Assembly: GCA_039819865.1 (NCBI GenBank)
Contig: JBCBRF010000025.1
Span: 4,333-28,332 of the forward strand
Direction: 5' to 3'
Source of the DNA: Pseudomonadota bacterium
GTDB taxonomy: Bacteria; Pseudomonadota; Alphaproteobacteria; Rhodobacterales; Rhodobacteraceae
Length of the DNA stretch: 24,000 bases
Shown: one piece after another, positions 1 to 24,000 of the stretch
Layout: the number at the start of each line of letters is the position of its first letter
Position numbering within the stretch: the stretch's first letter is position 1
The notes under the pieces: generated by a model
What the model was told of the DNA's origin: nothing
The model's input: the letters and a program-made list of their open reading frames with translations, nothing else
The model's database searches: none
Made by a program: the position numbers and the translations under genes

Positions 1-824
1 TCGGTCGTCGCAACCTCGGATTGGGCTGGCGCGCGGTCGAGGCTCGGATCGACGAAGCGGAAGGCGGGCAGGGGGCCGGTGATGCGCAAGGTCAGGCCGA
101 ACGGCTCGGCGAGCGCGGCCCAGGCGCCGCCGGCCTCGGACAGCGCCTCGACCGATCCGCGGGCGGCGAGCACCGAGAGATCCAGCGCGAGGTCGGGGCG
201 GCCCGGCGCGACCTCGACGCTGGCCCGGCCGAGCCGGGCGGCGTCGCCGCGGATCCGGTCGAGCAGCGCGCCCGTGGCGGAGCGGCGGCGATCCTCGTCC
301 TGGCGACGGTCGAGCTTGCGGCGGAGATAAGCGCGGCCGTTCGGCGCCGTGGGCCGGGAGGCGGCGGGGGACGCGGGCGGGGTCCCGGGCGGGCTCCCGG
401 GCGGGGTCCCGGGCGGGGTCCCGGGCTGGGTCGAGATCAGGAGACGGATCTGGTACTCGGCGGCGCCGCGGATCCGGAGGAAAGCGGCTTTCAGCGCGTC
501 GGCGCGGTCCGGGTCGCCCGCGAGCCCGGCGGCGGTCTCCTCCGGCGTGCGGGTCGCGGCGCCGAAGCGCAGCGGCAGGACGTCGATGACCGCGGCCAGA
601 CGGCAGAGCGCGTCATGATGCGCCTTGGCGAGCCGGCCCGCCTGGTCGGGGTCCTCGCCGATCGGCCCCGCGGCGGGGTCGCTCTCGGTCAACCCCGCCG
701 GCGCGGTGGCGAGCAGCGCCAGACCGCCCGCGGGCGCGAGCGCGACCGGGTCGCCGCCCGTGAGCGCGGCGCGAGCGCGGTCGGCGTCGCGGGGATCGAT
801 CAGGCCGTGCGGCATCCAGAGCAT
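1..824 (-). CDS. GvpL/GvpF-family gas vesicle protein, truncated by the left window edge. It is absent from the ORF track because it has no stop codon in the window.
   Basis: Manual minus-strand translation from ATG at 824-822, with GGAGA about 10 nt upstream: MLWMPHGLIDPRD...VIDVLPLRFGAATRT...AEYQIRLLISTQ(PGTP)x4...NGRAYLRRKLD...LTLRITGPLPAFRFV. The frame stays open to position 1. The VLPxRFG, AEYxI, GRAYL and TGPxPxxxF motifs are typical of the GvpF/L family. Third codon positions are strongly GC. Confidence 0.8.
   Translation of the reverse strand, partial: MLWMPHGLIDPRDADRARAALTGGDPVALAPAGGLALLATAPAGLTESDPAAGPIGEDPDQAGRLAKAHHDALCRLAAVIDVLPLRFGAATRTPEETAAGLAGDPDRADALKAAFLRIRGAAEYQIRLLISTQPGTPPGTPPGSPPGTPPASPAASRPTAPNGRAYLRRKLDRRQDEDRRRSATGALLDRIRGDAARLGRASVEVAPGRPDLALDLSVLAARGSVEALSEAGGAWAALAEPFGLTLRITGPLPAFRFVDPSLDRAPAQSEVATT
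374..433. repeat. 12-bp tandem repeat (CGGGCGGGGTCC) x5, the last copy degenerate. It encodes a (PGTP)n linker inside the truncated GvpF/L gene.
   Basis: Read directly: copies at 374-385, 386-397, 398-409, 410-421 and 422-433. Minus-strand translation is PGTPPGTPPGSPPGTPPASP. Confidence 0.9.
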
Positions 825-870
825 GGCTGGGCGGTCTCCGGTCTTCACGTTCTCGGTCGGCGCGTCCGTC

Positions 871-1902
871 TCAGGCGGCGCCGGCGATGGGTTGGTCGGC
901 GTCGCTCTTGGCGGCGTCGCCCTCACGGCGGAGGACGGCGAGGATCGGCGGCGCGTCGGCGGACGCGCCGGCGGAGACGAGCGCCTGGCGGGCCTCGGCG
1001 ACGCGGCGGAGCAGCGTCTGCGCTTCGCCGAGCGTCCGGGTCAAGGCGGCCGAGGCCGCGCCCGCGACATCCGGATGAGCGCGCTTCACCGCGGCGCGGT
1101 AGGCCGCGCGCACCGCATCCACGCCCTCCGACGCGCGGACGCCCAGGGTCTGCTCGGCGGCGGAGACGGCGGCCGGGTCGGGACGGTCGAAGGCGATGCT
1201 GGCGAAGGAGCTGGCGGGCGCCGGGCCGATCATGCGGATCGCGAGCGCGCCCTCCCACTCCGCGTCGAAGCCCTCGAGCGCGGCCTCGAGCGCGGCGTCG
1301 CCGCCGCGACCGGTCAGCGCGACCACGTTCAGGATGGTCTCATCGTCGCCCTCCGGCAGACGGGCGAGGTCGACGGCGGCGGGCGCGAGGTCGAGCGCGT
1401 AGCGCGCCGCGAGGCGGGCGCGCTCGGCCTCGGAGGCCTCCTGCAGGATCCGCCCGGCGCCCGCGCGGTCGCCATCGGAGGCCGCCGCTCGCGCCGCGCC
1501 CCAAGCGGGATAGCGGGAGAGGCGCTGCAGCATCGCCTTCACCGGCGCTTTGATCAGGAGCTGGTGCTGCTCGAGATCGCCGTATTCGGACAGGCCCTCG
1601 GACAGCATCGAAGCGTTTGCGGCGAGGAAGCCCTGGAGCGCGCCGAAATCGGCCAGATCCGCGCCCGGCGCGGCCGGCAGGAGCGGCGCGACGGCGTGGG
1701 CGGCCTCGAGCGCGGCCTGGGTCTCGACCAAGGCTTTGCCGATCGCCTTGCGGGTCCGCCAGAAGCCGCCCTTGGCGGTCGGCAGGGCGAGCGCGGCGAG
1801 GCCGCGGGCGACCGCGATGTGGGCGTCGGAGCGCTCCAGCGCGGCCGAGGCCGCCACAGCGTCGGTTTCCGCCGTCACCGCCAGAAGGGTCAGGGCCGTC
1901 AT
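871..1902 (-). CDS. GvpL/GvpF-family gas vesicle protein with a C-terminal J-domain-like extension (HPD motif)
   Basis: 343-aa ORF. Residues 1-240 have the GvpF/L layout (HQLLIKAP strand, ALAIRMIGPAPASSFASI = GPxPxxxF C-terminal motif). Residues about 247-305 read AEQTLGVRASEGVDAVRAAYRAAVKRAHPDVAG..LTRTLGEAQTLL, which matches the J-domain pattern LGV..x..I..AYR.....HPD......eA...L. The HPD codons are at 1069-1077. The ATG at 1902 overlaps the upstream TGA (ATGA at 1899-1902), and GAGGAG lies upstream. Confidence 0.85.
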   Translation of the reverse strand: MTALTLLAVTAETDAVAASAALERSDAHIAVARGLAALALPTAKGGFWRTRKAIGKALVETQAALEAAHAVAPLLPAAPGADLADFGALQGFLAANASMLSEGLSEYGDLEQHQLLIKAPVKAMLQRLSRYPAWGAARAAASDGDRAGAGRILQEASEAERARLAARYALDLAPAAVDLARLPEGDDETILNVVALTGRGGDAALEAALEGFDAEWEGALAIRMIGPAPASSFASIAFDRPDPAAVSAAEQTLGVRASEGVDAVRAAYRAAVKRAHPDVAGAASAALTRTLGEAQTLLRRVAEARQALVSAGASADAPPILAVLRREGDAAKSDADQPIAGAA

Positions 1903-4187
1903 ATCGATCTCCTCACACCTGAATCGCGCGCGTTAGGATCGCGCACGTTAGAATCGCGGACGGTTGGGTCGCGCGCCTCGACCGCCTCGCGTCCGGCGCC
2001 CATGGACATCCGCTCGAGCGGGCGGGCCGCCGCCGGCGCGCGCCCGGAAGCCGTCCGGCTCGCCGACAGCTCGGCCGCGGCCGCGTCGAAATCATCCGGG
2101 ACCGCCCTCGGCGGGGCGTCCGCATTCGCCCCGGCCTCGATCCAACGCCGGATCGCGCTCCGTCCGGCGATCTCGCACAGCGCCTTCAGGTCCGCGCCGA
2201 CCCACCCTTCGAGGCTTTCGGCGACGCGGTCGAGCGCGACGTCGTCGGCGCGCGGCAGATCGGCGGCGTGGATCGCCAGGATCTCGGCCCGCGCGGCGGC
2301 GTCGGGCGCGCCGATCTCGAGCGTCAGGTCGAAGCGGCCCGGGCGCAGCAGCGCCGGGTCCACCGCGCTCGGGCGGTTGGTGGCGGCCAGAAGCGTCACG
2401 CCGCGCAGTTCGTCCACGCCGTCGATCTCCGTCAACAATTGCGCCGTCACCCGGCCGATCGCGCCATGGTCCGACTCGCCTCGGACGGGAGCCAGCGCGT
2501 CGATCTCGTCGAAAAAGAGGATGCACGGCGCCGAGGCTCGGGCTTTGCGGAACAGCTCGCGGACGCCGCGCTCGGCGTCGCCCAGGAAACGGGAGAGCAG
2601 CTCCGCGCCGCGGACGGGGATGAAGTTCACGCCGGCCTCGTGGGCGAGGGCGCGGGCGAGATGGGTCTTGCCGGTTCCGGGCGGCCCCGCGAGCAGAACG
2701 CCCTTGGCGGGCTTGAGGCCGATGGCGCGGTAGGCGGCCTCGTGACGGAGCGGCCAGATCACGGCCTCGACGAGCGCGCGCTTGGCCTCGGCGGCGCCGC
2801 CGACGTCGGACCAGCGCGTCTCGGGCGTCTCGATCGCGACCTCGCGGAGCGCGGACGGGCCGACGGTTTTGAGCGCGGCGTCGAAGTCTTCGGGTTCGAC
2901 GGCGACGTTGTCGGGTGCGGCGTCTTCGCCCAGACGGCGGAGCGCGGCGAGGCCGGCTTCGCGGGCGAGCGCGGCGAGATCGGCGCCGACATAGCCATGG
3001 GCCGCGGCGGCGACCGCGTCGATCTCGACGCGGTCGGACAGCGGCATGCGCTCGGCGTGGACGCGCAGGATCGCGGCGCGGCCGGCGCGGTCGGGCGGCG
3101 AGAAGGCGATCTCACGATCGAAGCGGCCCGGGCGGCGGAGCGCGGGGTCGAGCGCGTCGGGCAGGTTGGTCGCCGCCATCACGATCACCCGGCCGCGGGC
3201 GGAGAGGCCGTCCATCAGGCCGAGGAGCTGGGCGACGACGCGGCGCTCGAGCTGGCGATCCTCGGCCATGTTGGCGCGCTTCGGCGCGATGGCGTCGATC
3301 TCGTCGATGAAGATGACGCTCGGCGCCTTGGCTTCGGCGGATTTGAACAGCTCGCGGAGCCGGCTTTCGCTGTCGCCGTAGTGCTTCGAGACGATCTCGG
3401 GGCCGGTGAGCTGGAAGAAGGCGGCTTCGGTCTCCTCGGCGACGGCGCGGGCGAGCAGGGTTTTGCCGCAGCCGGGCGGGCCGGAGAACAGCACGCCCTT
3501 CGGCGCGTCGACGCCGAGGCGCTGGAACAGGTCGGGCCGGCGGAGCGGCAGCTCGACCATCTCGCGGACCTGGGCGAGTTCGCGGTCGAGGCCGGCGATC
3601 CCGGCGTAGCCGCGGGATCCGGGGCGGGCCTTGGCGGCGGTCGGGTCGGCGCGCAGGCCGAGCCGGGTGGCCGCCGTCACCAGGAGCGGGCCCTCGGGCG
3701 CGGCTTCGGCGATGATCGCCTCGATCGTGACGCCGCCGAGCAGGCGGATGCGGACCCGATCGCCGAGGGCGGCGGGGGTGTCCTCCATCGCGTTCCTGAT
3801 CCGGCCGGCGAGGGCCTCGGTGGCGCGCGGCGCGCCGGCGGAAAGGCTCAGGACCAGGGTCTCGGCGGGTCGGGCGGAGGCGGTCGCGACCGCGACGGGC
3901 TCGCCGAGGCCGACGCCGGCGTTGGCGCGCTGGATCTCGTCGAGCAAGATGATCGAGGCGCCGCGGCTTTGGGCGTGGGCGGGCAGCGCGCGGGCGTAGG
4001 TGGCGCGGTCGGCGCCGACGCCCGAGAGCTTGAGCAGATCGCCCGCGCGGGCGCCGAGGCGCGCCAGGTCGGCCGGGTCGAGCCGGGCCACGGCCCGATC
4101 GGCGTCGCCCGGGGCGGCGCCCGCGGCGATCAACGTGACGGCGCCCGCGGAAGCGGCGGCGCCCGGCTCGGCCCGGACGTCCGACAT
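1899..4187 (-). CDS. CDC48/VAT-type double AAA+ ATPase (N domain + D1 + D2)
   Basis: 762-aa ORF. The N-terminal double-psi-barrel-like region reads GDLLKLSG...ILLDEIQRANAGVGLGEPV. D1 has Walker A GPPGCGKT, pore loop SKHYGDSE and Walker B VIFIDEIDA. D2 has Walker A GPPGTGKT, pore loop SRFLGDAE and Walker B ILFFDEIDA. Both domains have RRPGRFD/LRPGRFD arginine-finger regions. The C-terminal tail has RDxxV repeats and no HbYX motif. Confidence 0.92.
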   Translation of the reverse strand: MSDVRAEPGAAASAGAVTLIAAGAAPGDADRAVARLDPADLARLGARAGDLLKLSGVGADRATYARALPAHAQSRGASIILLDEIQRANAGVGLGEPVAVATASARPAETLVLSLSAGAPRATEALAGRIRNAMEDTPAALGDRVRIRLLGGVTIEAIIAEAAPEGPLLVTAATRLGLRADPTAAKARPGSRGYAGIAGLDRELAQVREMVELPLRRPDLFQRLGVDAPKGVLFSGPPGCGKTLLARAVAEETEAAFFQLTGPEIVSKHYGDSESRLRELFKSAEAKAPSVIFIDEIDAIAPKRANMAEDRQLERRVVAQLLGLMDGLSARGRVIVMAATNLPDALDPALRRPGRFDREIAFSPPDRAGRAAILRVHAERMPLSDRVEIDAVAAAAHGYVGADLAALAREAGLAALRRLGEDAAPDNVAVEPEDFDAALKTVGPSALREVAIETPETRWSDVGGAAEAKRALVEAVIWPLRHEAAYRAIGLKPAKGVLLAGPPGTGKTHLARALAHEAGVNFIPVRGAELLSRFLGDAERGVRELFRKARASAPCILFFDEIDALAPVRGESDHGAIGRVTAQLLTEIDGVDELRGVTLLAATNRPSAVDPALLRPGRFDLTLEIGAPDAAARAEILAIHAADLPRADDVALDRVAESLEGWVGADLKALCEIAGRSAIRRWIEAGANADAPPRAVPDDFDAAAAELSASRTASGRAPAAARPLERMSMGAGREAVEARDPTVRDSNVRDPNARDSGVRRSI
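1921..1980. repeat. 15-bp tandem repeat x4 in the 3' end of the AAA+ gene, encoding an (RDxxV/A)x4 tail
   Basis: Copies are gaatcgcgcgcgtta (1921-1935), ggatcgcgcacgtta (1936-1950), gaatcgcggacggtt (1951-1965) and gggtcgcgcgcctcg (1966-1980). Minus-strand translation is RDPTVRDSNVRDPNARDSGV. Confidence 0.85.
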
Positions 4188-4360
4188 CAGGCGCTCCTGC
4201 GGATCCCGGCGTGAGCGCGGCCGTCCTGCTCCAGCGCGCGGGCGCGGAGACCGCGGCGGCCAAAGCGGCGGCGGGACCAGAACACGGCGACGCGGGCGTC
4301 CTCGACGACGCGACGGCGGGCGACCCGACGGGTCGGTTTTCGAGCGGCGATGATCTTCAT
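4187..4360 (-). CDS. Small Arg-rich hypothetical protein (57 aa), translationally coupled to the AAA+ ATPase. It is below the ORF-track size cutoff.
   Basis: Manual translation from ATG at 4360-4358: MKIIAARKPTRRVARRRVVEDARVAVFWSRRRFGRRGLRARALEQDGRAHAGIRRSA*. The stop TGA (4189-4187) shares one base with the ATPase ATG (4187-4185). Third positions are mostly G/C. AAGGGA lies about 11 nt upstream. No family recognised. Confidence 0.4.
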   Translation of the reverse strand: MKIIAARKPTRRVARRRVVEDARVAVFWSRRRFGRRGLRARALEQDGRAHAGIRRSA

Positions 4361-4507
4361 GGGGTTGAGCGTCCCTTGCCTGTATTGCGGCCTTTGGTTT
4401 TTCGGCCGTTTTTGTTTGGTCTCTGCAGTCGGGTCGTCGCGCCGGTTCGCCCGGTCTTTTTTGGTTTTTTTGTCGTTTGGTCGTCGGGTCGTTCGTTCAG
4501 GCCCGCC
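4361..4507 (-). promoter_or_regulatory. Unusually A-rich (on the transcript strand) 147-bp intra-operon spacer made of an imperfect duplication. Possible internal promoter, RNA processing site or RNA element.
   Basis: This is one of the few low-GC stretches on the gvp side. There is a 10-bp direct repeat GTCGGGTCGT at 4427-4436 and 4483-4492. Each copy is preceded by GTTTGGTC and by T-runs (tttggtttttcggccgtttttgtttggtc versus ttttttggtttttttgtcgtttggtc). On the minus strand this gives repeated ACCAAA/GACCAAAC motifs. The minus strand has no ATG or GTG here. Confidence 0.45.
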
Positions 4508-4756
4508 TCAGCCGGCGCGGCCCTGCCTCTGGATGTCGCGGAGCCGGGTGAGGAGCTTCAGCTCCGCCTCCTCATATTCCTCCTCCGAGATCTCGCCGGC
4601 GTCGAGCATTTGCTCGAGGACCAGGATCTGACGCTTGATCTCGGCGGGGTCGTTCATCTGCTCGAGCGCGTGGTCGTGGATCTTCCGTCCGATCCACAGC
4701 GCGGTGTGGAGCGGGGCCGTGATCGGCAGGGTCAGAAGCGTTGAGAGCAGGCCCAT
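4508..4756 (-). CDS. gvpG: Gas vesicle protein GvpG
   Basis: 82 aa: MGLLSTLLTLPITAPLHTALWIGRKIHDHALEQMNDPAEIKRQILVLEQMLDAGEISEEEYEEAELKLLTRL. It has the hydrophobic N-terminus plus the GEISEEEYEE helix characteristic of GvpG. GAAGGAG SD upstream. Confidence 0.9.
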   Translation of the reverse strand: MGLLSTLLTLPITAPLHTALWIGRKIHDHALEQMNDPAEIKRQILVLEQMLDAGEISEEEYEEAELKLLTRLRDIQRQGRAG

Positions 4757-4782
4757 GGCGGGCTCCTTCGATGGGGCGGGGT

Positions 4783-5637
4783 TCAGCCCGCGAGGGCGGC
4801 GGGCTCGACCGCGTTGGGGGCGGCCCAGGCGAGCTGGAGCGAGACGAAGCTGTAGGCCGGGCCTGGCCCGACGATCTTCACCGTCAGGCGCCCCGGCGCC
4901 TCGGCCTCGACGGCCTCGAGCGCGGCGACGAGATCGGCCTGGGCGACGCGGTCGAGCAGGGCGTCGGCCTTCAGGACCATCATCTCATCCTCCGGCGCGC
5001 CGAAGGCGAGCGAGCGGGTCAGCGGTTCGAGGCGCTCGATCAGGCGGTGGCGCTCCTCGGTGCGCTTGGTCTCGAGCGCGGCGTCGACCTTCCGGCCGAG
5101 CTCGATGCGCTGGTAATGGGTCTCGGTCGCGGAGCGGGCGGCGAGGGCCTTGTAGGCGCTTTGCAGCTCGGGCCGGGCGGCCACGACCTCGCGCATCGCG
5201 GTCTCGCGGTCCCAGGAGACCTTGATCCCGCACTCGACGGCGCCGGCCAAATCGTCGAGGGCGGCCAACAGGGGATCCTCGTTGGCGGCGATGGTGGCGC
5301 GGATGCGGTCGACCTCCGCCGTGATCAGGCCGAAGCGCATCGGCAGAACGTCGGCGCGGGCCATCAGGGTCTCGAGCGCCTTGGCGTGGCCGAGCATGTT
5401 GCGCCGCGTGGAGAGCACCTCGTCGACGTCGATCGGGCTCGCGATGACGGTGAGCGGGCCGCACGCGACCAGAAAGGGCTCGTCGCCGGGGGCGGAGACC
5501 GGCTTGAACGCCAGATCGAGATCGGCGCCGGCGCGGGCGACGGCGTAGATGTAGACGTTGCCCTCCGCGCCGGGTTCGACGGCCTGGACGGCGGGCGGGG
5601 TCGCGGTGTCGGTCTCGATCTCGGTATTGGCGGTCAT
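4783..5637 (-). CDS. gvpF: Gas vesicle protein GvpF (GvpL/GvpF family)
   Basis: 284 aa: VYIYAVARA..., VLPMRFGLI, ECGIKVSWD, RLTVKIVGPGPAYSFV. These are canonical GvpF/L motifs. Sits immediately upstream of gvpG. Confidence 0.92.
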   Translation of the reverse strand: MTANTEIETDTATPPAVQAVEPGAEGNVYIYAVARAGADLDLAFKPVSAPGDEPFLVACGPLTVIASPIDVDEVLSTRRNMLGHAKALETLMARADVLPMRFGLITAEVDRIRATIAANEDPLLAALDDLAGAVECGIKVSWDRETAMREVVAARPELQSAYKALAARSATETHYQRIELGRKVDAALETKRTEERHRLIERLEPLTRSLAFGAPEDEMMVLKADALLDRVAQADLVAALEAVEAEAPGRLTVKIVGPGPAYSFVSLQLAWAAPNAVEPAALAG

Positions 5638-5645
5638 CGGCGGCC

Positions 5646-6341
5646 TCAGAAGCGTTGATCGTAGGCGGGCGGCCGCTGCGCGTCGGCGCGGCGCGGGATG
5701 CGGATCTCGAGGATGCCGTTGATCAGGCGGGTCTCCGCCCGCTCGCGGACGGCGTCCTCGTCGATGTCGGCGGGCAGCCGCGCCTCGCCGCGGAACTTGC
5801 GCGCGCCGGCGGTCTCGATCGCGAGCATCGGGCCCTCGGCGCGGAGCACGACGTCGTCCGGCGCGACGCCCGGCAGTTCGACCACGGCGACCCAGGCGTC
5901 CGCCTCGTCATAGACGTCGAGGACGGCTTCGCGCACGCGCTCCGGCGCGGGGCCCTGCGCGACGCTTTCGCCGCGGTCCTTCAATTCAAAATCGTTCGCT
6001 CCGGAGGCGTCGTCCTGGTCGGGGCGGATCGGACGGGCGCGCACGCCCCAGGAGGCGGTCACGCCGCCTTTCGCCACCGCGTCGCCGTCGCGGGCGCGTT
6101 TCTCCAACTCGCCGGCCAGGGTGTGGAGCGCGCCCGCGAGGCCGCCCGCCACGCCTTGCGCGGCGGTCTGCACGCTGTCGAACAACCCGCTCAGGCGCTG
6201 GCCGATTTCGTCGACGGCGGCCTGGCCCGTCAGGGTGTCGGCGCCCGAGCCGCCGGCGCCGGACGTCTCCGCGCCCGCGCTCGACCCGGCCGTTTTGTCG
6301 GCGTCGGAGGCGTCCGTTTGGTCGTCACGCGTATCGGTCAT
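5646..6341 (-). CDS. Hsp20/alpha-crystallin-domain protein (GvpH-like) with a disordered Gly/Ala/Asp-rich N-terminus
   Basis: 231 aa. The C-terminal portion VLDVYDEADAWVAVVELPGVAPDDVVLRAEGPMLAIE...RLINGILEIRIPRR fits the alpha-crystallin domain pattern (LPGV...NGVLEI.iP). AAGGAGAG SD upstream. Confidence 0.85.
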   Translation of the reverse strand: MTDTRDDQTDASDADKTAGSSAGAETSGAGGSGADTLTGQAAVDEIGQRLSGLFDSVQTAAQGVAGGLAGALHTLAGELEKRARDGDAVAKGGVTASWGVRARPIRPDQDDASGANDFELKDRGESVAQGPAPERVREAVLDVYDEADAWVAVVELPGVAPDDVVLRAEGPMLAIETAGARKFRGEARLPADIDEDAVRERAETRLINGILEIRIPRRADAQRPPAYDQRF

Positions 6342-6357
6342 GTCGGCTCTCCTTCGC

Positions 6358-6765
6358 TCAGACGCCGAGCTGCTGCAGGCGCTTTTCGAGGATCGCGAGG
6401 CGGCCGCGCAGCTCGCGGTTCTCCTGGGTCAGAACGGCGAGGCGGGCAGGGTCGACGGTCTCGATCGGCGCCGCGATCGGCGGGGCCGGCGGCTCCAGCC
6501 GCGGCGCGCCTTCGGCGCTTTCGAGCGACCCGTGGTGGAAGCCGGCGCCGCCGGTCAGCGAGGGATCGTGGGCCCACCAGTCGATGCCCATCTCGATCGC
6601 CTTATCGACCGTGGTGATCAGCAGCCGGAGCTTGACGCTCAGCAGCTCGATGCCGACCAGCGAGACCGTGACGTCGCCCGCGATCACGACGCCCTTGTCG
6701 AGCACCCGCTCGAGCACGTCGGCCAGGCTGTCGCTGTGGATCGGGCTGTGGATGGCGTGGGACAT
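6358..6765 (-). CDS. gvpJ: Gas vesicle protein GvpJ (GvpA/J/M family)
   Basis: 135 aa: SLADVLERVLDKGVVIAGDVTVSLVGIELLSVKLRLLITTVDKAIEMG is the GvpA/J core. The longer C-terminal extension is typical of GvpJ rather than GvpA. Confidence 0.9.
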   Translation of the reverse strand: MSHAIHSPIHSDSLADVLERVLDKGVVIAGDVTVSLVGIELLSVKLRLLITTVDKAIEMGIDWWAHDPSLTGGAGFHHGSLESAEGAPRLEPPAPPIAAPIETVDPARLAVLTQENRELRGRLAILEKRLQQLGV

Positions 6766-6789
6766 TGGGTCCTCTCACGCCGGCGCGGG

Positions 6790-7047
6790 TCAGGCGACGG
6801 CGTCGTTCTCGAAACGGGAATGCTTGCGCAGACGCCGGTAGCCGGTCAGGCCGCCCTCTGCGTCCAGCTCGTACTGGTAGGTGGTCAGCAGGTCGTCGTC
6901 GCCGAGGCGGGCCTTGCTCTCGAGCACGTCGACCTCGACGATCCAGCCGTCCTCGCGCTTTTCGCACCGAACGATGCTGTCGAAGGCCTGGCCGGTCATC
7001 TCGTCGGAGAGCTCGCGGGCGAGGCGGGTGACGTCGCGCAGATTCAT
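6790..7047 (-). CDS. gvpO: Gas vesicle protein GvpO
   Basis: 85 aa: ...EMTGQAFDSIVRCEKREDGWIVEVDVLESKARLGDDDLLTTYQYELDAEGGLTGYRRLRKHSR. This matches the GvpO pattern (DGW.v.vEv.E..R.p...D.l..Y.v.lD..G.l..YrR). Confidence 0.85.
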   Translation of the reverse strand: MNLRDVTRLARELSDEMTGQAFDSIVRCEKREDGWIVEVDVLESKARLGDDDLLTTYQYELDAEGGLTGYRRLRKHSRFENDAVA

Positions 7048-7062
7048 CGGATGGTCCTTTCG

Positions 7063-7314
7063 TCAGGAGCTGTGCGCCGCGCGGTCGTCAGCCGCCTGGA
7101 GCATCTGGTTGAGAAGCCGCACGCGGGCGGCGAGCACGTCGAGCTGGCGCTCCGCCTTCAGACGGCGCTGGTTGATCATGCCGAGGTCGCGCTCGATGCG
7201 GTCGCGCTCGTATTCGAGGCGGACCAGTTCCGCGGCGATCTCGGGCCGGGTCCGAGGCTTTCGCCGCGCGAGCGAGCTCGGACGGGTCGGCACATGGGGC
7301 ATGGTGCGCTTCAT
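7063..7314 (-). CDS. Small basic coiled-coil protein, possibly GvpV-like, translationally coupled to gvpN
   Basis: The track ORF 7063..7626 overlaps gvpN out of frame. The plausible start is the ATG at 7314-7312, which forms ATGA with the gvpN stop (7313-7311). Product is 83 aa: MKRTMPHVPTRPSSLARRKPRTRPEIAAELVRLEYERDRIERDLGMINQRRLKAERQLDVLAARVRLLNQML. A short basic N-terminus plus heptad coiled coil after gvpN resembles my recollection of GvpV, but this was not verified. Confidence 0.6.
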   Translation of the reverse strand: MKRTMPHVPTRPSSLARRKPRTRPEIAAELVRLEYERDRIERDLGMINQRRLKAERQLDVLAARVRLLNQMLQAADDRAAHSS

Positions 7315-8309
7315 GCGGCTTTCTCCGTCGGCGGCGCCGGGCAATGCTCGCGGATCGCGGCGCGCAGGCGCTCGAAGAACTTGCTGCGGGCGTCGGCGAC
7401 CGAGGCGACGTCGTCGCGATCGGAGGGCGCGCGGGACTCGAGCGCGTCGAAGCAGAGCTGGACGAAACGCTCGTCGGCGCAGTTCGGGCGCAGGCCCTGG
7501 TCGGCGGCGATGCGGGCGATCAGGATGGCGGTGCGCATCGAGGGCGGGGCGGCGCGGCCCATCAGGACGCCGTCGGCCTGCGCAGCGGCGCGGAGCGCGC
7601 GGACCAGCATCACGATCGGCCGGCAATGCTCGGGCGCGAGGCGGGAGCGGGCGGCGACGACGCCGAGCTCCGTTTCCGCGTCGAAGTACGAGAGATCGAA
7701 GGTGATCATCCGGTCGAGGAGCGCGTCCTGCGGCGCCTTGACCGCGGCGTATTCGGCCGGGTTCGAGGTGAAGATCGCGCGGAACTCGGGATGCGCCTCG
7801 ATCACCCGGCGCTCGCGGCCCGGGGTCGAGAGGACGAGCACGCCCTCTTCGAGCGCAGCGAGCAGCGGGTTGTTGGCTTCGGGCGGGGAGCGGGTGAACT
7901 CGTCATAGACGAGCGTGTAGCCCTCCTCCATCGCGACCGTGAGCGCACGGTCCTCCCAAAGCTTGGAGGTCGCGCTCTCGGTCTTCGTCACGTTGTGGAT
8001 GAAGCGGTCGTGGACCCGCTTGGTGCGCTCGCCCACCGCCTCGCCCACGAGATTGGCCCCGGTGAACCAGCCGTCGCCGGCGATCGTTACGGTGGGTCGA
8101 TCCAGAGCGGCCGCGAGCTGCATCGCGAGGGTCGTCTTGCCGGCGCCCGCGGGACCGCGGAAATGCACGGCGACCCCGGCGCGCAGATAGGCCAGCGCCC
8201 GGCTCTCGATCGAAGCGATCGCGGCGTCGCGGAACAGATCCGCACGGGGCTTCAGCCAGCGCGCATCGGCGCGGAGGCCTTCGGCTTGCGGCTTTTCGGC
8301 GGCGCTCAT
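7311..8309 (-). CDS. gvpN: Gas vesicle protein GvpN (AAA+/MoxR-like ATPase)
   Basis: 332 aa. Walker A is FRGPAGAGKTTLA and Walker B is TLVYDEFTRS. Also NPLLAALEEGVL, FRAIFTSNP and ALLDRM, which is the typical GvpN signature. Confidence 0.93.
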   Translation of the reverse strand: MSAAEKPQAEGLRADARWLKPRADLFRDAAIASIESRALAYLRAGVAVHFRGPAGAGKTTLAMQLAAALDRPTVTIAGDGWFTGANLVGEAVGERTKRVHDRFIHNVTKTESATSKLWEDRALTVAMEEGYTLVYDEFTRSPPEANNPLLAALEEGVLVLSTPGRERRVIEAHPEFRAIFTSNPAEYAAVKAPQDALLDRMITFDLSYFDAETELGVVAARSRLAPEHCRPIVMLVRALRAAAQADGVLMGRAAPPSMRTAILIARIAADQGLRPNCADERFVQLCFDALESRAPSDRDDVASVADARSKFFERLRAAIREHCPAPPTEKAA

Positions 8310-8456
8310 GGGTTCGAAGCCTCTTCGCTCTCGGTCGGTGCGGCGCGAGGACGCGCCTTCTCGCCATAAGCGTTAACGAGCGAGGCTTTCCCAAGTGTAA
8401 ACGCCCGGGAGGAAGATTTGGAATTTGGTGGGGATTGGGGCGCGCGCGCCGCGGCG

Positions 8457-8948
8457 TCAGGGCGCGGCGATATCGAACAGCCGCGCAAGGGCGGTCCGAT
8501 AGTCGTCCACCATGCCGAGCGCCTCGTCGAGATAGGCCTCCCAGCGCGCTTCGAGATCGGCGTCGGGGTTCGAGGGCTCGGCGATTGCGAGCGGCGTCGG
8601 GTCGTGGGCGGCGAGGGCGGCGCGGACGGCGTCCGCCGTCTCGGCGACGAAGGCCGCGTCGCAGCGGCGCAGGGCGCCCTCGCCCATCGGGCGACGGCCT
8701 CGCACGGCGGCGGCGATGCGTCGGTCGCTGGTCAGGATCAGATCCAGCTCATGCCAGAACGGCGCGTCGCGCCCGTCGCGGGTGTCGGCGGCGGCGACGA
8801 CGACGCCCTCGACACGGAGCGGCCGGAGGCCGTGGCGCGGCAGGAGCAGGGTGCGAAAAGGATCGCTCGGCGACGCCGTCTCGTCGCACGGTCCGCCCCG
8901 AACCGGGACGTGGTCCGGCGCGACGAGGATCTGCACGGAGAAGCTCAC
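8457..8948 (-). CDS. Hypothetical protein (about 163 aa) between the HhH-tail protein and gvpN
   Basis: The 5' part of track ORF 8457..9143 overlaps the upstream gene. A GTG at 8948-8946 lies 5 nt after the upstream stop (8954-8956), with AAAGG upstream. Product: VSFSVQILVAPDHVPVRGGPCDE...APFWHELDLILTSDRRIAAAV...LEARWEAYLDEALGMVDDYRTALARLFDIAAP. High GC3. No family recognised. Confidence 0.55.
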   Translation of the reverse strand: MSFSVQILVAPDHVPVRGGPCDETASPSDPFRTLLLPRHGLRPLRVEGVVVAAADTRDGRDAPFWHELDLILTSDRRIAAAVRGRRPMGEGALRRCDAAFVAETADAVRAALAAHDPTPLAIAEPSNPDADLEARWEAYLDEALGMVDDYRTALARLFDIAAP

Positions 8949-8953
8949 GACGC

Positions 8954-9865
8954 TCAGCCTTTCTTGGCGCTCGCGTCCGCGCTTTTGGCGGAGCCGGCGC
9001 CCTTGTCGGCGGATTGGGCGAAGGCGATCCAGCCTTCGAGATCGAGCAGCGCGCCGATTTCGCCGAGCTTTTCGCGGAGCGTCGCGGCGTCGGCGGCGGC
9101 GAGTTCTTCGAGGTTGGCGACGCCCGCCTCGCTCAGCATCCATTCGAGGCCCGGACCGGCGCCCGGCAGGCCGGCGAGGTCCACGACGACCTGGGGCTTC
9201 GCGGCGCGGCGCGCGCGGGGCTTTTTCGGCGCGACGCGCTTTGGCGTGGCGGGTTTCGAGGCGGCGGGTTTGGAGGCGACCTGCTCGGGCTCGGCGGGCT
9301 TCGTGGCGACGCGCTTCGCGCGGGCCGGCTTTTCCACGGTGGCGTCGACCGCGGCCTCGGCCGGCTTGGCGGCGGCGCGCTTGCGGCGGCGCGGCGGCGC
9401 CGTCGTCTCGGCTTGCGCCTCGGATTGAGCGTTGGCCGCGTCCGCCTTGGCTTTGGCGCTTGCGGCGCGGGAACGGCGCTTTGCGGGCGCCCGACGCTGG
9501 GCGGCCGGCTCCGGAGCGGGCTCGGCCTCCGGAGCGGCATCCTGCGCAGGCTCAGCAAGGTTGTCGACGGCTTCGTCCACCGAGGCGTCCGTCTCCGGCG
9601 CGGTTCCGGCGGCCTCTTCCGCGAAAGCGCGGGCCGCGGCGGACGCGGACAGCGTCTCCTCCATCGCGCGACCGACGGTCTCAACAGCGGCGGTCGCGGT
9701 CTCGAACGCCGTCTCGACCAGATCGGCGGCGGCCTCGACGCCCGCATCCACGGCCGCGCCGCCGCGGCCCGGTCGGCGACGCGCCGCCCTCAGCTCCGCC
9801 AGCTTGGCGCGCGCTTCGCGGCGAACCTCTTGGACGCGAGACTTGTAAGAGGGGGCGTTGCTCAT
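8954..9865 (-). CDS. Ala/Pro/Lys/Glu-rich low-complexity protein with a C-terminal helix-hairpin-helix-like domain, immediately downstream of gvpA
   Basis: 303 aa. The N-terminal basic helix is MSNAPSYKSRVQEVRREARAKLAELRAARRR. The central part has KPA-type short repeats (AAKPAEAAV..ATKPAEPEQVASKPAASKPATPKRVAPKKP). The C-terminus VVDLAGLPGAGPGLEWMLSEAGVANLEELAAADAATL resembles the GIGPxLExxLxxxGI HhH module common in alphaproteobacteria. Codon usage is consistent with coding. Confidence 0.7.
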   Translation of the reverse strand: MSNAPSYKSRVQEVRREARAKLAELRAARRRPGRGGAAVDAGVEAAADLVETAFETATAAVETVGRAMEETLSASAAARAFAEEAAGTAPETDASVDEAVDNLAEPAQDAAPEAEPAPEPAAQRRAPAKRRSRAASAKAKADAANAQSEAQAETTAPPRRRKRAAAKPAEAAVDATVEKPARAKRVATKPAEPEQVASKPAASKPATPKRVAPKKPRARRAAKPQVVVDLAGLPGAGPGLEWMLSEAGVANLEELAAADAATLREKLGEIGALLDLEGWIAFAQSADKGAGSAKSADASAKKG

Positions 9866-9908
9866 GGCGTCGGACCGCTCGTAAATAAAAAACCCACAAA
9901 CGAATGCG

Positions 9909-9946
9909 CGGCGGCGGTCTGGACGCGTCGGCCCGCACCGCCGCCG
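9909..9946 (-). terminator. GC-rich hairpin just downstream of gvpA; putative partial terminator or attenuator
   Basis: A perfect 10-bp stem pairs CGGCGGCGGT (9909-9918) with ACCGCCGCCG (9937-9946), with an 18-nt loop. On the minus-strand transcript it is followed, after about 14 nt, by GGGUUUUUUAUUU (plus strand 9881-9893). Because the U-tract is spaced from the stem, this is not a textbook intrinsic terminator. Confidence 0.45.
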
Positions 9947-9951
9947 AACAA

Positions 9952-10164
9952 TTAGGCGGCCTGCGGATCGACCGTAAGGCCGATGGCCTCGGCGTATTTC
10001 AGCCAGGTCTCGACCGACGCGATGACCGCGCGAGCCTCGATCGCGATCAGCTCGATGCCGACCAGCGCGACGCGCACGAACGCGTCGATGACGACGCCTT
10101 TGTCCAGGATGCGGTCGACGACCTCGGCGAGGCTGCTCGACGCAACGCTTTTCTCAATAGCCAT
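9952..10164 (-). CDS. gvpA: Major gas vesicle structural protein GvpA
   Basis: [63 protein letters not shown] (70 aa) is near-canonical GvpA. The ATG at 10164 has a GAGGAA SD 7 nt upstream. The track ORF start at 10206 would add a non-conserved 14-aa extension. Confidence 0.95.
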
Positions 10165-10441
10165 GGGGTTTTCCTCAGAGCAGGGGCTGTTCACTCGCCG
10201 CGACAAATCCGCCGACGGCGTGCATGACCCTGCGTCGTGATCGTTAAGAAGTTGCTGAAGCTTGCGGCGAAAACACGCTGGATAATGAAGATTTTACTCT
10301 TTTTTTCGGCGCGAACAGACCGGTATTCGGGCGGCGCGCCGTATTTGTGAAAACGCGATTAACGCAATTCGTCCGTTGTTTGCTCTCCGTTAAGGGCCCG
10401 CGTGCGATGCGACGCTCCGACGCATTCGTTCGGAGCCGACC
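10165..10441. promoter_or_regulatory. Divergent gvpA / tal-pyp control region
   Basis: 277-bp intergenic stretch, locally AT-enriched (ggataatgaagattttactctttttttc). It contains a tandem direct 9-mer AACGCGATT/AACGCAATT (10352-10369), CGTTAA/TTAACG motifs at about 10242, 10357 and 10389, and a 7-bp hairpin GCTCCGA (10414-10420)/TCGGAGC (10430-10436) that includes the tal GGAG SD. The promoters themselves were not identifiable by eye. Confidence 0.6.
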
Positions 10442-12103
10442 ATGGGCCTGTCCCTCGCATCCCTCATCGACGAAACGACGCCCGAGACGGCGTCGCCGGC
10501 CCTCCTCGAGGATGGGTTAGGGCTGTCCGCCGCCGATACGGTGGCGCGGGGCGCGCGCATCATCGCCATCGGACCCGCGGCCTGGGAGCGGATCCGCGCG
10601 GCGCAGGCGCGGCTGGCGCGGGCGATCGCGGAACGGCGCGTCGTCTATGGCGTGACGACCGGTTTCGGGCCGCTCGCCGATCGGCTGGTGCGGCCCGAGG
10701 ATGTCGAGACGCTGCAGCGGAACCTAATCTACCACCTCGCCACCGGCGTCGGAGCGCCGCTGTCCTGGGAAGCGGCGCGCGCCACCGCGCTGGCGCGGCT
10801 CTGCTCCATCGCGCAGGGCTGGTCGGGGGCTTCGGACCCGATGGTCGAGGCCCTGGTCGCGCTGTTGAACTCCGACCTCGCGCCCTGGATCCCGGAGAAG
10901 GGCACGGTCGGGGCGAGCGGCGATCTGACGCCGCTCTCTCATCTTGCGCTGGCGCTTATGGGCGAGGGCGCGTTCATCGATCGCGCCGGGAACCGGATCG
11001 AGGGCGGCGCCGGGCTCGCGCGGATCGGCGTTCCGCCGTTGACGCTCGCCGCGCGCGACGGGCTCGCGCTGGTGAACGGCACGGCGGCGATGACCGGGAT
11101 CGCGGTGCTGAACGGCGCGCGCGCGGCGGCGCTGCTGGAGTGGGCCGAAGCGCTGACCGGCCTGCATGCGGAGCTCTTGCGCGGGCGCTCAGAGGCTTGG
11201 GACCCGGCGCTCTCGGCGGCGCGGCCGCATCCTGGGCAGGTCGCGGCGTCCGATCGGCTGCGCGCGCGGATCGAGGGCGCGCCTCGGATCGACGCGACGC
11301 GGGCGGCCGAGCGGATTCTGCCGCAAAGCGGCGACGCTCCGCCGCAAGACGCCACGCCGCTTCAAGACCCCTATTCGATCCGCTGCGCGCCGCAGATCCT
11401 CGGCGCCGCGCGGGACGCGCTCTCGTGGCATGACGCGGTGATCGAGCGGGAACTGAACAGCGCGTCGGACAATCCGATCTTCGCCGAGGACGCGGCGATC
11501 GCAGTCCATGGCGGCAACTTCATGGGGTGCCATGCGGCGCTGGCGTCGGACGCGCTCAAGAATGCGGTCGTGCTGACGGCGGTGCTTTCGGAGCGCCAGA
11601 TCGCGCGACTGACGGACGAGAAGCGCAATGGCGGGCTGCCGCCCTTCCTCAATCGCGGGCGCGTCGGGCTGGAGAGCGGCCTGATGGGCGCGCAGGTGAC
11701 GGCCAGCGCCCTGGTCGCGGAAATGCGGGCCTTCGGCGGGCCGGCCTCGACGCAGTCGATCTCGACCAACGGCGCGAACCAAGACGTCGTCAGCCTCGGC
11801 ACGATCGCGGCGCGCGGCTGCGCGGACATCCTCGAGGACGCGGCCCGCGTGCTGGCGATCCAGGCCATCGCCGTCGCGCAGGGCGCCGATATCGTCGGGC
11901 GCGAGGCGCTGTCGCCCGCCGGCGGCGCGCTCGCCGAGCGCATCCGAAGCGTCGTGGCCCCTTTGACGTCCGATCGTCCACTCCACGCGGACATTGAGCG
12001 GCTTTCACAGGAAATTGTAGAACAAACCGCCGGACAAGACTGCGAATTCTACAAAAATCCGACCCACGCCAGCCTAGGGAAGAATTCACACCAGGCTCGA
12101 TGA
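10442..12103 (+). CDS. tal: Tyrosine ammonia-lyase (aromatic amino acid lyase, MIO-dependent)
   Basis: 553 aa. The Ala-Ser-Gly MIO triad in GTVGASGDLTPLSHLA is at 10913-10921. Also VYGVTTGFGPLA, QDPYSIRC and NGANQDVVS. The selectivity-switch position reads NLIYHLATG (His98 at 10733-10735). This is the His-Leu state associated with tyrosine rather than phenylalanine specificity in Rhodobacter TAL. Sits next to pyp. Confidence 0.9.
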   Translation: MGLSLASLIDETTPETASPALLEDGLGLSAADTVARGARIIAIGPAAWERIRAAQARLARAIAERRVVYGVTTGFGPLADRLVRPEDVETLQRNLIYHLATGVGAPLSWEAARATALARLCSIAQGWSGASDPMVEALVALLNSDLAPWIPEKGTVGASGDLTPLSHLALALMGEGAFIDRAGNRIEGGAGLARIGVPPLTLAARDGLALVNGTAAMTGIAVLNGARAAALLEWAEALTGLHAELLRGRSEAWDPALSAARPHPGQVAASDRLRARIEGAPRIDATRAAERILPQSGDAPPQDATPLQDPYSIRCAPQILGAARDALSWHDAVIERELNSASDNPIFAEDAAIAVHGGNFMGCHAALASDALKNAVVLTAVLSERQIARLTDEKRNGGLPPFLNRGRVGLESGLMGAQVTASALVAEMRAFGGPASTQSISTNGANQDVVSLGTIAARGCADILEDAARVLAIQAIAVAQGADIVGREALSPAGGALAERIRSVVAPLTSDRPLHADIERLSQEIVEQTAGQDCEFYKNPTHASLGKNSHQAR

Positions 12104-12259
12104 CAAAACTTTCGAAAAAGCCGCCTCTTGGTAACCGCTTGTTTGGGCCTTTGGCCGATCTTGGGCGGAGCCGCAGCGAGACTTCGCGCCATTTGGGCAA
12201 AGACCCGCTGATGCATAGGTATTCGCCAGAATTACCAACAAAAGGAGCTTCGATCTGAG

Positions 12260-12655
12260 ATGGACGAACTCGGAACTTTGAAGAAGCACGCCGGACGCTA
12301 CGAGTTTTCCTTTCCGGAGCTCGAGCTGTGCGTGCGCGGCCCCTACGCCGAGTGGGTGCTGCAGGCGGCCGCCGAAATCATGGCCAAAGCGGAAAAGCTG
12401 CGCAGCGAAGGCCATCTCGACGAGCTCGAGATGCTGAAGGAGTTCGGCGAGGCCTCCGAGGTCGACGTCGACGCCGCGCAATTCGAGGCGAACGCCCGCT
12501 TCGAAGCGCTGCCGCAATGCGTCGTGTCGCTTGGAAGCCTCGACTACCGCTGGGTCGCCGGCGGCCAAGAAGACGACGCGGCGCCGATGACGCGCATCGT
12601 CGACATGTCCCTCACCCGCAACGACACCTTCCTCCGCGACGAACCGCAGGCCTGA
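12260..12655 (+). CDS. Hypothetical acidic protein (131 aa) immediately upstream of pyp
   Basis: MDELGTLKKHAGRYEFSFPELELCVRGPYAEWVLQAAAEIMAKAEKLRSEGHLDELEMLKEF...RIVDMSLTRNDTFLRDEPQA. Third-position GC is consistent with coding. AAGGAG lies about 12 nt upstream. The opposite-strand ORF 12086..13018 is a shadow frame. No family recognised. Confidence 0.65.
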   Translation: MDELGTLKKHAGRYEFSFPELELCVRGPYAEWVLQAAAEIMAKAEKLRSEGHLDELEMLKEFGEASEVDVDAAQFEANARFEALPQCVVSLGSLDYRWVAGGQEDDAAPMTRIVDMSLTRNDTFLRDEPQA

Positions 12656-12697
12656 GCGCCGCACGTCCGAAGCCATCAAAAGACGGAGATCTGAACC

Positions 12698-13072
12698 ATG
12701 GAAATCATCCCGTTCGGCGCCAACGACATCGACAACATCCTGCAGCGTGAGCCCCACCGGGCCGAGGCGCTGCCGTTCGGCGCGATCCTGCTGAGCCGTC
12801 AGGGCAAGATCCTGAAGTACAACGCCGCCGAGGGCCTGATCGCCGGCCGCAGCGCCGGCGACGTCATGGGCAAGGACTTCTTCAACCAGATCGCCCCGTG
12901 CGCCAAAGGCAAGCGGTTCCACGGCGAGTTCTTGAAGTTCGCCCAGACCGGCCAGGTCAACACGATGTTCGACTACACCTTCGAGTACAAGATGAAGCCG
13001 GTGAAGGTGCGGATCCACATGAAGTCGAACGCTGGCGGTGAGAACTGCTGGCTGTTCATCAAGCGCGCCTAA
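12698..13072 (+). CDS. pyp: Photoactive yellow protein (PAS-fold xanthopsin)
   Basis: 124 aa: MEIIPFGANDIDNIL...LPFGAILLSRQGKILKYNAAEGLIAGRS...FFNQIAPCAKGKRFHGEF...NTMFDYTFEYKM.PVKVRIHMK...WLFIKRA. It aligns along its whole length with Halorhodospira PYP. The chromophore Cys (Cys68, TGC at 12899-12901), Tyr41, Glu45 and Arg51 are conserved. The Thr50 equivalent is Ala. GGAGA SD 8 nt upstream. Confidence 0.97.
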   Translation: MEIIPFGANDIDNILQREPHRAEALPFGAILLSRQGKILKYNAAEGLIAGRSAGDVMGKDFFNQIAPCAKGKRFHGEFLKFAQTGQVNTMFDYTFEYKMKPVKVRIHMKSNAGGENCWLFIKRA

Positions 13073-13154
13073 GGTCGCCGAGAGCGCGTCGGCTCGGCCG
13101 GCGCGCCCTCAGCCCCTCCCAAGGCTCCGGCCACCGTCCGTCAAGGAGGATCCC

Positions 13155-13667
13155 ATGAACGCCTACGATATCGGCGCGCAGCAGCCCGTCGACCATCTCG
13201 ACGCCGGCGTCGAGCACATTCTGCGCCGCTCCGGCGCCCGCCCGGTCTCGTTCCGCGGCGTGCAGATCTGCTCGGCCATGAGCTACACCGTCGGCACGCC
13301 GCTCTGGTACGAGATCAACTTGTACCGTCTTCAGGATCAGAGCTTCGTCGTCGACGTCCGCATGTTCACGAAGTCGGACGAAGACAGCGACAAGTTCACC
13401 GTCCAGCACGTCGCGAGCTTCGATGAGGCGGTCAGCGCCCTGGAAGCGTACGATGCGGCCGCAGACGTCCGCGTGAACGTGGCGCTCGACGACCCGACCG
13501 CATCGCTCGCCGACCTGACCTTCCAGGCTCTGGCGGTGCGCGCGCGCGTCGAGGAGGCTCGCGCCCAGTATCGCGGCCTGGTCAGCCAGATCCTGTCGGA
13601 TCTCGAGCAGGTCAGCGTCGAGGCCGCCGGCGGCCAGCGCCTGGTCAGCCACGAGATGGTGGCCTGA
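13155..13667 (+). CDS. Hypothetical protein (170 aa) between pyp and the coumarate ligase
   Basis: The ATG at 13155 is preceded by a strong AAGGAGGA SD. The track ORF start at 13038 overlaps the pyp 3' end. Product: MNAYDIGAQQPVDHLDAGVEHILRRSGARPVSFRGVQICSAMSYTVGTPLWYEINLYRLQDQSFVVDVRMFTKSDEDSDKFTVQHV...RARVEEARAQYRGLVSQILSDLEQV. The stop is 2 nt before the ligase ATG. No family recognised. Confidence 0.7.
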   Translation: MNAYDIGAQQPVDHLDAGVEHILRRSGARPVSFRGVQICSAMSYTVGTPLWYEINLYRLQDQSFVVDVRMFTKSDEDSDKFTVQHVASFDEAVSALEAYDAAADVRVNVALDDPTASLADLTFQALAVRARVEEARAQYRGLVSQILSDLEQVSVEAAGGQRLVSHEMVA

Positions 13668-13669
13668 GC

Positions 13670-14839
13670 ATGCTCCGACGCGCCGAGATCGACCGGCTGG
13701 TCGCATCTCTTGTCGCAGATGAAATCGGCCGCGCGCGGAAGCGTGCGGTCGATTTCGCCGTTTGGGGGGCCTGGACCCCTGAGACCACGGTCGACGAGGA
13801 TGGGGTTGGCGCCGACAGCCTGACCCGGCTCGAGGTCGTGGCGCGCGTGAACGAGTTCTTTCACCTGCATGAGAGCGGCGTCGAGGACTATCTCCTGGTG
13901 CGCCGGACGCTCGGCGACTGGAGCGAGATCGTCGCCGAGGGGCTGAAACTGGCCGGCGAGCGGATCACCTTCCGCAGCTCCGGCAGCACCGGCGCGCCGA
14001 AGACGGCGACCCATTCGATGGCCGATCTGACAGCCGAGATCGATGCGGTCTGGGAGCGGATCGGCCCGCGCGGGCGGATCCTGAGCTGGACGCCGCCGCA
14101 TCATATCTACGGGTTCCTGTTCACCGCTCTGCTGGCGGCTCGACGCGACCGGCCGGTGGTCGAGATGCGCGCCAAGGCGCCGTCGCTGCGCGCCGTCGCG
14201 GATGGCGATCTGCTGGTCGCGACGCCGTTTCAATGGGCGCTCTGCCTGAAGGCGGGCGGCGTGGACGCCGAGGACGTCGTCGGATTGAGCGCCGCGGCGC
14301 CGGCCTCTGAGGACATCTGGTCGGGGGCCGCCTCGGCGGGGATCCGGTTGGTCGAGATTTACGGCTCGAGCGAGACCGCGGGCGTCGGCCTGCGCGAGGC
14401 GGGCGACGCGCCGTTCGAGCTGCTGCCGCGCTGGTCGCGCGGCCCAGGGGACGCACAGCTGCGCGATGCGGGCGGGGCCCTGATCGACGCGCCGGACGCG
14501 CTCGACTGGGAGGTGGATCGACGGTTTCGCCCGGCCGGACGGCGCGACGGCGTGGTCCAGGTGGGCGGCGTGAACGTCGATCCGGCGATGGTCCGCGCCG
14601 TGCTCCAGGACATTGATTGGGTCGAAGAGGCCGCCGTGCGCCTGGACGAGAACGGCGCGGACGGCGGCCGGCTGAAAGCGTTTCTCGCAACCCGCGGCGC
14701 ACCGCCTGAAGAAGAGGCGCTTCAGCGCGTCGTTCAGCATTGCGCCGAGCGACTGGAAGGGCCCGCGCGACCGGCGTCGTTCCGACTGGGGTCCGATCTC
14801 CCGCGAAACGCGATGGGCAAACTGGCCGACTGGACCTGA
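13670..14839 (+). CDS. pcl: p-Coumarate (4-hydroxycinnamate) ligase of the PYP chromophore pathway; short adenylate-forming enzyme with an N-terminal carrier-protein-like segment
   Basis: 389 aa. It has the AMP-binding P-loop SSGSTGAPK, plus IYGSSETAG and a terminal K in NAMGKL. The N-terminal 90 aa contain GVGADSLTRLEVVARVNEFF (Ser50 AGC at 13817-13819). The genetic context, tal-pyp-pcl, matches that described for Rhodobacter and Halorhodospira. Confidence 0.85.
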   Translation: MLRRAEIDRLVASLVADEIGRARKRAVDFAVWGAWTPETTVDEDGVGADSLTRLEVVARVNEFFHLHESGVEDYLLVRRTLGDWSEIVAEGLKLAGERITFRSSGSTGAPKTATHSMADLTAEIDAVWERIGPRGRILSWTPPHHIYGFLFTALLAARRDRPVVEMRAKAPSLRAVADGDLLVATPFQWALCLKAGGVDAEDVVGLSAAAPASEDIWSGAASAGIRLVEIYGSSETAGVGLREAGDAPFELLPRWSRGPGDAQLRDAGGALIDAPDALDWEVDRRFRPAGRRDGVVQVGGVNVDPAMVRAVLQDIDWVEEAAVRLDENGADGGRLKAFLATRGAPPEEEALQRVVQHCAERLEGPARPASFRLGSDLPRNAMGKLADWT

Positions 14840-14878
14840 TCACCCGGGCCTGATCACCCGGGCCTGATCACCCGGGCC
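14835..14878. repeat. 14-bp tandem repeat x3 (CCTGATCACCCGGG), starting in the last sense codon and stop codon of pcl
   Basis: Read directly: ga-CCTGATCACCCGGG-CCTGATCACCCGGG-CCTGATCACCCGGG-CCTGG. Each unit carries two 6-bp palindromes, TGATCA and CCCGGG. Confidence 0.9.
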
Positions 14879-14899
14879 TGGGCGCTGGGCTGACATCAA

Positions 14900-14930
<31 letters not shown>

Positions 14931-15094
14931 CGCTCCTTTCCTGAGAAAACTCCAAGTTATCACACTATATTCTCATAAATTCCGCCCGTTTCAGAACGAT
15001 CTCATCGGAGAGTCTTTTCGAGTTTGTTTTTGTTTTCGCGAGAAGCTCCGGGCGCGATCCGGTTTTTCCGCACTCCTCTGCGAGAGTTCTTAAC

Positions 15095-17692
15095 GTGTCT
15101 GGTTTGAAGCAAGCGCTCGCGGCCTTCGGGCGACGCCTCAGTACGCTGTTGGGCGCGCAAATCTATCTCGCGGTCGCGGCGCCGTCGCTTTGCGCGATCC
15201 TCCTGGCGGCGCCGATGGCGCTCAGCCTGCGGGGGGACTACGATCGGGCCGACGCGCTGCTGACGGCCAGCGCCGCGATGGAGACCGCGGCGCGGCTCAG
15301 CCACTCGATGCAGGGGGAGCGCGCGTTGGCGAGCGGTCTGCTGAGCGGCGGCGATTTTGAAGAGGCGCTGGCGGAGCAACGAGCCGCGACGGACGCCGCG
15401 CTCGCCGCGTTTCGGGCCCGGATCGACGCGTCGACGGCCTCCGGCGCGGCGCTATCGGATTGGAGAGAAGGCGTCGCCGAGACCTTGGCGGGTCTGCCGG
15501 CGCTTCGCGACGCGGTCGTTCAGGGCGGGATCGACGCGCCCGCCGCGCAGGCGCGCTACACCGCGATCAGCCGCTCTCTGATCGACGGCGGAGATCTGGT
15601 GGTCGGTCTCGGCGCCCGCGCCGATCTCGCGACGGATCTCCAAGCGCTCTCGCACCTGCGCCTCGCAATCGATTTTGCGGATCTGGAACGGGCCGACGGG
15701 GCGATCGGGTTCTCGCGCGGGGGCTTCAACGCGGCGCTCTACAGCCGTCTGGAGAGCCGCGCCGCGATGCGGGCGGAGCTGTTCCGCAAGTTCGGCGCGA
15801 TCGCCGAGGCGGGCGAGGCGGCGCGCCTCGACGCGGTTCTCGCCGGAGAAAGCGCGGAGCGGCTCGGCGCGCTCCGCAAAATGGCGAAGAGCAATGTGAC
15901 GGGCTTCGGCTCGCTGTCGGTCGACGAGACGGCCTGGTTCGTCGCCGCGGGCGCTTTCATCGACGAGCTGGTCGCGCTCGAGGCGCGCCTTGGCGCGCGG
16001 GTGATCGCTGCGGCGGAGGCCAATCTCGCGCGGGCGTCGACCGCCTTTTGGGCGCTCATGACGGGCCTCACGGTCGCCTTCCTGCTCACCGGGGCGGCGT
16101 GCTGGTTCGTGCTGCGGCGCCTGCAGATCGATATGCGCGGGATCTCGACGGCGGTGCGACGGATCGCCGCCGGCGCCGCGGCGGTGACCGTGCCGGCGAC
16201 CGGACGCGGCGACGCGCTCGGCGCGATCGCGCGCTCGGTCGAACAGATCGCCTCCTCCGGCGCGGAGATGCGACGGGTCCGCGGCACGGTCGACGCGTTC
16301 AGCGGCGGCGTGGTCATCTTCGACGCGGCGGGCTCGGTGGCCTATGCGAACGAGCGGTTCGTCTCGATGAAGCAGCCGGAGATCGAGGGGACGGATCCGC
16401 TGTCGACCGCGACGCTCTGGTTCGAGCAAATGCGCAGCCCGCTGCAGGCGGCGCTCGGTTGCGAGATGGGCGCGATCGAGACCAAGGGCGGCTTCCGGTT
16501 CGAGGCGTTCGACCGGATCTTCGCGGGCTCGGCCCTGCCGATCGTGAACGACGAGGGAGAGCGGATCGGCGCCTCGCTTCTGATGTATGAGATCACGCTC
16601 GAGAACCGGGTCGAGGATCAGATCGATCAGCTGATCAACGAGTTCGCAGAGGGCAACCTTTATTATCGCGTGACCGCTCTCGACGAAGACGGGGCGGTCC
16701 GGAACAAGTTTCTGGCCAAGATCTCCAAGAGCCTGAACGGGCTGCTGAACGACATCGCAGGCTTGTTCGGCGACCTCGAAGGCGCGATCTCCGCCATGTC
16801 GGCGGGCGATCTGACCTTCAAGGTGGAAGGCGGGTACAAGGGCGATTTCGCCTCGCTCGCCGAGAACCTGAACAGCTCGATGGCCCATATCAGCCAGGTG
16901 ATCCGGGACATCAACGGCGTCACGGAGGATCTGCGGACCGCGGTGGCGGAGATCGCCGCCGACGCTCAAGAACTGGCGCAGGGCGCGGACAGCCAGCGGG
17001 CGGCGCTGGCCGACACGATGGGGTCGGTCGAGCAGATCAACGCGATCGTCGAGACCAACGTCTCGAATGTGCGCGAAGCCGGCGGGGTGGCGGCGGACGC
17101 GCGCTCCCGCGCGATGCGCGGCGGCGCCGTCGCGAGCGAGGCGGTGGCGGCGATGGGCCGGATCGAATCAAGCTCTCAGCAGATCTCCGAGATCGTCAAT
17201 GTGATCGACGCGATCGCGTTCCAGACGAACCTATTGGCGTTGAACGCCGCGGTCGAGGCGGCGCGCGCCGGCGAGGCGGGCAAGGGCTTCTCGGTCGTGG
17301 CGTCCGAGGTGCGGGCGCTCGCCCAGCGCTCGGCCGACGCCGCGCACGACATCAAGGGATTGATCGAGGCGAGCGCCGGGCATGTCTCGGACGGGGTGCG
17401 GCTGGTCGACCAGACCGGCGGATCGCTCAGCGAGATCGCCGAGGCGATCGAGGCGCTCTCGGGCACGATGGAGACGATCTCGGGGTCGGCGGAGGCGCAG
17501 GTCGACGGGCTCGGTCAGATCACCCAGGCGATCCAACGCACGGAGCGCATCACGGGCGACAACGCCAAAGCCGCTGAAGAGAGCGCAGTCCGGGCCAACC
17601 AGCTCGAGGCCTCCGCGGGCCGACTGGCTGAGCTGTCGGGATACTTCATGATCGCCGACGACCCGGACAGGGTCTCGTCTGAAGCCGCTTAG
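15095..17692 (+). CDS. Methyl-accepting chemotaxis protein with periplasmic NIT-like sensor, HAMP, cytoplasmic PAS, HAMP and MCP signalling domain
   Basis: 865 aa, GTG start. TM1 is at about residues 20-42. The NIT-type signature is [19 protein letters not shown]....[14 protein letters not shown]2 is [23 protein letters not shown]. The PAS-like stretch is [19 protein letters not shown]. The HAMP stretch is [27 protein letters not shown]. The highly conserved hairpin is [43 protein letters not shown]. Confidence 0.92.
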
Positions 17693-17946
17693 GCGAAAAA
17701 CGGTCCACGATTCCGCCAACGCTCTCGTCCCTCAATAAACTATTGAACAGCATTCGATTTTCCCGCACGTTCCCGACCGGGGAATGAGAATAGCGGGAGG
17801 GGATTGTGGATAACTTCACCCCTGGCTCCGAACGTATGTTTCATCGTTGCGTCGACGCGGCGCTCGCGGAGCGCGCCGGCGCCAGTCGTCGAACCGAGGT
17901 CGCGGACCTGCGTCCACCGCGGAGACCGAGGCGTGGCCGCGGCTTG

Positions 17947-18624
17947 ATGACGGTGGCCAAGCCCGTCGCGCTGACGCTCATGTTCGGGCTCTCGTCATGC
18001 GCCCTCGAAAGCCCCTCGCCCGAGGCGGACCTCAGCGCCTCCGAGCGGATCGAGATGGCGATCCGGACCGAGCTGGTCTCGGCGGCGCGGGCGCAGATCG
18101 GGCGCACCGTGATCTATGACGGCCAGTATGAAGAGCTGTCCTATCCGATGGGCGATCTGGACCGGAGCCGCGGGGTCTGCACCGACGTGGTGGTGCGCGC
18201 CTATCGCGATGCGGCGGGGATCGACCTGCAGCAATTGGTGCATGAGGACATGGCGCGGGCGTTCACGGATTATCCGCAGAAATGGGGACGGTCCGCGCCC
18301 GATCCGAACATCGATCATCGCCGGGTGCTGAACCTCGAGACCTTCCTCGATCGCTCCGGAGCGCGGCTGCCGTTGCCGGCGGATCCGAGCGCGCTCAAGC
18401 CGGGGGATCTGCTGACCTGGCGGATCAGCGGATCTGAGCCGCATATCGGGGTGGTCTCGGACCGCAAGGACCCGGCGACGGGTCGGCCGCTGATCATCCA
18501 CAACTTCGCCAAGGGGGCTGTTGAGGAAGATTTCCTGTGGGCGCCGGGCTTGGTCGGGCGCTTCCGACCGGACGCGGCCGCGCTGGTCGCCGCGACTTCT
18601 CAATTCAACCGATCAACGCCGTAA
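17947..18624 (+). CDS. DUF1287-family protein, probable lipoprotein
   Basis: IGRTVIYDGQYEELSYPMGDLDRSRGVCTDVVVRAYRDAAGIDLQQLVHEDM...YPQKWG...PDPNIDHRRVLNLETFL...GDLLTW...HIGVV matches my memory of DUF1287. From the ATG at 17947 the N-terminus MTVAKPVALTLMFGLSSC is a lipoprotein-type signal with a lipobox. An alternative GTG at 17806 has a good GGAGG SD but would bury the signal peptide. The start is therefore uncertain. Confidence 0.8.
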   Translation: MTVAKPVALTLMFGLSSCALESPSPEADLSASERIEMAIRTELVSAARAQIGRTVIYDGQYEELSYPMGDLDRSRGVCTDVVVRAYRDAAGIDLQQLVHEDMARAFTDYPQKWGRSAPDPNIDHRRVLNLETFLDRSGARLPLPADPSALKPGDLLTWRISGSEPHIGVVSDRKDPATGRPLIIHNFAKGAVEEDFLWAPGLVGRFRPDAAALVAATSQFNRSTP

Positions 18625-18715
18625 CAAAAGGCCGCCCGCCACGCGCCGGATTGGCGCGCCGCCTGCAAGACGCTACCGCTGACGTCTGCAGCGCGCCCTG
18701 GCGGAGAGGCCGAAC

Positions 18716-20503
18716 GTGACAGCCGCGATCCCTGAGACTGCGTTCGCGTGGGTGACGCTGTGCGTGCTCGCGATGGTTTTCGCCGGGTTCGTGCTCGAGA
18801 TCTTCCCGCCTTACGTCACCGCGGTCTGCGGCGTGGCGCTGCTGCTCGCGCTCGGGCCGCTCGCGCCCGAGGATATGCTGTCGGTGCTGTCGAACTCGGC
18901 GCCCGCGACCATCGCCGCGATGTTCGTGATCAGCGGCGCGCTGGCGCGGACGGGCGCACTCGACCTGTTCAGCAGGACCTTGCGACGACAGGCGAGCACG
19001 AGCCCGACCCTGACGATCGGGGCGCTGATCGTCGGCGCCATGGTCCTGTCGGGCTTCGTGAACAACACGCCGGTGGCGATGGTGCTGATCCCGATCACGG
19101 TCAGCCTGGCGGGCGCGCTCCGCACCTCGCCCTCGCGACTGCTGATCCCGCTCTCCTACGCCACGATCCTCGGCGGCGTGTGCACGCTGGTCGGCACCTC
19201 GACGAACCTGCTGGTGGACGGGGTCGCGCGCGAAGCCGGCATGGCGCCGTTCGGGATGTTCGAGATCACGCCGATCGGCATCACCGTGGCGCTCGCAGGG
19301 GCGGCGTATATGGCGCTGTTCGCACCGGTACTGCTGCCAAAACGGGATTCGCTCGCCGACGACGTGGCGAAGCGCGGCGGGGCGCGGTTCGTGATCGAGG
19401 CGCTGATCGGGCGGAAGTCGCCGCTGATCGGGTTGACGCTCTCCGAAAGCAAGCTGTTCGCCGACAACAGCATTCGCGTGATCGACGTGCTGAGGGGCGA
19501 CGAGTCCCTGCGACGGCGGCTGGCGGATGTCGAGCTGGCGGAGGGCGACCGGATCGTGCTCCGGACCGACGTCTCCGACCTCAACGCGCTGCTCGAGGAG
19601 GGGATGCTGGACCTCCGAGACGACGCGCTCGAGGCGGTCCAGGCGCGGCGGTCCACCTTGATCGAGGCGCTGGTCGCGCCAGGCAGCCTCGCGCTCGGCA
19701 AGCAACTGCTCCGGATGCGGCTGCGGCGGCGCTACGGCGTCTATCCGCTCGCGGCGCATCGACGCGGGGTGAACCTCGCGGCGCGGTTCGAGATCACGCC
19801 GCTCGACGTTGGCGACACCGTGCTGTTCGAGGGCGCGCCCGAGGACATCAAGCGCATGATGGACGATCTGAGGCTGGTCGCGCTGTCGGAGGCGCCGGAT
19901 CGGAGCTTCCGGCCGCATAAGGCGCCGATCGCGCTGGCGGCGCTGATCGGGATCGTCCTGCTGTCGAGCCTGAACGTCGCGCCGATCATGACGCTTGCGG
20001 TGATCGGCGTCGCCATCGTGCTGGCGACCCGCTGCGTGGACCCGGACGAGGCGATCGAGTCGATCGACGGGTCGCTGATGCTGCTGATCTATTCGATGCT
20101 CGCGATCGGCGCGGCGATGCAGAGCAGCGGGGCGGCGCAGATGATCGTCGAGACGCTGCGGCCGCTGTTCGACATGCTTCCCACCCTCGCGCTCCTGTTC
20201 GCGATCTATCTGCTGTGCTCGATCCTGACGGAGCTTGTGACGAACAATGCGGTGGCGGTGGTGATGGCGCCGATCGTGATCGAGCTCGGCGTCGGCCTCG
20301 GCATCGATCCCCGGCCCCTGCTGCTGCTCGTGATGATCGGCGCCAGCGCCAGCTTCGCGACCCCGATCGGCTATCAGACGAACACGCTGGTCTATGGCGC
20401 GGGCGGCTACCGCTTCACGGATTTCCTCCGAATGGGCGGGCCGCTCAACCTGTTGGTCGGGCTGGTGGCGAGCACGACGGTCTGGATTCTGTACGATCTT
20501 TAG
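18716..20503 (+). CDS. SLC13/DASS-type anion permease with two central TrkA-C (RCK C-terminal) domains
   Basis: 595 aa, GTG start with a GGAGAGG SD. There are multiple TM helices on both sides (FVNNTPVAMVLIPI, TNNAVAVVMAPI, ASFATPIGYQTN), arranged as an inverted-repeat transporter. Two soluble inserts, VIEALIGRKSPLIGLTL...GDRIVLRTD and LIEALVAPGSLALGKQL...GDTVLFEG, are typical TrkA-C domains. Confidence 0.88.
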   Translation: MTAAIPETAFAWVTLCVLAMVFAGFVLEIFPPYVTAVCGVALLLALGPLAPEDMLSVLSNSAPATIAAMFVISGALARTGALDLFSRTLRRQASTSPTLTIGALIVGAMVLSGFVNNTPVAMVLIPITVSLAGALRTSPSRLLIPLSYATILGGVCTLVGTSTNLLVDGVAREAGMAPFGMFEITPIGITVALAGAAYMALFAPVLLPKRDSLADDVAKRGGARFVIEALIGRKSPLIGLTLSESKLFADNSIRVIDVLRGDESLRRRLADVELAEGDRIVLRTDVSDLNALLEEGMLDLRDDALEAVQARRSTLIEALVAPGSLALGKQLLRMRLRRRYGVYPLAAHRRGVNLAARFEITPLDVGDTVLFEGAPEDIKRMMDDLRLVALSEAPDRSFRPHKAPIALAALIGIVLLSSLNVAPIMTLAVIGVAIVLATRCVDPDEAIESIDGSLMLLIYSMLAIGAAMQSSGAAQMIVETLRPLFDMLPTLALLFAIYLLCSILTELVTNNAVAVVMAPIVIELGVGLGIDPRPLLLLVMIGASASFATPIGYQTNTLVYGAGGYRFTDFLRMGGPLNLLVGLVASTTVWILYDL

Positions 20504-20618
20504 AGACCCCGGCGCCGTCTTCGGATCGCGCTCTTAGCCGGACCTTAAGCCATTTTTCCTAAAACTGAAGGCGACGCCGTGCGGCCTTCGTCGCCGGCGC
20601 ATCCGCACGCCGTGACGA

Positions 20619-22019
20619 ATGGTGGCCATGTCGATCTCGTTCACTCACACGAAATCGATCGATTCCTCCGAGATCCGCAATCCGCGGGTCCTCGAGCTGT
20701 ATGGTCTGTGGAACTCGCACCGCCGCGACGGGCGGCCGCCGCGCGCCGCGAGCCTGCTGCCGGAGGCGCTCGCGCTCTGCGGCGGCGACCTGCTCCAGGT
20801 CGAGCTGGTCGATGGGATCGACCTGGTTTATCGGCGCTACGGGGCCAATCTGATCGCCGAGGAGGGCCGGGACCTCACCGGCGAGCGGGCGAGCGCGTTC
20901 GATGGGGCGCTGCGCCGGTTTCTGCGCGACTGGTACATGCGGGCGCTCGAAGATCAGGACGCGATCTACACGGTCCACCGGGCCGAGAGCGGAACGCGCT
21001 CGCTCAGCTGGGAGCGGCTGCTTCTGCCGCTCGAAGGCGACAACGGCGCGGTGGATCAGGTTCTCGTGCTCTGCCTGCCGATGCTGATGCGGCTCGAGCT
21101 GCTCAGCGGCGTGATCGAGAGCTCGCATTGCGGCGTGATGGCGCTCGAGGCGATCCGAAACGCGCGCGGGCGGGTCATCGATTTTCAGATCGTGCTGGCG
21201 AACCCGCAGGCGGACGAGATTCTCGGCGAAGCGCGCGGGGCGCTGGTGGACCAGCGGCTGCTGAAGAGGTTTCCGGAGAGCCGGGAAAGCGGTCTGTTCC
21301 ACTCGTTCGTCGCGATCGCGGAAGGCAGCCCGACGCTGGACTTGGTCTATCAGCGCGCGGAGCGCTGGCTGCGGATCTCCGCGGCGCGCACAGGGTTGGG
21401 GGTCACCCTCACCATGACGGACGTGACGTCGCTCAAGGAGCAGAACGCGGAGCTCGAAGCCCAGAAGCAGGAACTGGAGCGGGAGATCGCGCTCAGGACC
21501 GAGGCGGAGTACGAGTTGGTGCGGCTGGCGACGCTCGACGCGCTGACCGGGCTGCCGAACCGTCGCCATTTCTTCGACCGGGCGGAGCGCGAGCTGCTCC
21601 GCGCGGGGCGGTCAGGCGCGCCGCTCAGCCTGCTTTATATGGATGTCGACCACTTCAAGCAGGTGAACGACAGCTACGGGCATGCGGGCGGAGACGCCGT
21701 TTTGCAGATGGTCGCCGAGGCGCTCGGGGAGGCGGTGCGGCCTTACGATCTGGTCGGGCGGCTCGGCGGCGAGGAGTTCGCGATCCTGCTGCCCCAGGCC
21801 GACGCGGAGACCTCTCGGATGGTCGCGGAGCGGGTGCGGGGGGCGGTCGCGGCCGGAAGGCTCACGCATACGGACGGCCGCGAAATTCGGGTCACGATCT
21901 CGGGCGGCGCCGCGACGGCGCGGGCGGGCGAGACGCTCGAGCAGCTCGTCGCCCGCGCCGACGCCGCGCTTTACGAGGCGAAGCGCGCGGGGCGCGACCA
22001 GGTCAAGGACGCCGCCTGA
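20619..22019 (+). CDS. PAS/PAS-GGDEF diguanylate cyclase
   Basis: 466 aa. The N-terminal LELYGLWNSHRRDGRPPRAASLLPEAL is a PAS_5-type domain. A second PAS-like region is SHCGVMALEAIRNARGRVIDFQIV. A coiled coil follows, then LDALTGLPNRRHF, DVDHFKQVNDSYGHAGGD, the active-site GGEEF, and RADAALYEAKRAGRD. The exact start (ATG at 20619 or ATG at 20628) is uncertain because there is no clear SD. Confidence 0.9.
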   Translation: MVAMSISFTHTKSIDSSEIRNPRVLELYGLWNSHRRDGRPPRAASLLPEALALCGGDLLQVELVDGIDLVYRRYGANLIAEEGRDLTGERASAFDGALRRFLRDWYMRALEDQDAIYTVHRAESGTRSLSWERLLLPLEGDNGAVDQVLVLCLPMLMRLELLSGVIESSHCGVMALEAIRNARGRVIDFQIVLANPQADEILGEARGALVDQRLLKRFPESRESGLFHSFVAIAEGSPTLDLVYQRAERWLRISAARTGLGVTLTMTDVTSLKEQNAELEAQKQELEREIALRTEAEYELVRLATLDALTGLPNRRHFFDRAERELLRAGRSGAPLSLLYMDVDHFKQVNDSYGHAGGDAVLQMVAEALGEAVRPYDLVGRLGGEEFAILLPQADAETSRMVAERVRGAVAAGRLTHTDGREIRVTISGGAATARAGETLEQLVARADAALYEAKRAGRDQVKDAA

Positions 22020-22061
22020 GGAGGCGACGTCCGTCGCACGTTTGCGCGCTCGGGCGGTCGG

Positions 22062-23354
22062 TCAGCCCCAGGCGGCCTCAACCGCGTCCTCGAGCGTCTT
22101 CAGGCCCGGCGTCTTCGAGGAGACGAGCACCGCCATGTTGCCCGGCAGATGCTCGTTGCGCATCATCTTGGTGTGGGCCCTCGGAATGTCCTTGAACTCG
22201 AAAAGCTCCGACATGCAGGGGTCGAGACGGCGCTCGACCATCAGCTGGTTGGCCTGGCTCGCCTGCATCAGGTTGGCGAAGTGCGAGCCCTGGACCCGCT
22301 TCTGGTGCATCCAGAGATAACGGGCGTCCATCGTCAGATTGAAGCCGGTGGTCCCGGCGCAGATCACCACCATGCCGCCGCGCTTCACGATGAAGGTCGA
22401 GACCGGCATCGTCGCCTCGCCCGGATGCTCGAACACGATGTCGACGTTGTTGCCCTTGCCGGTGATCTCCCAGATCGCCTTGCCGAACTTCCGGACCTCG
22501 CCGAACCAGGTCTTGTACTCCTCCGAGTTCACCGTCGGCAGCTGGCCCCAGCAGTTGAAGTCCTTGCGGTTCAGGACGCCCTTGGCGCCGAGGCCGAGAA
22601 CGAAGTCGCGCTTGGTCTCGTCGGAGATGACGCCGATGGCGTTGGCGCCGGCGGTGTTGATCAGCTGGATGGCGTAAGAGCCGAGGCCGCCCGAGGCGCC
22701 CCAGACCAGCACGTTCTGGCCCGGCCGCAGGATGTGCGGGCGGTGGCCGAACAGCATCCGATAGGCGGTGGCGAGGGTCAGCGTGTAGCAGGCGGATTCC
22801 TCCCAGGAGAGGTGCCGCGGGCGATGCATCAGCTGACGCGCCTGGACGCAGGTGAACTGCGCGAAGGAACCGTCCGGGGTCTCGTAGCCCCAGATCCGCT
22901 GGGTGGTCGAGTACATCGGGTCGCCGCCGTTGCACTCCTCGTCGTCGCCGTCGTCCTGGTTGCAGTGGATCACGACCTCGTCGCCCACCTTCCAACGGGT
23001 GACCTTCGAGCCGACCTTCCAGACGATGCCGGAGGCGTCGGAGCCTGCGATGTGGAACGGCGCGCCGTGGACGTCGAAGGGCGAGATCGGCTCGCCCAGA
23101 CCCGCCCAGACGCCGTTGTAGTTCACGCCCGCCGCCATCACGAGGACCAGGACCTCGTGGCTGTCCGGCTCCGGCGTGTCGACGGTCTCGAGCAGCATCG
23201 ACTGCTCCGGAGGGCCATGGCGTTCTCGGCGGATCGCCCAGGCGTACATCTGCTTCGGAACATGGCCGAGGGGCGGGATCTCGCCGACCTCGTATAGGTC
23301 CTTCGCCGGAGCGTCGTAGGACGCCGCGGGCGCGTTAACGTCGAGGGCCGCCAT
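22062..23354 (-). CDS. ccr: Crotonyl-CoA carboxylase/reductase (ethylmalonyl-CoA pathway)
   Basis: MAALDVNAP..DLYEVGEIPPLGHVPKQMYAWAIRRERHG...AAGVNYNGVWA...IAGSDASGIVW...NQDDGDDEECNGGDPM....RIWGYETPDGSFAQF...VWGASGGLGSYAIQL... is highly characteristic of Ccr, about 430 aa. The ATG at 23354 has an AGGAGA SD 7 nt upstream. The track start at 23426 adds 24 non-conserved residues. Confidence 0.93.
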   Translation of the reverse strand: MAALDVNAPAASYDAPAKDLYEVGEIPPLGHVPKQMYAWAIRRERHGPPEQSMLLETVDTPEPDSHEVLVLVMAAGVNYNGVWAGLGEPISPFDVHGAPFHIAGSDASGIVWKVGSKVTRWKVGDEVVIHCNQDDGDDEECNGGDPMYSTTQRIWGYETPDGSFAQFTCVQARQLMHRPRHLSWEESACYTLTLATAYRMLFGHRPHILRPGQNVLVWGASGGLGSYAIQLINTAGANAIGVISDETKRDFVLGLGAKGVLNRKDFNCWGQLPTVNSEEYKTWFGEVRKFGKAIWEITGKGNNVDIVFEHPGEATMPVSTFIVKRGGMVVICAGTTGFNLTMDARYLWMHQKRVQGSHFANLMQASQANQLMVERRLDPCMSELFEFKDIPRAHTKMMRNEHLPGNMAVLVSSKTPGLKTLEDAVEAAWG

Positions 23355-23396
23355 CGGTCTCTCCTGTCCGCGTGTTCGCATCTGCGAGACCTCTAA

Positions 23397-23420
23397 ACGC
23401 AATGAACTTGCGTATGCAAG
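23397..23420. promoter_or_regulatory. Overlapping inverted repeats upstream of ccr; candidate operator
   Basis: ACGCAA (23397-23402) and TTGCGT (23408-23413) are separated by a 5-nt spacer. This overlaps CTTGCGTATGCAAG (23407-23420), which is a CTTGC-N4-GCAAG palindrome. The site lies 43-66 bp upstream of the ccr ATG in an AT-enriched stretch. Confidence 0.4.
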
Positions 23421-23535
23421 CGTCAAGTTAAAACATTCTGGCGCTATCTCAATTGATCGAGGCGACTAGGCCCCTGCGCGCGATGCATGTGCGACTTTTG
23501 CCGCGCCGCAATGCGAGCGATGGCCGGCTTCGGCG

Positions 23536-24000
23536 CTACGGTCGCGTGGGTGGGGGGTCCGCGGCGGGTTCAGATCCGTCCGACGCTCCCGATGCAGGCG
23601 ACGCGGCGCCGCCGACCCGCCCTACCGGTCGCCAGATACTCGCCAGCTGGTTGAACGCATAGGGGAAAAAGAAGGCGGCGGCGATCAGCGGGAACAGAAA
23701 CGTGTCGGAGATCATCTTCCCGACGCCCTTTTCACCCGCCGCCAGGCTTTCGAGGATCCAAAGGCCGAACGCGCTGAAATACGCGGCGAAACTGACGGCG
23801 CCGATGGCTCCAGCCATACGGCTGAAGCTGACCTTGCCCTCGCCCGCGCCGCCCGGCTCACAGGGCTCTCGCAATATCCCGCCCGCGTCGGAGGACCGGC
23901 CGAAAAGGATCGCCGATGCGACCGTTGCGAGGCCGATCACGAGAACGATGATGTACAGGACCGAGGGTCCGGCGCAGCAGCCCGTCTGGTCCTCGGTCAT
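23536..24000 (-). CDS. Small integral membrane protein, function unknown. The start coincides with the window edge and may lie further upstream.
   Basis: 154 aa with 3-4 hydrophobic segments (VLYIIVLVIGLATVASAILF, GAIGAVSFAAYFSAFGLWILESL, FLFPLIAAAFFFPYAF) and a Pro/Ala/Ser-rich tail. No family recognised. Confidence 0.55.
   Translation of the reverse strand: MTEDQTGCCAGPSVLYIIVLVIGLATVASAILFGRSSDAGGILREPCEPGGAGEGKVSFSRMAGAIGAVSFAAYFSAFGLWILESLAAGEKGVGKMISDTFLFPLIAAAFFFPYAFNQLASIWRPVGRVGGAASPASGASDGSEPAADPPPTRP

What the first reader, a model, noticed from the sequence alone, without database searches (positions are those of the whole stretch)
988..1164. J-domain (HPD) fused to the C-terminus of a GvpF/L gas-vesicle assembly protein
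After the GvpF/L core ends (IGPAPASSFASIAFDRP), the ORF continues with AEQTLGVRASEGVDAVRAAYRAAVKRAHPDVAG...LTRTLGEAQTLLRRV. This reproduces the helix I / helix II / HPD loop / helix III pattern of DnaJ J-domains, with HPD encoded at 1069-1077. A J-domain would recruit and activate DnaK/Hsp70 at wherever this GvpF/L protein binds, which for GvpF/L is thought to be the nascent vesicle or GvpA. I do not know of a described Hsp70 co-chaperone dedicated to gas-vesicle biogenesis.
Basis: partly seen in the sequence, partly recalled or inferred. Interest (0 to 1): 0.8.

Follow-up and report, generated by a model that had tools for sequence, protein, structure and literature searches.

The report
J-domain built into gas-vesicle GvpF/L protein
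A gas-vesicle assembly protein in this gene cluster carries a genuine but divergent J-domain, the module that switches on Hsp70/DnaK chaperones. This suggests that some bacteria hand their sticky gas-vesicle shell proteins to the cell's general chaperone, a link annotation pipelines have flagged but no paper I could find has described.

Summary
The ORF at 871-1902 (minus strand, 343 aa) has a GvpL/GvpF core (Pfam 4.7e-15; the model matches GvpF crystal structures) followed by a J-domain-like segment, with HPD at 1069-1077.

On its own this copy scores below Pfam's DnaJ cut-off (17-21 bits against 27.8). Family evidence settles the homology:
- HPD is invariant in the 7 close homologues.
- A profile of the tail hits almost only J-domain structures in the PDB (best E 7.6e-6).
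- The AlphaFold model of the tail retrieves J domains as its top 28 Foldseek hits.
- All 150 best representatives from an exhaustive search carry the tail; 118 of 153 proteins examined have HPD, and 103 of 150 hit Pfam DnaJ (best 4e-14).

The fusion is old and widespread. It occurs in cultured Octadecabacter arcticus and Rubrimonas cliftonensis, and IMG and NCBI already label some members "GvpL/GvpF/DnaJ domain". I found no paper describing it.

The most likely function, inferred and untested, is a client-specific class C J-protein that recruits DnaK to gas-vesicle shell proteins.

Two further features turned up: a conserved strand and an Ala-Ala C-terminus after the J-domain, and a Cdc48-type AAA ATPase gene overlapping the start of this gene.

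The parts
871..1902 (-). Complete gene for the GvpF/L-J fusion protein (343 aa; ATG at 1902, stop at 871-873)
   Evidence: ORF list. GC3 is 0.92-0.93 throughout. The identical protein is in NCBI as 'MAG: GvpL/GvpF family gas vesicle protein [Pseudomonadota bacterium]'.
1180..1902 (-). GvpL/GvpF core, residues 1-241
   Evidence: Pfam PF06386 E 4.7e-15, residues 15-234. The AF2 model (pLDDT 83.5) matches the GvpF crystal structures 6l5d and 4qsg by Foldseek, E 1.6e-8 to 1.3e-7.
973..1176 (-). J-domain-like segment, residues 243-310. Helix I is 243-253, helix II is 261-274, then the HPD loop, and helix III is a long helix 277-310. No separate helix IV is seen.
   Evidence: AF2 secondary structure. 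Pfam DnaJ scores 17.3 and 20.6 bits. Tail profile against PDB, best E 7.6e-6, J domains only among the best hits. Foldseek on the tail model gives J domains as the top 28 hits, probability 0.8-0.98.
1069..1077 (-). HPD tripeptide (His276-Pro277-Asp278)
   Evidence: Invariant in the 7 close homologues. H, P and D are present in 128-129 of 150 aligned family representatives. An exact HPD occurs in the tail of 118 of 153.
1081..1122 (-). Helix II with a basic face (R265, Y268, R269, K273, R274). It aligns with E. coli DnaJ R22, Y25, K26, M30 and K31.
   Evidence: Family column counts: position 265 is R or K in 101 of 150, position 268 is Y or F in 121 of 150, position 269 is R, H or K in 112 of 150, position 273 is R or K in 108 of 150. 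The DnaJ residue numbering is from my own knowledge.
916..948 (-). Conserved post-J motif PxLAxLRREGD (residues 319-329), predicted to be a beta-strand
   Evidence: L321, A322, R326, E327 and G328 are invariant in close homologues. R326 is present in 117 of 150 across the family. The strand is 321-326 in the full-length model and is also a strand in the tail-only model, alongside the last core strand.
874..879 (-). C-terminal Ala-Ala
   Evidence: 79 of 153 family members end in -AA and 105 of 153 end in A, against about 5 expected to end in -AA from an Ala frequency of 0.18.
1899..4187 (-). Cdc48-family double-AAA ATPase gene. Its stop overlaps the start of the J-fusion gene by 4 bp (1899-1902).
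   Evidence: Pfam CDC48_N plus two AAA domains. NCBIfam TIGR01243 CDC48, 729 bits. The same adjacency is seen in L002, L005, L006, L007 and L008.
3..824 (-). Next gene downstream: another GvpL/GvpF paralogue, which runs off the window start
   Evidence: Pfam PF06386 E 1.9e-22. Translation.
4508..4756 (-). gvpG
   Evidence: Pfam GvpG E 5.5e-22.
4783..5637 (-). Canonical gvpF paralogue without a J-domain
   Evidence: Pfam PF06386 E 5.3e-51.
5646..6341 (-). Hsp20 / GvpH-like small heat-shock protein gene
   Evidence: Pfam HSP20 E 3.3e-5. NCBIfam Hsp20 E 2.5e-14. The L002 orthologue also gives a weak GvpH hit.
6358..6774 (-). GvpA/J-type shell-protein homologue (138 aa)
   Evidence: Pfam Gas_vesicle E 9.5e-18.
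6790..7062 (-). gvpO
   Evidence: Pfam GvpO E 5.9e-18.
7311..8309 (-). gvpN
   Evidence: NCBIfam TIGR02640 gas_vesic_GvpN, 293 bits, above its cut-off of 266.8.

Best explanation
The gene encodes a fourth class of GvpF/L paralogue with a real, divergent J-domain inserted after the GvpF fold. The J-domain consists of helix I, a basic helix II, the HPD loop and helix III. It is tied back to the core by a conserved C-terminal strand.

The protein most likely acts as a client-specific class C J-domain protein, in three inferred steps:
1. The GvpF/L core docks onto GvpA/GvpJ-type shell proteins or onto the accessory Gvp complex.
2. The HPD face triggers ATP hydrolysis in the host's DnaK.
3. DnaK then clamps the hydrophobic shell protein, keeps it soluble, and releases it for insertion into the growing vesicle.

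What is shown here: the domain identities, their conservation, the age and spread of the fusion, and the gene context. What is inferred: the binding partner of the core, taken from published GvpF and GvpL work; contact with DnaK; and any effect on vesicle formation.
For: GvpF/L core:
- Pfam E 4.7e-15.
- The model matches GvpF crystal structures at E 1.6e-8.

J-domain:
- All 5 first homologues hit Pfam DnaJ, best E 6.8e-6.
- The tail profile against the PDB returns J-domain proteins as its 28 best hits, best E 7.6e-6, aligned through helix III.
- Foldseek on the tail model returns J domains as its top 28 hits, probability up to 0.98 and TM up to 0.71 on the target. J domains also appear for the tail in the full-length search, probability 0.99.
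- HPD is invariant in 7 homologues of 43-72% identity.

Family:
- An exhaustive HMMER search found 115 representatives at E <= 1e-30. All 150 best are 244-455 aa apart from two fragments (mostly 320-370 aa), and nearly all of them align into the tail.
- 118 of 153 have HPD in the tail.
- 103 of 150 hit Pfam DnaJ at E <= 0.01, best 4e-14.
- The family consensus reads LG[VL]..A....[IVL][RK]xA[YF]R...[RK]..HPD...A[Y]..LL, which is the J-domain signature including the basic helix II.
- The Octadecabacter arcticus member passes Pfam's DnaJ cut-off, 28.0 against 27.8 bits.

Other support:
- In a tree of cores alone, the J-bearing proteins form one clade separate from the three other paralogues, which points to an old fusion that has been retained.
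- dN/dS of the tail is 0.54, below 1.
- Published work gives GvpF as the binder of GvpA and GvpL as the hub of accessory Gvps (PMC7688916), and proposes GvpF as a chaperone of GvpA2 (PMC11445434).
Against: - This copy alone is below Pfam's DnaJ threshold (17.3 and 20.6 bits against 27.8), and NCBIfam gives it no hit.
- No helix IV is seen. Helix III runs on as one long helix.
- Foldseek E-values for the tail are weak, 0.16 and above.
- The tail evolves faster than the core, dN/dS 0.54 against 0.27.
- 35 of 153 family members have lost HPD but keep the tail, so the tail also has a role that does not need HPD.
- No Hsp70 gene is present in the window or in the related clusters I read.
- Nothing about DnaK stimulation, client binding or phenotype was tested or could be tested here.
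Confidence: 0.62

Rival explanations
1. The segment is descended from a J-domain but no longer works with Hsp70. It would serve as a helical arm for something else, for example contact with the Cdc48-type AAA ATPase encoded immediately upstream, with GvpN, or with another Gvp protein. Alternatively it could simply position the conserved C-terminal strand and Ala-Ala end.
For: - The DnaJ score is below threshold and helix IV is missing.
- 35 of 153 family members keep the tail without HPD.
- The AAA gene overlaps this gene's start by 4 bp in the window and L008 and lies directly upstream in four more related loci, which suggests the two proteins work together.
- The post-J strand and the Ala-Ala end are conserved independently of HPD.
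Against: - HPD is invariant among the close homologues and present in about 85% of aligned family members.
- The basic residues of helix II that face Hsp70 in canonical J domains are also conserved. A mere spacer would not be expected to keep them.
- The Octadecabacter arcticus cluster has the J-fusion but no Cdc48-type gene, so the AAA ATPase cannot be the universal partner.
- To my knowledge no J-domain is known to act on a Cdc48-type ATPase.
Confidence: 0.22
2. The J-domain and the C-terminal Ala-Ala together form a turnover or recycling device. The protein would bind shell protein or mis-assembled material, recruit DnaK, and then itself be pulled off or degraded by an AAA+ machine (ClpXP/ClpAP, or the cluster's Cdc48-type ATPase) that recognises the ssrA-like -AA end. 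The role would be quality control or disassembly rather than assembly.
For: - The Ala-Ala end is strongly enriched: 79 of 153 against about 5 expected.
- The cluster also encodes an Hsp20/GvpH-like protein and a Cdc48-family unfoldase, which together with a J-protein resemble an sHsp-Hsp70-AAA+ disaggregation set.
- That ClpX and ClpA read the C-terminal -LAA of the ssrA tag is from my own knowledge.
Against: - No test of degradation was possible.
- Several members with HPD, and with or without the AAA gene, do not end in -AA: O. arcticus ends -SAG and P0003 ends -AAG.
- Ala-rich proteomes inflate such endings somewhat.
- The idea is compatible with the best explanation and adds to it. It is not a strict alternative.
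Confidence: 0.12
3. The match is a chance resemblance in an alanine- and arginine-rich helical tail, or an assembly or annotation artefact that joined two genes.
For: The protein is very Ala-rich from a 70% GC genome, and its own DnaJ score is only 17-21 bits.
Against: - The profile hits to J domains are specific.
- The same architecture is found in 150 or more independent sequence clusters from many assemblies, and in finished genomes of cultured bacteria.
- The reading frame is continuous with uniform GC3.
Confidence: 0.02

Closest known systems
J domain of DnaJ/CbpA (Pfam PF00226; e.g. PDB 3lz8, 2kqx, 3ucs, 4j7z)
   Same: It shares helix I, a basic helix II, the HPD loop and helix III with the LGV...AYR...K..HPD...A..LL signature. 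These are the best sequence-profile and fold matches.
   Different: There is no separate helix IV. The domain lies near the C-terminus rather than at the N-terminus. There is no G/F region, zinc finger or DnaJ C-terminal domains. This copy scores below Pfam's threshold.
HscB/Hsc20 (class C J-protein of Fe-S cluster assembly)
   Same: The design is the same: a J-domain joined to a domain that binds one dedicated client, which is handed to an Hsp70. PMC10410713 lists it as a class C example. This is a similarity in how it would work, not in sequence.
   Different: HscB has an N-terminal J-domain, a different client domain and a dedicated Hsp70 (HscA) encoded next to it. Here no Hsp70 gene is nearby, and the client domain is a GvpF fold.
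Auxilin / DjlA (class C J-proteins with a C-terminal J-domain)
   Same: The J-domain sits at the C-terminal end of a targeting module. Auxilin brings Hsc70 to a protein lattice (clathrin), as named in PMC10410713. That is the nearest analogy to bringing DnaK to a gas-vesicle shell. DjlA gave a weak NCBIfam hit for the O. arcticus member.
   Different: The targeting domains are unrelated. Auxilin drives disassembly of a coat, whereas assembly is the expected role here, and the direction is untested.
GvpF (PDB 4qsg Microcystis, 6l5d Anabaena) and GvpL of model gvp clusters
   Same: The two-domain GvpF fold and the Pfam family are the same, and the gene sits in a gvp cluster beside gvpG, gvpN, gvpO, gvpK and gvpA/J-type genes.
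   Different: The model GvpF and GvpL proteins end after the core. This paralogue class adds about 100 residues: the J-domain, a strand and an Ala-Ala end. Its cores form their own clade apart from the three ordinary paralogues in the same clusters.

Membership tests
J-domain (PF00226; J-domain proteins) | HPD tripeptide in the loop between helix II and helix III | tested here: met
   H276-P277-D278 lie between the predicted helices 261-274 and 277-310. They are invariant in 7 homologues and present in 128-129 of 150 family representatives.
J-domain (PF00226; J-domain proteins) | Significant match to the curated J-domain profile (Pfam gathering score 27.8 bits) | tested here: inconclusive
   The window protein scores 17.3 bits, and 20.6 bits for the tail alone, so it does not pass. 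Relatives do: O. arcticus scores 28.0 bits, L002 scores 26.8, and the best family E-value is 4e-14 with 103 of 150 members matching. The tail profile against PDB J domains gives E 7.6e-6.
J-domain (PF00226; J-domain proteins) | Four-helix fold with an antiparallel helix II / helix III hairpin | tested here: inconclusive
J-domain (PF00226; J-domain proteins) | Positively charged helix II that faces Hsp70 | tested here: met
   R265, R269, K273 and R274 are basic in the window protein. Family columns are R or K in 101-108 of 150.
J-domain (PF00226; J-domain proteins) | HPD-dependent stimulation of Hsp70 ATPase | not testable with these tools
   This needs biochemistry with the cognate DnaK.
Class C (type III) J-domain protein | A J-domain without the G/F region, zinc-finger-like region or DnaJ C-terminal domains, joined to some other targeting domain | tested here: met
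   Pfam finds only GvpL_GvpF and DnaJ. The class definition is from PMC10410713.
GvpL/GvpF family (PF06386) | Match to the family profile above the curated cut-off | tested here: met
   56.7 bits against a cut-off of 23.6, E 4.7e-15, residues 15-234.
GvpL/GvpF family (PF06386) | GvpF two-domain alpha+beta fold | tested here: met
   Foldseek against 6l5d_B gives E 1.6e-8 with TM 0.63 on the target, and against 4qsg gives E 1.3e-7.
GvpL/GvpF family (PF06386) | Encoded within a gas-vesicle gene cluster | tested here: met
   gvpN, gvpO, a gvpA/J-type gene, gvpF and gvpG lie upstream and another gvpL/F lies downstream. The syntenic L005 continues with a gvpJ-type gene, gvpF/L, gvpK and a 70-aa gvpA.
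GvpL/GvpF family (PF06386) | Required for, or participating in, gas-vesicle formation | not testable with these tools
   This needs genetics. Octadecabacter, which has the fusion, is described as forming gas vesicles (PMC3646047).

The most novel reading that the evidence does not exclude
Some proteobacterial gas-vesicle clusters may encode their own proteostasis module with three parts:
- a GvpH/Hsp20-like holdase;
- a GvpF/L-J adaptor that plugs the shell-protein pathway into the host DnaK;
- a Cdc48-type AAA+ unfoldase translationally coupled to the adaptor.

The adaptor's conserved Ala-Ala C-terminus would act as the handle by which an AAA+ machine strips or recycles it. If so, gas-vesicle assembly or quality control in these organisms would depend on Hsp70.
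Probability: 0.2. Interest if true: 0.75.

Novelty: new variant of a known kind. Interest (0 to 1): 0.55.

Why it matters
How the very hydrophobic, aggregation-prone GvpA is kept soluble and fed into a growing gas vesicle is an open question. GvpF has only been proposed to act as a "chaperone", on the basis of interaction screens (PMC11445434, PMC7688916).

A conserved J-domain on a GvpF/L paralogue gives a concrete, testable mechanism: hand-over to Hsp70, probed with an HPD point mutant. It would be the first link between gas-vesicle biogenesis and the general chaperone network.

It is also practical. Heterologous gas-vesicle expression for ultrasound reporters causes proteotoxic stress and depends on the host (PMC12848028). 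A J-bearing assembly factor, or DnaK supply, may be a lever. Octadecabacter arcticus offers a cultured, gas-vacuolate organism in which to test it.

The claim should be tempered. The architecture is one of thousands of class C J-protein architectures, and it is already visible in automated annotations.

Tried and rejected
- The word-indexed protein search found only 5, 7 and 9 relatives, even with a 150-sequence profile. The exhaustive representative search was needed to see the true size of the family.
- The genome-contig scan used one narrow peptide pattern and returned only 3 loci: two uncultured Neomegalonema MAGs and one Pseudomonadota MAG. It says little about taxonomic spread.
- tblastn of the window protein and of P0019 against plasmids found nothing. 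Only the more canonical member P0148 found the Octadecabacter plasmid.
- The window protein's own contig was found only as a 2.8-kb Logan copy, so I could not extend beyond the window start. The syntenic L005 was used instead.
- Seven literature searches combined gas vesicle or gvp terms with J domain, J-domain, DnaJ, DnaK, Hsp70 or Cdc48 (and a text search of the large J-protein survey PMC10410713). None found a description of the fusion. Subscription-only papers are not covered, including Kyndt et al. 2004 on the R. capsulatus pyp/gvp locus.
- I considered a dedicated Hsp70 in the cluster. None is present in the window, L005, L006, L007 or the O. arcticus cluster. The long unknown ORFs downstream of gvpK in L006 and L007 have no Hsp70 match.
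- I considered that the AAA ATPase is the obligatory partner of the J-like domain and rejected it as universal, because O. arcticus lacks that gene.
Full report
**What is in the sequence**

The finding lies inside a single ORF, window 871..1902 on the minus strand (343 aa, ATG start). The quoted peptides are all there. IGPAPASSFASIAFDRP is residues 225-241. AEQTLGV... starts at residue 249. HPD is residues 276-278, encoded at 1077..1069. The span 988-1164 corresponds to residues 247-305. Third-position GC is 0.92 in the core and 0.93 in the tail, so the tail is coding in the same frame as the core. The window is 70% GC.

**Domain tests on this protein alone**

Pfam gives GvpL_GvpF at residues 15-234 (E 4.7e-15, 56.7 bits; cut-off 23.6). 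It gives DnaJ PF00226 at residues 252-284, covering profile positions 5-38 of 63. The DnaJ score is 17.3 bits for the whole protein and 20.6 bits for the tail alone, both below the curated cut-off of 27.8. A single-sequence search of the tail against PDB sequences put CbpA and DnaJ J domains on top, but only at E about 0.1. Taken alone, the J-domain call is suggestive and not significant.

**Family evidence**

The word-indexed search found a handful of homologues of 43-72% identity. One is named "J domain-containing protein" by NCBI, and some carry a precomputed PF00226 hit. In their alignment HPD is invariant. So are L253, V264, A267, A294, L297 and R300, which are the J-domain core positions. 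All five first homologues hit Pfam DnaJ, best E 6.8e-6.

A profile of the five tails searched against every PDB sequence returned J-domain proteins as its 28 best hits. The best were DnaJ 3lz8 at E 7.6e-6 and CbpA at 1e-5. The alignment runs from helix I through HPD into helix III.

An exhaustive HMMER search of 1.84 billion cluster representatives with the full-length profile found 1378 proteins at E <= 1e-3 and 115 at E <= 1e-30. All 150 best are 244-455 aa apart from two fragments of 130 and 198 aa (most are 320-370 aa), and nearly all of them align into the tail. Of the 153 proteins in hand, 118 have an HPD in the tail. 103 of 150 hit Pfam DnaJ at E <= 0.01, best 4e-14.

Column counts over the 150 give the consensus A...LG[VL]...A...[DE][IVL][RK]xA[YF][RH]...[RK]..HPD.......L..A[Y]..LL. 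This is the J-domain signature, including the basic helix II and the AY..L of helix III.

**Structure**

AlphaFold2 on the full-length alignment gave mean pLDDT 83.5. It predicts the GvpF-type core, then helices 243-253, 261-274 and 277-310 with HPD at the turn, then a strand at 321-326.

Foldseek against the PDB puts the GvpF crystal structures first (6l5d at E 1.6e-8, 4qsg at 1.3e-7). J domains match the tail with probability 0.99. A tail-only model (pLDDT 78) retrieves J domains as its top 28 hits, with probability 0.80-0.98 and TM on the target 0.4-0.7. E-values are only 0.16 and above, as is usual for a small helical domain.

No separate helix IV is seen. In both models the post-J strand appears together with the last strand of the core, so the J-domain is probably a loop-out anchored at both ends. 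This is inferred from the secondary-structure output; I could not inspect coordinates.

**How old and how widespread**

A neighbour-joining tree of cores only, with tails removed and no bootstrap, places all 12 sampled J-bearing proteins in one clade. That clade is apart from the three ordinary GvpF/L paralogues of the same clusters. This is a distinct fourth paralogue class arising from an old fusion.

Between the window and a 71%-identical relative (L001), dN/dS is 0.27 for the core and 0.54 for the tail. The tail is looser but still under constraint.

Named members:
- Octadecabacter arcticus 238, plasmid pOA238_160, WP_015497776.1. Pfam DnaJ scores 28.0 bits, just above the cut-off.
- Rubrimonas cliftonensis WP_093252359.1.
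- MAGs of Beijerinckiaceae, Sulfitobacter, Neomegalonema and other Alphaproteobacteria.

IMG calls some members "Gas vesicle synthesis protein GvpL/GvpF/DnaJ domain" or "DnaJ-domain-containing protein 1". Pipelines therefore see the fusion.

I found no paper that mentions it. The Octadecabacter genome paper lists only gvpLF and a chaperone GvpN (PMC3646047). The 280,000-sequence J-protein survey does not mention Gvp in its text.

**Context**

On the minus strand the cluster reads:

| Gene | Window coordinates |
|---|---|
| gvpN | 7311-8309 |
| gvpO | 6790-7062 |
| 138-aa GvpA/J-type gene | 6358-6774 |
| Hsp20/GvpH-like gene | 5646-6341 |
| gvpF | 4783-5637 |
| gvpG | 4508-4756 |
| Cdc48-family double-AAA ATPase | 1899-4187 |
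| J-fusion | 871-1902 |
| another gvpL/F, running off the window | 3-824 |

The AAA gene's stop overlaps the J-fusion's start by 4 bp (ATGA). The same AAA-then-J order recurs in L002, L005, L006, L007 and L008, with the same 4-bp overlap in L008. The O. arcticus cluster has the fusion and an hsp20 gene but no Cdc48-type gene.

The syntenic L005 shows what lies beyond the window start: gvpL/F, a GvpJ-type gene, a short gvpF/L, gvpK, two unknown genes and a 70-aa gvpA. No Hsp70 gene is present in any of these clusters.

**Mechanism**

Published split-GFP and pull-down work identifies GvpF as the partner of GvpA and GvpL as the hub for the accessory proteins (PMC7688916). An E. coli interaction screen proposes GvpF, then GvpG, as chaperones of GvpA2 (PMC11445434). 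[quoted passage not shown] Class C J-proteins use their other domains to target Hsp70 to particular clients (PMC10410713).

Putting these together, the best-supported reading is a client-specific class C J-protein. The core would bind a GvpA/J-type protein or the accessory complex, and the J-domain would load DnaK onto it. The domain identities and their conservation are shown here. The client, the DnaK contact and the phenotype are inferred.

Several points count against a fully canonical J function:
- The score is below threshold.
- Helix IV is missing.
- The tail evolves faster than the core.
- 35 of 153 members keep the tail but have replaced HPD with HSD, HTD, HGD, HED, HPE, HPA or nothing recognisable.

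**Extra features**

After the J-domain comes a conserved motif PxLAxLRR[ED]G[DE], with R326 present in 117 of 150 members. A variable linker follows, and then, in 79 of 153 proteins, a terminal Ala-Ala. About 5 would be expected from composition, and 105 of 153 end in Ala.

This recalls ssrA-type C-terminal degrons read by ClpX and ClpA (my own knowledge). Together with the cluster's Hsp20-like and Cdc48-type genes, it suggests a possible recycling or quality-control layer. None of this was tested.

**Verdict**

The function is plausible but untested.

The novelty is that this is an undescribed but database-visible variant of GvpF/L, and a new architecture among class C J-proteins. It is not a new kind of system. 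I rate interest as moderate to fairly high, because it turns the vague "GvpF is a chaperone" idea into an experiment built around an HPD point mutant, in cultured organisms.

Noticed in passing
window 10442-14839 (+): 10442-12103, 12695-13072, 13670-14839: Next to the gvp cluster, on the opposite strand, lies a complete photoactive yellow protein set. It has a tyrosine/histidine ammonia-lyase family enzyme (Pfam Lyase_aromatic 8e-151), PYP itself (NCBIfam TIGR02373, 177 bits, above its cut-off) and an AMP-binding ligase that is probably p-coumarate-CoA ligase. Two small unknown ORFs lie between them. The same arrangement is in L005. PYP beside gvp genes is already reported for Rhodobacter capsulatus SB1003 and Loktanella sp. 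SE-62 (PMC3646047, citing Kyndt 2004), which hints at light control of buoyancy.
   Followed up: partly
window 1899-4187 (-); also L002 7812-9980, L005 7771-9975, L008 586-2292: A Cdc48-family ATPase (CDC48_N plus two AAA domains; TIGR01243, 729 bits) sits inside the gvp cluster in addition to gvpN. It overlaps the J-fusion gene by 4 bp in the window and in L008, and lies directly upstream of it in the other loci. I found no paper linking Cdc48-type ATPases to bacterial gas vesicles. The gene is absent from the O. arcticus cluster.
   Followed up: partly
window 874-879 (-) and the C-termini of P0001-P0153: The fusion family has a conserved C-terminal Ala-Ala: 79 of 153 end -AA, 12 end -VA and 105 end in A, against about 5 expected to end -AA. 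It follows a variable linker and looks like an ssrA-type degron or an AAA+ handle.
   Followed up: partly
P0010, P0016, P0027, P0031, P0035 and others (35 of 153 family representatives): A minority of the family keeps the whole tail and the post-J strand but has lost HPD, carrying HSD, HTD, HGD, HED, HPE, HPA or nothing recognisable. These may be pseudo-J domains, or the J function may have been lost repeatedly.
   Followed up: partly
window 374-432 (inside the gvpL/F paralogue 3-824, minus strand): A 12-nt tandem repeat (4.9 copies, 93% matches) encodes PGTPPGTPPGSPPGTPPASP. It forms a proline-rich linker in the middle of the downstream GvpL/F paralogue.
   Followed up: no
window 1923-1974 (C-terminal end of the Cdc48-type gene, minus strand): A 15-nt tandem repeat (3.5 copies) encodes pentapeptide repeats (RDPTV RDSNV RDPNA RDSGV) at the extreme C-terminus of the AAA ATPase, just before the overlapping start of the J-fusion gene.
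   Followed up: no
L005 17527-18309: The syntenic cluster in MAG contig JBCBCG010000031 lies a few kb from a Rep3-type replication initiator gene, and the O. arcticus cluster is on a 160-kb plasmid flanked by IS elements. These gvp clusters may be plasmid-borne and mobile.
   Followed up: no
window 5646-6341 (-): The Hsp20/GvpH-like protein has its alpha-crystallin domain only in the last 90 or so residues. This follows a 130-residue Ala/Gly/Asp-rich, probably disordered, N-terminal region. Its L005 orthologue gets no Pfam hit at all.
   Followed up: no
window 8370-9900 and 15095-22019: About 1.5 kb between gvpN and the ammonia-lyase gene has long ORFs on both strands but no Pfam match. Further along the plus strand are an MCP with a NIT sensor domain (15095-17692), a DUF1287 protein, a CitMHS/TrkA_C transporter and a PAS-GGDEF diguanylate cyclase (20619-22019). 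These are sensory genes that could be related to buoyancy control, or could be unrelated.
   Followed up: no

Follow-up and report, generated by a model that had tools for sequence, protein, structure and literature searches.

A CDC48/VAT-type AAA+ ATPase encoded within gas vesicle gene clusters, and its proposed place in vesicle assembly

How the hydrophobic, amyloid-like shell protein GvpA stays soluble and reaches the growing gas vesicle shell is an open question. Current models discuss GvpN as the sole ATPase, and no CDC48-type ATPase is listed for the model clusters of Halobacterium, Anabaena, B. megaterium, and Serratia (PMC9501494). GvpA aggregates and is proteotoxic unless chaperoned by assembly factors (PMC12848028, PMC9501494), which limits heterologous gas-vesicle reporters (PMC12848028). 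A preliminary description of a 24,000-nucleotide stretch of DNA from a Pseudomonadota bacterium (the window) placed a CDC48/VAT-type unfoldase inside a gvp operon, beside an Hsp20-like gene and a GvpF/L gene with a J-domain, and suggested a dedicated proteostasis module. Our literature search found no paper describing a CDC48-type gene of gvp clusters, and no genetic data on vesicle formation after removal of this ATPase. Here we ask what the protein is, whether it belongs to the gvp cluster, and what it may do there.

The ATPase and its domains

The window ORF encodes a genuine VAT/CDC48-type N-D1-D2 double-ring AAA+ ATPase (Table 1), on which family profiles, a search of solved structures, a confident structural model, and a fold comparison agree. 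The ORF starts with ATG. Pfam detects CDC48_N (58.4 bits, cutoff 35.1; aa 19-103), two AAA domains (292 bits), and two AAA_lid_3 domains; CDC48_2 gave no match in the window sequence, though it is detected in homologues. The NCBIfam CDC48 model TIGR01243 aligns over positions 4-681 of its 733 and scores 728.9 bits, below its cutoff of 802.65. The top solved-structure match is Thermoplasma VAT (5g4f; E 4e-167, 561 bits; aligned aa 18-682), and the N-terminal region can be aligned to the VAT N domain. An AlphaFold (AF2) monomer model has a pLDDT of 89.4. Residues 17-180 are all-beta in this model, forming two subdomains with pLDDT above 90, and values fall below 50 over aa 727-762. Foldseek matched the model to p97/CDC48 over its full length (E 2e-73, ∼40% identity). 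In its source record the window protein is labelled 'AAA family ATPase', and a Methylosinus member of the clade is annotated 'CDC48 family AAA ATPase'.

Both Walker A/B sets are intact and lie where they had been reported, and both rings carry a sensor-1 Asn and arginine fingers (RRPGRFD and LRPGRFD). Across alignments of 68 and 91 ATPase sequences, Walker A, Walker B, sensor-1, and the SRH arginine fingers are invariant or nearly so. The two pore loops, previously described as aromatic and intact, were also located, but the D1 loop departs from this description: the usual aromatic position is His in the window ATPase and its two closest relatives, where at least 60 relatives read K-F/Y-Y-G. 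The Tyr that follows is invariant. After D1 sensor-1 the clade has the signature ATN[IL]P in place of ATNRP, and a two-residue insertion in D1 pore loop 2 is frequent among its gvp-linked members. The protein is probably a fully active CDC48-type unfoldase.

No HbYX motif was found at the C-terminus (...GVRRSI). The preliminary description had taken this to argue against a role as a proteasome cap, and this applies to nearly the entire clade. A penultimate Tyr occurs in 1 of 66 gvp-linked ATPases (L066, ending AYR); the archaeal generic CDC48 sequences P0119, P0057, and P0094 end VYR, FYV, and LYT.

Table 1. Features of the gvp cluster in the window; positions are counted from the first letter of the window.
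Feature	Position	Strand	Basis or remark
Third GvpF/L paralogue, reaching window edge	3..824	-	Pfam GvpL_GvpF 81 bits; translation
GvpL/GvpF with C-terminal J-domain-like extension (GvpL::J)	871..1902	-	Pfam GvpL_GvpF 56.7 bits
J region of GvpL::J	∼973-1164	-	HPD codons 1069-1077
ATGA start/stop overlap, ATPase / GvpL::J gene	1899..1902	-	sequence; joins two real genes
CDC48/VAT-type AAA+ ATPase gene, 762 aa	1899..4187	-	ORF and translation; gvp-linked clade member
Disordered C-terminal tail, aa 716-762	1902..2042	-	RD-rich repeats, without HbYX
D2 AAA+ ring module, aa 455-715	2043..2825	-	motifs and Pfam
D2 Walker B DE, aa 560-561	2505-2510	-	
D2 pore loop RFLGDAE, aa 533-539	2571-2591	-	
D2 Walker A GPPGTGKT, aa 501-508	2664-2687	-	
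D1 AAA+ ring module, aa 193-450	2838..3611	-	motifs and Pfam
D1 Walker B DE, aa 295-296	3300-3305	-	
D1 pore loop KHYGDSE, aa 268-274	3366-3386	-	
D1 Walker A GPPGCGKT, aa 236-243	3459-3482	-	
N domain, aa 17-180: double-psi barrel and second beta subdomain	3648..4139	-	Pfam, AF2, VAT alignment
Doubtful 57-codon ORF, Arg-rich	4187..4360	-	stop overlaps ATPase start via TGATG 4185-4189
A/C-rich, T-poor spacer	4361..4507	-	GC ∼0.55 within 0.70 GC window; unique to this locus
GvpG	4508..4756	-	Pfam GvpG 78 bits
GvpF	4783..5637	-	Pfam GvpL_GvpF 174.5 bits
Hsp20/alpha-crystallin-like protein, 231 aa; alpha-crystallin domain aa 145-221	5646..6341	-	Pfam HSP20
GvpJ-like (GvpA family)	6358..6765	-	Pfam Gas_vesicle 64.6 bits
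GvpO	6790..7047	-	Pfam GvpO 63.4 bits
GvpN, MoxR-type AAA+, canonical gvp ATPase	7311..8309	-	TIGR02640, Pfam AAA_5
GvpA	9952..10206	-	Pfam Gas_vesicle 58 bits

Conservation within gvp clusters

The preliminary description had named a chance insertion, without conservation in related gvp clusters, as the outcome that would count against it; we found the opposite, conservation across many phyla from either anchor. Of the 80 best genomic homologues of the ATPase, 64 lie among gvp genes, and in a GvpN-anchored scan all 27 metagenomic loci that extend at least 5 kb downstream contain the ATPase, figures that overestimate prevalence among all gvp clusters, both sets being the 80 best matches to a window protein (ATPase or GvpN). 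The usual order is gvpA-gvpN-hsp20-cdc48-gvpL::J, with the ATPase gene co-oriented with the gvp operon genes. Its position between gvp genes is kept in Chloroflexota, Planctomycetota, Ignavibacteria, Actinomycetes, Acidobacteriota, and Proteobacteria at 44-61% identity, and cultured carriers include Rubrimonas, Rhodoblastus, and Methylosinus. The gvp-linked ATPases split from generic archaeal CDC48 (NJ bootstrap 100/100), and in the sampled loci they are a mostly bacterial lineage, nearly always encoded inside gvp clusters. PYP/tal/pcl light-sensing genes adjoin the gvp cluster.

The ATPase is additional to GvpN, as previously noted: the window has a separate GvpN gene (TIGR02640, 293 bits against a cutoff of 267 bits), and in the GvpN-anchored loci the two co-occur and neither replaces the other. 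It is nevertheless accessory, not essential, to vesicle formation. Vesicle-forming clusters without the gene, namely the four model clusters and that of Octadecabacter, which has a nearly identical gene order with the ATPase missing, place it outside the core mechanism.

The neighbours of the ATPase gene are conserved as well, which strengthens the proteostasis-module idea. Directly upstream lies an Hsp20 gene in 41 of 94 gvp-linked loci, and directly downstream a GvpF/L gene in 60 of 86; in 33 of 42 cases the downstream GvpL has an HPD-bearing J-domain at its C-terminus. In the window itself these assignments are weaker. The Hsp20-like ORF is a weak match above the Pfam HSP20 threshold (24.4 bits against 20.8), and with the NCBIfam archaeal Hsp20 model it scores 53 bits, below cutoff. 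The downstream gene is indeed a GvpL/GvpF, but its J-domain match is below threshold (Pfam DnaJ, 17.3 bits against 27.8). The pattern LGV...YRAAVKRAHPD is present, with HPD at aa 276-278, and HPD is invariant among alphaproteobacterial GvpL::J orthologues. Positional orthologues from other phyla score higher (DnaJ 30-66 bits), and 9 of 10 tested exceed the Pfam threshold. J-domain GvpL and Hsp20 are also found without the ATPase in Octadecabacter, so the three proteins need not act as one machine.

Translational coupling had been proposed on both sides of the ATPase gene, and only the downstream half stands. The 4-nt ATGA overlap with the GvpL::J gene is real and is kept in Rubrimonas and Rhodoblastus (loci L081, L082); a GAGGAG Shine-Dalgarno sequence lies at 1909-1914, 6 nt ahead of the GvpL::J start. 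The upstream TGATG depends on the 57-codon ORF. This ORF has no Pfam or NCBIfam family match, no true match but itself among 1.84 billion representative proteins, and no counterpart in the related loci compared, and its codon-position GC is atypical. Since the ORF lacks homologues, and in relatives GvpG directly abuts or overlaps the ATPase start, two-sided coupling is unsupported. The ATPase start is preceded by its own AGGAG, 6 nt upstream. In the spacer beyond the ORF no Rfam, promoter, or terminator signal was found.

Possible roles of the ATPase

The reading we favour, and consider reasonably likely, is that the locus encodes a dedicated holdase, Hsp70-recruiter, and unfoldase set for GvpA-family proteins in vesicle biogenesis, with the ATPase as its ATP-driven arm. 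The sHsp would hold the extremely hydrophobic GvpA-family proteins (GvpA, GvpJ, and GvpS/M), and the J-domain on the GvpL scaffold would recruit host DnaK. The CDC48-like hexamer would bind clients via its N domain, and the pore loops of D1 and D2 would thread them through. Off-pathway aggregates could be dissolved by this threading, or subunits stripped from the holdase or from GvpF/L complexes, allowing their re-entry into assembly; the ATPase would not feed a proteasome. In favour of the reading, Hsp20-CDC48 pairs are also found apart from gvp genes at the archaeal loci L030 and L034, and in Euryarchaeota the Phr/HSR1 heat-shock regulon includes both an sHSP gene and an AAA+ ATPase gene (PMC10653856). 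The His in the D1 pore loop and the vesicle-forming clusters without the gene count against it. To our knowledge, bacteria offer no established case of a CDC48-type ATPase cooperating with Hsp70/J-proteins.

CDC48/VAT enzymes act as segregases, drawing subunits out of stable assemblies, and vesicle shells are very stable. The hexamer might extract GvpA from intact or pressure-collapsed shells, lowering buoyancy or allowing reuse of shell protein, and the light-sensing genes beside the cluster suggest regulated buoyancy. We regard this as unlikely, as the ATPase gene sits in the middle of a biosynthetic operon, start/stop-coupled to gvpL, which implies co-expression with assembly and not with removal; sequence alone does not separate disassembly from assembly quality control. 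The fuller version, in which the ATPase, the sHsp, and a DnaK-recruiting J-domain GvpL together pull GvpA from intact or collapsed shells, appears slightly less likely again. If dismantling were the true role, it would provide both the first CDC48 segregase dedicated to an organelle and the first partnership of CDC48 with Hsp70 in bacteria, and cells would have an active means of reducing buoyancy and recycling shell protein, perhaps controlled by PYP/light. Alternatively, the ATPase might work alongside or upstream of GvpN, with misfolded protein not its target, by energising GvpA insertion into the growing rib or by remodelling the GvpF/L-G-J-K nucleation complex. It always accompanies gvpN in this cluster type, GvpF/L scaffold proteins are its immediate neighbours, and the energy source of shell growth is still unexplained (PMC9501494). 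This is improbable, given that clusters without the ATPase still build vesicles and that the conserved sHsp neighbour points to the handling of non-native protein.

Hsp20-CDC48 pairs without gvp genes occur at loci L021, L030, and L034, the latter two archaeal, and a few members of the clade (L065, L068, L074-L076) are found away from gvp clusters. These observations would fit a generic sHsp-CDC48 heat-shock cassette that a mobile gvp island picked up and that linkage has maintained, without any role specific to vesicles. We give this a slim chance: the position between gvp genes is conserved across the six phyla and classes named above at only 44-61% identity, start/stop overlaps with gvp genes are kept too, and this implies long-term selection within the gvp cluster. 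Many AAA+ unfoldases feed proteases, and in haloarchaea GvpD lowers GvpE. The ATPase might likewise unfold a regulator, or Gvp proteins made in excess, so that they are degraded, and so set stoichiometry, and balanced Gvp amounts do matter for assembly (PMC9501494, PMC12848028). The chance of this is slimmer still, as HbYX is missing from almost every clade member, those from actinobacterial hosts with 20S proteasomes included, and no protease gene was found in the cluster.

In the sampled loci (the 80 best matches to the window ATPase and to GvpN, from many phyla), gvp clusters carry genes for a complete unfoldase, for an sHsp, and for a GvpL with a J-domain; the four model clusters have none of the three, which may explain why they were overlooked. 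Under the favoured chaperone reading, the chaperoning step of vesicle assembly becomes directly testable, and co-expression of the triad is an obvious candidate measure against GvpA aggregation in heterologous gas-vesicle reporters. If the role is true, bacteria would have a CDC48 whose client system is defined.

Comparison with known systems

Other ATPases are encoded in gvp clusters. GvpN, present in the window operon too, differs in having a single AAA+ module of the AAA_5/MoxR clade, without an N domain or a second ring. ArsA/Get3-like ATPases, whose fold is unrelated to that of the window ATPase, are encoded in gvp operons, as is Hsp20, and were proposed to energise biogenesis (Castillo & Saier 2010, PMC2963123); a CDC48-like gene is not mentioned there. 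On a Nostoc sphaeroides plasmid, an ArsA-family gene directly adjoins a CDC48-related double-AAA gene.

Among solved structures, the closest likeness is to VAT of Thermoplasma acidophilum (PDB 5g4f, 5vc7/5vca), which shares the N-D1-D2 order, two classical AAA rings, and pore loops with aromatic residues in both (KYYG/KWVG in VAT, KHYG/RFLG here). By analogy, a hexameric threading-unfoldase mechanism is expected. VAT is a general archaeal enzyme, whereas the window clade is encoded inside gvp operons. Archaeal Cdc48/VAT proteins reportedly dock on the 20S proteasome via a C-terminal HbYX, a motif missing from the window protein and from almost all members of its clade. Eukaryotic p97/VCP/Cdc48 resembles the window ATPase in domain order, segregase logic, and full-length structural match. 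p97 acts on ubiquitylated clients via UBX and Ufd1-Npl4 adaptors, equivalents of which are absent from gvp clusters and their surroundings. Actinobacterial Cpa/Msm0858 (PDB 5e7p) is likewise a bacterial CDC48-like double-ring ATPase and reportedly interacts with the proteasome; it is far more remote, scoring 307 bits where VAT scores 561, and lacks a gvp context.

Membership of ClpB/Hsp104 was rejected, with only 38 bits to TIGR02639 (ClpA) and no coiled-coil insertion (M-domain) in the model, although the ATPase may act in a disaggregase-like manner. The sHsp - DnaK/DnaJ - ClpB (Hsp104) system follows the same logic, combining a holdase with a J-domain protein that recruits Hsp70 and a double-ring AAA+ motor that threads its clients. 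In gvp loci these parts, which may cooperate, are encoded side by side; the motor comes from the CDC48 branch of classical AAA proteins, and GvpL serves as the scaffold to which the J-domain is fused.

Domain architecture and ancestry of the ATPase

The ATPase encoded in the gvp operon is a structurally complete VAT-type protein, with both rings predicted to be catalytically equipped. In Pfam, CDC48_N (58 bits) covers aa 19-103 and is accompanied by two AAA domains scoring 292 bits and by two AAA lids. Of the 733 positions in TIGR01243, the NCBIfam model for the CDC48 subfamily, 4-681 are aligned, with a score of 729 bits that falls just short of the 803-bit cutoff. Among solved structures, Thermoplasma VAT is the best relative (5g4f; E 4e-167 over aa 18-682, N domain included), followed by p97/CDC48, and the actinobacterial Cdc48-like protein Msm0858 (5e7p) is a far weaker match (307 bits). 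An AlphaFold2 model computed from a 68-sequence alignment (mean pLDDT 89.4) divides aa 17-180 into two beta subdomains, shows two AAA modules of alpha/beta type with their lids, and leaves aa 727-762 as a disordered tail, and in Foldseek it matches p97 and CDC48 chains at full length (E about 1e-73). These sources agree on the N-D1-D2, CDC48/VAT-type identity given in the preliminary description. The Walker A and B motifs were also correctly described as intact in both rings (table), and a sensor-1 Asn and SRH arginine fingers are found in D1 and D2 alike. The description of both pore loops as aromatic holds in part: the quoted sequences are present, but the usual aromatic site in D1 (K-F/Y-Y-G in most relatives) is occupied by His in the ATPase and its two closest relatives, and the adjacent Tyr270 is invariant in the alignment. 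A search for fused domains that could point to a partner was unsuccessful, as the homologues P0002 (993 aa) and P0003 (1024 aa) merely have triplicated AAA modules, and a seeming 895-aa fusion at locus L047 is an artefact of an ORF extension running through a stop.

In all 100 bootstraps of a neighbour-joining tree (91 sequences, 704 columns), which is rough and has a small outgroup, nine generic archaeal CDC48s (from Bathyarchaeia, Thermofilaceae, Methanomassiliicoccus, Thorarchaeota, and elsewhere) fell apart from the remaining 82 sequences. Just as consistently, the window ATPase grouped with six sequences that are alphaproteobacterial or from unclassified Pseudomonadota. In the gvp-linked clade the D1 sensor-1 Asn is followed by ATN[IL]P (ATPase aa 337-344, window 3156-3179), compared with ATNRP in generic archaeal CDC48, and pore loop 2 of D1 carries two inserted residues in many members. 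Members at L065, L068, and L074-L076 are not gvp-linked.

Conservation in gvp clusters

The preliminary description had proposed surveying gvp clusters for CDC48_N/AAA genes, and this was done from two anchors. Among the 80 best genomic loci found with the ATPase (44-61% identity), gvp genes lie no more than 10 kb from the homologue at 64, and at 61 at least two Gvp families are represented nearby; of the 16 loci lacking gvp genes, nine offer under 3 kb of sequence on one side of the homologue or both. The 80 loci derive from Alphaproteobacteria, Ignavibacteria, Planctomycetota, Zixibacteria, Acidobacteriota, and Thermodesulfobacteriota, and further from Chloroflexota (including Ktedonobacteria), Actinomycetes, Bacillota, and one Halobacteriota MAG. 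A metagenome scan anchored on GvpN (best 80 loci, GvpN 42-52% identical to that of the window) uncovered the ATPase at 27 of the 27 loci where the sequence continues for 5 kb or more downstream of gvpN, and at one more, L099, where the contig is cut inside the N domain; prevalence among all gvp clusters is overstated by these figures, since both large sets are the best 80 by similarity to the window's proteins. According to precomputed Pfam labels, the cultured Rubrimonas cliftonensis and Rhodoblastus acidophilus share the gene order of the window, GvpN-x-GvpO-GvpJ-x-GvpF-GvpG-ATPase-GvpL-GvpF-GvpA-like-GvpF-GvpK.

Plasmid-borne clusters provided an independent, small sample. In Methylosinus sp. 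C49 (pMSC49b) an intact ATPase gene, annotated 'CDC48 family AAA ATPase', follows gvpH. The homologue on a Methylocella tundrae plasmid (L085, 17265-19474; pairwise E 1e-150) is split in three by the annotation, into a CDC48_N/CDC48_2 fragment of 170 aa, an ORF of 88 aa and, starting inside D1, an 'AAA family ATPase' of 490 aa; it is either a frameshifted pseudogene or the product of a sequencing error. On Nostoc sphaeroides plasmid p4 (L084, 9801-13584) the gvp cluster ends with a gene for an ArsA-family (Get3-like) ATPase, immediately followed by one for a double-AAA protein of 613 aa, which lacks CDC48_N and shares 47% identity with D1-D2 of the window ATPase. The cluster of Octadecabacter arcticus nearly matches the window in gene order yet lacks the ATPase, and within this small sample no homologue was found in Spartinivicinus or haloarchaea. 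A tblastn search of the plasmid collection with the ATPase (E 1e-80) returned Nostoc only, despite the Methylosinus and Methylocella homologues, and was not used to infer absence.

The locus surveys and the plasmid-borne sample show that the gene, though not universal, marks a lineage of gvp clusters that is both large and widespread. Its conservation inside gvp clusters, next to the sHsp gene, is long-term, and the synteny surveys from both anchors rule out an unrelated, unconserved insertion, the outcome named earlier as contrary, since the gene is kept in gvp clusters of many phyla. We hold the identity of the ATPase and its association with gvp genes with very high confidence.

Neighbouring genes and gene joins

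The operon genes of the window all lie on the minus strand.

Features of the window, by position and strand
Feature	Position	Strand	Remarks
Third gvpF/L	3-824	minus	
gvpL	871-1902	minus	J-like C-terminus
ATPase ORF	1899-4187	minus	762 aa, translation
ATPase D1			Walker A GPPGCGKT; Walker B FIDEID; pore loop KHYGDSE
ATPase D2			Walker A GPPGTGKT; Walker B FFDEID; pore loop RFLGDAE
57-codon Arg-rich ORF (57 aa)	4187-4360	minus	ends at TGATG 4185-4189
gvpG-ATPase gap	4188-4507	minus	320 nt
gvpG	4508-4756	minus	
gvpF	4783-5637	minus	
hsp20-like	5646-6341	minus	
gvpJ-like	6358-6765	minus	
gvpO	6790-7047	minus	
gvpN	7311-8309	minus	
Two unannotated ORFs	about 8457-9865	minus	no Pfam match
gvpA	9952-10206	minus	
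TAL-like aromatic lyase	10442-12103	plus	adjoins gvpA
124-aa PAS protein	12698-13072	plus	PYP size
AMP-binding ligase	13670-14839	plus	
Methyl-accepting chemotaxis protein	15095-17692	plus	NIT (nitrate/nitrite-sensing) domain; just beyond PYP genes

The consensus order at gvp-linked loci is A-N-H-C-F-F-(F)-G-A-F. Directly upstream of the ATPase gene stands an Hsp20 gene at 41 of 94 loci, a lower bound because neighbours were called by tblastn with the window's diverged proteins, or GvpG, as in the window's relatives, at six of the 94. Directly downstream a GvpF/L gene is found at 60 of 86 loci. The downstream GvpL proteins measure 330-360 aa; in 33 of 42 an HPD tripeptide lies around residue 280-310, and nine of ten tested exceed the Pfam DnaJ threshold (30-66 bits). 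The window GvpL scores 17 bits against Pfam DnaJ and retains LGV...YRAAVKRAHPD, and the HPD is invariant in GvpL of Rubrimonas, Rhodoblastus, and L001; judged from sequence, it is a diverged orthologue of these GvpL proteins with a C-terminal J-domain (GvpL::J). The fusion is widespread across phyla (L012, L015, L017, L028, L003, L052, and others; up to 66 bits against Pfam DnaJ), and no mention of it was found in the searchable literature.

The ATPase gene is co-oriented and start/stop-coupled with gvpL::J, as first described: the ATGA overlap at 1899-1902 connects two real genes, with GAGGAG 6 nt upstream. Coupling on the upstream side, likewise proposed, is unsupported, because the TGATG string is real but the 57-codon ORF ending there is an orphan. 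This ORF has no family match in Pfam or NCBIfam, no homologue but its own gene call among 1.84 billion representative proteins, atypical codon-position GC, and nothing corresponding to it in relatives; there GvpG abuts or overlaps the ATPase start without such a gap. The ATPase has an AGGAG of its own. A 147-nt spacer (4361-4507, minus), whose sense strand is rich in A and C and has hardly any T, at a GC of about 0.55 versus 0.70 for the window, stands together with the ORF as an insert between gvpG and the ATPase gene. Searches of the gap for RNA elements (Rfam), promoters and terminators gave no signal.

Elsewhere in the operon, a 303-aa Ala/Lys/Glu/Pro-rich ORF (8954-9865, minus) has a C-terminal segment that is helix-hairpin-helix-like by eye, a further ORF lies at about 8457-8900 (minus), and a small, apparently helical ORF (about 7063-7310, minus) separates gvpN from gvpO, where Rubrimonas (L081) and Rhodoblastus (L082) also have unlabelled ORFs; none of the three window ORFs has a Pfam match. 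The plus-strand genes at 10442-14839 look like those for photoactive yellow protein (PYP) and its chromophore. Lyase and ligase also flank the Rubrimonas and Rhodoblastus gvp clusters, the latter with the small PAS protein. Neighbouring PYP and gvp genes have a precedent in R. capsulatus and Loktanella (PMC3646047).

Proposed role of the ATPase

VAT and CDC48 form hexamers that thread proteins and so unfold them. Unless chaperoned, proteins of the GvpA family aggregate; they are proteotoxic in E. coli and are bound by GvpF/L (PMC9501494, PMC12848028). The ATPase, Hsp20 and GvpL::J would form a private holdase, Hsp70-recruiter and unfoldase set, keeping GvpA-family subunits assembly-competent or removing off-pathway aggregates during biogenesis, a reading that we favour with moderate confidence. 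The dedicated proteostasis module of the preliminary description draws support from the recurrent Hsp20, GvpF/L and J-domain neighbours, but Octadecabacter arcticus has Hsp20 and GvpL::J (L086, 15722-16804) in a cluster without a CDC48-like gene.

Action in vesicle disassembly or recycling seems unlikely, and service as an assembly motor, beside the separate GvpN, somewhat less likely again. Hsp20 and CDC48-like genes also stand side by side with no gvp genes nearby, at L030 (Nitrosotalea), L034 (Methanobacteriota), and L021. The AAA+ ATPase of the Phr/HSR1 regulon is probably of CDC48 type. Euryarchaeal Phr/HSR1 heat-shock regulons include genes for an sHSP and for an AAA+ ATPase (PMC10653856), a report that the archaeal pairs at L030 and L034 fit. 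Because such pairs occur without gvp genes, sHsp-CDC48 pairing may be older than recruitment into gvp clusters; that the ATPase belongs to a hitch-hiking stress cassette is improbable. The ATPase ends in ...GVRRSI and has no HbYX, a motif that nearly the whole clade, actinobacterial members included, also lacks (one borderline AYR tail occurs in L066), and a proteasome cap is rejected, as argued earlier; regulatory degradation is the least probable role.

No such ATPase is listed for the Halobacterium, Anabaena, B. megaterium, and Serratia model clusters, where GvpN is the sole ATPase discussed (PMC9501494), and ArsA homologues and Hsp20, with no CDC48, have been reported in gvp operons (Castillo & Saier 2010, PMC2963123). 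The full-text literature searchable without subscription yielded nothing relevant on a CDC48-type gene or DnaJ with gas vesicles. The gene is visible, since public annotation calls some members 'CDC48 family AAA ATPase', yet as far as searchable it is undescribed; to the same extent, what is new is a bacterial CDC48 clade, putatively dedicated to gvp clusters and lacking HbYX, whose sHsp and J-domain partners are conserved. The proposed holdase, Hsp70-recruiter and unfoldase set would be analogous to sHsp-DnaKJ-ClpB.

Follow-up and report, generated by a model that had tools for sequence, protein, structure and literature searches.

An Rc-type photoactive yellow protein cassette in an alphaproteobacterial gas-vesicle gene cluster

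The question raised by this locus is whether the location of a photoactive yellow protein (PYP) gene set beside gas-vesicle (gvp) genes reflects control of buoyancy by light. The stretch of DNA analysed here, 24 kb in length and referred to as the window, derives from an uncultured, ∼70% GC relative of Neomegalonema. The idea of a PYP–gas vesicle connection was already published in 2004, when Kyndt et al. drew attention to the gas-vesicle context of PYP in Rhodobacter capsulatus, as relayed in PMC3646047 and PMC3594816. The window is a new, well-preserved case of this known linkage.

The plus strand carries, in the order tal, ORF131, pyp, ORF171 and pcl, a complete PYP light-sensor gene set in which tal, pyp and pcl are all intact. 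The tal gene (10442..12103, start ATG at 10442) encodes a tyrosine ammonia-lyase (TAL) of 553 aa (Pfam Lyase_aromatic, E 8e-151), for which the top solved-structure match is the Rhodobacter sphaeroides enzyme, RsTAL (2O6Y, E 4e-157). The MIO triad, ASG, occupies residues 158–160, and the tyrosine selectivity switch, His98-Leu99, is aligned with His89-Leu90 of RsTAL. The pyp gene product (12698..13072, +; 124 aa) scores 177 bits against the NCBI curated PYP family TIGR02373 (cut-off 143 bits), matches Halorhodospira halophila PYP with an E of 1e-35 and is 71% identical to R. capsulatus PYP. Its residues Y41, E45, R51 and C68 are the equivalents of Tyr42, Glu46, Arg52 and Cys69, while Thr50 is replaced by Ala (A49), as it is in the R. 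capsulatus protein; on sequence, the window PYP is of the Rc type. The pcl gene (13670..14839, +), separated by 2 nt from the ORF171 stop codon, encodes a PYP-type 4-coumarate-CoA ligase (pCL; 389 aa, Pfam AMP-binding) that scores 338.6 bits against the curated family TIGR02372 (cut-off 334.7 bits). The initial annotation, which proposed a TAL with the His-Leu switch, a PYP with the chromophore Cys and the Tyr/Glu/Arg pocket, and a coumarate ligase, is borne out on each count. By sequence, TAL converts tyrosine to p-coumarate, which pCL activates for attachment to Cys68 of PYP.

ORF131 (12260..12655, +; 131 aa) has a strong ribosome-binding site that, together with the ATG, is conserved in the closely related locus L001. 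The protein matched no Pfam or NCBIfam family, and is 46% identical (E 3e-42) to the product of RCAP_rcc01067, the R. capsulatus ORF directly 5′ of pyp. That ORF encodes 142 aa with a mass of 15,994 Da and an ɛ280 of 15,470 and, since its length, mass and ɛ280 agree with those published for PBP (16 kDa and 1.55e4; Kim et al. 2021, bioRxiv 10.1101/2021.06.01.446672), it is identified as PBP; ORF131 is, by sequence comparison, a PBP homologue. The same study describes Rc-type PYP as a photochromic sensor that is switched on by UV-A and off by blue light: in vitro, the acidic PBP binds as a dimer to a long-lived, UV-A-driven state of Rc-PYP, and blue light dissociates the complex. It also reports that H. 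halophila has no PBP homologue and that its PYP (Hh-PYP) does not bind PBP.

ORF171 (13155..13667, +), preceded by a strong ribosome-binding site (AAGGAGG), falls in an acidic, pyp-linked family of uncharacterised proteins; this family comprises 651 cluster representatives among 1.84 billion proteins and contributes up to three paralogues per locus. A 209-codon reading of the gene was rejected; the true gene encodes 170 aa and is called as such in an independent assembly. The AF2 model (pLDDT 84.8) displays a five-strand sheet and a long C-terminal helix, with no significant match in the PDB by fold or sequence, and the predicted PBP structure is of only moderate confidence (pLDDT 71.7). As neither PBP nor ORF171 has a recognisable fold or domain, the mechanism cannot be read from either. 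A divergent ORF171 paralogue, ORF8457 (8457..8950, −; start codon uncertain), lies inside the gvp operon and was identified with the family profile (hmmsearch E 5e-6; hhalign probability 92%, E 6e-7). The two additional ORFs attributed to the pyp operon are genuine, both having strong ribosome-binding sites and both being called in the independent assembly. One of them, ORF131, is a homologue of the already known PBP.

On the minus strand the operon begins with gvpA (9952..10164), which encodes the 70-aa major gas-vesicle structural protein (NF006874, 123.9 bits against a cut-off of 100 bits; Pfam Gas_vesicle, E 6e-16), starts at ATG 10164 behind the ribosome-binding site GAGGAAAA, and specifies a product 98% identical to GvpA of L001 and 82% identical to that of R. 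capsulatus. The second gene, ORF303 (8954..9865), encodes a basic (pI 9.3), Ala/Lys/Pro-rich protein with a C-terminal helix-hairpin-helix-like (HhH) domain for which the HHH_5 match is sub-threshold. Beyond ORF8457 lie, all on the minus strand, gvpN (7311..8309; Pfam AAA_5, E 3e-15), the small conserved ORF83 (7063..7314; identified by GC3 frame plot, with tblastn matches in five related gvp clusters and no Pfam family matched), gvpO (6790..7047; E 2e-17), a gvpJ-type gene (6358..6765; Gas_vesicle, E 9e-18), a gene for an Hsp20-family protein in a GvpH-like position (5646..6341; HSP20, E 3e-5), gvpF/L (4783..5637; GvpL_GvpF, E 5e-51), gvpG (4508..4756; E 6e-22), a CDC48-type double AAA+ ATPase gene (1899..4187; AAA, E 6e-88; CDC48_N, E 8e-16), a gvpL/F whose product has a weak DnaJ-like motif at its C terminus (871..1902; GvpL_GvpF, E 5e-15; DnaJ, E 0.005, below cut-off) and a third gvpL/F cut by the window end (3..824; E 2e-22). 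GvpK was not found within the 24 kb, and the cluster continues past the left end. The operon had been credited with at least 14 gas-vesicle genes; 13 credible ORFs lie between gvpA and the window edge, 14 only if a doubtful 57-codon ORF is counted, and eight bear Gvp family signatures (GvpA, GvpN-type AAA_5, GvpO, GvpJ, GvpG and three GvpF/L). Chaperone genes are present, as initially proposed, in the form of Hsp20 and the CDC48-type AAA+ gene, the latter conserved in related gvp clusters, but the view that the locus is unusually rich does not hold, as the extra ORFs, Hsp20 and CDC48 are normal for clusters of this type.

The synteny of pyp was surveyed in 80 species-level loci and, as these are the best 80 of 205 matches, the survey covers the Rc-type clade only. 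Within this set a PBP-family gene lies directly 5′ of pyp in 75 loci, an ORF171-family gene is present in 76 and pcl in 74, while tal is near, on either strand, in 15. Homologues of the ORF303 C-terminal domain occur in 44 of the same 80 loci, where most lie 1–2 kb upstream of pyp and point away from the PBP gene in a divergent arrangement. Judged from gene order, the conserved unit is the four-gene cassette ORF131-pyp-ORF171-pcl within gvp clusters (74–76 of these best 80 of 205). Genes for gvp proteins occur within 10 kb of pyp in 53 of the 80, the median distance to the nearest being 2.6 kb; in the 43 loci with 10 kb of sequence on both sides of pyp (full-flank loci), at least two gvp families lie within that distance in 36. 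In most related loci gvpN homologues are directly 3′ of pcl and, in most Rhodobacterales, the cassette continues on the same strand into gvpN-gvpO-gvpJ-gvpF-gvpG. The survey, earlier set as the test that might refute the proposal, thus found the adjacency to be recurrent, which favours a functional link between PYP and gas vesicles. In the other seven full-flank loci the cassette has no gvp cluster within 10 kb (six lack any gvp family, one has a lone gvpA), and housekeeping genes surround it in both of these loci that were inspected. Gas vesicles therefore need not be the output everywhere.

The prototype PYP, that of H. halophila, is associated with negative phototaxis, and to our knowledge its gene is not in a gas-vesicle context. 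The H. halophila pyp-pcl-tal system shares with the window the TAL/pCL chromophore pathway, the fold and the pocket (Tyr42, Glu46, Arg52 and Cys69), but its PYP is only 47% identical to the window protein and is acidic, whereas the window PYP is basic, and it lacks the PBP homologue represented here by ORF131. The R. capsulatus locus (RCAP_rcc01066 pyp; Kyndt et al. 2004, Biochemistry 43:1809; Kim et al. 2021, PCCP 23:17813) has the same gene set, namely gvpA, tal, an ORF303-like HhH gene, PBP, pyp, ORF171-family genes and pcl, and this set is bordered by gvpN, gvpO, gvpJ, gvpF, gvpG, gvpL and gvpK. It differs in that gvpA and tal are convergent rather than divergent, that no MCP gene follows, and that a middle ORF171 paralogue separates pyp from ORF171, a slot that is empty in the window, where the divergent paralogue is in the gvpA operon. 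In Loktanella sp. SE-62 an R. capsulatus-type gvp cluster is close to a PYP gene (Vollmers et al. 2013, PMC3646047); that paper mentions the linkage only in passing, and the composition and partners of the cassette are not described there. The stand-alone PYPs of Idiomarina loihiensis (beside a GGDEF protein) and Leptospira (beside a sensor-less MCP) likewise have partners guessed from their neighbours, although the proposed outputs differ. The survey that describes them, along with the Ppr/Ppd fusions, makes no mention of gas vesicles; it includes the PBP study among its citations but does not treat PBP as a neighbourhood partner (Xing et al. 2022, PMC9664959).

In the window gvpA and tal are indeed back-to-back across 277 bp (10165..10441), but this shared control region, noted in the initial annotation, is not the conserved feature: among the best 80 of 205 matches only L001 has the same layout. 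No σ70 consensus promoter was found in the 277 bp. Two CtrA-box-like motifs, TCAG-N7-TTAAC facing gvpA (10243..10258, −) and TGAA-N7-TTAAC facing tal (10348..10363, +), each begin 94 nt upstream of the respective ATG, and are the only matches to TNA-N8-TTAAC in the window against 0.06 expected, although this pattern was drawn up after the sites had been seen and the boxes differ from TTAA-N7-TTAA at one or two positions. The block GTTAAGAAGTTGCTGA at the gvpA-facing box is identical in L001, while the tal-facing box has the position of a conserved TTAAC-N6-TT[C/A]A that, in related loci, precedes the first gene of the cassette; 41 of 75 related loci have a CtrA-like box at −112 to −85 of that gene (shuffles: mean 6.3, maximum 12). 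Cereibacter sphaeroides and R. capsulatus have the same type of gvp cluster, and their gas-vesicle genes are members of the CtrA regulon (PMC7232146, PMC9430884, PMC11999139), with which CtrA-type promoters in the window would fit; the control is experimental in these species and a motif prediction at gvpA and tal, and the three papers make no mention of PYP.

The reading that we favour, and regard as moderately probable when taken whole, is that an Rc-type PYP module is built into an alphaproteobacterial gas-vesicle cluster of the Rhodobacterales, Neomegalonema-like type, where a PYP–PBP switch would set vesicle amount, and hence buoyancy, under CtrA-type promoters. Accidental adjacency, in which a pyp operon that was mobile or had recently been rearranged came by chance to lie beside gvpA, might explain why the exact gvpA/tal layout is rare and the placement of tal variable, features that are clear signs of past rearrangement in this region. 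It is, however, effectively refuted by the synteny survey, as random placement in a ∼4-Mb genome would bring pyp and gvp genes this close together in well under one of the 43 full-flank loci, against the 36 observed, and the cassette in the window is not flanked by mobile-element genes, tRNA genes or a compositional break. An output through taxis or c-di-GMP is improbable. The initial annotation noted an MCP directly downstream, and the gene for this NIT-HAMP-MCP chemoreceptor (15095..17692, +; Pfam NIT, HAMP and MCPsignal) does start 255 bp past pcl, an arrangement shared with L001 and L008, the nearest two relatives; a PAS-GGDEF protein is encoded 5.8 kb downstream, behind a TTAA-N7-TTAA-like box, and published surveys of gene neighbourhoods associate PYPs of other clades with MCPs and GGDEF proteins, an MCP being the proposed partner in Leptospira and a GGDEF protein in Idiomarina (PMC9664959). 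Yet MCP and GGDEF genes each accompany the cassette in only two of the best 80 of 205 loci, and a terminator-like hairpin with a T-run (15048..15062, +), likely the end of the tal-pcl transcription unit, separates pcl from the MCP gene. The receptor also has its own periplasmic NIT sensor, in contrast to the sensor-less Leptospira receptors, and is probably a neighbour outside the PYP system.

A more serious alternative, although one we consider rather unlikely, is that pyp and gvp are co-regulated neighbours without signal flow, held in one CtrA ‘planktonic lifestyle' regulon and inherited as one island, with PYP signalling elsewhere or modulating only its own partners. This would account for the CtrA-like boxes before both window units and before the cassette in related loci, for the inclusion of motility, chemotaxis and c-di-GMP genes in the CtrA regulon of Rhodobacter species (PMC7232146), for the full-flank loci that keep the cassette without adjacent gvp, and for the ORF171 paralogues that follow pyp even in the distant, gvp-free loci L076 and L077. 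Other functions of the CtrA regulon, such as flagella and chemotaxis, are however not encoded beside the cassette, a place that gvp genes alone take, in 36 of 43 full-flank loci and in several alphaproteobacterial families. The cassette is, moreover, contiguous and co-directional with gvpN in most loci, and the ORF171 paralogue within the window gvp operon is the kind of interleaving typical of functional partners.

In the favoured PYP–gas vesicle reading, the units gvpA-ORF303-ORF8457(-gvpN…) and tal-PBP-pyp-ORF171-pcl would be co-transcribed on demand from CtrA-type-box promoters, as motifs and literature suggest. UV-A would generate the long-lived PYP state that associates with the PBP dimer, and blue light would dissociate it; this behaviour is extrapolated from the R. 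capsulatus orthologues, as PBP is only 46% and PYP 71% identical to the tested proteins. The PYP/gvp linkage behind the original blue-light-to-buoyancy proposal stands, but the sign and colour in that proposal may be wrong. The accompanying statement that no route from PYP to any output has been demonstrated is accepted for the output step, although the first step, PYP–PBP binding, has been measured in vitro. Light-switched association would set gas-vesicle number, an output step that we infer from gene neighbourhood and conserved synteny. The acidic ORF171-family proteins, ORF171 and ORF8457, probably act jointly with PYP–PBP. A protein–protein mechanism is favoured over one in which PBP or ORF171 binds DNA directly, as both families are acidic (median pI 4.6 for each; ORF171 itself 4.6) and PYP is basic (alignment median 9.1; window PYP 9.5). 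A factor for assembly or regulation could be sequestered or released in this way, with the conserved basic HhH protein ORF303 as one candidate target. As related bacteria keep pyp and gvp genes linked, light probably helps to control buoyancy.

The plus-strand genes tal (10442-12103), ORF131 (12260-12655), pyp (12698-13072), ORF171 (13155-13667) and pcl (13670-14839) are separated by gaps of 156, 42, 82 and 2 bp, respectively, and tal diverges from the minus-strand gvpA (9952-10164) across a 277-bp gap, in agreement with the initial annotation. The PYP family is taken here as defined by TIGR02373 and Xing et al. 2022. The window PYP, scored over the whole protein, reaches 177 bits against TIGR02373 (equivalog cut-off 143.05) and aligns end to end with the Halorhodospira halophila protein (E 1e-35). 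Cys68 of its APC motif is the equivalent of Cys69, the p-coumarate thioester site, and is invariant in the PYP alignment; Y41 and E45 correspond to the hydrogen-bond partners Tyr42 and Glu46, and R51 to the lid residue Arg52. The position of Thr50 is occupied by Ala49, and the Rc-type rows of the alignment (n=16) contain 15 Ala and 1 Ser at this site. In Hh-PYP, Thr50 belongs to an auxiliary hydrogen-bond network and is not family-defining. The pCL exceeds the TIGR02372 equivalog cut-off by a narrow margin (338.6 against 334.7 bits). The best match of the TAL is the Rhodobacter sphaeroides enzyme 2O6Y (E 4e-157): the Ala-Ser-Gly triad of GASGD (residues 157-161) aligns with the MIO position of 2O6Y, and His98-Leu99 matches the selectivity switch His89-Leu90 of RsTAL, a position that entry 2O78, an H89F mutant, fixes unambiguously. 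The TAL reached none of the NCBIfam equivalog cut-offs, its best matches being HAL models, below cut-off. The identities first proposed for these proteins are thus borne out, by family cut-offs for PYP and pCL and by key residues for PYP and TAL; on sequence grounds the tal product is a tyrosine ammonia-lyase, with predicted tyrosine-to-p-coumarate activity.

A PYP-alignment scan of one genome per species in the GTDB collection returned 205 relatives, the best 80 of which (51-89% identity) were retrieved together with flanks of up to 10 kb to either side of pyp; the nearest is from an uncultured Neomegalonema (Rhodobacterales). When all window proteins were compared with these loci by tblastn, ORF131 was found in 75/80, ORF171 in 76/80, pCL in 74/80 and TAL in 15/80. 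At least two gvp families lie within 10 kb of pyp in 53 of the 80 loci and in 36 of the 43 with 10 kb present on both sides, at a median distance of 2.6 kb between pyp and the nearest gvp gene. In Rhodobacterales the usual order, on one strand, is ORF131-pyp-(paralogue)-ORF171-pcl-gvpN-gvpO-gvpJ-gvpF-gvpG-.... In seven full-flank loci the ORF131-pyp-ORF171-pcl cassette has no gvp cluster inside 10 kb (six lack any gvp family and one has a lone gvpA); in two such loci that were inspected, housekeeping genes surround the cassette. A metagenome scan with GvpN yielded four loci, all distant. Linkage of pyp to gas-vesicle genes is the rule in the Rc-type clade (36/43 genomes) and not the one-off that the initial annotation had allowed for. 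The back-to-back gvpA/tal layout is another matter, as among the 80 loci it recurs only in the nearest relative; gvpA and tal, divergent in the window, point towards each other in R. capsulatus.

Gene calls in the window, where G+C is ~70%, were settled by GC3 frame analysis. Leftward from gvpA, whose product scores 123.9 bits against NF006874 (cut-off 100), the minus strand encodes ORF303 (8954-9865), ORF8457 (about 8457-8950), gvpN (7311-8309), ORF83 (7063-7314), gvpO (6790-7047), gvpJ (6358-6765), an Hsp20 (5646-6341), gvpF (4783-5637), gvpG (4508-4756), a CDC48-type double AAA+ ATPase (1899-4187), a GvpL/F protein with a weak DnaJ-like motif (871-1902) and a further GvpL/F gene cut by the window edge (3-824). 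This amounts to 13 credible ORFs rather than the ‘at least 14' gas-vesicle genes initially counted. The accessory genes gvpN, gvpF/L, gvpG, gvpJ and gvpO are all present by Pfam matches. No tblastn match to gvpK was found in the window, where the cluster is cut at its left end, and gvpK was found in 22 of the related loci; its absence most likely reflects a cluster that runs on past the left edge. The 86-bp gap just after gvpA contains a terminator-like hairpin and T-run (9894-9911, minus strand), which could act as an attenuator that sets the gvpA transcript above the downstream transcript. Between gvpG and the gene for the CDC48-type ATPase lies a 320-bp gap (4188-4507), in part of low G+C, that may hold an internal promoter; its sole ORF, of 57 codons, is doubtful. 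The product of ORF303, the gene directly after gvpA, is basic (pI 9.3) and Ala/Lys/Pro-rich with a helix-hairpin-helix-like C-terminus, and might bind DNA or, like GvpC, sit on the vesicle surface. Homologues of its C-terminal domain occur in 44/80 loci, mostly divergent from the ORF131 homologue.

The identity of ORF131 follows from R. capsulatus, where Kim et al. (bioRxiv 10.1101/2021.06.01.446672, later PCCP 2021) described a PYP-binding protein (PBP) encoded by RCAP_rcc01067, adjoining pyp (rcc01066). The PBP sequence appears as an image in the supplement, and the published values are 142 residues, 16 kDa and an eps280 of 1.55e4 (bioRxiv 10.1101/2021.06.01.446672). In R. capsulatus, the ORF immediately preceding pyp (142 aa, 15,994 Da, eps280 15,470) fits these values; two ORFs downstream of pyp were rejected on length and eps280. 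Window ORF131 occupies the same slot directly upstream of pyp and is 46% identical to the 142-aa ORF (E 3e-42), and the window PYP shares 71% identity with Rc-PYP. By sequence and position, ORF131 is thus assigned as a PBP homologue. Rc-PYP has two dark-state absorbance bands, at 375 and 438 nm, and its UV-A-induced long-lived state assembles with PBP into a PYP2-PBP4 complex that is released by blue light (bioRxiv 10.1101/2021.06.01.446672). The opening step of signalling has thus been demonstrated in vitro with the orthologous proteins. The proposal of a ‘blue-light' locus may accordingly be too simple about colour, since in R. capsulatus UV-A is the on signal and blue light the off signal. 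Searches of Pfam and NCBIfam with PBP gave nothing above noise, and Foldseek against the PDB gave a best, non-significant E of 0.2 (a HicB-like N-domain).

ORF171 represents a new family that is conserved alongside pyp and has no relative in Pfam, NCBIfam or the PDB. A longer, 209-codon ORF at 13038-13667 was rejected, as the ribosome-binding site, homologue lengths and an independent gene call favour the 170-codon form. The AF2 model, a confident one (pLDDT 84.8), displays a five-stranded sheet and a long C-terminal helix, for which Foldseek found no significant neighbour in the PDB (best E 0.04-0.1, a phage coat protein and a Pur-alpha repeat). Profile searches of PDB sequences with PBP and ORF171 gave a best E of about 0.9 and, in view of these fold and profile results, neither protein is given a fold family. 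A profile search of 1.84 billion representatives returned 651 members, nearly all of 150-175 aa; none showed an informative domain fusion, the longer ones being tandem duplications or lacking a Pfam domain.

Up to three ORF171 paralogues surround pyp in the 80 loci: ORF171 itself, a middle copy that separates it from pyp, and a divergent upstream copy. No middle copy is present in the window, where a divergent member, ORF8457, sits inside the gvpA operon; it belongs to the family by hmmsearch (E 5e-6) and hhalign (92%, E 6e-7) and is too divergent to be placed in one of the three subgroups. PBP is absent from the five most distant loci (L076-L080, from Azospirillaceae, Pseudobdellovibrionaceae, Sphingomonadales, Acetobacteraceae and Falsiroseomonas), in four of which pyp is flanked by ORF171 paralogues to either side and in one (L078) by a single downstream copy; gvpA and gvpN are nearby in two (L079 and L080). 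The ORF171 family thus tracks PYP more closely than PBP does. It accompanies pyp even without PBP and, if the switch proposed below exists, would make up a second, more ancient class of partners for PYP. A strongly acidic character (median pI 4.6, net charge -11 to -14) marks both the PBP and the ORF171 family, and Rc-type PYPs are basic (alignment median pI 9.1, window PYP 9.5), H. halophila PYP being the acidic member of the alignment (pI about 4.8). This charge complementarity favours protein-protein partnerships over DNA binding.

A sigma-70 scan of 9800-15200 revealed no consensus promoter, and Rfam and tRNA scans of the window gave no match. The pattern TNA-N8-TTAAC, picked after the sites were seen, has two matches in 24 kb against 0.06 expected, both within the 277-bp gvpA/tal region and in opposite orientations. 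These sites, TCAG-N7-TTAAC (10243-10258, minus strand) and TGAA-N7-TTAAC (10348-10363, plus strand), face gvpA and tal, respectively, each starting 94 nt upstream of the ATG, and differ from the CtrA box TTAA-N7-TTAA(C) by two and one mismatches. The gvpA-side block is identical in the nearest relative. An EM motif search of the sequences preceding the PBP gene, run on 75 loci, recovered TTAAC-N6-TT[C/A]A at a fixed distance. A TTAA-N7-TTAA site (up to two mismatches) occurs at -112 to -85 in 41/75 loci, compared with a mean of 6.3 and a maximum of 12 in shuffles, a statistic that is inflated by kinship among the sequences. The CtrA regulons of R. capsulatus and C. sphaeroides include gas-vesicle genes, with visible gas vesicles and CtrA-dependent gvpN::uidA expression (PMC7232146, PMC9430884, PMC11999139). 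The motif geometry is that of the CtrA box, and from this we infer that the candidate sites may be bound by CtrA. A palindromic GTTAAC, a CtrA half-site without a full box, lies at 8372-8377 in the 147-bp gap upstream of gvpN.

Beyond pcl, a 255-bp gap leads to a NIT-HAMP-MCP gene. The 14-bp unit CCTGATCACCCGGG is perfectly repeated in tandem (3.3 copies, 14835-14880), starting on the pcl stop codon, so that every copy contains TGA; this array is followed by a perfect fivefold GCTCGG repeat (14900-14929) and a terminator-like hairpin (15048-15062, plus strand). The region 17806-23426 encodes a DUF1287 protein, a CitMHS/TrkA_C transporter, a PAS-GGDEF cyclase (20619-22019) and, on the minus strand, a zinc alcohol dehydrogenase; these genes are unrelated to the PYP/gvp finding, and the same set follows the cassette in the nearest relative. 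The cyclase gene is preceded, at 71-85 nt, by TTAG-N7-TTAA (20534-20548, plus strand), one mismatch away from the CtrA box; in R. capsulatus, the targets of CtrA include c-di-GMP genes (PMC7232146).

Chance adjacency of the PYP cassette and gvp genes is scarcely credible beside the regularity of the linkage. The downstream genes might instead provide the output, the MCP being the next gene after pcl in the window; MCP and GGDEF homologues each occur in 2/80 loci (tblastn), and this explanation appears improbable. That cassette and gvp genes are co-regulated neighbours only is rather unlikely. From the synteny we lean towards a functional link that would run from PYP and PBP to the gas vesicles. 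A more specific form of this link is offered tentatively: PBP, the ORF171 superfamily, ORF303 and the basic Rc-type PYP might constitute a conserved UV-A/blue photochromic protein-protein switch, integral to alphaproteobacterial gvp clusters and acting on vesicle assembly or gvp expression.

The window locus alone adds little, as it comes from an uncultured organism and the idea of a PYP/gas-vesicle link goes back to 2004. Kyndt et al. 2004, as cited in PMC3646047 and PMC3594816, noted the context in R. capsulatus, Vollmers et al. 2013 (PMC3646047) noted it in Loktanella sp. SE-62, and reviews repeat ‘cell buoyancy' as a presumed PYP role. The PYP neighbourhood survey of Xing et al. 2022 (PMC9664959) leaves gas vesicles unmentioned and cites the PBP study in passing. 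What the present survey may add to this literature is the regularity of the linkage, the four-gene cassette, the ORF171 superfamily, the charge complementarity and the CtrA-like boxes. How stand-alone PYPs transfer their signal is a question more than 30 years old, and work published between 2021 and 2026 continues to state that the prototype H. halophila PYP has no known partner. A conserved partner set is now defined, comprising PBP, the ORF171 family and the helix-hairpin-helix protein, and flotation is an easily scored phenotype in cultured relatives, where gas vesicles are now switchable through CtrA. If the proposed switch is real, a complete route linking a stand-alone PYP to a cellular output would have been described for the first time.

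Follow-up and report, generated by a model that had tools for sequence, protein, structure and literature searches.

The window analysed here, that is, the whole 24,000-nucleotide stretch of DNA, encodes between tal and pyp a 131-aa acidic protein, ORF131, whose family is almost always tied to pyp, the gene for photoactive yellow protein (PYP); its linkage to one clade of PYPs is near-obligate. We think it highly likely that ORF131 is the orthologue of the PYP-binding protein (PBP) known from Rhodobacter capsulatus, and that it serves the stand-alone PYPs of this clade as first relay or as a sequestering partner. The original prediction, which proposed the frame as a candidate PYP partner, is supported by the linkage to pyp and by the in vitro binding published for the R. 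capsulatus protein that occupies the same position; the idea is right, but for one species, R. capsulatus, it had already been published. Coordinates of the features discussed are collected in Table 1.

Table 1. Features of the window, in order of position
Feature	Coordinates	Strand	Description
Gas-vesicle cluster	871..10206	-	Divergent, complete; Pfam matches
Cdc48-like double AAA+ ATPase	1899..4187	-	762 aa; between gvpG and gvpF/L with weak DnaJ-like match
ORF170-like paralogous domain	8595..8867	-	In gvp cluster; hmmsearch with ORF170-family HMM, E 3.8e-7
orf303	8954..9865	-	Beside gvpA; Ala/Pro/Glu-rich; helix-hairpin-helix-like C-terminus
tal	10442..12103	+	Aromatic amino-acid ammonia-lyase; PF00221 Lyase_aromatic, 503 bits
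AAGGAG	12242..12247	+	Shine-Dalgarno-like motif, 12 nt 5' of ORF131 ATG; read from sequence
ORF131	12260..12655	+	131-aa acidic protein; probable orthologue of R. capsulatus PBP (RCAP_rcc01067)
pyp	12698..13072	+	TIGR02373, 177 bits vs cutoff 143; 124 aa, pI 9.51
ORF170	13155..13667	+	Second conserved protein without family; 170 aa, between pyp and pcl
pcl	13670..14839	+	4-coumarate-CoA ligase; TIGR02372, 338.6 bits vs cutoff 334.7
Terminator-like hairpin	15048..15062	+	3' of pcl; consensus scan only
NIT-HAMP-MCP	15095..17692	+	Chemoreceptor, directly 3' of pcl
PAS-GGDEF	20619..22019	+	Diguanylate cyclase, ~6 kb downstream of pyp

ORF131 is a genuine gene under purifying selection. It was first described as a well-formed frame on the same strand as pyp, with coding-like GC3, an AAGGAG upstream and a net acidic composition, and each of these properties holds. 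Its ATG is the first start codon downstream of an in-frame stop in the ORF listing; GC at codon positions 1/2/3 is 0.70/0.40/0.85, against 70% for the window overall; and the protein contains 27 D+E vs 13 K+R (pI 4.41). The gap to pyp, given as 43 bp, is actually 42 nt, counted from the ORF131 stop to the pyp ATG. Length alone is little evidence here, because DNA of 70% GC yields spurious ORFs in abundance; long ones are frequent in the window, where dozens are listed. What carries ORF131 beyond chance are its 85 homologues, the low dN/dS against its relatives (0.03-0.19 in 13 pairs of related loci) and its kept position beside pyp. In 12 of the 13 pairs its dN/dS is lower than that of pcl, and in most pairs only that of pyp is lower still. 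A scan for sigma-70-like promoters found no site, a result that is uninformative for such a GC-rich genome. A consensus scan of the + strand from 9800 to 15200 returned two terminator-like hairpins, one 3' of pcl (Table 1) and one inside pcl at 13690-13703, and none between tal and pyp.

The neighbours named in the original prediction—tal, pyp and pcl—are confirmed by their family matches (PF00221, TIGR02373 and TIGR02372), the last two scoring above their cutoffs, and the chromophore residues of PYP are present. At the selectivity position of the tal product, within the motif NLIYHLATGVG, stands His-Leu, which we take to be the signature of a tyrosine-selective enzyme, as opposed to the Ser-His of HAL. 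The window thus has the features of a pyp chromophore operon, in the order tal-ORF131-pyp-ORF170-pcl, divergent from the gas-vesicle cluster.

A genome scan with the ORF131 family alignment gave 70 loci, all of them alphaproteobacterial. They include Rhodobacterales (Sulfitobacter, Yoonia, Roseicyclus, Rhodovulum, Rubrimonas and Neomegalonema) and also Caulobacterales/Parvularculaceae, Beijerinckiaceae, Bosea and Methylobacterium MAGs. In 66 of these 70 ORF131-anchored genomes, pyp lies directly 3' of the ORF131 homologue on the same strand, after a gap of 15-98 bp (median 28 bp). The four exceptions comprise one truncated locus, two partial copies and one homologue followed by a chemoreceptor fragment. 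Scanning from the other side, with PYP as the anchor, gave a similar picture: in metagenomes, an ORF131 homologue stands directly upstream in 44 of the 47 PYPs of the clade that have enough upstream sequence, and on long contigs it does so for 4/4 PYP homologues. Two distant PAS proteins in the metagenome scan (36% identity) lack an upstream ORF131. The co-occurrence with pyp on which the original prediction turned is therefore borne out, and the pairing spans >110 loci in the Rhodobacterales, Caulobacterales/Parvularculaceae and Hyphomicrobiales.

A few loci depart from this arrangement. Three metagenome pyp genes of the clade (L085, L086 and L119; 65-70% identity) have no ORF131 match upstream. 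In L085 and L086, ORF170 is also absent downstream, and a lone pyp lies beside an acidic, membrane-protein-like ORF; in L119 the downstream sequence is too short to judge ORF170. Conversely, in L029 (5977-8438) the ORF131 homologue is followed not by pyp but by a 127-aa MCP signalling-domain fragment and a 484-aa ORF that is CheW-like by eye; in L069 (6001-7232+), too, no pyp follows, and the spot is marked by a tblastn MCP match only. The L029 and L069 arrangements may reflect rearrangement, or may hint at a link to chemotaxis.

The 85 ORF131 homologues are full-length proteins of 130-148 aa, all annotated as hypothetical or unnamed apart from one that is misnamed. The family is small, narrow and alphaproteobacterial: when 1.84 billion representative proteins were searched with its profile, 35 clusters were retrieved, every one of them ORF131 family bar one chance motif match. 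That ORF131 could be assigned to no family stands. Pfam and NCBIfam searches gave no match, and a profile search of PDB sequences with the family gave noise only. Conserved positions include W32, E39, P85-Q86-C87, D95-Y96-W98, R112 and T119-R120; Cys87, in the PQC motif, is kept in at least 90% of members, and R112 together with a DMSLTRNDxFL motif makes up a conserved C-terminal tail.

An AF2 model of ORF131, built from an 84-sequence alignment, is confident (pLDDT 85.5, pTM 0.69). The model begins with three strands at the N-terminus; a long helical hairpin (residues 30-61 and 67-82) follows, and then two or three more strands. Residues 100-131 reach a pLDDT of only 54-68 despite the conservation of R112 and the DMSLTRNDxFL motif, which suggests a segment that might become ordered on a partner. 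Foldseek comparison of the model with the PDB found nothing significant at E <= 0.001. The best, weak similarity is to the HicB/UPF0150-like antitoxin fold (PDB 3k6q and 2yzt) and covers the three N-terminal strands plus a helix (probability 0.77-0.87, 40-53 residues, E > 1, TM-scores ~0.3). Membership of the HicB/UPF0150 family was considered and rejected: the match is partial, the sequences are not similar, and the surroundings contain no toxin gene.

The partner of stand-alone PYP had been described as a long-standing unknown; for the Rhodobacter-type clade this is no longer wholly so. Kim, Nakasone, Takakado, Yamazaki, Kamikubo and Terazima (2021, bioRxiv 10.1101/2021.06.01.446672; PCCP 23:17813) described PBP, the product of RCAP_rcc01067, which adjoins R. 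capsulatus pyp (RCAP_rcc01066). PBP is a dimeric protein of 142 aa and 16 kDa with a pI of 3.9 (9.4 for Rc-PYP) and an eps280 of 1.55e4, predicted by Jpred to have helices in its first half, then strands. Neither dark PYP nor the blue-light intermediates are bound by it; what it binds is pUV*, a UV-A product that lives ~28 h. Assembly yields first a heterotrimer and later pUV*2-PBP4, and under blue light the complex comes apart. PBP does not bind the PYP of H. halophila, whose genome has no PBP homologue; the Rc-PYP used in the study was functional without PBP. These binding results were obtained in vitro, for one species (all Kim et al. 2021).

Synteny and physical properties make it very probable, in our view, that PBP is a member of the ORF131 family. 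A gene map of R. capsulatus rebuilt from the locus-tag tables of two unrelated R. capsulatus papers places gvpN at rcc01051, gvpO at 01053, gvpJ at 01054, gvpG at 01057, gvpK at 01062, pcl at 01063, hypothetical genes at 01064 and 01065, pyp at 01066, a hypothetical gene at 01067, hutH (tal) at 01072, gvpA at 01073 and an MCP at 01075. Read in reverse, the order pcl-hyp-hyp-pyp-rcc01067 is that of the conserved cassette described below, ORF131-pyp-mid-ORF170-pcl, and so rcc01067 lies where ORF131 would be. Physical properties point the same way. In the ORF131 family, 142 aa is the most frequent length (26/84), the mass is ~16 kDa and the commonest eps280 15,470, and the order of helices in the first half and then strands is the one given by Jpred for PBP. 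The assignment of rcc01067 to the family is based on synteny, length (142 aa), mass (16 kDa), acidic pI, eps280 and helix/strand order; among the ORF131 homologues listed there is no R. capsulatus protein, and cluster look-ups showed none either. In the regA mutant, rcc01063-01067 all fall strongly, together with the gvp genes (RegA study of R. capsulatus), so transcripts of rcc01067 are made and are regulated along with those of pyp. We also considered whether rcc01067 could be one of the genes 3' of pyp, of the 'mid' or ORF170 type, and rejected this: pcl at 01063 and the two hypothetical genes put rcc01067 beyond pyp, and its helices-then-strands order and acidic pI are both ORF131-like. 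In ORF170-type proteins the helix/strand order is the opposite one, and these proteins either exceed members of the ORF131 family in size or are less acidic; the two families are unrelated by hhalign.

The window resembles the R. capsulatus arrangement. ORF131 adjoins a stand-alone pyp, here at 42 nt, and pcl lies beyond pyp, an order kept in 62/62 pcl-containing loci; and a small acidic protein (131 aa, pI 4.41, as against 142 aa for PBP) is paired with a basic PYP. This pairing of charge is general: in all 66 pairs, ORF131 has a pI of 4.3-5.0 vs 7.8-9.6 for PYP. PYP positions are numbered by comparison with H. halophila PYP; on this numbering, the paired PYPs, that of the window included, keep Y42, E46, R52, C69 and Y98, and Thr50 is mostly Ala. 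The PYPs of the clade are basic because of clade-wide K/R at positions 22, 35, 41, 71, 73, 74, 81 and 99, and those at 71, 73, 74 and 99, next to the chromophore-bearing Cys69, are invariant. Position 100 divides the 67 paired PYPs into two main types, 46 of them carrying Gly there and 17 Met. The window PYP has Met, and so differs from Rc-PYP, in which Gly replaces Met100. Absence of Met100 has been linked to the very long-lived binding state of Rc-PYP (Kim et al. 2021). Given this difference, the kinetics of the window PYP, and perhaps its wavelength logic, may not be those of Rc-PYP.

If ORF131 is indeed the PBP orthologue, the pair would most likely work as follows. ORF131 and PYP would be made from one transcript. 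Light would convert the basic PYP to a long-lived state—in R. capsulatus, through UV-A acting on the protonated 375-nm form, to give a ~28-h state that blue light resets. A surface of PYP exposed by light would then dock on acidic ORF131, largely electrostatically as Kim et al. proposed for PBP, presumably by way of the basic residues 71-74 and 99 around Cys69 on the one side and the acidic helices or the C-terminal motif of ORF131 on the other. Complexes of PYP1-PBP2, and then PYP2-PBP4, would form, and these hetero-oligomers would either relay a signal or sequester one of the partners. We infer that the window pair would behave like that of R. capsulatus, and that its output would concern gas vesicles.

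ORF131 is not the sole unrecognised gene of the operon: ORF170, missed earlier, is equally conserved. From locus to locus the conserved cassette reads ORF131-pyp-(mid)-ORF170-pcl, in the same order in all 62 loci that have pcl; across the 70 loci, ORF170 is present in 64 and pcl in 62. ORF170 has 18 homologues and no Pfam, NCBIfam or PDB-sequence relative. Its AF2 model (pLDDT 84.8) is a five-stranded sheet with a long C-terminal helix, and a fold search returned only weak Pur-alpha-like, coat-protein or WGR-like matches (E >= 0.04). The 'mid' gene, where present between pyp and ORF170, is an ORF170 paralogue. Loci carry one to three ORF170-family paralogues, and in most genomes ORF170 is joined by one or two further copies, namely 'mid' plus one that is divergent and upstream of ORF131 (in L053, for example, at 6801-7412 and 5096-5611(-)). 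A further paralogous domain lies in the gas-vesicle cluster of the window (Table 1).

That cluster comprises gvpA, orf303, gvpN, gvpO, gvpJ, an Hsp20-like gene, gvpF/L, gvpG, the Cdc48-like AAA ATPase and a second gvpF/L. Within 6 kb of the cassette, gvp genes occur in ~40 of the 70 loci, and tal in only 17. Other neighbours recur as well. Near the cassette, 37/70 loci keep the C-terminal part of orf303, and 11/70 have an MCP, and in R. capsulatus too (rcc01075). GGDEF proteins, of which the window has one, are described in the literature as recurrent PYP neighbours in other clades.

The frequency of gvp genes near the cassette, its divergence from the gvp cluster in the window, and the fall of rcc01067 with the gvp genes in the R. 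capsulatus regA mutant could be read in another way, with ORF131 a gas-vesicle accessory or regulatory protein that lies near pyp by way of gvp clusters and has no direct tie to PYP. We regard this as improbable. The gene that ORF131 tightly adjoins (15-98 bp) is pyp, not a gvp gene; the cassette also occurs without flanking gvp genes, as in L071, one of the four PYP-anchored contigs, which has none in its 4-kb flanks, and in ~10 of the 70 loci likewise; the profile search found the family nowhere beyond the pyp-linked set, though gvp clusters are widespread; and the activity published for PBP is PYP binding.

Slightly less probable again is a role in maturation, ORF131 being a chaperone or a p-coumaroyl transfer protein that helps pCL to load Cys69, possibly by way of Cys87. 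The rest of the cassette is biosynthetic (tal and pcl), and the conservation of Cys87 would suit such a role. Against it, the published account has TAL and pCL activities yielding p-coumaroyl-CoA, which reacts with apoPYP; the Rc-PYP studied was functional without PBP, which bound the photoproduct and not the dark state (Kim et al. 2021); and ORF131 matches no acyltransferase or thioesterase family or fold in the Pfam, NCBIfam, PDB-profile and Foldseek searches. Nor did the terms 'anti-partner' or 'chaperone', offered as alternatives in the original prediction, find support. Finally, that ORF131 is a chance, untranslated frame, one of the many long spurious ORFs expected in GC-rich DNA, is refuted by the conservation data—its codon-position GC, 85 full-length homologues, low dN/dS and confident AF2 fold—and its R. 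capsulatus counterpart is a transcribed gene whose product has been purified.

The reading of ORF131 as a PBP-type partner can be set beside systems that are already known. PBP and ORF131 lie alike beside pyp and away from pcl, and both are strongly acidic with a basic PYP partner; PBP and the ORF131 family are alike in length (~140 aa), mass and helix/strand order, and in their absence from Halorhodospira. The resemblance is one of synteny and physical properties, and the two loci also differ: the interval between pyp and pcl holds one ORF170-family gene in the window and two hypothetical genes in R. capsulatus. In the Halorhodospira halophila operon, pyp, pcl and tal are clustered, as in the window, but in a different order and without an ORF131 or ORF170 gene, and Hh-PYP is acidic whereas the PYPs of the window clade are basic. 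In its working, the PYP-PBP pair recalls PixD-PixE of Synechocystis, in which a single-domain BLUF photoreceptor and the small product of an adjacent gene form defined, light-switched hetero-oligomers. The proteins and the chromophore are unrelated to those of PYP-PBP, and the switch is opposite, light dissociating PixD-PixE and UV assembling PYP-PBP; the likeness is thus one of analogy and not of family.

In accounts of PYP, a textbook photoreceptor, the signalling chain still figures as a gap. What is new here is that linkage of ORF131 to one PYP clade is near-obligate and family-wide, that the protein has a structural model without known relative and a conserved tail motif, and that ORF170 and its paralogues form a second conserved family of the cassette. 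Because neither ORF131 nor ORF170 has a Pfam or NCBIfam model, both are invisible to neighbourhood surveys based on domains. The ORF131 family appears in neither of two recent comparative studies of pyp operons and their surroundings: the survey of 113 pyp operons by Dohmen et al. (2025) makes no mention of PBP or of any hypothetical family, and Xing et al. (2022) go no further than to cite Kim et al. The PBP-type partner probably extends beyond R. capsulatus, as the conserved companion of almost every Rhodobacter-type PYP, which would lend generality to the PBP result, and ~114 paired ORF131 and PYP sequences are available for modelling of the interface. The ORF170 family is the next candidate in the signalling chain. 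A speculative extension, which we hold only tentatively and think rather unlikely as it stands, is a conserved pathway, specific to alphaproteobacteria, that runs from PYP to PBP to the ORF170-family proteins, and in which a photochromic UV-A/blue signal might control gas-vesicle formation and hence buoyancy. If it were true, ORF131 and ORF170 would be two new families that define a complete small photoreceptor signalling module.

What the first reader, a model, noticed from the sequence alone, without database searches (positions are those of the whole stretch)
13155..13667. Second unrecognised ORF (170 aa) between pyp and pcl, tightly coupled to pcl
It has a strong AAGGAGGA SD, and its stop lies 2 nt before the pcl ATG, which suggests co-translation with the chromophore ligase. 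The sequence looks like a mixed beta N-terminal domain (WYEINLYRLQDQSFVVDVRMF) plus a C-terminal amphipathic helix (RARVEEARAQYRGLVSQILSDLEQ). It matches nothing I recognise. It could be a chromophore-loading accessory factor for pCA transfer to Cys68, or a PYP signalling partner.
Basis: inference. Interest (0 to 1): 0.75.

Follow-up and report, generated by a model that had tools for sequence, protein, structure and literature searches.

The report
Unknown protein family beside bacterial light sensors
The 170-aa ORF is a real, conserved gene from an undescribed protein family that sits beside small light-sensor genes lacking an output domain (photoactive yellow protein, and bacteriophytochromes in other bacteria), usually in gas-vesicle islands, which makes it a testable candidate for the missing signalling step after these sensors rather than a chromophore-loading helper.

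Summary
ATG 13155 to TGA 13665-67 encodes 170 aa. AAGGAGGA lies 4 nt upstream and the pcl ATG 2 nt downstream. An independent assembly calls the same gene, and GC3 is 0.90.

ORF170 matches no Pfam, NCBIfam or PDB sequence, and Foldseek finds no significant PDB fold. It does have a family: 651 cluster representatives among 1.84 billion proteins.

In 58 alphaproteobacterial species loci, pyp lies upstream in 55 of 55 evaluable cases. pcl lies directly downstream in 57 of 58. The usual order is PBP-like, pyp, Y2, Y1 (ORF170) and pcl, next to gvp genes.

Remote full-length homologues (hhalign 99.9%) occupy the same slot in bacteriophytochrome operons: HO, output-less BphP, orf112, Y, bilin reductase. 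One lies beside a LOV-GGDEF-EAL gene. A few such modules have no gvp genes within the roughly 6 kb of flank fetched.

So the family follows output-less photoreceptors, not p-coumaric-acid chemistry.

ORF170 is unrelated to the ORF131 family. That family matches the published PYP-binding protein PBP in length, adjacency and ε280.

The window holds a second family member, Y3, at 8457-8948 (-) inside the gvp operon.

The best reading is a photoreceptor-proximal signalling or adaptor subunit. The mechanism is inferred, not shown.

The parts
13143..13150 (+). Shine-Dalgarno-like AAGGAGGA, 4 nt before the ORF170 ATG
   Evidence: Read directly from the sequence.
13155..13667 (+). ORF170, the 'Y1' member of an undescribed family. 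It has a disordered N-terminus, a five-stranded antiparallel sheet carrying the signature L-R-R-x-G-x-R-P-x-x-F-x-G ... W-Y-E-I-N-L-Y-R, a short helix, and a long C-terminal helix.
   Evidence: No hit in Pfam, NCBIfam or PDB.
12698..13072 (+). pyp, a Rhodobacter-type photoactive yellow protein of 124 aa with Cys68. It is the photoreceptor that ORF170 follows.
   Evidence: TIGR02373 1.4e-52. It lies upstream of Y1 in 55 of 55 evaluable species loci.
12260..12655 (+). ORF131, inferred homologue of the published PYP-binding protein PBP (RCAP_rcc01067). It is unrelated to ORF170.
   Evidence: The family's modal length is 141 aa (28 members are exactly 142 aa) and its modal composition is 2 Trp + 3 Tyr, which equals ε280 1.55e4. 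PBP is reported as 142 aa, ε280 1.55e4 and adjacent to pyp. hhalign against the ORF170 family gives probability 0.3%. AF2 model.
13670..14839 (+). pcl, the p-coumarate ligase. Its start is 2 nt after the ORF170 stop.
   Evidence: TIGR02372 3.8e-101, above the cutoff. Sequence.
10442..12103 (+). tal, the tyrosine ammonia-lyase and first gene of the tal-orf131-pyp-ORF170-pcl string
   Evidence: Lyase_aromatic 8.4e-151.
8457..8948 (-). Y3, a second and divergent member of the ORF170 family. It lies inside the gvp operon between orf303 and gvpN. The likely start is GTG 8948, 5 nt after the orf303 stop.
   Evidence: The family HMM scores 48 bits over HMM positions 18-138. GC3 is 0.88. Start context. 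The start codon is inferred.
8954..9865 (-). orf303, a low-complexity protein with a helix-hairpin-helix-like C-terminal domain. It recurs as a neighbour of Y3-type genes.
   Evidence: Sub-threshold HHH_5 hit at E 0.09. The C-terminal domain is found in 43 loci, and 34 of these have a same-strand family ORF within 900 bp.
871..10206 (-). Gas-vesicle gene cluster, transcribed divergently from the tal-pcl string: gvpA 9952-10206, gvpN 7311-8309, a gvpJ/A-like gene 6358-6765, an Hsp20/GvpH-like gene 5646-6341, gvpF/L genes 4783-5637 and 871-1902, and a CDC48-type AAA gene 1899-4187.
   Evidence: Pfam hits. GvpA translation.

Best explanation
ORF170 is an expressed, conserved gene. It is the 'Y1' member of a protein family that has not been described, and that family belongs to the gene module of photoreceptors lacking an output domain.

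In Alphaproteobacteria the module reads PBP-like, pyp, (Y2), Y1, pcl, and it usually abuts a gas-vesicle cluster. In other Proteobacteria a homologous Y gene sits in the string heme oxygenase, PAS-GAF-PHY phytochrome, orf112, Y, bilin reductase.

Shown here: the gene is real, the family exists, and the synteny with three kinds of photoreceptor holds.

Inferred: the only thing these contexts share is a stand-alone light sensor, usually with gas-vesicle genes nearby. So Y most likely acts just downstream of the sensor as a signalling or adaptor subunit, not in p-coumarate chemistry.

Speculative mechanism: the conserved Arg- and aromatic-rich face of the beta-sheet binds a partner. That partner could be the lit photoreceptor, or its specific binder (PBP in PYP loci; orf112 or STAS in phytochrome loci). 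The long C-terminal helix pairs Y with itself or with a paralogue (Y2 or Y3). Light-dependent capture or release of Y would then set the output, most often gas-vesicle production and hence buoyancy.
For: The gene is real.

Family size and conservation: 18 close homologues with 15 invariant residues, 651 representatives, and a signature kept across 157 members.

Synteny: in 58 species loci, pyp is upstream in 55 of 55 evaluable cases, pcl is downstream in 57 of 58, and a PBP-like gene is present in 51.

Other photoreceptors: the P0155 clade sits in the BphP operon. This is seen in L067-L069 and in all 16 metagenome loci, with BphP/orf112 or STAS upstream and bilin reductase downstream wherever the contig reaches. 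These BphPs carry only PAS_2-GAF-PHY. P0140 sits beside a LOV-GGDEF-EAL gene (GKNCRILQG motif) and gvp genes. Homology between the PYP-linked and BphP-linked clades runs full length (hhalign 99.9%, E 3e-32, 151 columns).

The family follows the sensor more closely than gvp. L054, L055 and L080 have the sensor and Y but no gvp genes within the fetched flanks.

Paralogy and natural Y2-Y1 fusions (P0025, P0030) fit hetero-oligomers.

Literature: PYP's downstream chain is an acknowledged gap (PMC12826048 abstract). Rc-PYP does signal through a small adjacent protein, PBP (bioRxiv 10.1101/2021.06.01.446672).
Against: No experiment and no interaction prediction links Y to any photoreceptor. The argument is guilt by association.

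In both module types Y sits directly upstream of the last chromophore-synthesis gene (pcl or bilin reductase), often overlapping it. That also fits a maturation role.

Y3 in the window and Y158 in L069/L070 lie inside gvp operons next to gvpA, so a purely gas-vesicle function is possible.

The contexts sampled came from relatives of ORF170 (the top 150 of 651 representatives, with many short contigs). Family members away from any photoreceptor could have been missed.

Fold comparison was limited to Foldseek against PDB, so a known fold may still be recognisable.
Confidence: 0.5

Rival explanations
1. Holo-photoreceptor maturation factor. Y escorts the activated chromophore, or holds the apo-protein, so that the cysteine-linked chromophore (pCA thioester in PYP, bilin thioether in BphP) is installed efficiently.
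For: Y1 is translationally coupled to pcl here and overlaps pcl in L001 and L003. In BphP operons Y overlaps the bilin-reductase gene (L067 6001-6495 against 6461-7183). In L065 Y is divergent from a pcl homologue with no pyp within 12 kb.
Against: pCL and bilin reductase are unrelated enzymes with unrelated substrates. Phytochromes are generally held to attach bilin autocatalytically (general knowledge). The H. halophila pyp-pcl-tal operon has no Y (PMC12826048). TAL plus pCL suffice for holo-PYP in E. coli (memory, Kyndt 2003). pcl is on the opposite strand in 4 loci. There is no similarity to lyases, PPTases or MbtH-like proteins.
Confidence: 0.15
2. Gas-vesicle regulator or accessory protein. 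Y proteins act on gvp expression or assembly on their own, and photoreceptor genes merely share the same island.
For: gvp genes occur in 58 of 89 loci, and in nearly all loci of at least 10 kb. Y3 lies between orf303 and gvpN in the window's gvp operon. Y158 lies directly upstream of gvpA in L069 and L070. Y3 pairs with an HhH-like, possibly DNA-binding, protein.
Against: Sensor-plus-Y modules exist with no gvp genes within the fetched flanks: L054, L055 (PAS-GGDEF-EAL, TAL, PYP, Y, pcl) and L080 (BphP operon followed by AraC and ABC-transporter genes). Y1 is always inside the photoreceptor string, not the gvp string. There is no hit to any Gvp Pfam family.
Confidence: 0.2
3. ORF170 is the already published PYP-binding protein (PBP) and is therefore known.
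For: It is a small acidic protein (pI 4.6) encoded directly next to a Rhodobacter-type pyp. PBP is described as the gene adjacent to Rc-pyp.
Against: PBP is 142 aa with ε280 1.55e4 (2 Trp + 3 Tyr), and its helices are predicted toward the N-terminus. The ORF131 family matches: its modal length is 141 aa with 28 members exactly 142 aa, 87 of 203 members have 2W+3Y, and the long helices at 30-82 follow three short N-terminal strands. The ORF170 family does not match: 0 of 147 members are 142 aa, ORF170 itself has 1W+6Y, and its helices are C-terminal. The two families are unrelated. In most Rhodobacterales Y1 is not adjacent to pyp, because Y2 intervenes. The R. capsulatus sequence itself could not be retrieved.
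Confidence: 0.03
4. Spurious ORF in GC-rich DNA.
For: High-GC DNA generates many long ORFs. Several overlap this region.
Against: GC3 is 0.90. There are many synonymous substitutions against the orthologues. Hundreds of homologues exist. The AF2 model is confident. An independent gene call agrees.
Confidence: 0.01

Closest known systems
PBP, the PYP-binding protein of Rhodobacter capsulatus (RCAP_rcc01067; Kim et al. 2021, bioRxiv 10.1101/2021.06.01.446672 / PCCP 23:17813)
   Same: Both are small, acidic, cytoplasmic proteins encoded in the Rhodobacter-type pyp module, and both are candidate downstream partners of a stand-alone PYP.
   Different: There is no sequence relationship (hhalign probability 0.3%) and the predicted architectures differ. 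By length, adjacency, ε280 and helix placement, PBP corresponds to the upstream ORF131 family. PBP-like genes are absent from the sphingomonad-type and BphP-type loci that still carry Y. Binding of Y to PYP is untested.
Output-less photoreceptor with an adjacent partner protein (for example BLUF PixD with PixE, or short LOV and STAS systems). This comparison is from general knowledge.
   Same: It has the same logic: a sensor without an effector domain relies on a separately encoded small protein in the same operon.
   Different: Y is unrelated to response regulators, STAS or any described partner. One Y family serves loci with three different sensor types.
The BphP / phycocyanobilin-synthesis / gas-vesicle island of Bradyrhizobium sp. 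ORS278 (BRADO1262; Jaubert et al. 2007, as cited in PMC3899966)
   Same: It is a known precedent for a phytochrome, HO, bilin reductase and gvp genes on one island. This is the context in which the remote Y homologues are found.
   Different: I have seen no report of the small ORFs (orf112, Y) there. I could not check whether that island carries a Y gene.
MbtH-like proteins (small partners of adenylating enzymes)
   Same: Both are small genes tightly coupled to an adenylate-forming ligase gene.
   Different: There is no Pfam match, the size and fold differ, and Y occurs in operons with no adenylating enzyme.
PUR-alpha / Whirly-like and WGR-type beta-sheet-plus-helix domains
   Same: The best local Foldseek hits to the N-terminal sheet plus helix are Borrelia Pur-alpha (3nm7; probability 0.9, 61 columns, TM 0.51 on the target) and, more weakly, the PARP2 WGR domain.
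   Different: E-values are 0.1 to 1 and query TM is 0.27 or lower. ORF170 is acidic overall (pI 4.6), and the long C-terminal helix has no counterpart. This is a lead, not a classification.

Membership tests
PBP (PYP-binding protein, RCAP_rcc01067) | Sequence homology to PBP. The ORF131 family served as proxy because the R. capsulatus sequence is shown only as an image. | tested here: not met
   hhalign A1 against A4: probability 0.3%, 14 columns.
PBP (PYP-binding protein, RCAP_rcc01067) | 142 residues, ε280 1.55e4 M-1cm-1, helices toward the N-terminus | tested here: not met
   ORF170 has 170 aa and 1W+6Y (ε280 14,440), with its helices at the C-terminus. 0 of 147 family members are 142 aa long.
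PBP (PYP-binding protein, RCAP_rcc01067) | Light-dependent binding to PYP (pUV* state) | not testable with these tools
   This needs SEC, transient-grating or pull-down experiments with purified proteins.
New 'Y' family defined here (photoreceptor-module protein) | Full-length match to the family profile, with the signature L-R-R-x-G-x-R-P-x-x-F-x-G / W-Y-E-x-N-x-Y / L-E-x-Y-D-x-x-x-D / C-terminal L-R...Y...L helix | tested here: met
   202 bits against the family HMM. All signature positions are present.
New 'Y' family defined here (photoreceptor-module protein) | Encoded within a stand-alone photoreceptor gene string (pyp, or PAS-GAF-PHY BphP) | tested here: met
   Window: pyp, then an 82-nt gap, then ORF170. 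Family.
MbtH-like proteins | Match to the Pfam MbtH model, about 70 aa with conserved Trp residues | tested here: not met
   No Pfam hit at E<=1 other than noise. None in 68 diverse members.
Described gas-vesicle proteins (GvpA/J/M, F/L, G, K, N, O, H) | Match to the corresponding Pfam models | tested here: not met
   The neighbouring genes do hit these models, so the models work on this genome.
PUR-alpha / Whirly-like fold | Significant structural superposition of the beta-beta-beta-beta-alpha repeat | tested here: inconclusive
Chromophore lyases / phosphopantetheinyl transferases (maturation enzymes) | Sequence or fold similarity to CpcS/T/E/F-type lyases or AcpS/Sfp PPTases | tested here: not met
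   No Pfam or NCBIfam hit. None appears among 692 Foldseek PDB matches at E<=10 in the listed top 50.

The most novel reading that the evidence does not exclude
The Y family is the missing common transducer for output-less bacterial photoreceptors. The same small protein, as homo- or hetero-dimers of paralogues, would receive the signal from PYP (through PBP), from PAS-GAF-PHY phytochromes (through orf112 or STAS) and possibly from LOV proteins. It would convert that signal into control of gas-vesicle formation. That would make it a previously unrecognised light-to-buoyancy pathway shared across Proteobacteria, and the first defined downstream element for single-domain PYPs beyond PBP.
Probability: 0.3. 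Interest if true: 0.85.

Novelty: new variant of a known kind. Interest (0 to 1): 0.68.

Why it matters
How single-domain PYP passes its signal on has been open since the protein became a model photoreceptor. The latest survey of pyp operons still calls this 'an important gap' and lists only pCL, TAL, GGDEF/EAL, kinases and BLUF as neighbours (PMC12826048). The only biochemical partner so far is PBP, for Rc-PYP.

The work here adds a second, unrelated and more widely conserved small protein in the same module. It also shows that homologues sit in phytochrome operons, whereas that survey found no phytochrome gene in any pyp operon. This yields a concrete, cheap experiment: add Y to the existing Rc-PYP/PBP assays, and delete it in a gas-vesicle-forming Rhodobacterales strain.

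It also suggests that light control of buoyancy in heterotrophic and phototrophic Proteobacteria uses a shared component.

The novelty grade is conservative. The protein family itself matches nothing described. The kind of thing I think it is, a partner protein for a sensor without an output domain, is a known kind.

Tried and rejected
1. Domain libraries gave only noise. This covers Pfam and NCBIfam on ORF170 and Pfam on 68 diverse family members (ZapC_N, DUF7668, antigen I/II, single-member hits).

2. PDB by sequence gave nothing for the profile of the 18 ORF170 homologues or for ORF131.

4. I tried to identify RCAP_rcc01067 directly. The supplement shows the sequence only as an image. Cluster look-ups and a third homologue search seeded from Rhodobacter sp. 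KR11 did not list a R. capsulatus entry. I fell back on length, ε280, adjacency and secondary-structure descriptors.

5. tblastn of ORF170 and of P0155 against 72,556 plasmids found no match.

6. The promoter and terminator scan of 10100-15200 was at background. There is no terminator between pyp, ORF170 and pcl, and one terminator-like hairpin at 15048-15062 after pcl.

7. I considered modelling PYP-Y or pCL-Y as linked chains.

8. MCP and GGDEF neighbours were checked as possible outputs. They are present in only 10 and 9 of about 90 loci, so they are not core.

9. The ideas that Y is a phosphopantetheinyl transferase for the carrier-like N-terminus of pCL, or an MbtH-like protein, were rejected. 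There is no similarity, and Y is present in BphP operons.
Full report
**1. The observation**

Window 13155-13667 (+) is an intact 170-codon ORF.
- AAGGAGGA lies at 13143-13150, 4 nt before the ATG.
- The TGA is at 13665-13667.
- The pcl ATG follows at 13670, after two bases.

- pyp 12698-13072: TIGR02373 1e-52, Cys68.
- pcl 13670-14839: TIGR02372 4e-101, above the cutoff.
- tal 10442-12103.

A gas-vesicle cluster on the minus strand (871-10206) is transcribed divergently from tal-orf131-pyp-ORF170-pcl. A NIT-HAMP-MCP gene follows pcl.

The mechanical ORF list extends the frame to GTG 13038. Three things support ATG 13155: the SD, the conserved N-termini of the closest homologues, and an independent gene call on another assembly (L090).

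Codon-position GC is 0.71/0.40/0.90, like the neighbouring genes. The antisense ORF shows the mirrored pattern expected for the opposite strand of a coding frame. Against the 74%-identical orthologue there are as many synonymous-only as amino-acid-changing codon differences. The ORF is a real gene.

**2. The protein**

ORF170 has no match in Pfam or NCBIfam. A profile of its 18 closest homologues finds no PDB sequence. None of 68 diverse relatives hits any Pfam family consistently.

AF2 with an 18-sequence alignment gives a confident model, pLDDT 84.8 and pTM 0.74:
- disordered residues 1-19;
- five antiparallel strands, 20-86;
- a short helix, 89-98;
- one long helix, 118-159.

The protein has a family. 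There are 18 hits in the word-indexed search. A profile search gives 651 representatives at E<=1e-3 among 1.84 billion proteins.

Across 157 members the conserved signature lies mainly on the sheet and the last helix. It reads L23, R25, G27, (R29), P30, F33, G35; W51, (Y), E53, Y57; D79; L96, E97, D100, D104; A125, L128, R129, Y139, L142, L147.

**3. Synteny with pyp and pcl**

A scan of one genome per GTDB species found 58 loci, all Alphaproteobacteria. Most are Rhodobacterales. The rest are Beijerinckiaceae, Bosea, Parvularculaceae and Sphingomonadaceae. The closest is a Neomegalonema MAG.

| Feature in the 58 species loci | Count |
|---|---|
| pyp upstream on the same strand | 55 of 55 evaluable |
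| pcl directly downstream | 57 of 58 (53 same strand, 4 opposite) |
| ORF131-like gene upstream of pyp | 51 |
| tal within the flanks | 12 |
| 500 bp or more between pyp and Y1 | 51 of 55 |

In the 51 loci with a wide pyp-Y1 gap, the gap holds a further gene. Its product carries the same L-R-R-x-G-x-R-P-x-x-F-x-G hairpin and matches the family HMM weakly. I call it Y2. The window belongs to the minority without Y2.

Two database proteins are natural Y2-Y1 fusions (P0025 and P0030). Some loci carry another strong copy convergent with pcl (L008, L011, L016, L072).

**4. The same family beside other photoreceptors**

This result changes the interpretation. I looked up the contexts of remote family members.

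*Bacteriophytochrome operons.* The P0155 clade lies in a conserved operon. It reads BphP(613 aa), STAS, heme oxygenase, BphP(509 aa; PAS_2-GAF-PHY only), orf112 (a coiled-coil-like protein), Y, then a ferredoxin-dependent bilin reductase.
- L067 continues with an MCP, gvpN, gvpO and gvpA.
- L069 and L070 carry three family members, one directly upstream of gvpA.
- A metagenome scan with this clade returned 16 loci. Wherever the contig reaches, each shows BphP/orf112 or STAS upstream and bilin reductase downstream.

*A LOV locus.* P0140 is divergent from a true pcl homologue (40% identity). It abuts a LOV-GGDEF-EAL gene (GKNCRILQG motif) next to gvpK, gvpF/L and gvpA. No pyp lies within 12 kb.

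The PYP-linked and BphP-linked clades are full-length homologues (hhalign 99.9%, E 3e-32, 151 columns).

*Gas-vesicle genes.* They occur in 58 of 89 loci, and in nearly all loci of at least 10 kb. Three long loci have the sensor and Y but no gvp genes:
- L054, from Rhodovulum;
- L055, from Sphingomonadaceae, with PAS-GGDEF-EAL, TAL, PYP, Y and a convergent pcl;
- L080, a BphP operon followed by AraC and ABC-transporter genes.

The family therefore follows stand-alone photoreceptors more closely than it follows gvp. It does not follow p-coumarate chemistry at all.

**5. A second copy in the window**

A family HMM run over six-frame ORFs finds a 48-bit match at 8466-8939 (-). It lies between orf303 (8954-9865) and gvpN.

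Its likely start is GTG 8948, 5 nt after the orf303 stop, with AAGAAAGG upstream. I call it Y3.

Most Rhodobacterales loci have an equivalent Y3, transcribed divergently from the PBP-like gene.

The C-terminal domain of orf303 has sub-threshold helix-hairpin-helix similarity. It recurs in 43 loci, and 34 of these have a same-strand family ORF within 900 bp.

**6. Relation to the known PYP-binding protein**

Kim et al. (bioRxiv 10.1101/2021.06.01.446672) showed that Rc-PYP binds PBP after UV excitation. The complex forms as PYP·PBP2 and then (PYP·PBP2)2. PBP is the product of RCAP_rcc01067, the gene adjacent to pyp.

PBP is described as follows:
- 142 residues and 16 kDa;
- a dimer;
- pI 3.9;
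- ε280 of 1.55e4;
- helices predicted toward the N-terminus.

The sequence is given only as an image, and I could not retrieve it.

| Descriptor | PBP (published) | ORF131 family | ORF170 family |
|---|---|---|---|
| Length | 142 aa | modal 141 aa; 28 members of exactly 142 aa | 0 of 147 are 142 aa; ORF170 is 170 aa |
| Trp/Tyr content | ε280 1.55e4, which equals 2W+3Y | 2W+3Y in 87 of 203 (ε280 15,470) | ORF170 has 1W+6Y |
| Position relative to pyp | adjacent | directly upstream | usually separated from pyp by Y2 |
| Helices | toward the N-terminus | long helices at 30-82, after three short N-terminal strands | C-terminal |

The reported pI of 3.9 is lower than my family median of 4.6 for ORF131 relatives. 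It is still closer to that family than to the ORF170 family (median 5.0).

The two families are unrelated. So ORF131 is the PBP homologue. This is an inference, though a strong one. ORF170 is something else.

Neither recent survey of PYP neighbourhoods mentions these small ORFs. One of them states that no pyp operon encodes a phytochrome (PMC12826048, section 8; PMC9664959).

**7. How it most likely works**

Shown: the gene is real, the family exists, it has a fixed place in PYP and BphP gene strings, it is often paralogous, and it usually lies near gvp genes.

Inferred: Y acts next to the sensor.

The sensors involved all lack an effector domain. This holds for the single-domain PYP and for the 509-aa PAS-GAF-PHY protein. 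The exception is the single LOV-GGDEF-EAL locus, where the adjacent sensor carries GGDEF and EAL domains. Each sensor class brings its own small companion: PBP for PYP, and orf112 and STAS for BphP. Y is the shared element.

My best model, at confidence about 0.5, is a signalling or adaptor subunit.
- The conserved Arg- and aromatic-rich sheet face binds the lit sensor or its binder.
- The long helix mediates homo- or hetero-dimerisation with Y2 or Y3.
- Light-dependent capture or release then sets the output, usually gas-vesicle formation.

A partner-switch version is attractive but entirely speculative. In it, PBP2 holds Y in the dark, and PYP* sequesters PBP2 and frees Y.

**8. Rivals**

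*(a) Maturation factor for Cys-linked chromophores, about 0.15.*
- For: Y sits directly before, and often overlaps, the last chromophore-synthesis gene in both module types.
- Against: the two enzymes are unrelated. H. halophila manages with pyp-pcl-tal alone. pcl is on the opposite strand in four loci. From memory, TAL plus pCL suffice in E. coli.

*(b) Gas-vesicle regulator independent of the sensors, about 0.2.*
- For: Y3 and Y158 lie in gvp operons, and Y3 has an HhH-like partner.
- Against: sensor-plus-Y modules exist with no gvp genes in the fetched flanks, and Y1 always lies inside the sensor string.

*(c) ORF170 is PBP, about 0.03.*

*(d) Spurious ORF, about 0.01.*

**9. Verdict**

The protein family is undescribed and matches nothing known. 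The role I assign it, a partner of an output-less photoreceptor, is a known kind of arrangement, hence the conservative novelty grade.

Interest is fairly high. The finding gives a specific, cheap test on a long-standing open question, and it links PYP and phytochrome gene modules through a shared component.

Noticed in passing
window 12260-12655 (+): The 'first unrecognised ORF' (131 aa) belongs to a family whose length (mode 141 aa, with 28 members of 142), Trp/Tyr content (2W+3Y, ε280 15,470) and position next to pyp match the published PYP-binding protein PBP of R. capsulatus. The AF2 model (pLDDT 74) has three strands, two long helices and more strands. There is no significant PDB fold match, only a weak HicB-like N-terminus.
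   Followed up: partly
window 8457-8948 (-): This is a divergent paralogue of ORF170 (Y3, 48 bits to the family HMM). It sits inside the gas-vesicle operon between orf303 and gvpN. Its likely start is GTG 8948, 5 nt after the orf303 stop.
   Followed up: partly
window 8954-9865 (-): orf303 has an Ala/Pro/Lys-rich low-complexity body and a C-terminal domain with sub-threshold helix-hairpin-helix similarity. That domain recurs in 43 related loci, usually next to a Y3-type gene. It may be DNA-binding.
   Followed up: partly
window 13670-13975 (+), the pcl N-terminus: The first ~100 residues of this PYP-type pCL carry a conserved G-x-D-S-L motif (GADSLTRLEVVARVNEFF). It has sub-threshold similarity to the phosphopantetheine-attachment (PP-binding) domain, at E 0.07 here and 0.004 in L030. 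This hints at a carrier-protein-like N-terminal domain in an enzyme usually described as a plain CoA ligase.
   Followed up: partly
L067 1215-7183; also L069, L074, L075, L077, L080, L085-L088: A conserved operon is found in bog and lake metagenomes. It reads BphP(613 aa), STAS, heme oxygenase, BphP(509 aa, no output domain), orf112 (coiled-coil-like), a Y-family protein and a ferredoxin-dependent bilin reductase. In L067 it is followed by an MCP and gvpN/O/A.
   Followed up: partly
L065 4650-12498 (and L066): In this locus a Y-family gene is divergent from a pcl homologue (40% identity to the window pCL). It abuts a LOV-GGDEF-EAL gene, a 965-aa coiled-coil-like ORF and gvpK, gvpF/L and gvpA. 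No pyp lies within 12 kb.
   Followed up: partly
proteins P0025 (350 aa) and P0030 (300 aa): These are single ORFs that join a Y2-type and a Y1-type domain through a Pro/Ala-rich linker. They may be natural fusions that hint at a Y2-Y1 heterodimer, or they may be gene-call read-throughs.
   Followed up: no
window 10442-12103 (+): tal sits between gvpA and orf131 here. Only 12 of 58 related species loci have tal within 6 kb, and its position and strand vary. So tal is a mobile part of the module.
   Followed up: partly
window 15095-17692 (+) and 20619-22019 (+): A NIT-HAMP-MCP chemoreceptor lies directly after pcl, with a terminator-like hairpin at 15048-15062 between them. A PAS-GGDEF protein lies further on. 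MCP or GGDEF genes are present in only about 10 of the related loci each.
   Followed up: partly
window 1899-4187 (-): A two-ring CDC48-type AAA+ ATPase (762 aa, with a CDC48_N domain) is embedded in the gvp cluster. It is also seen in many related loci.
   Followed up: no
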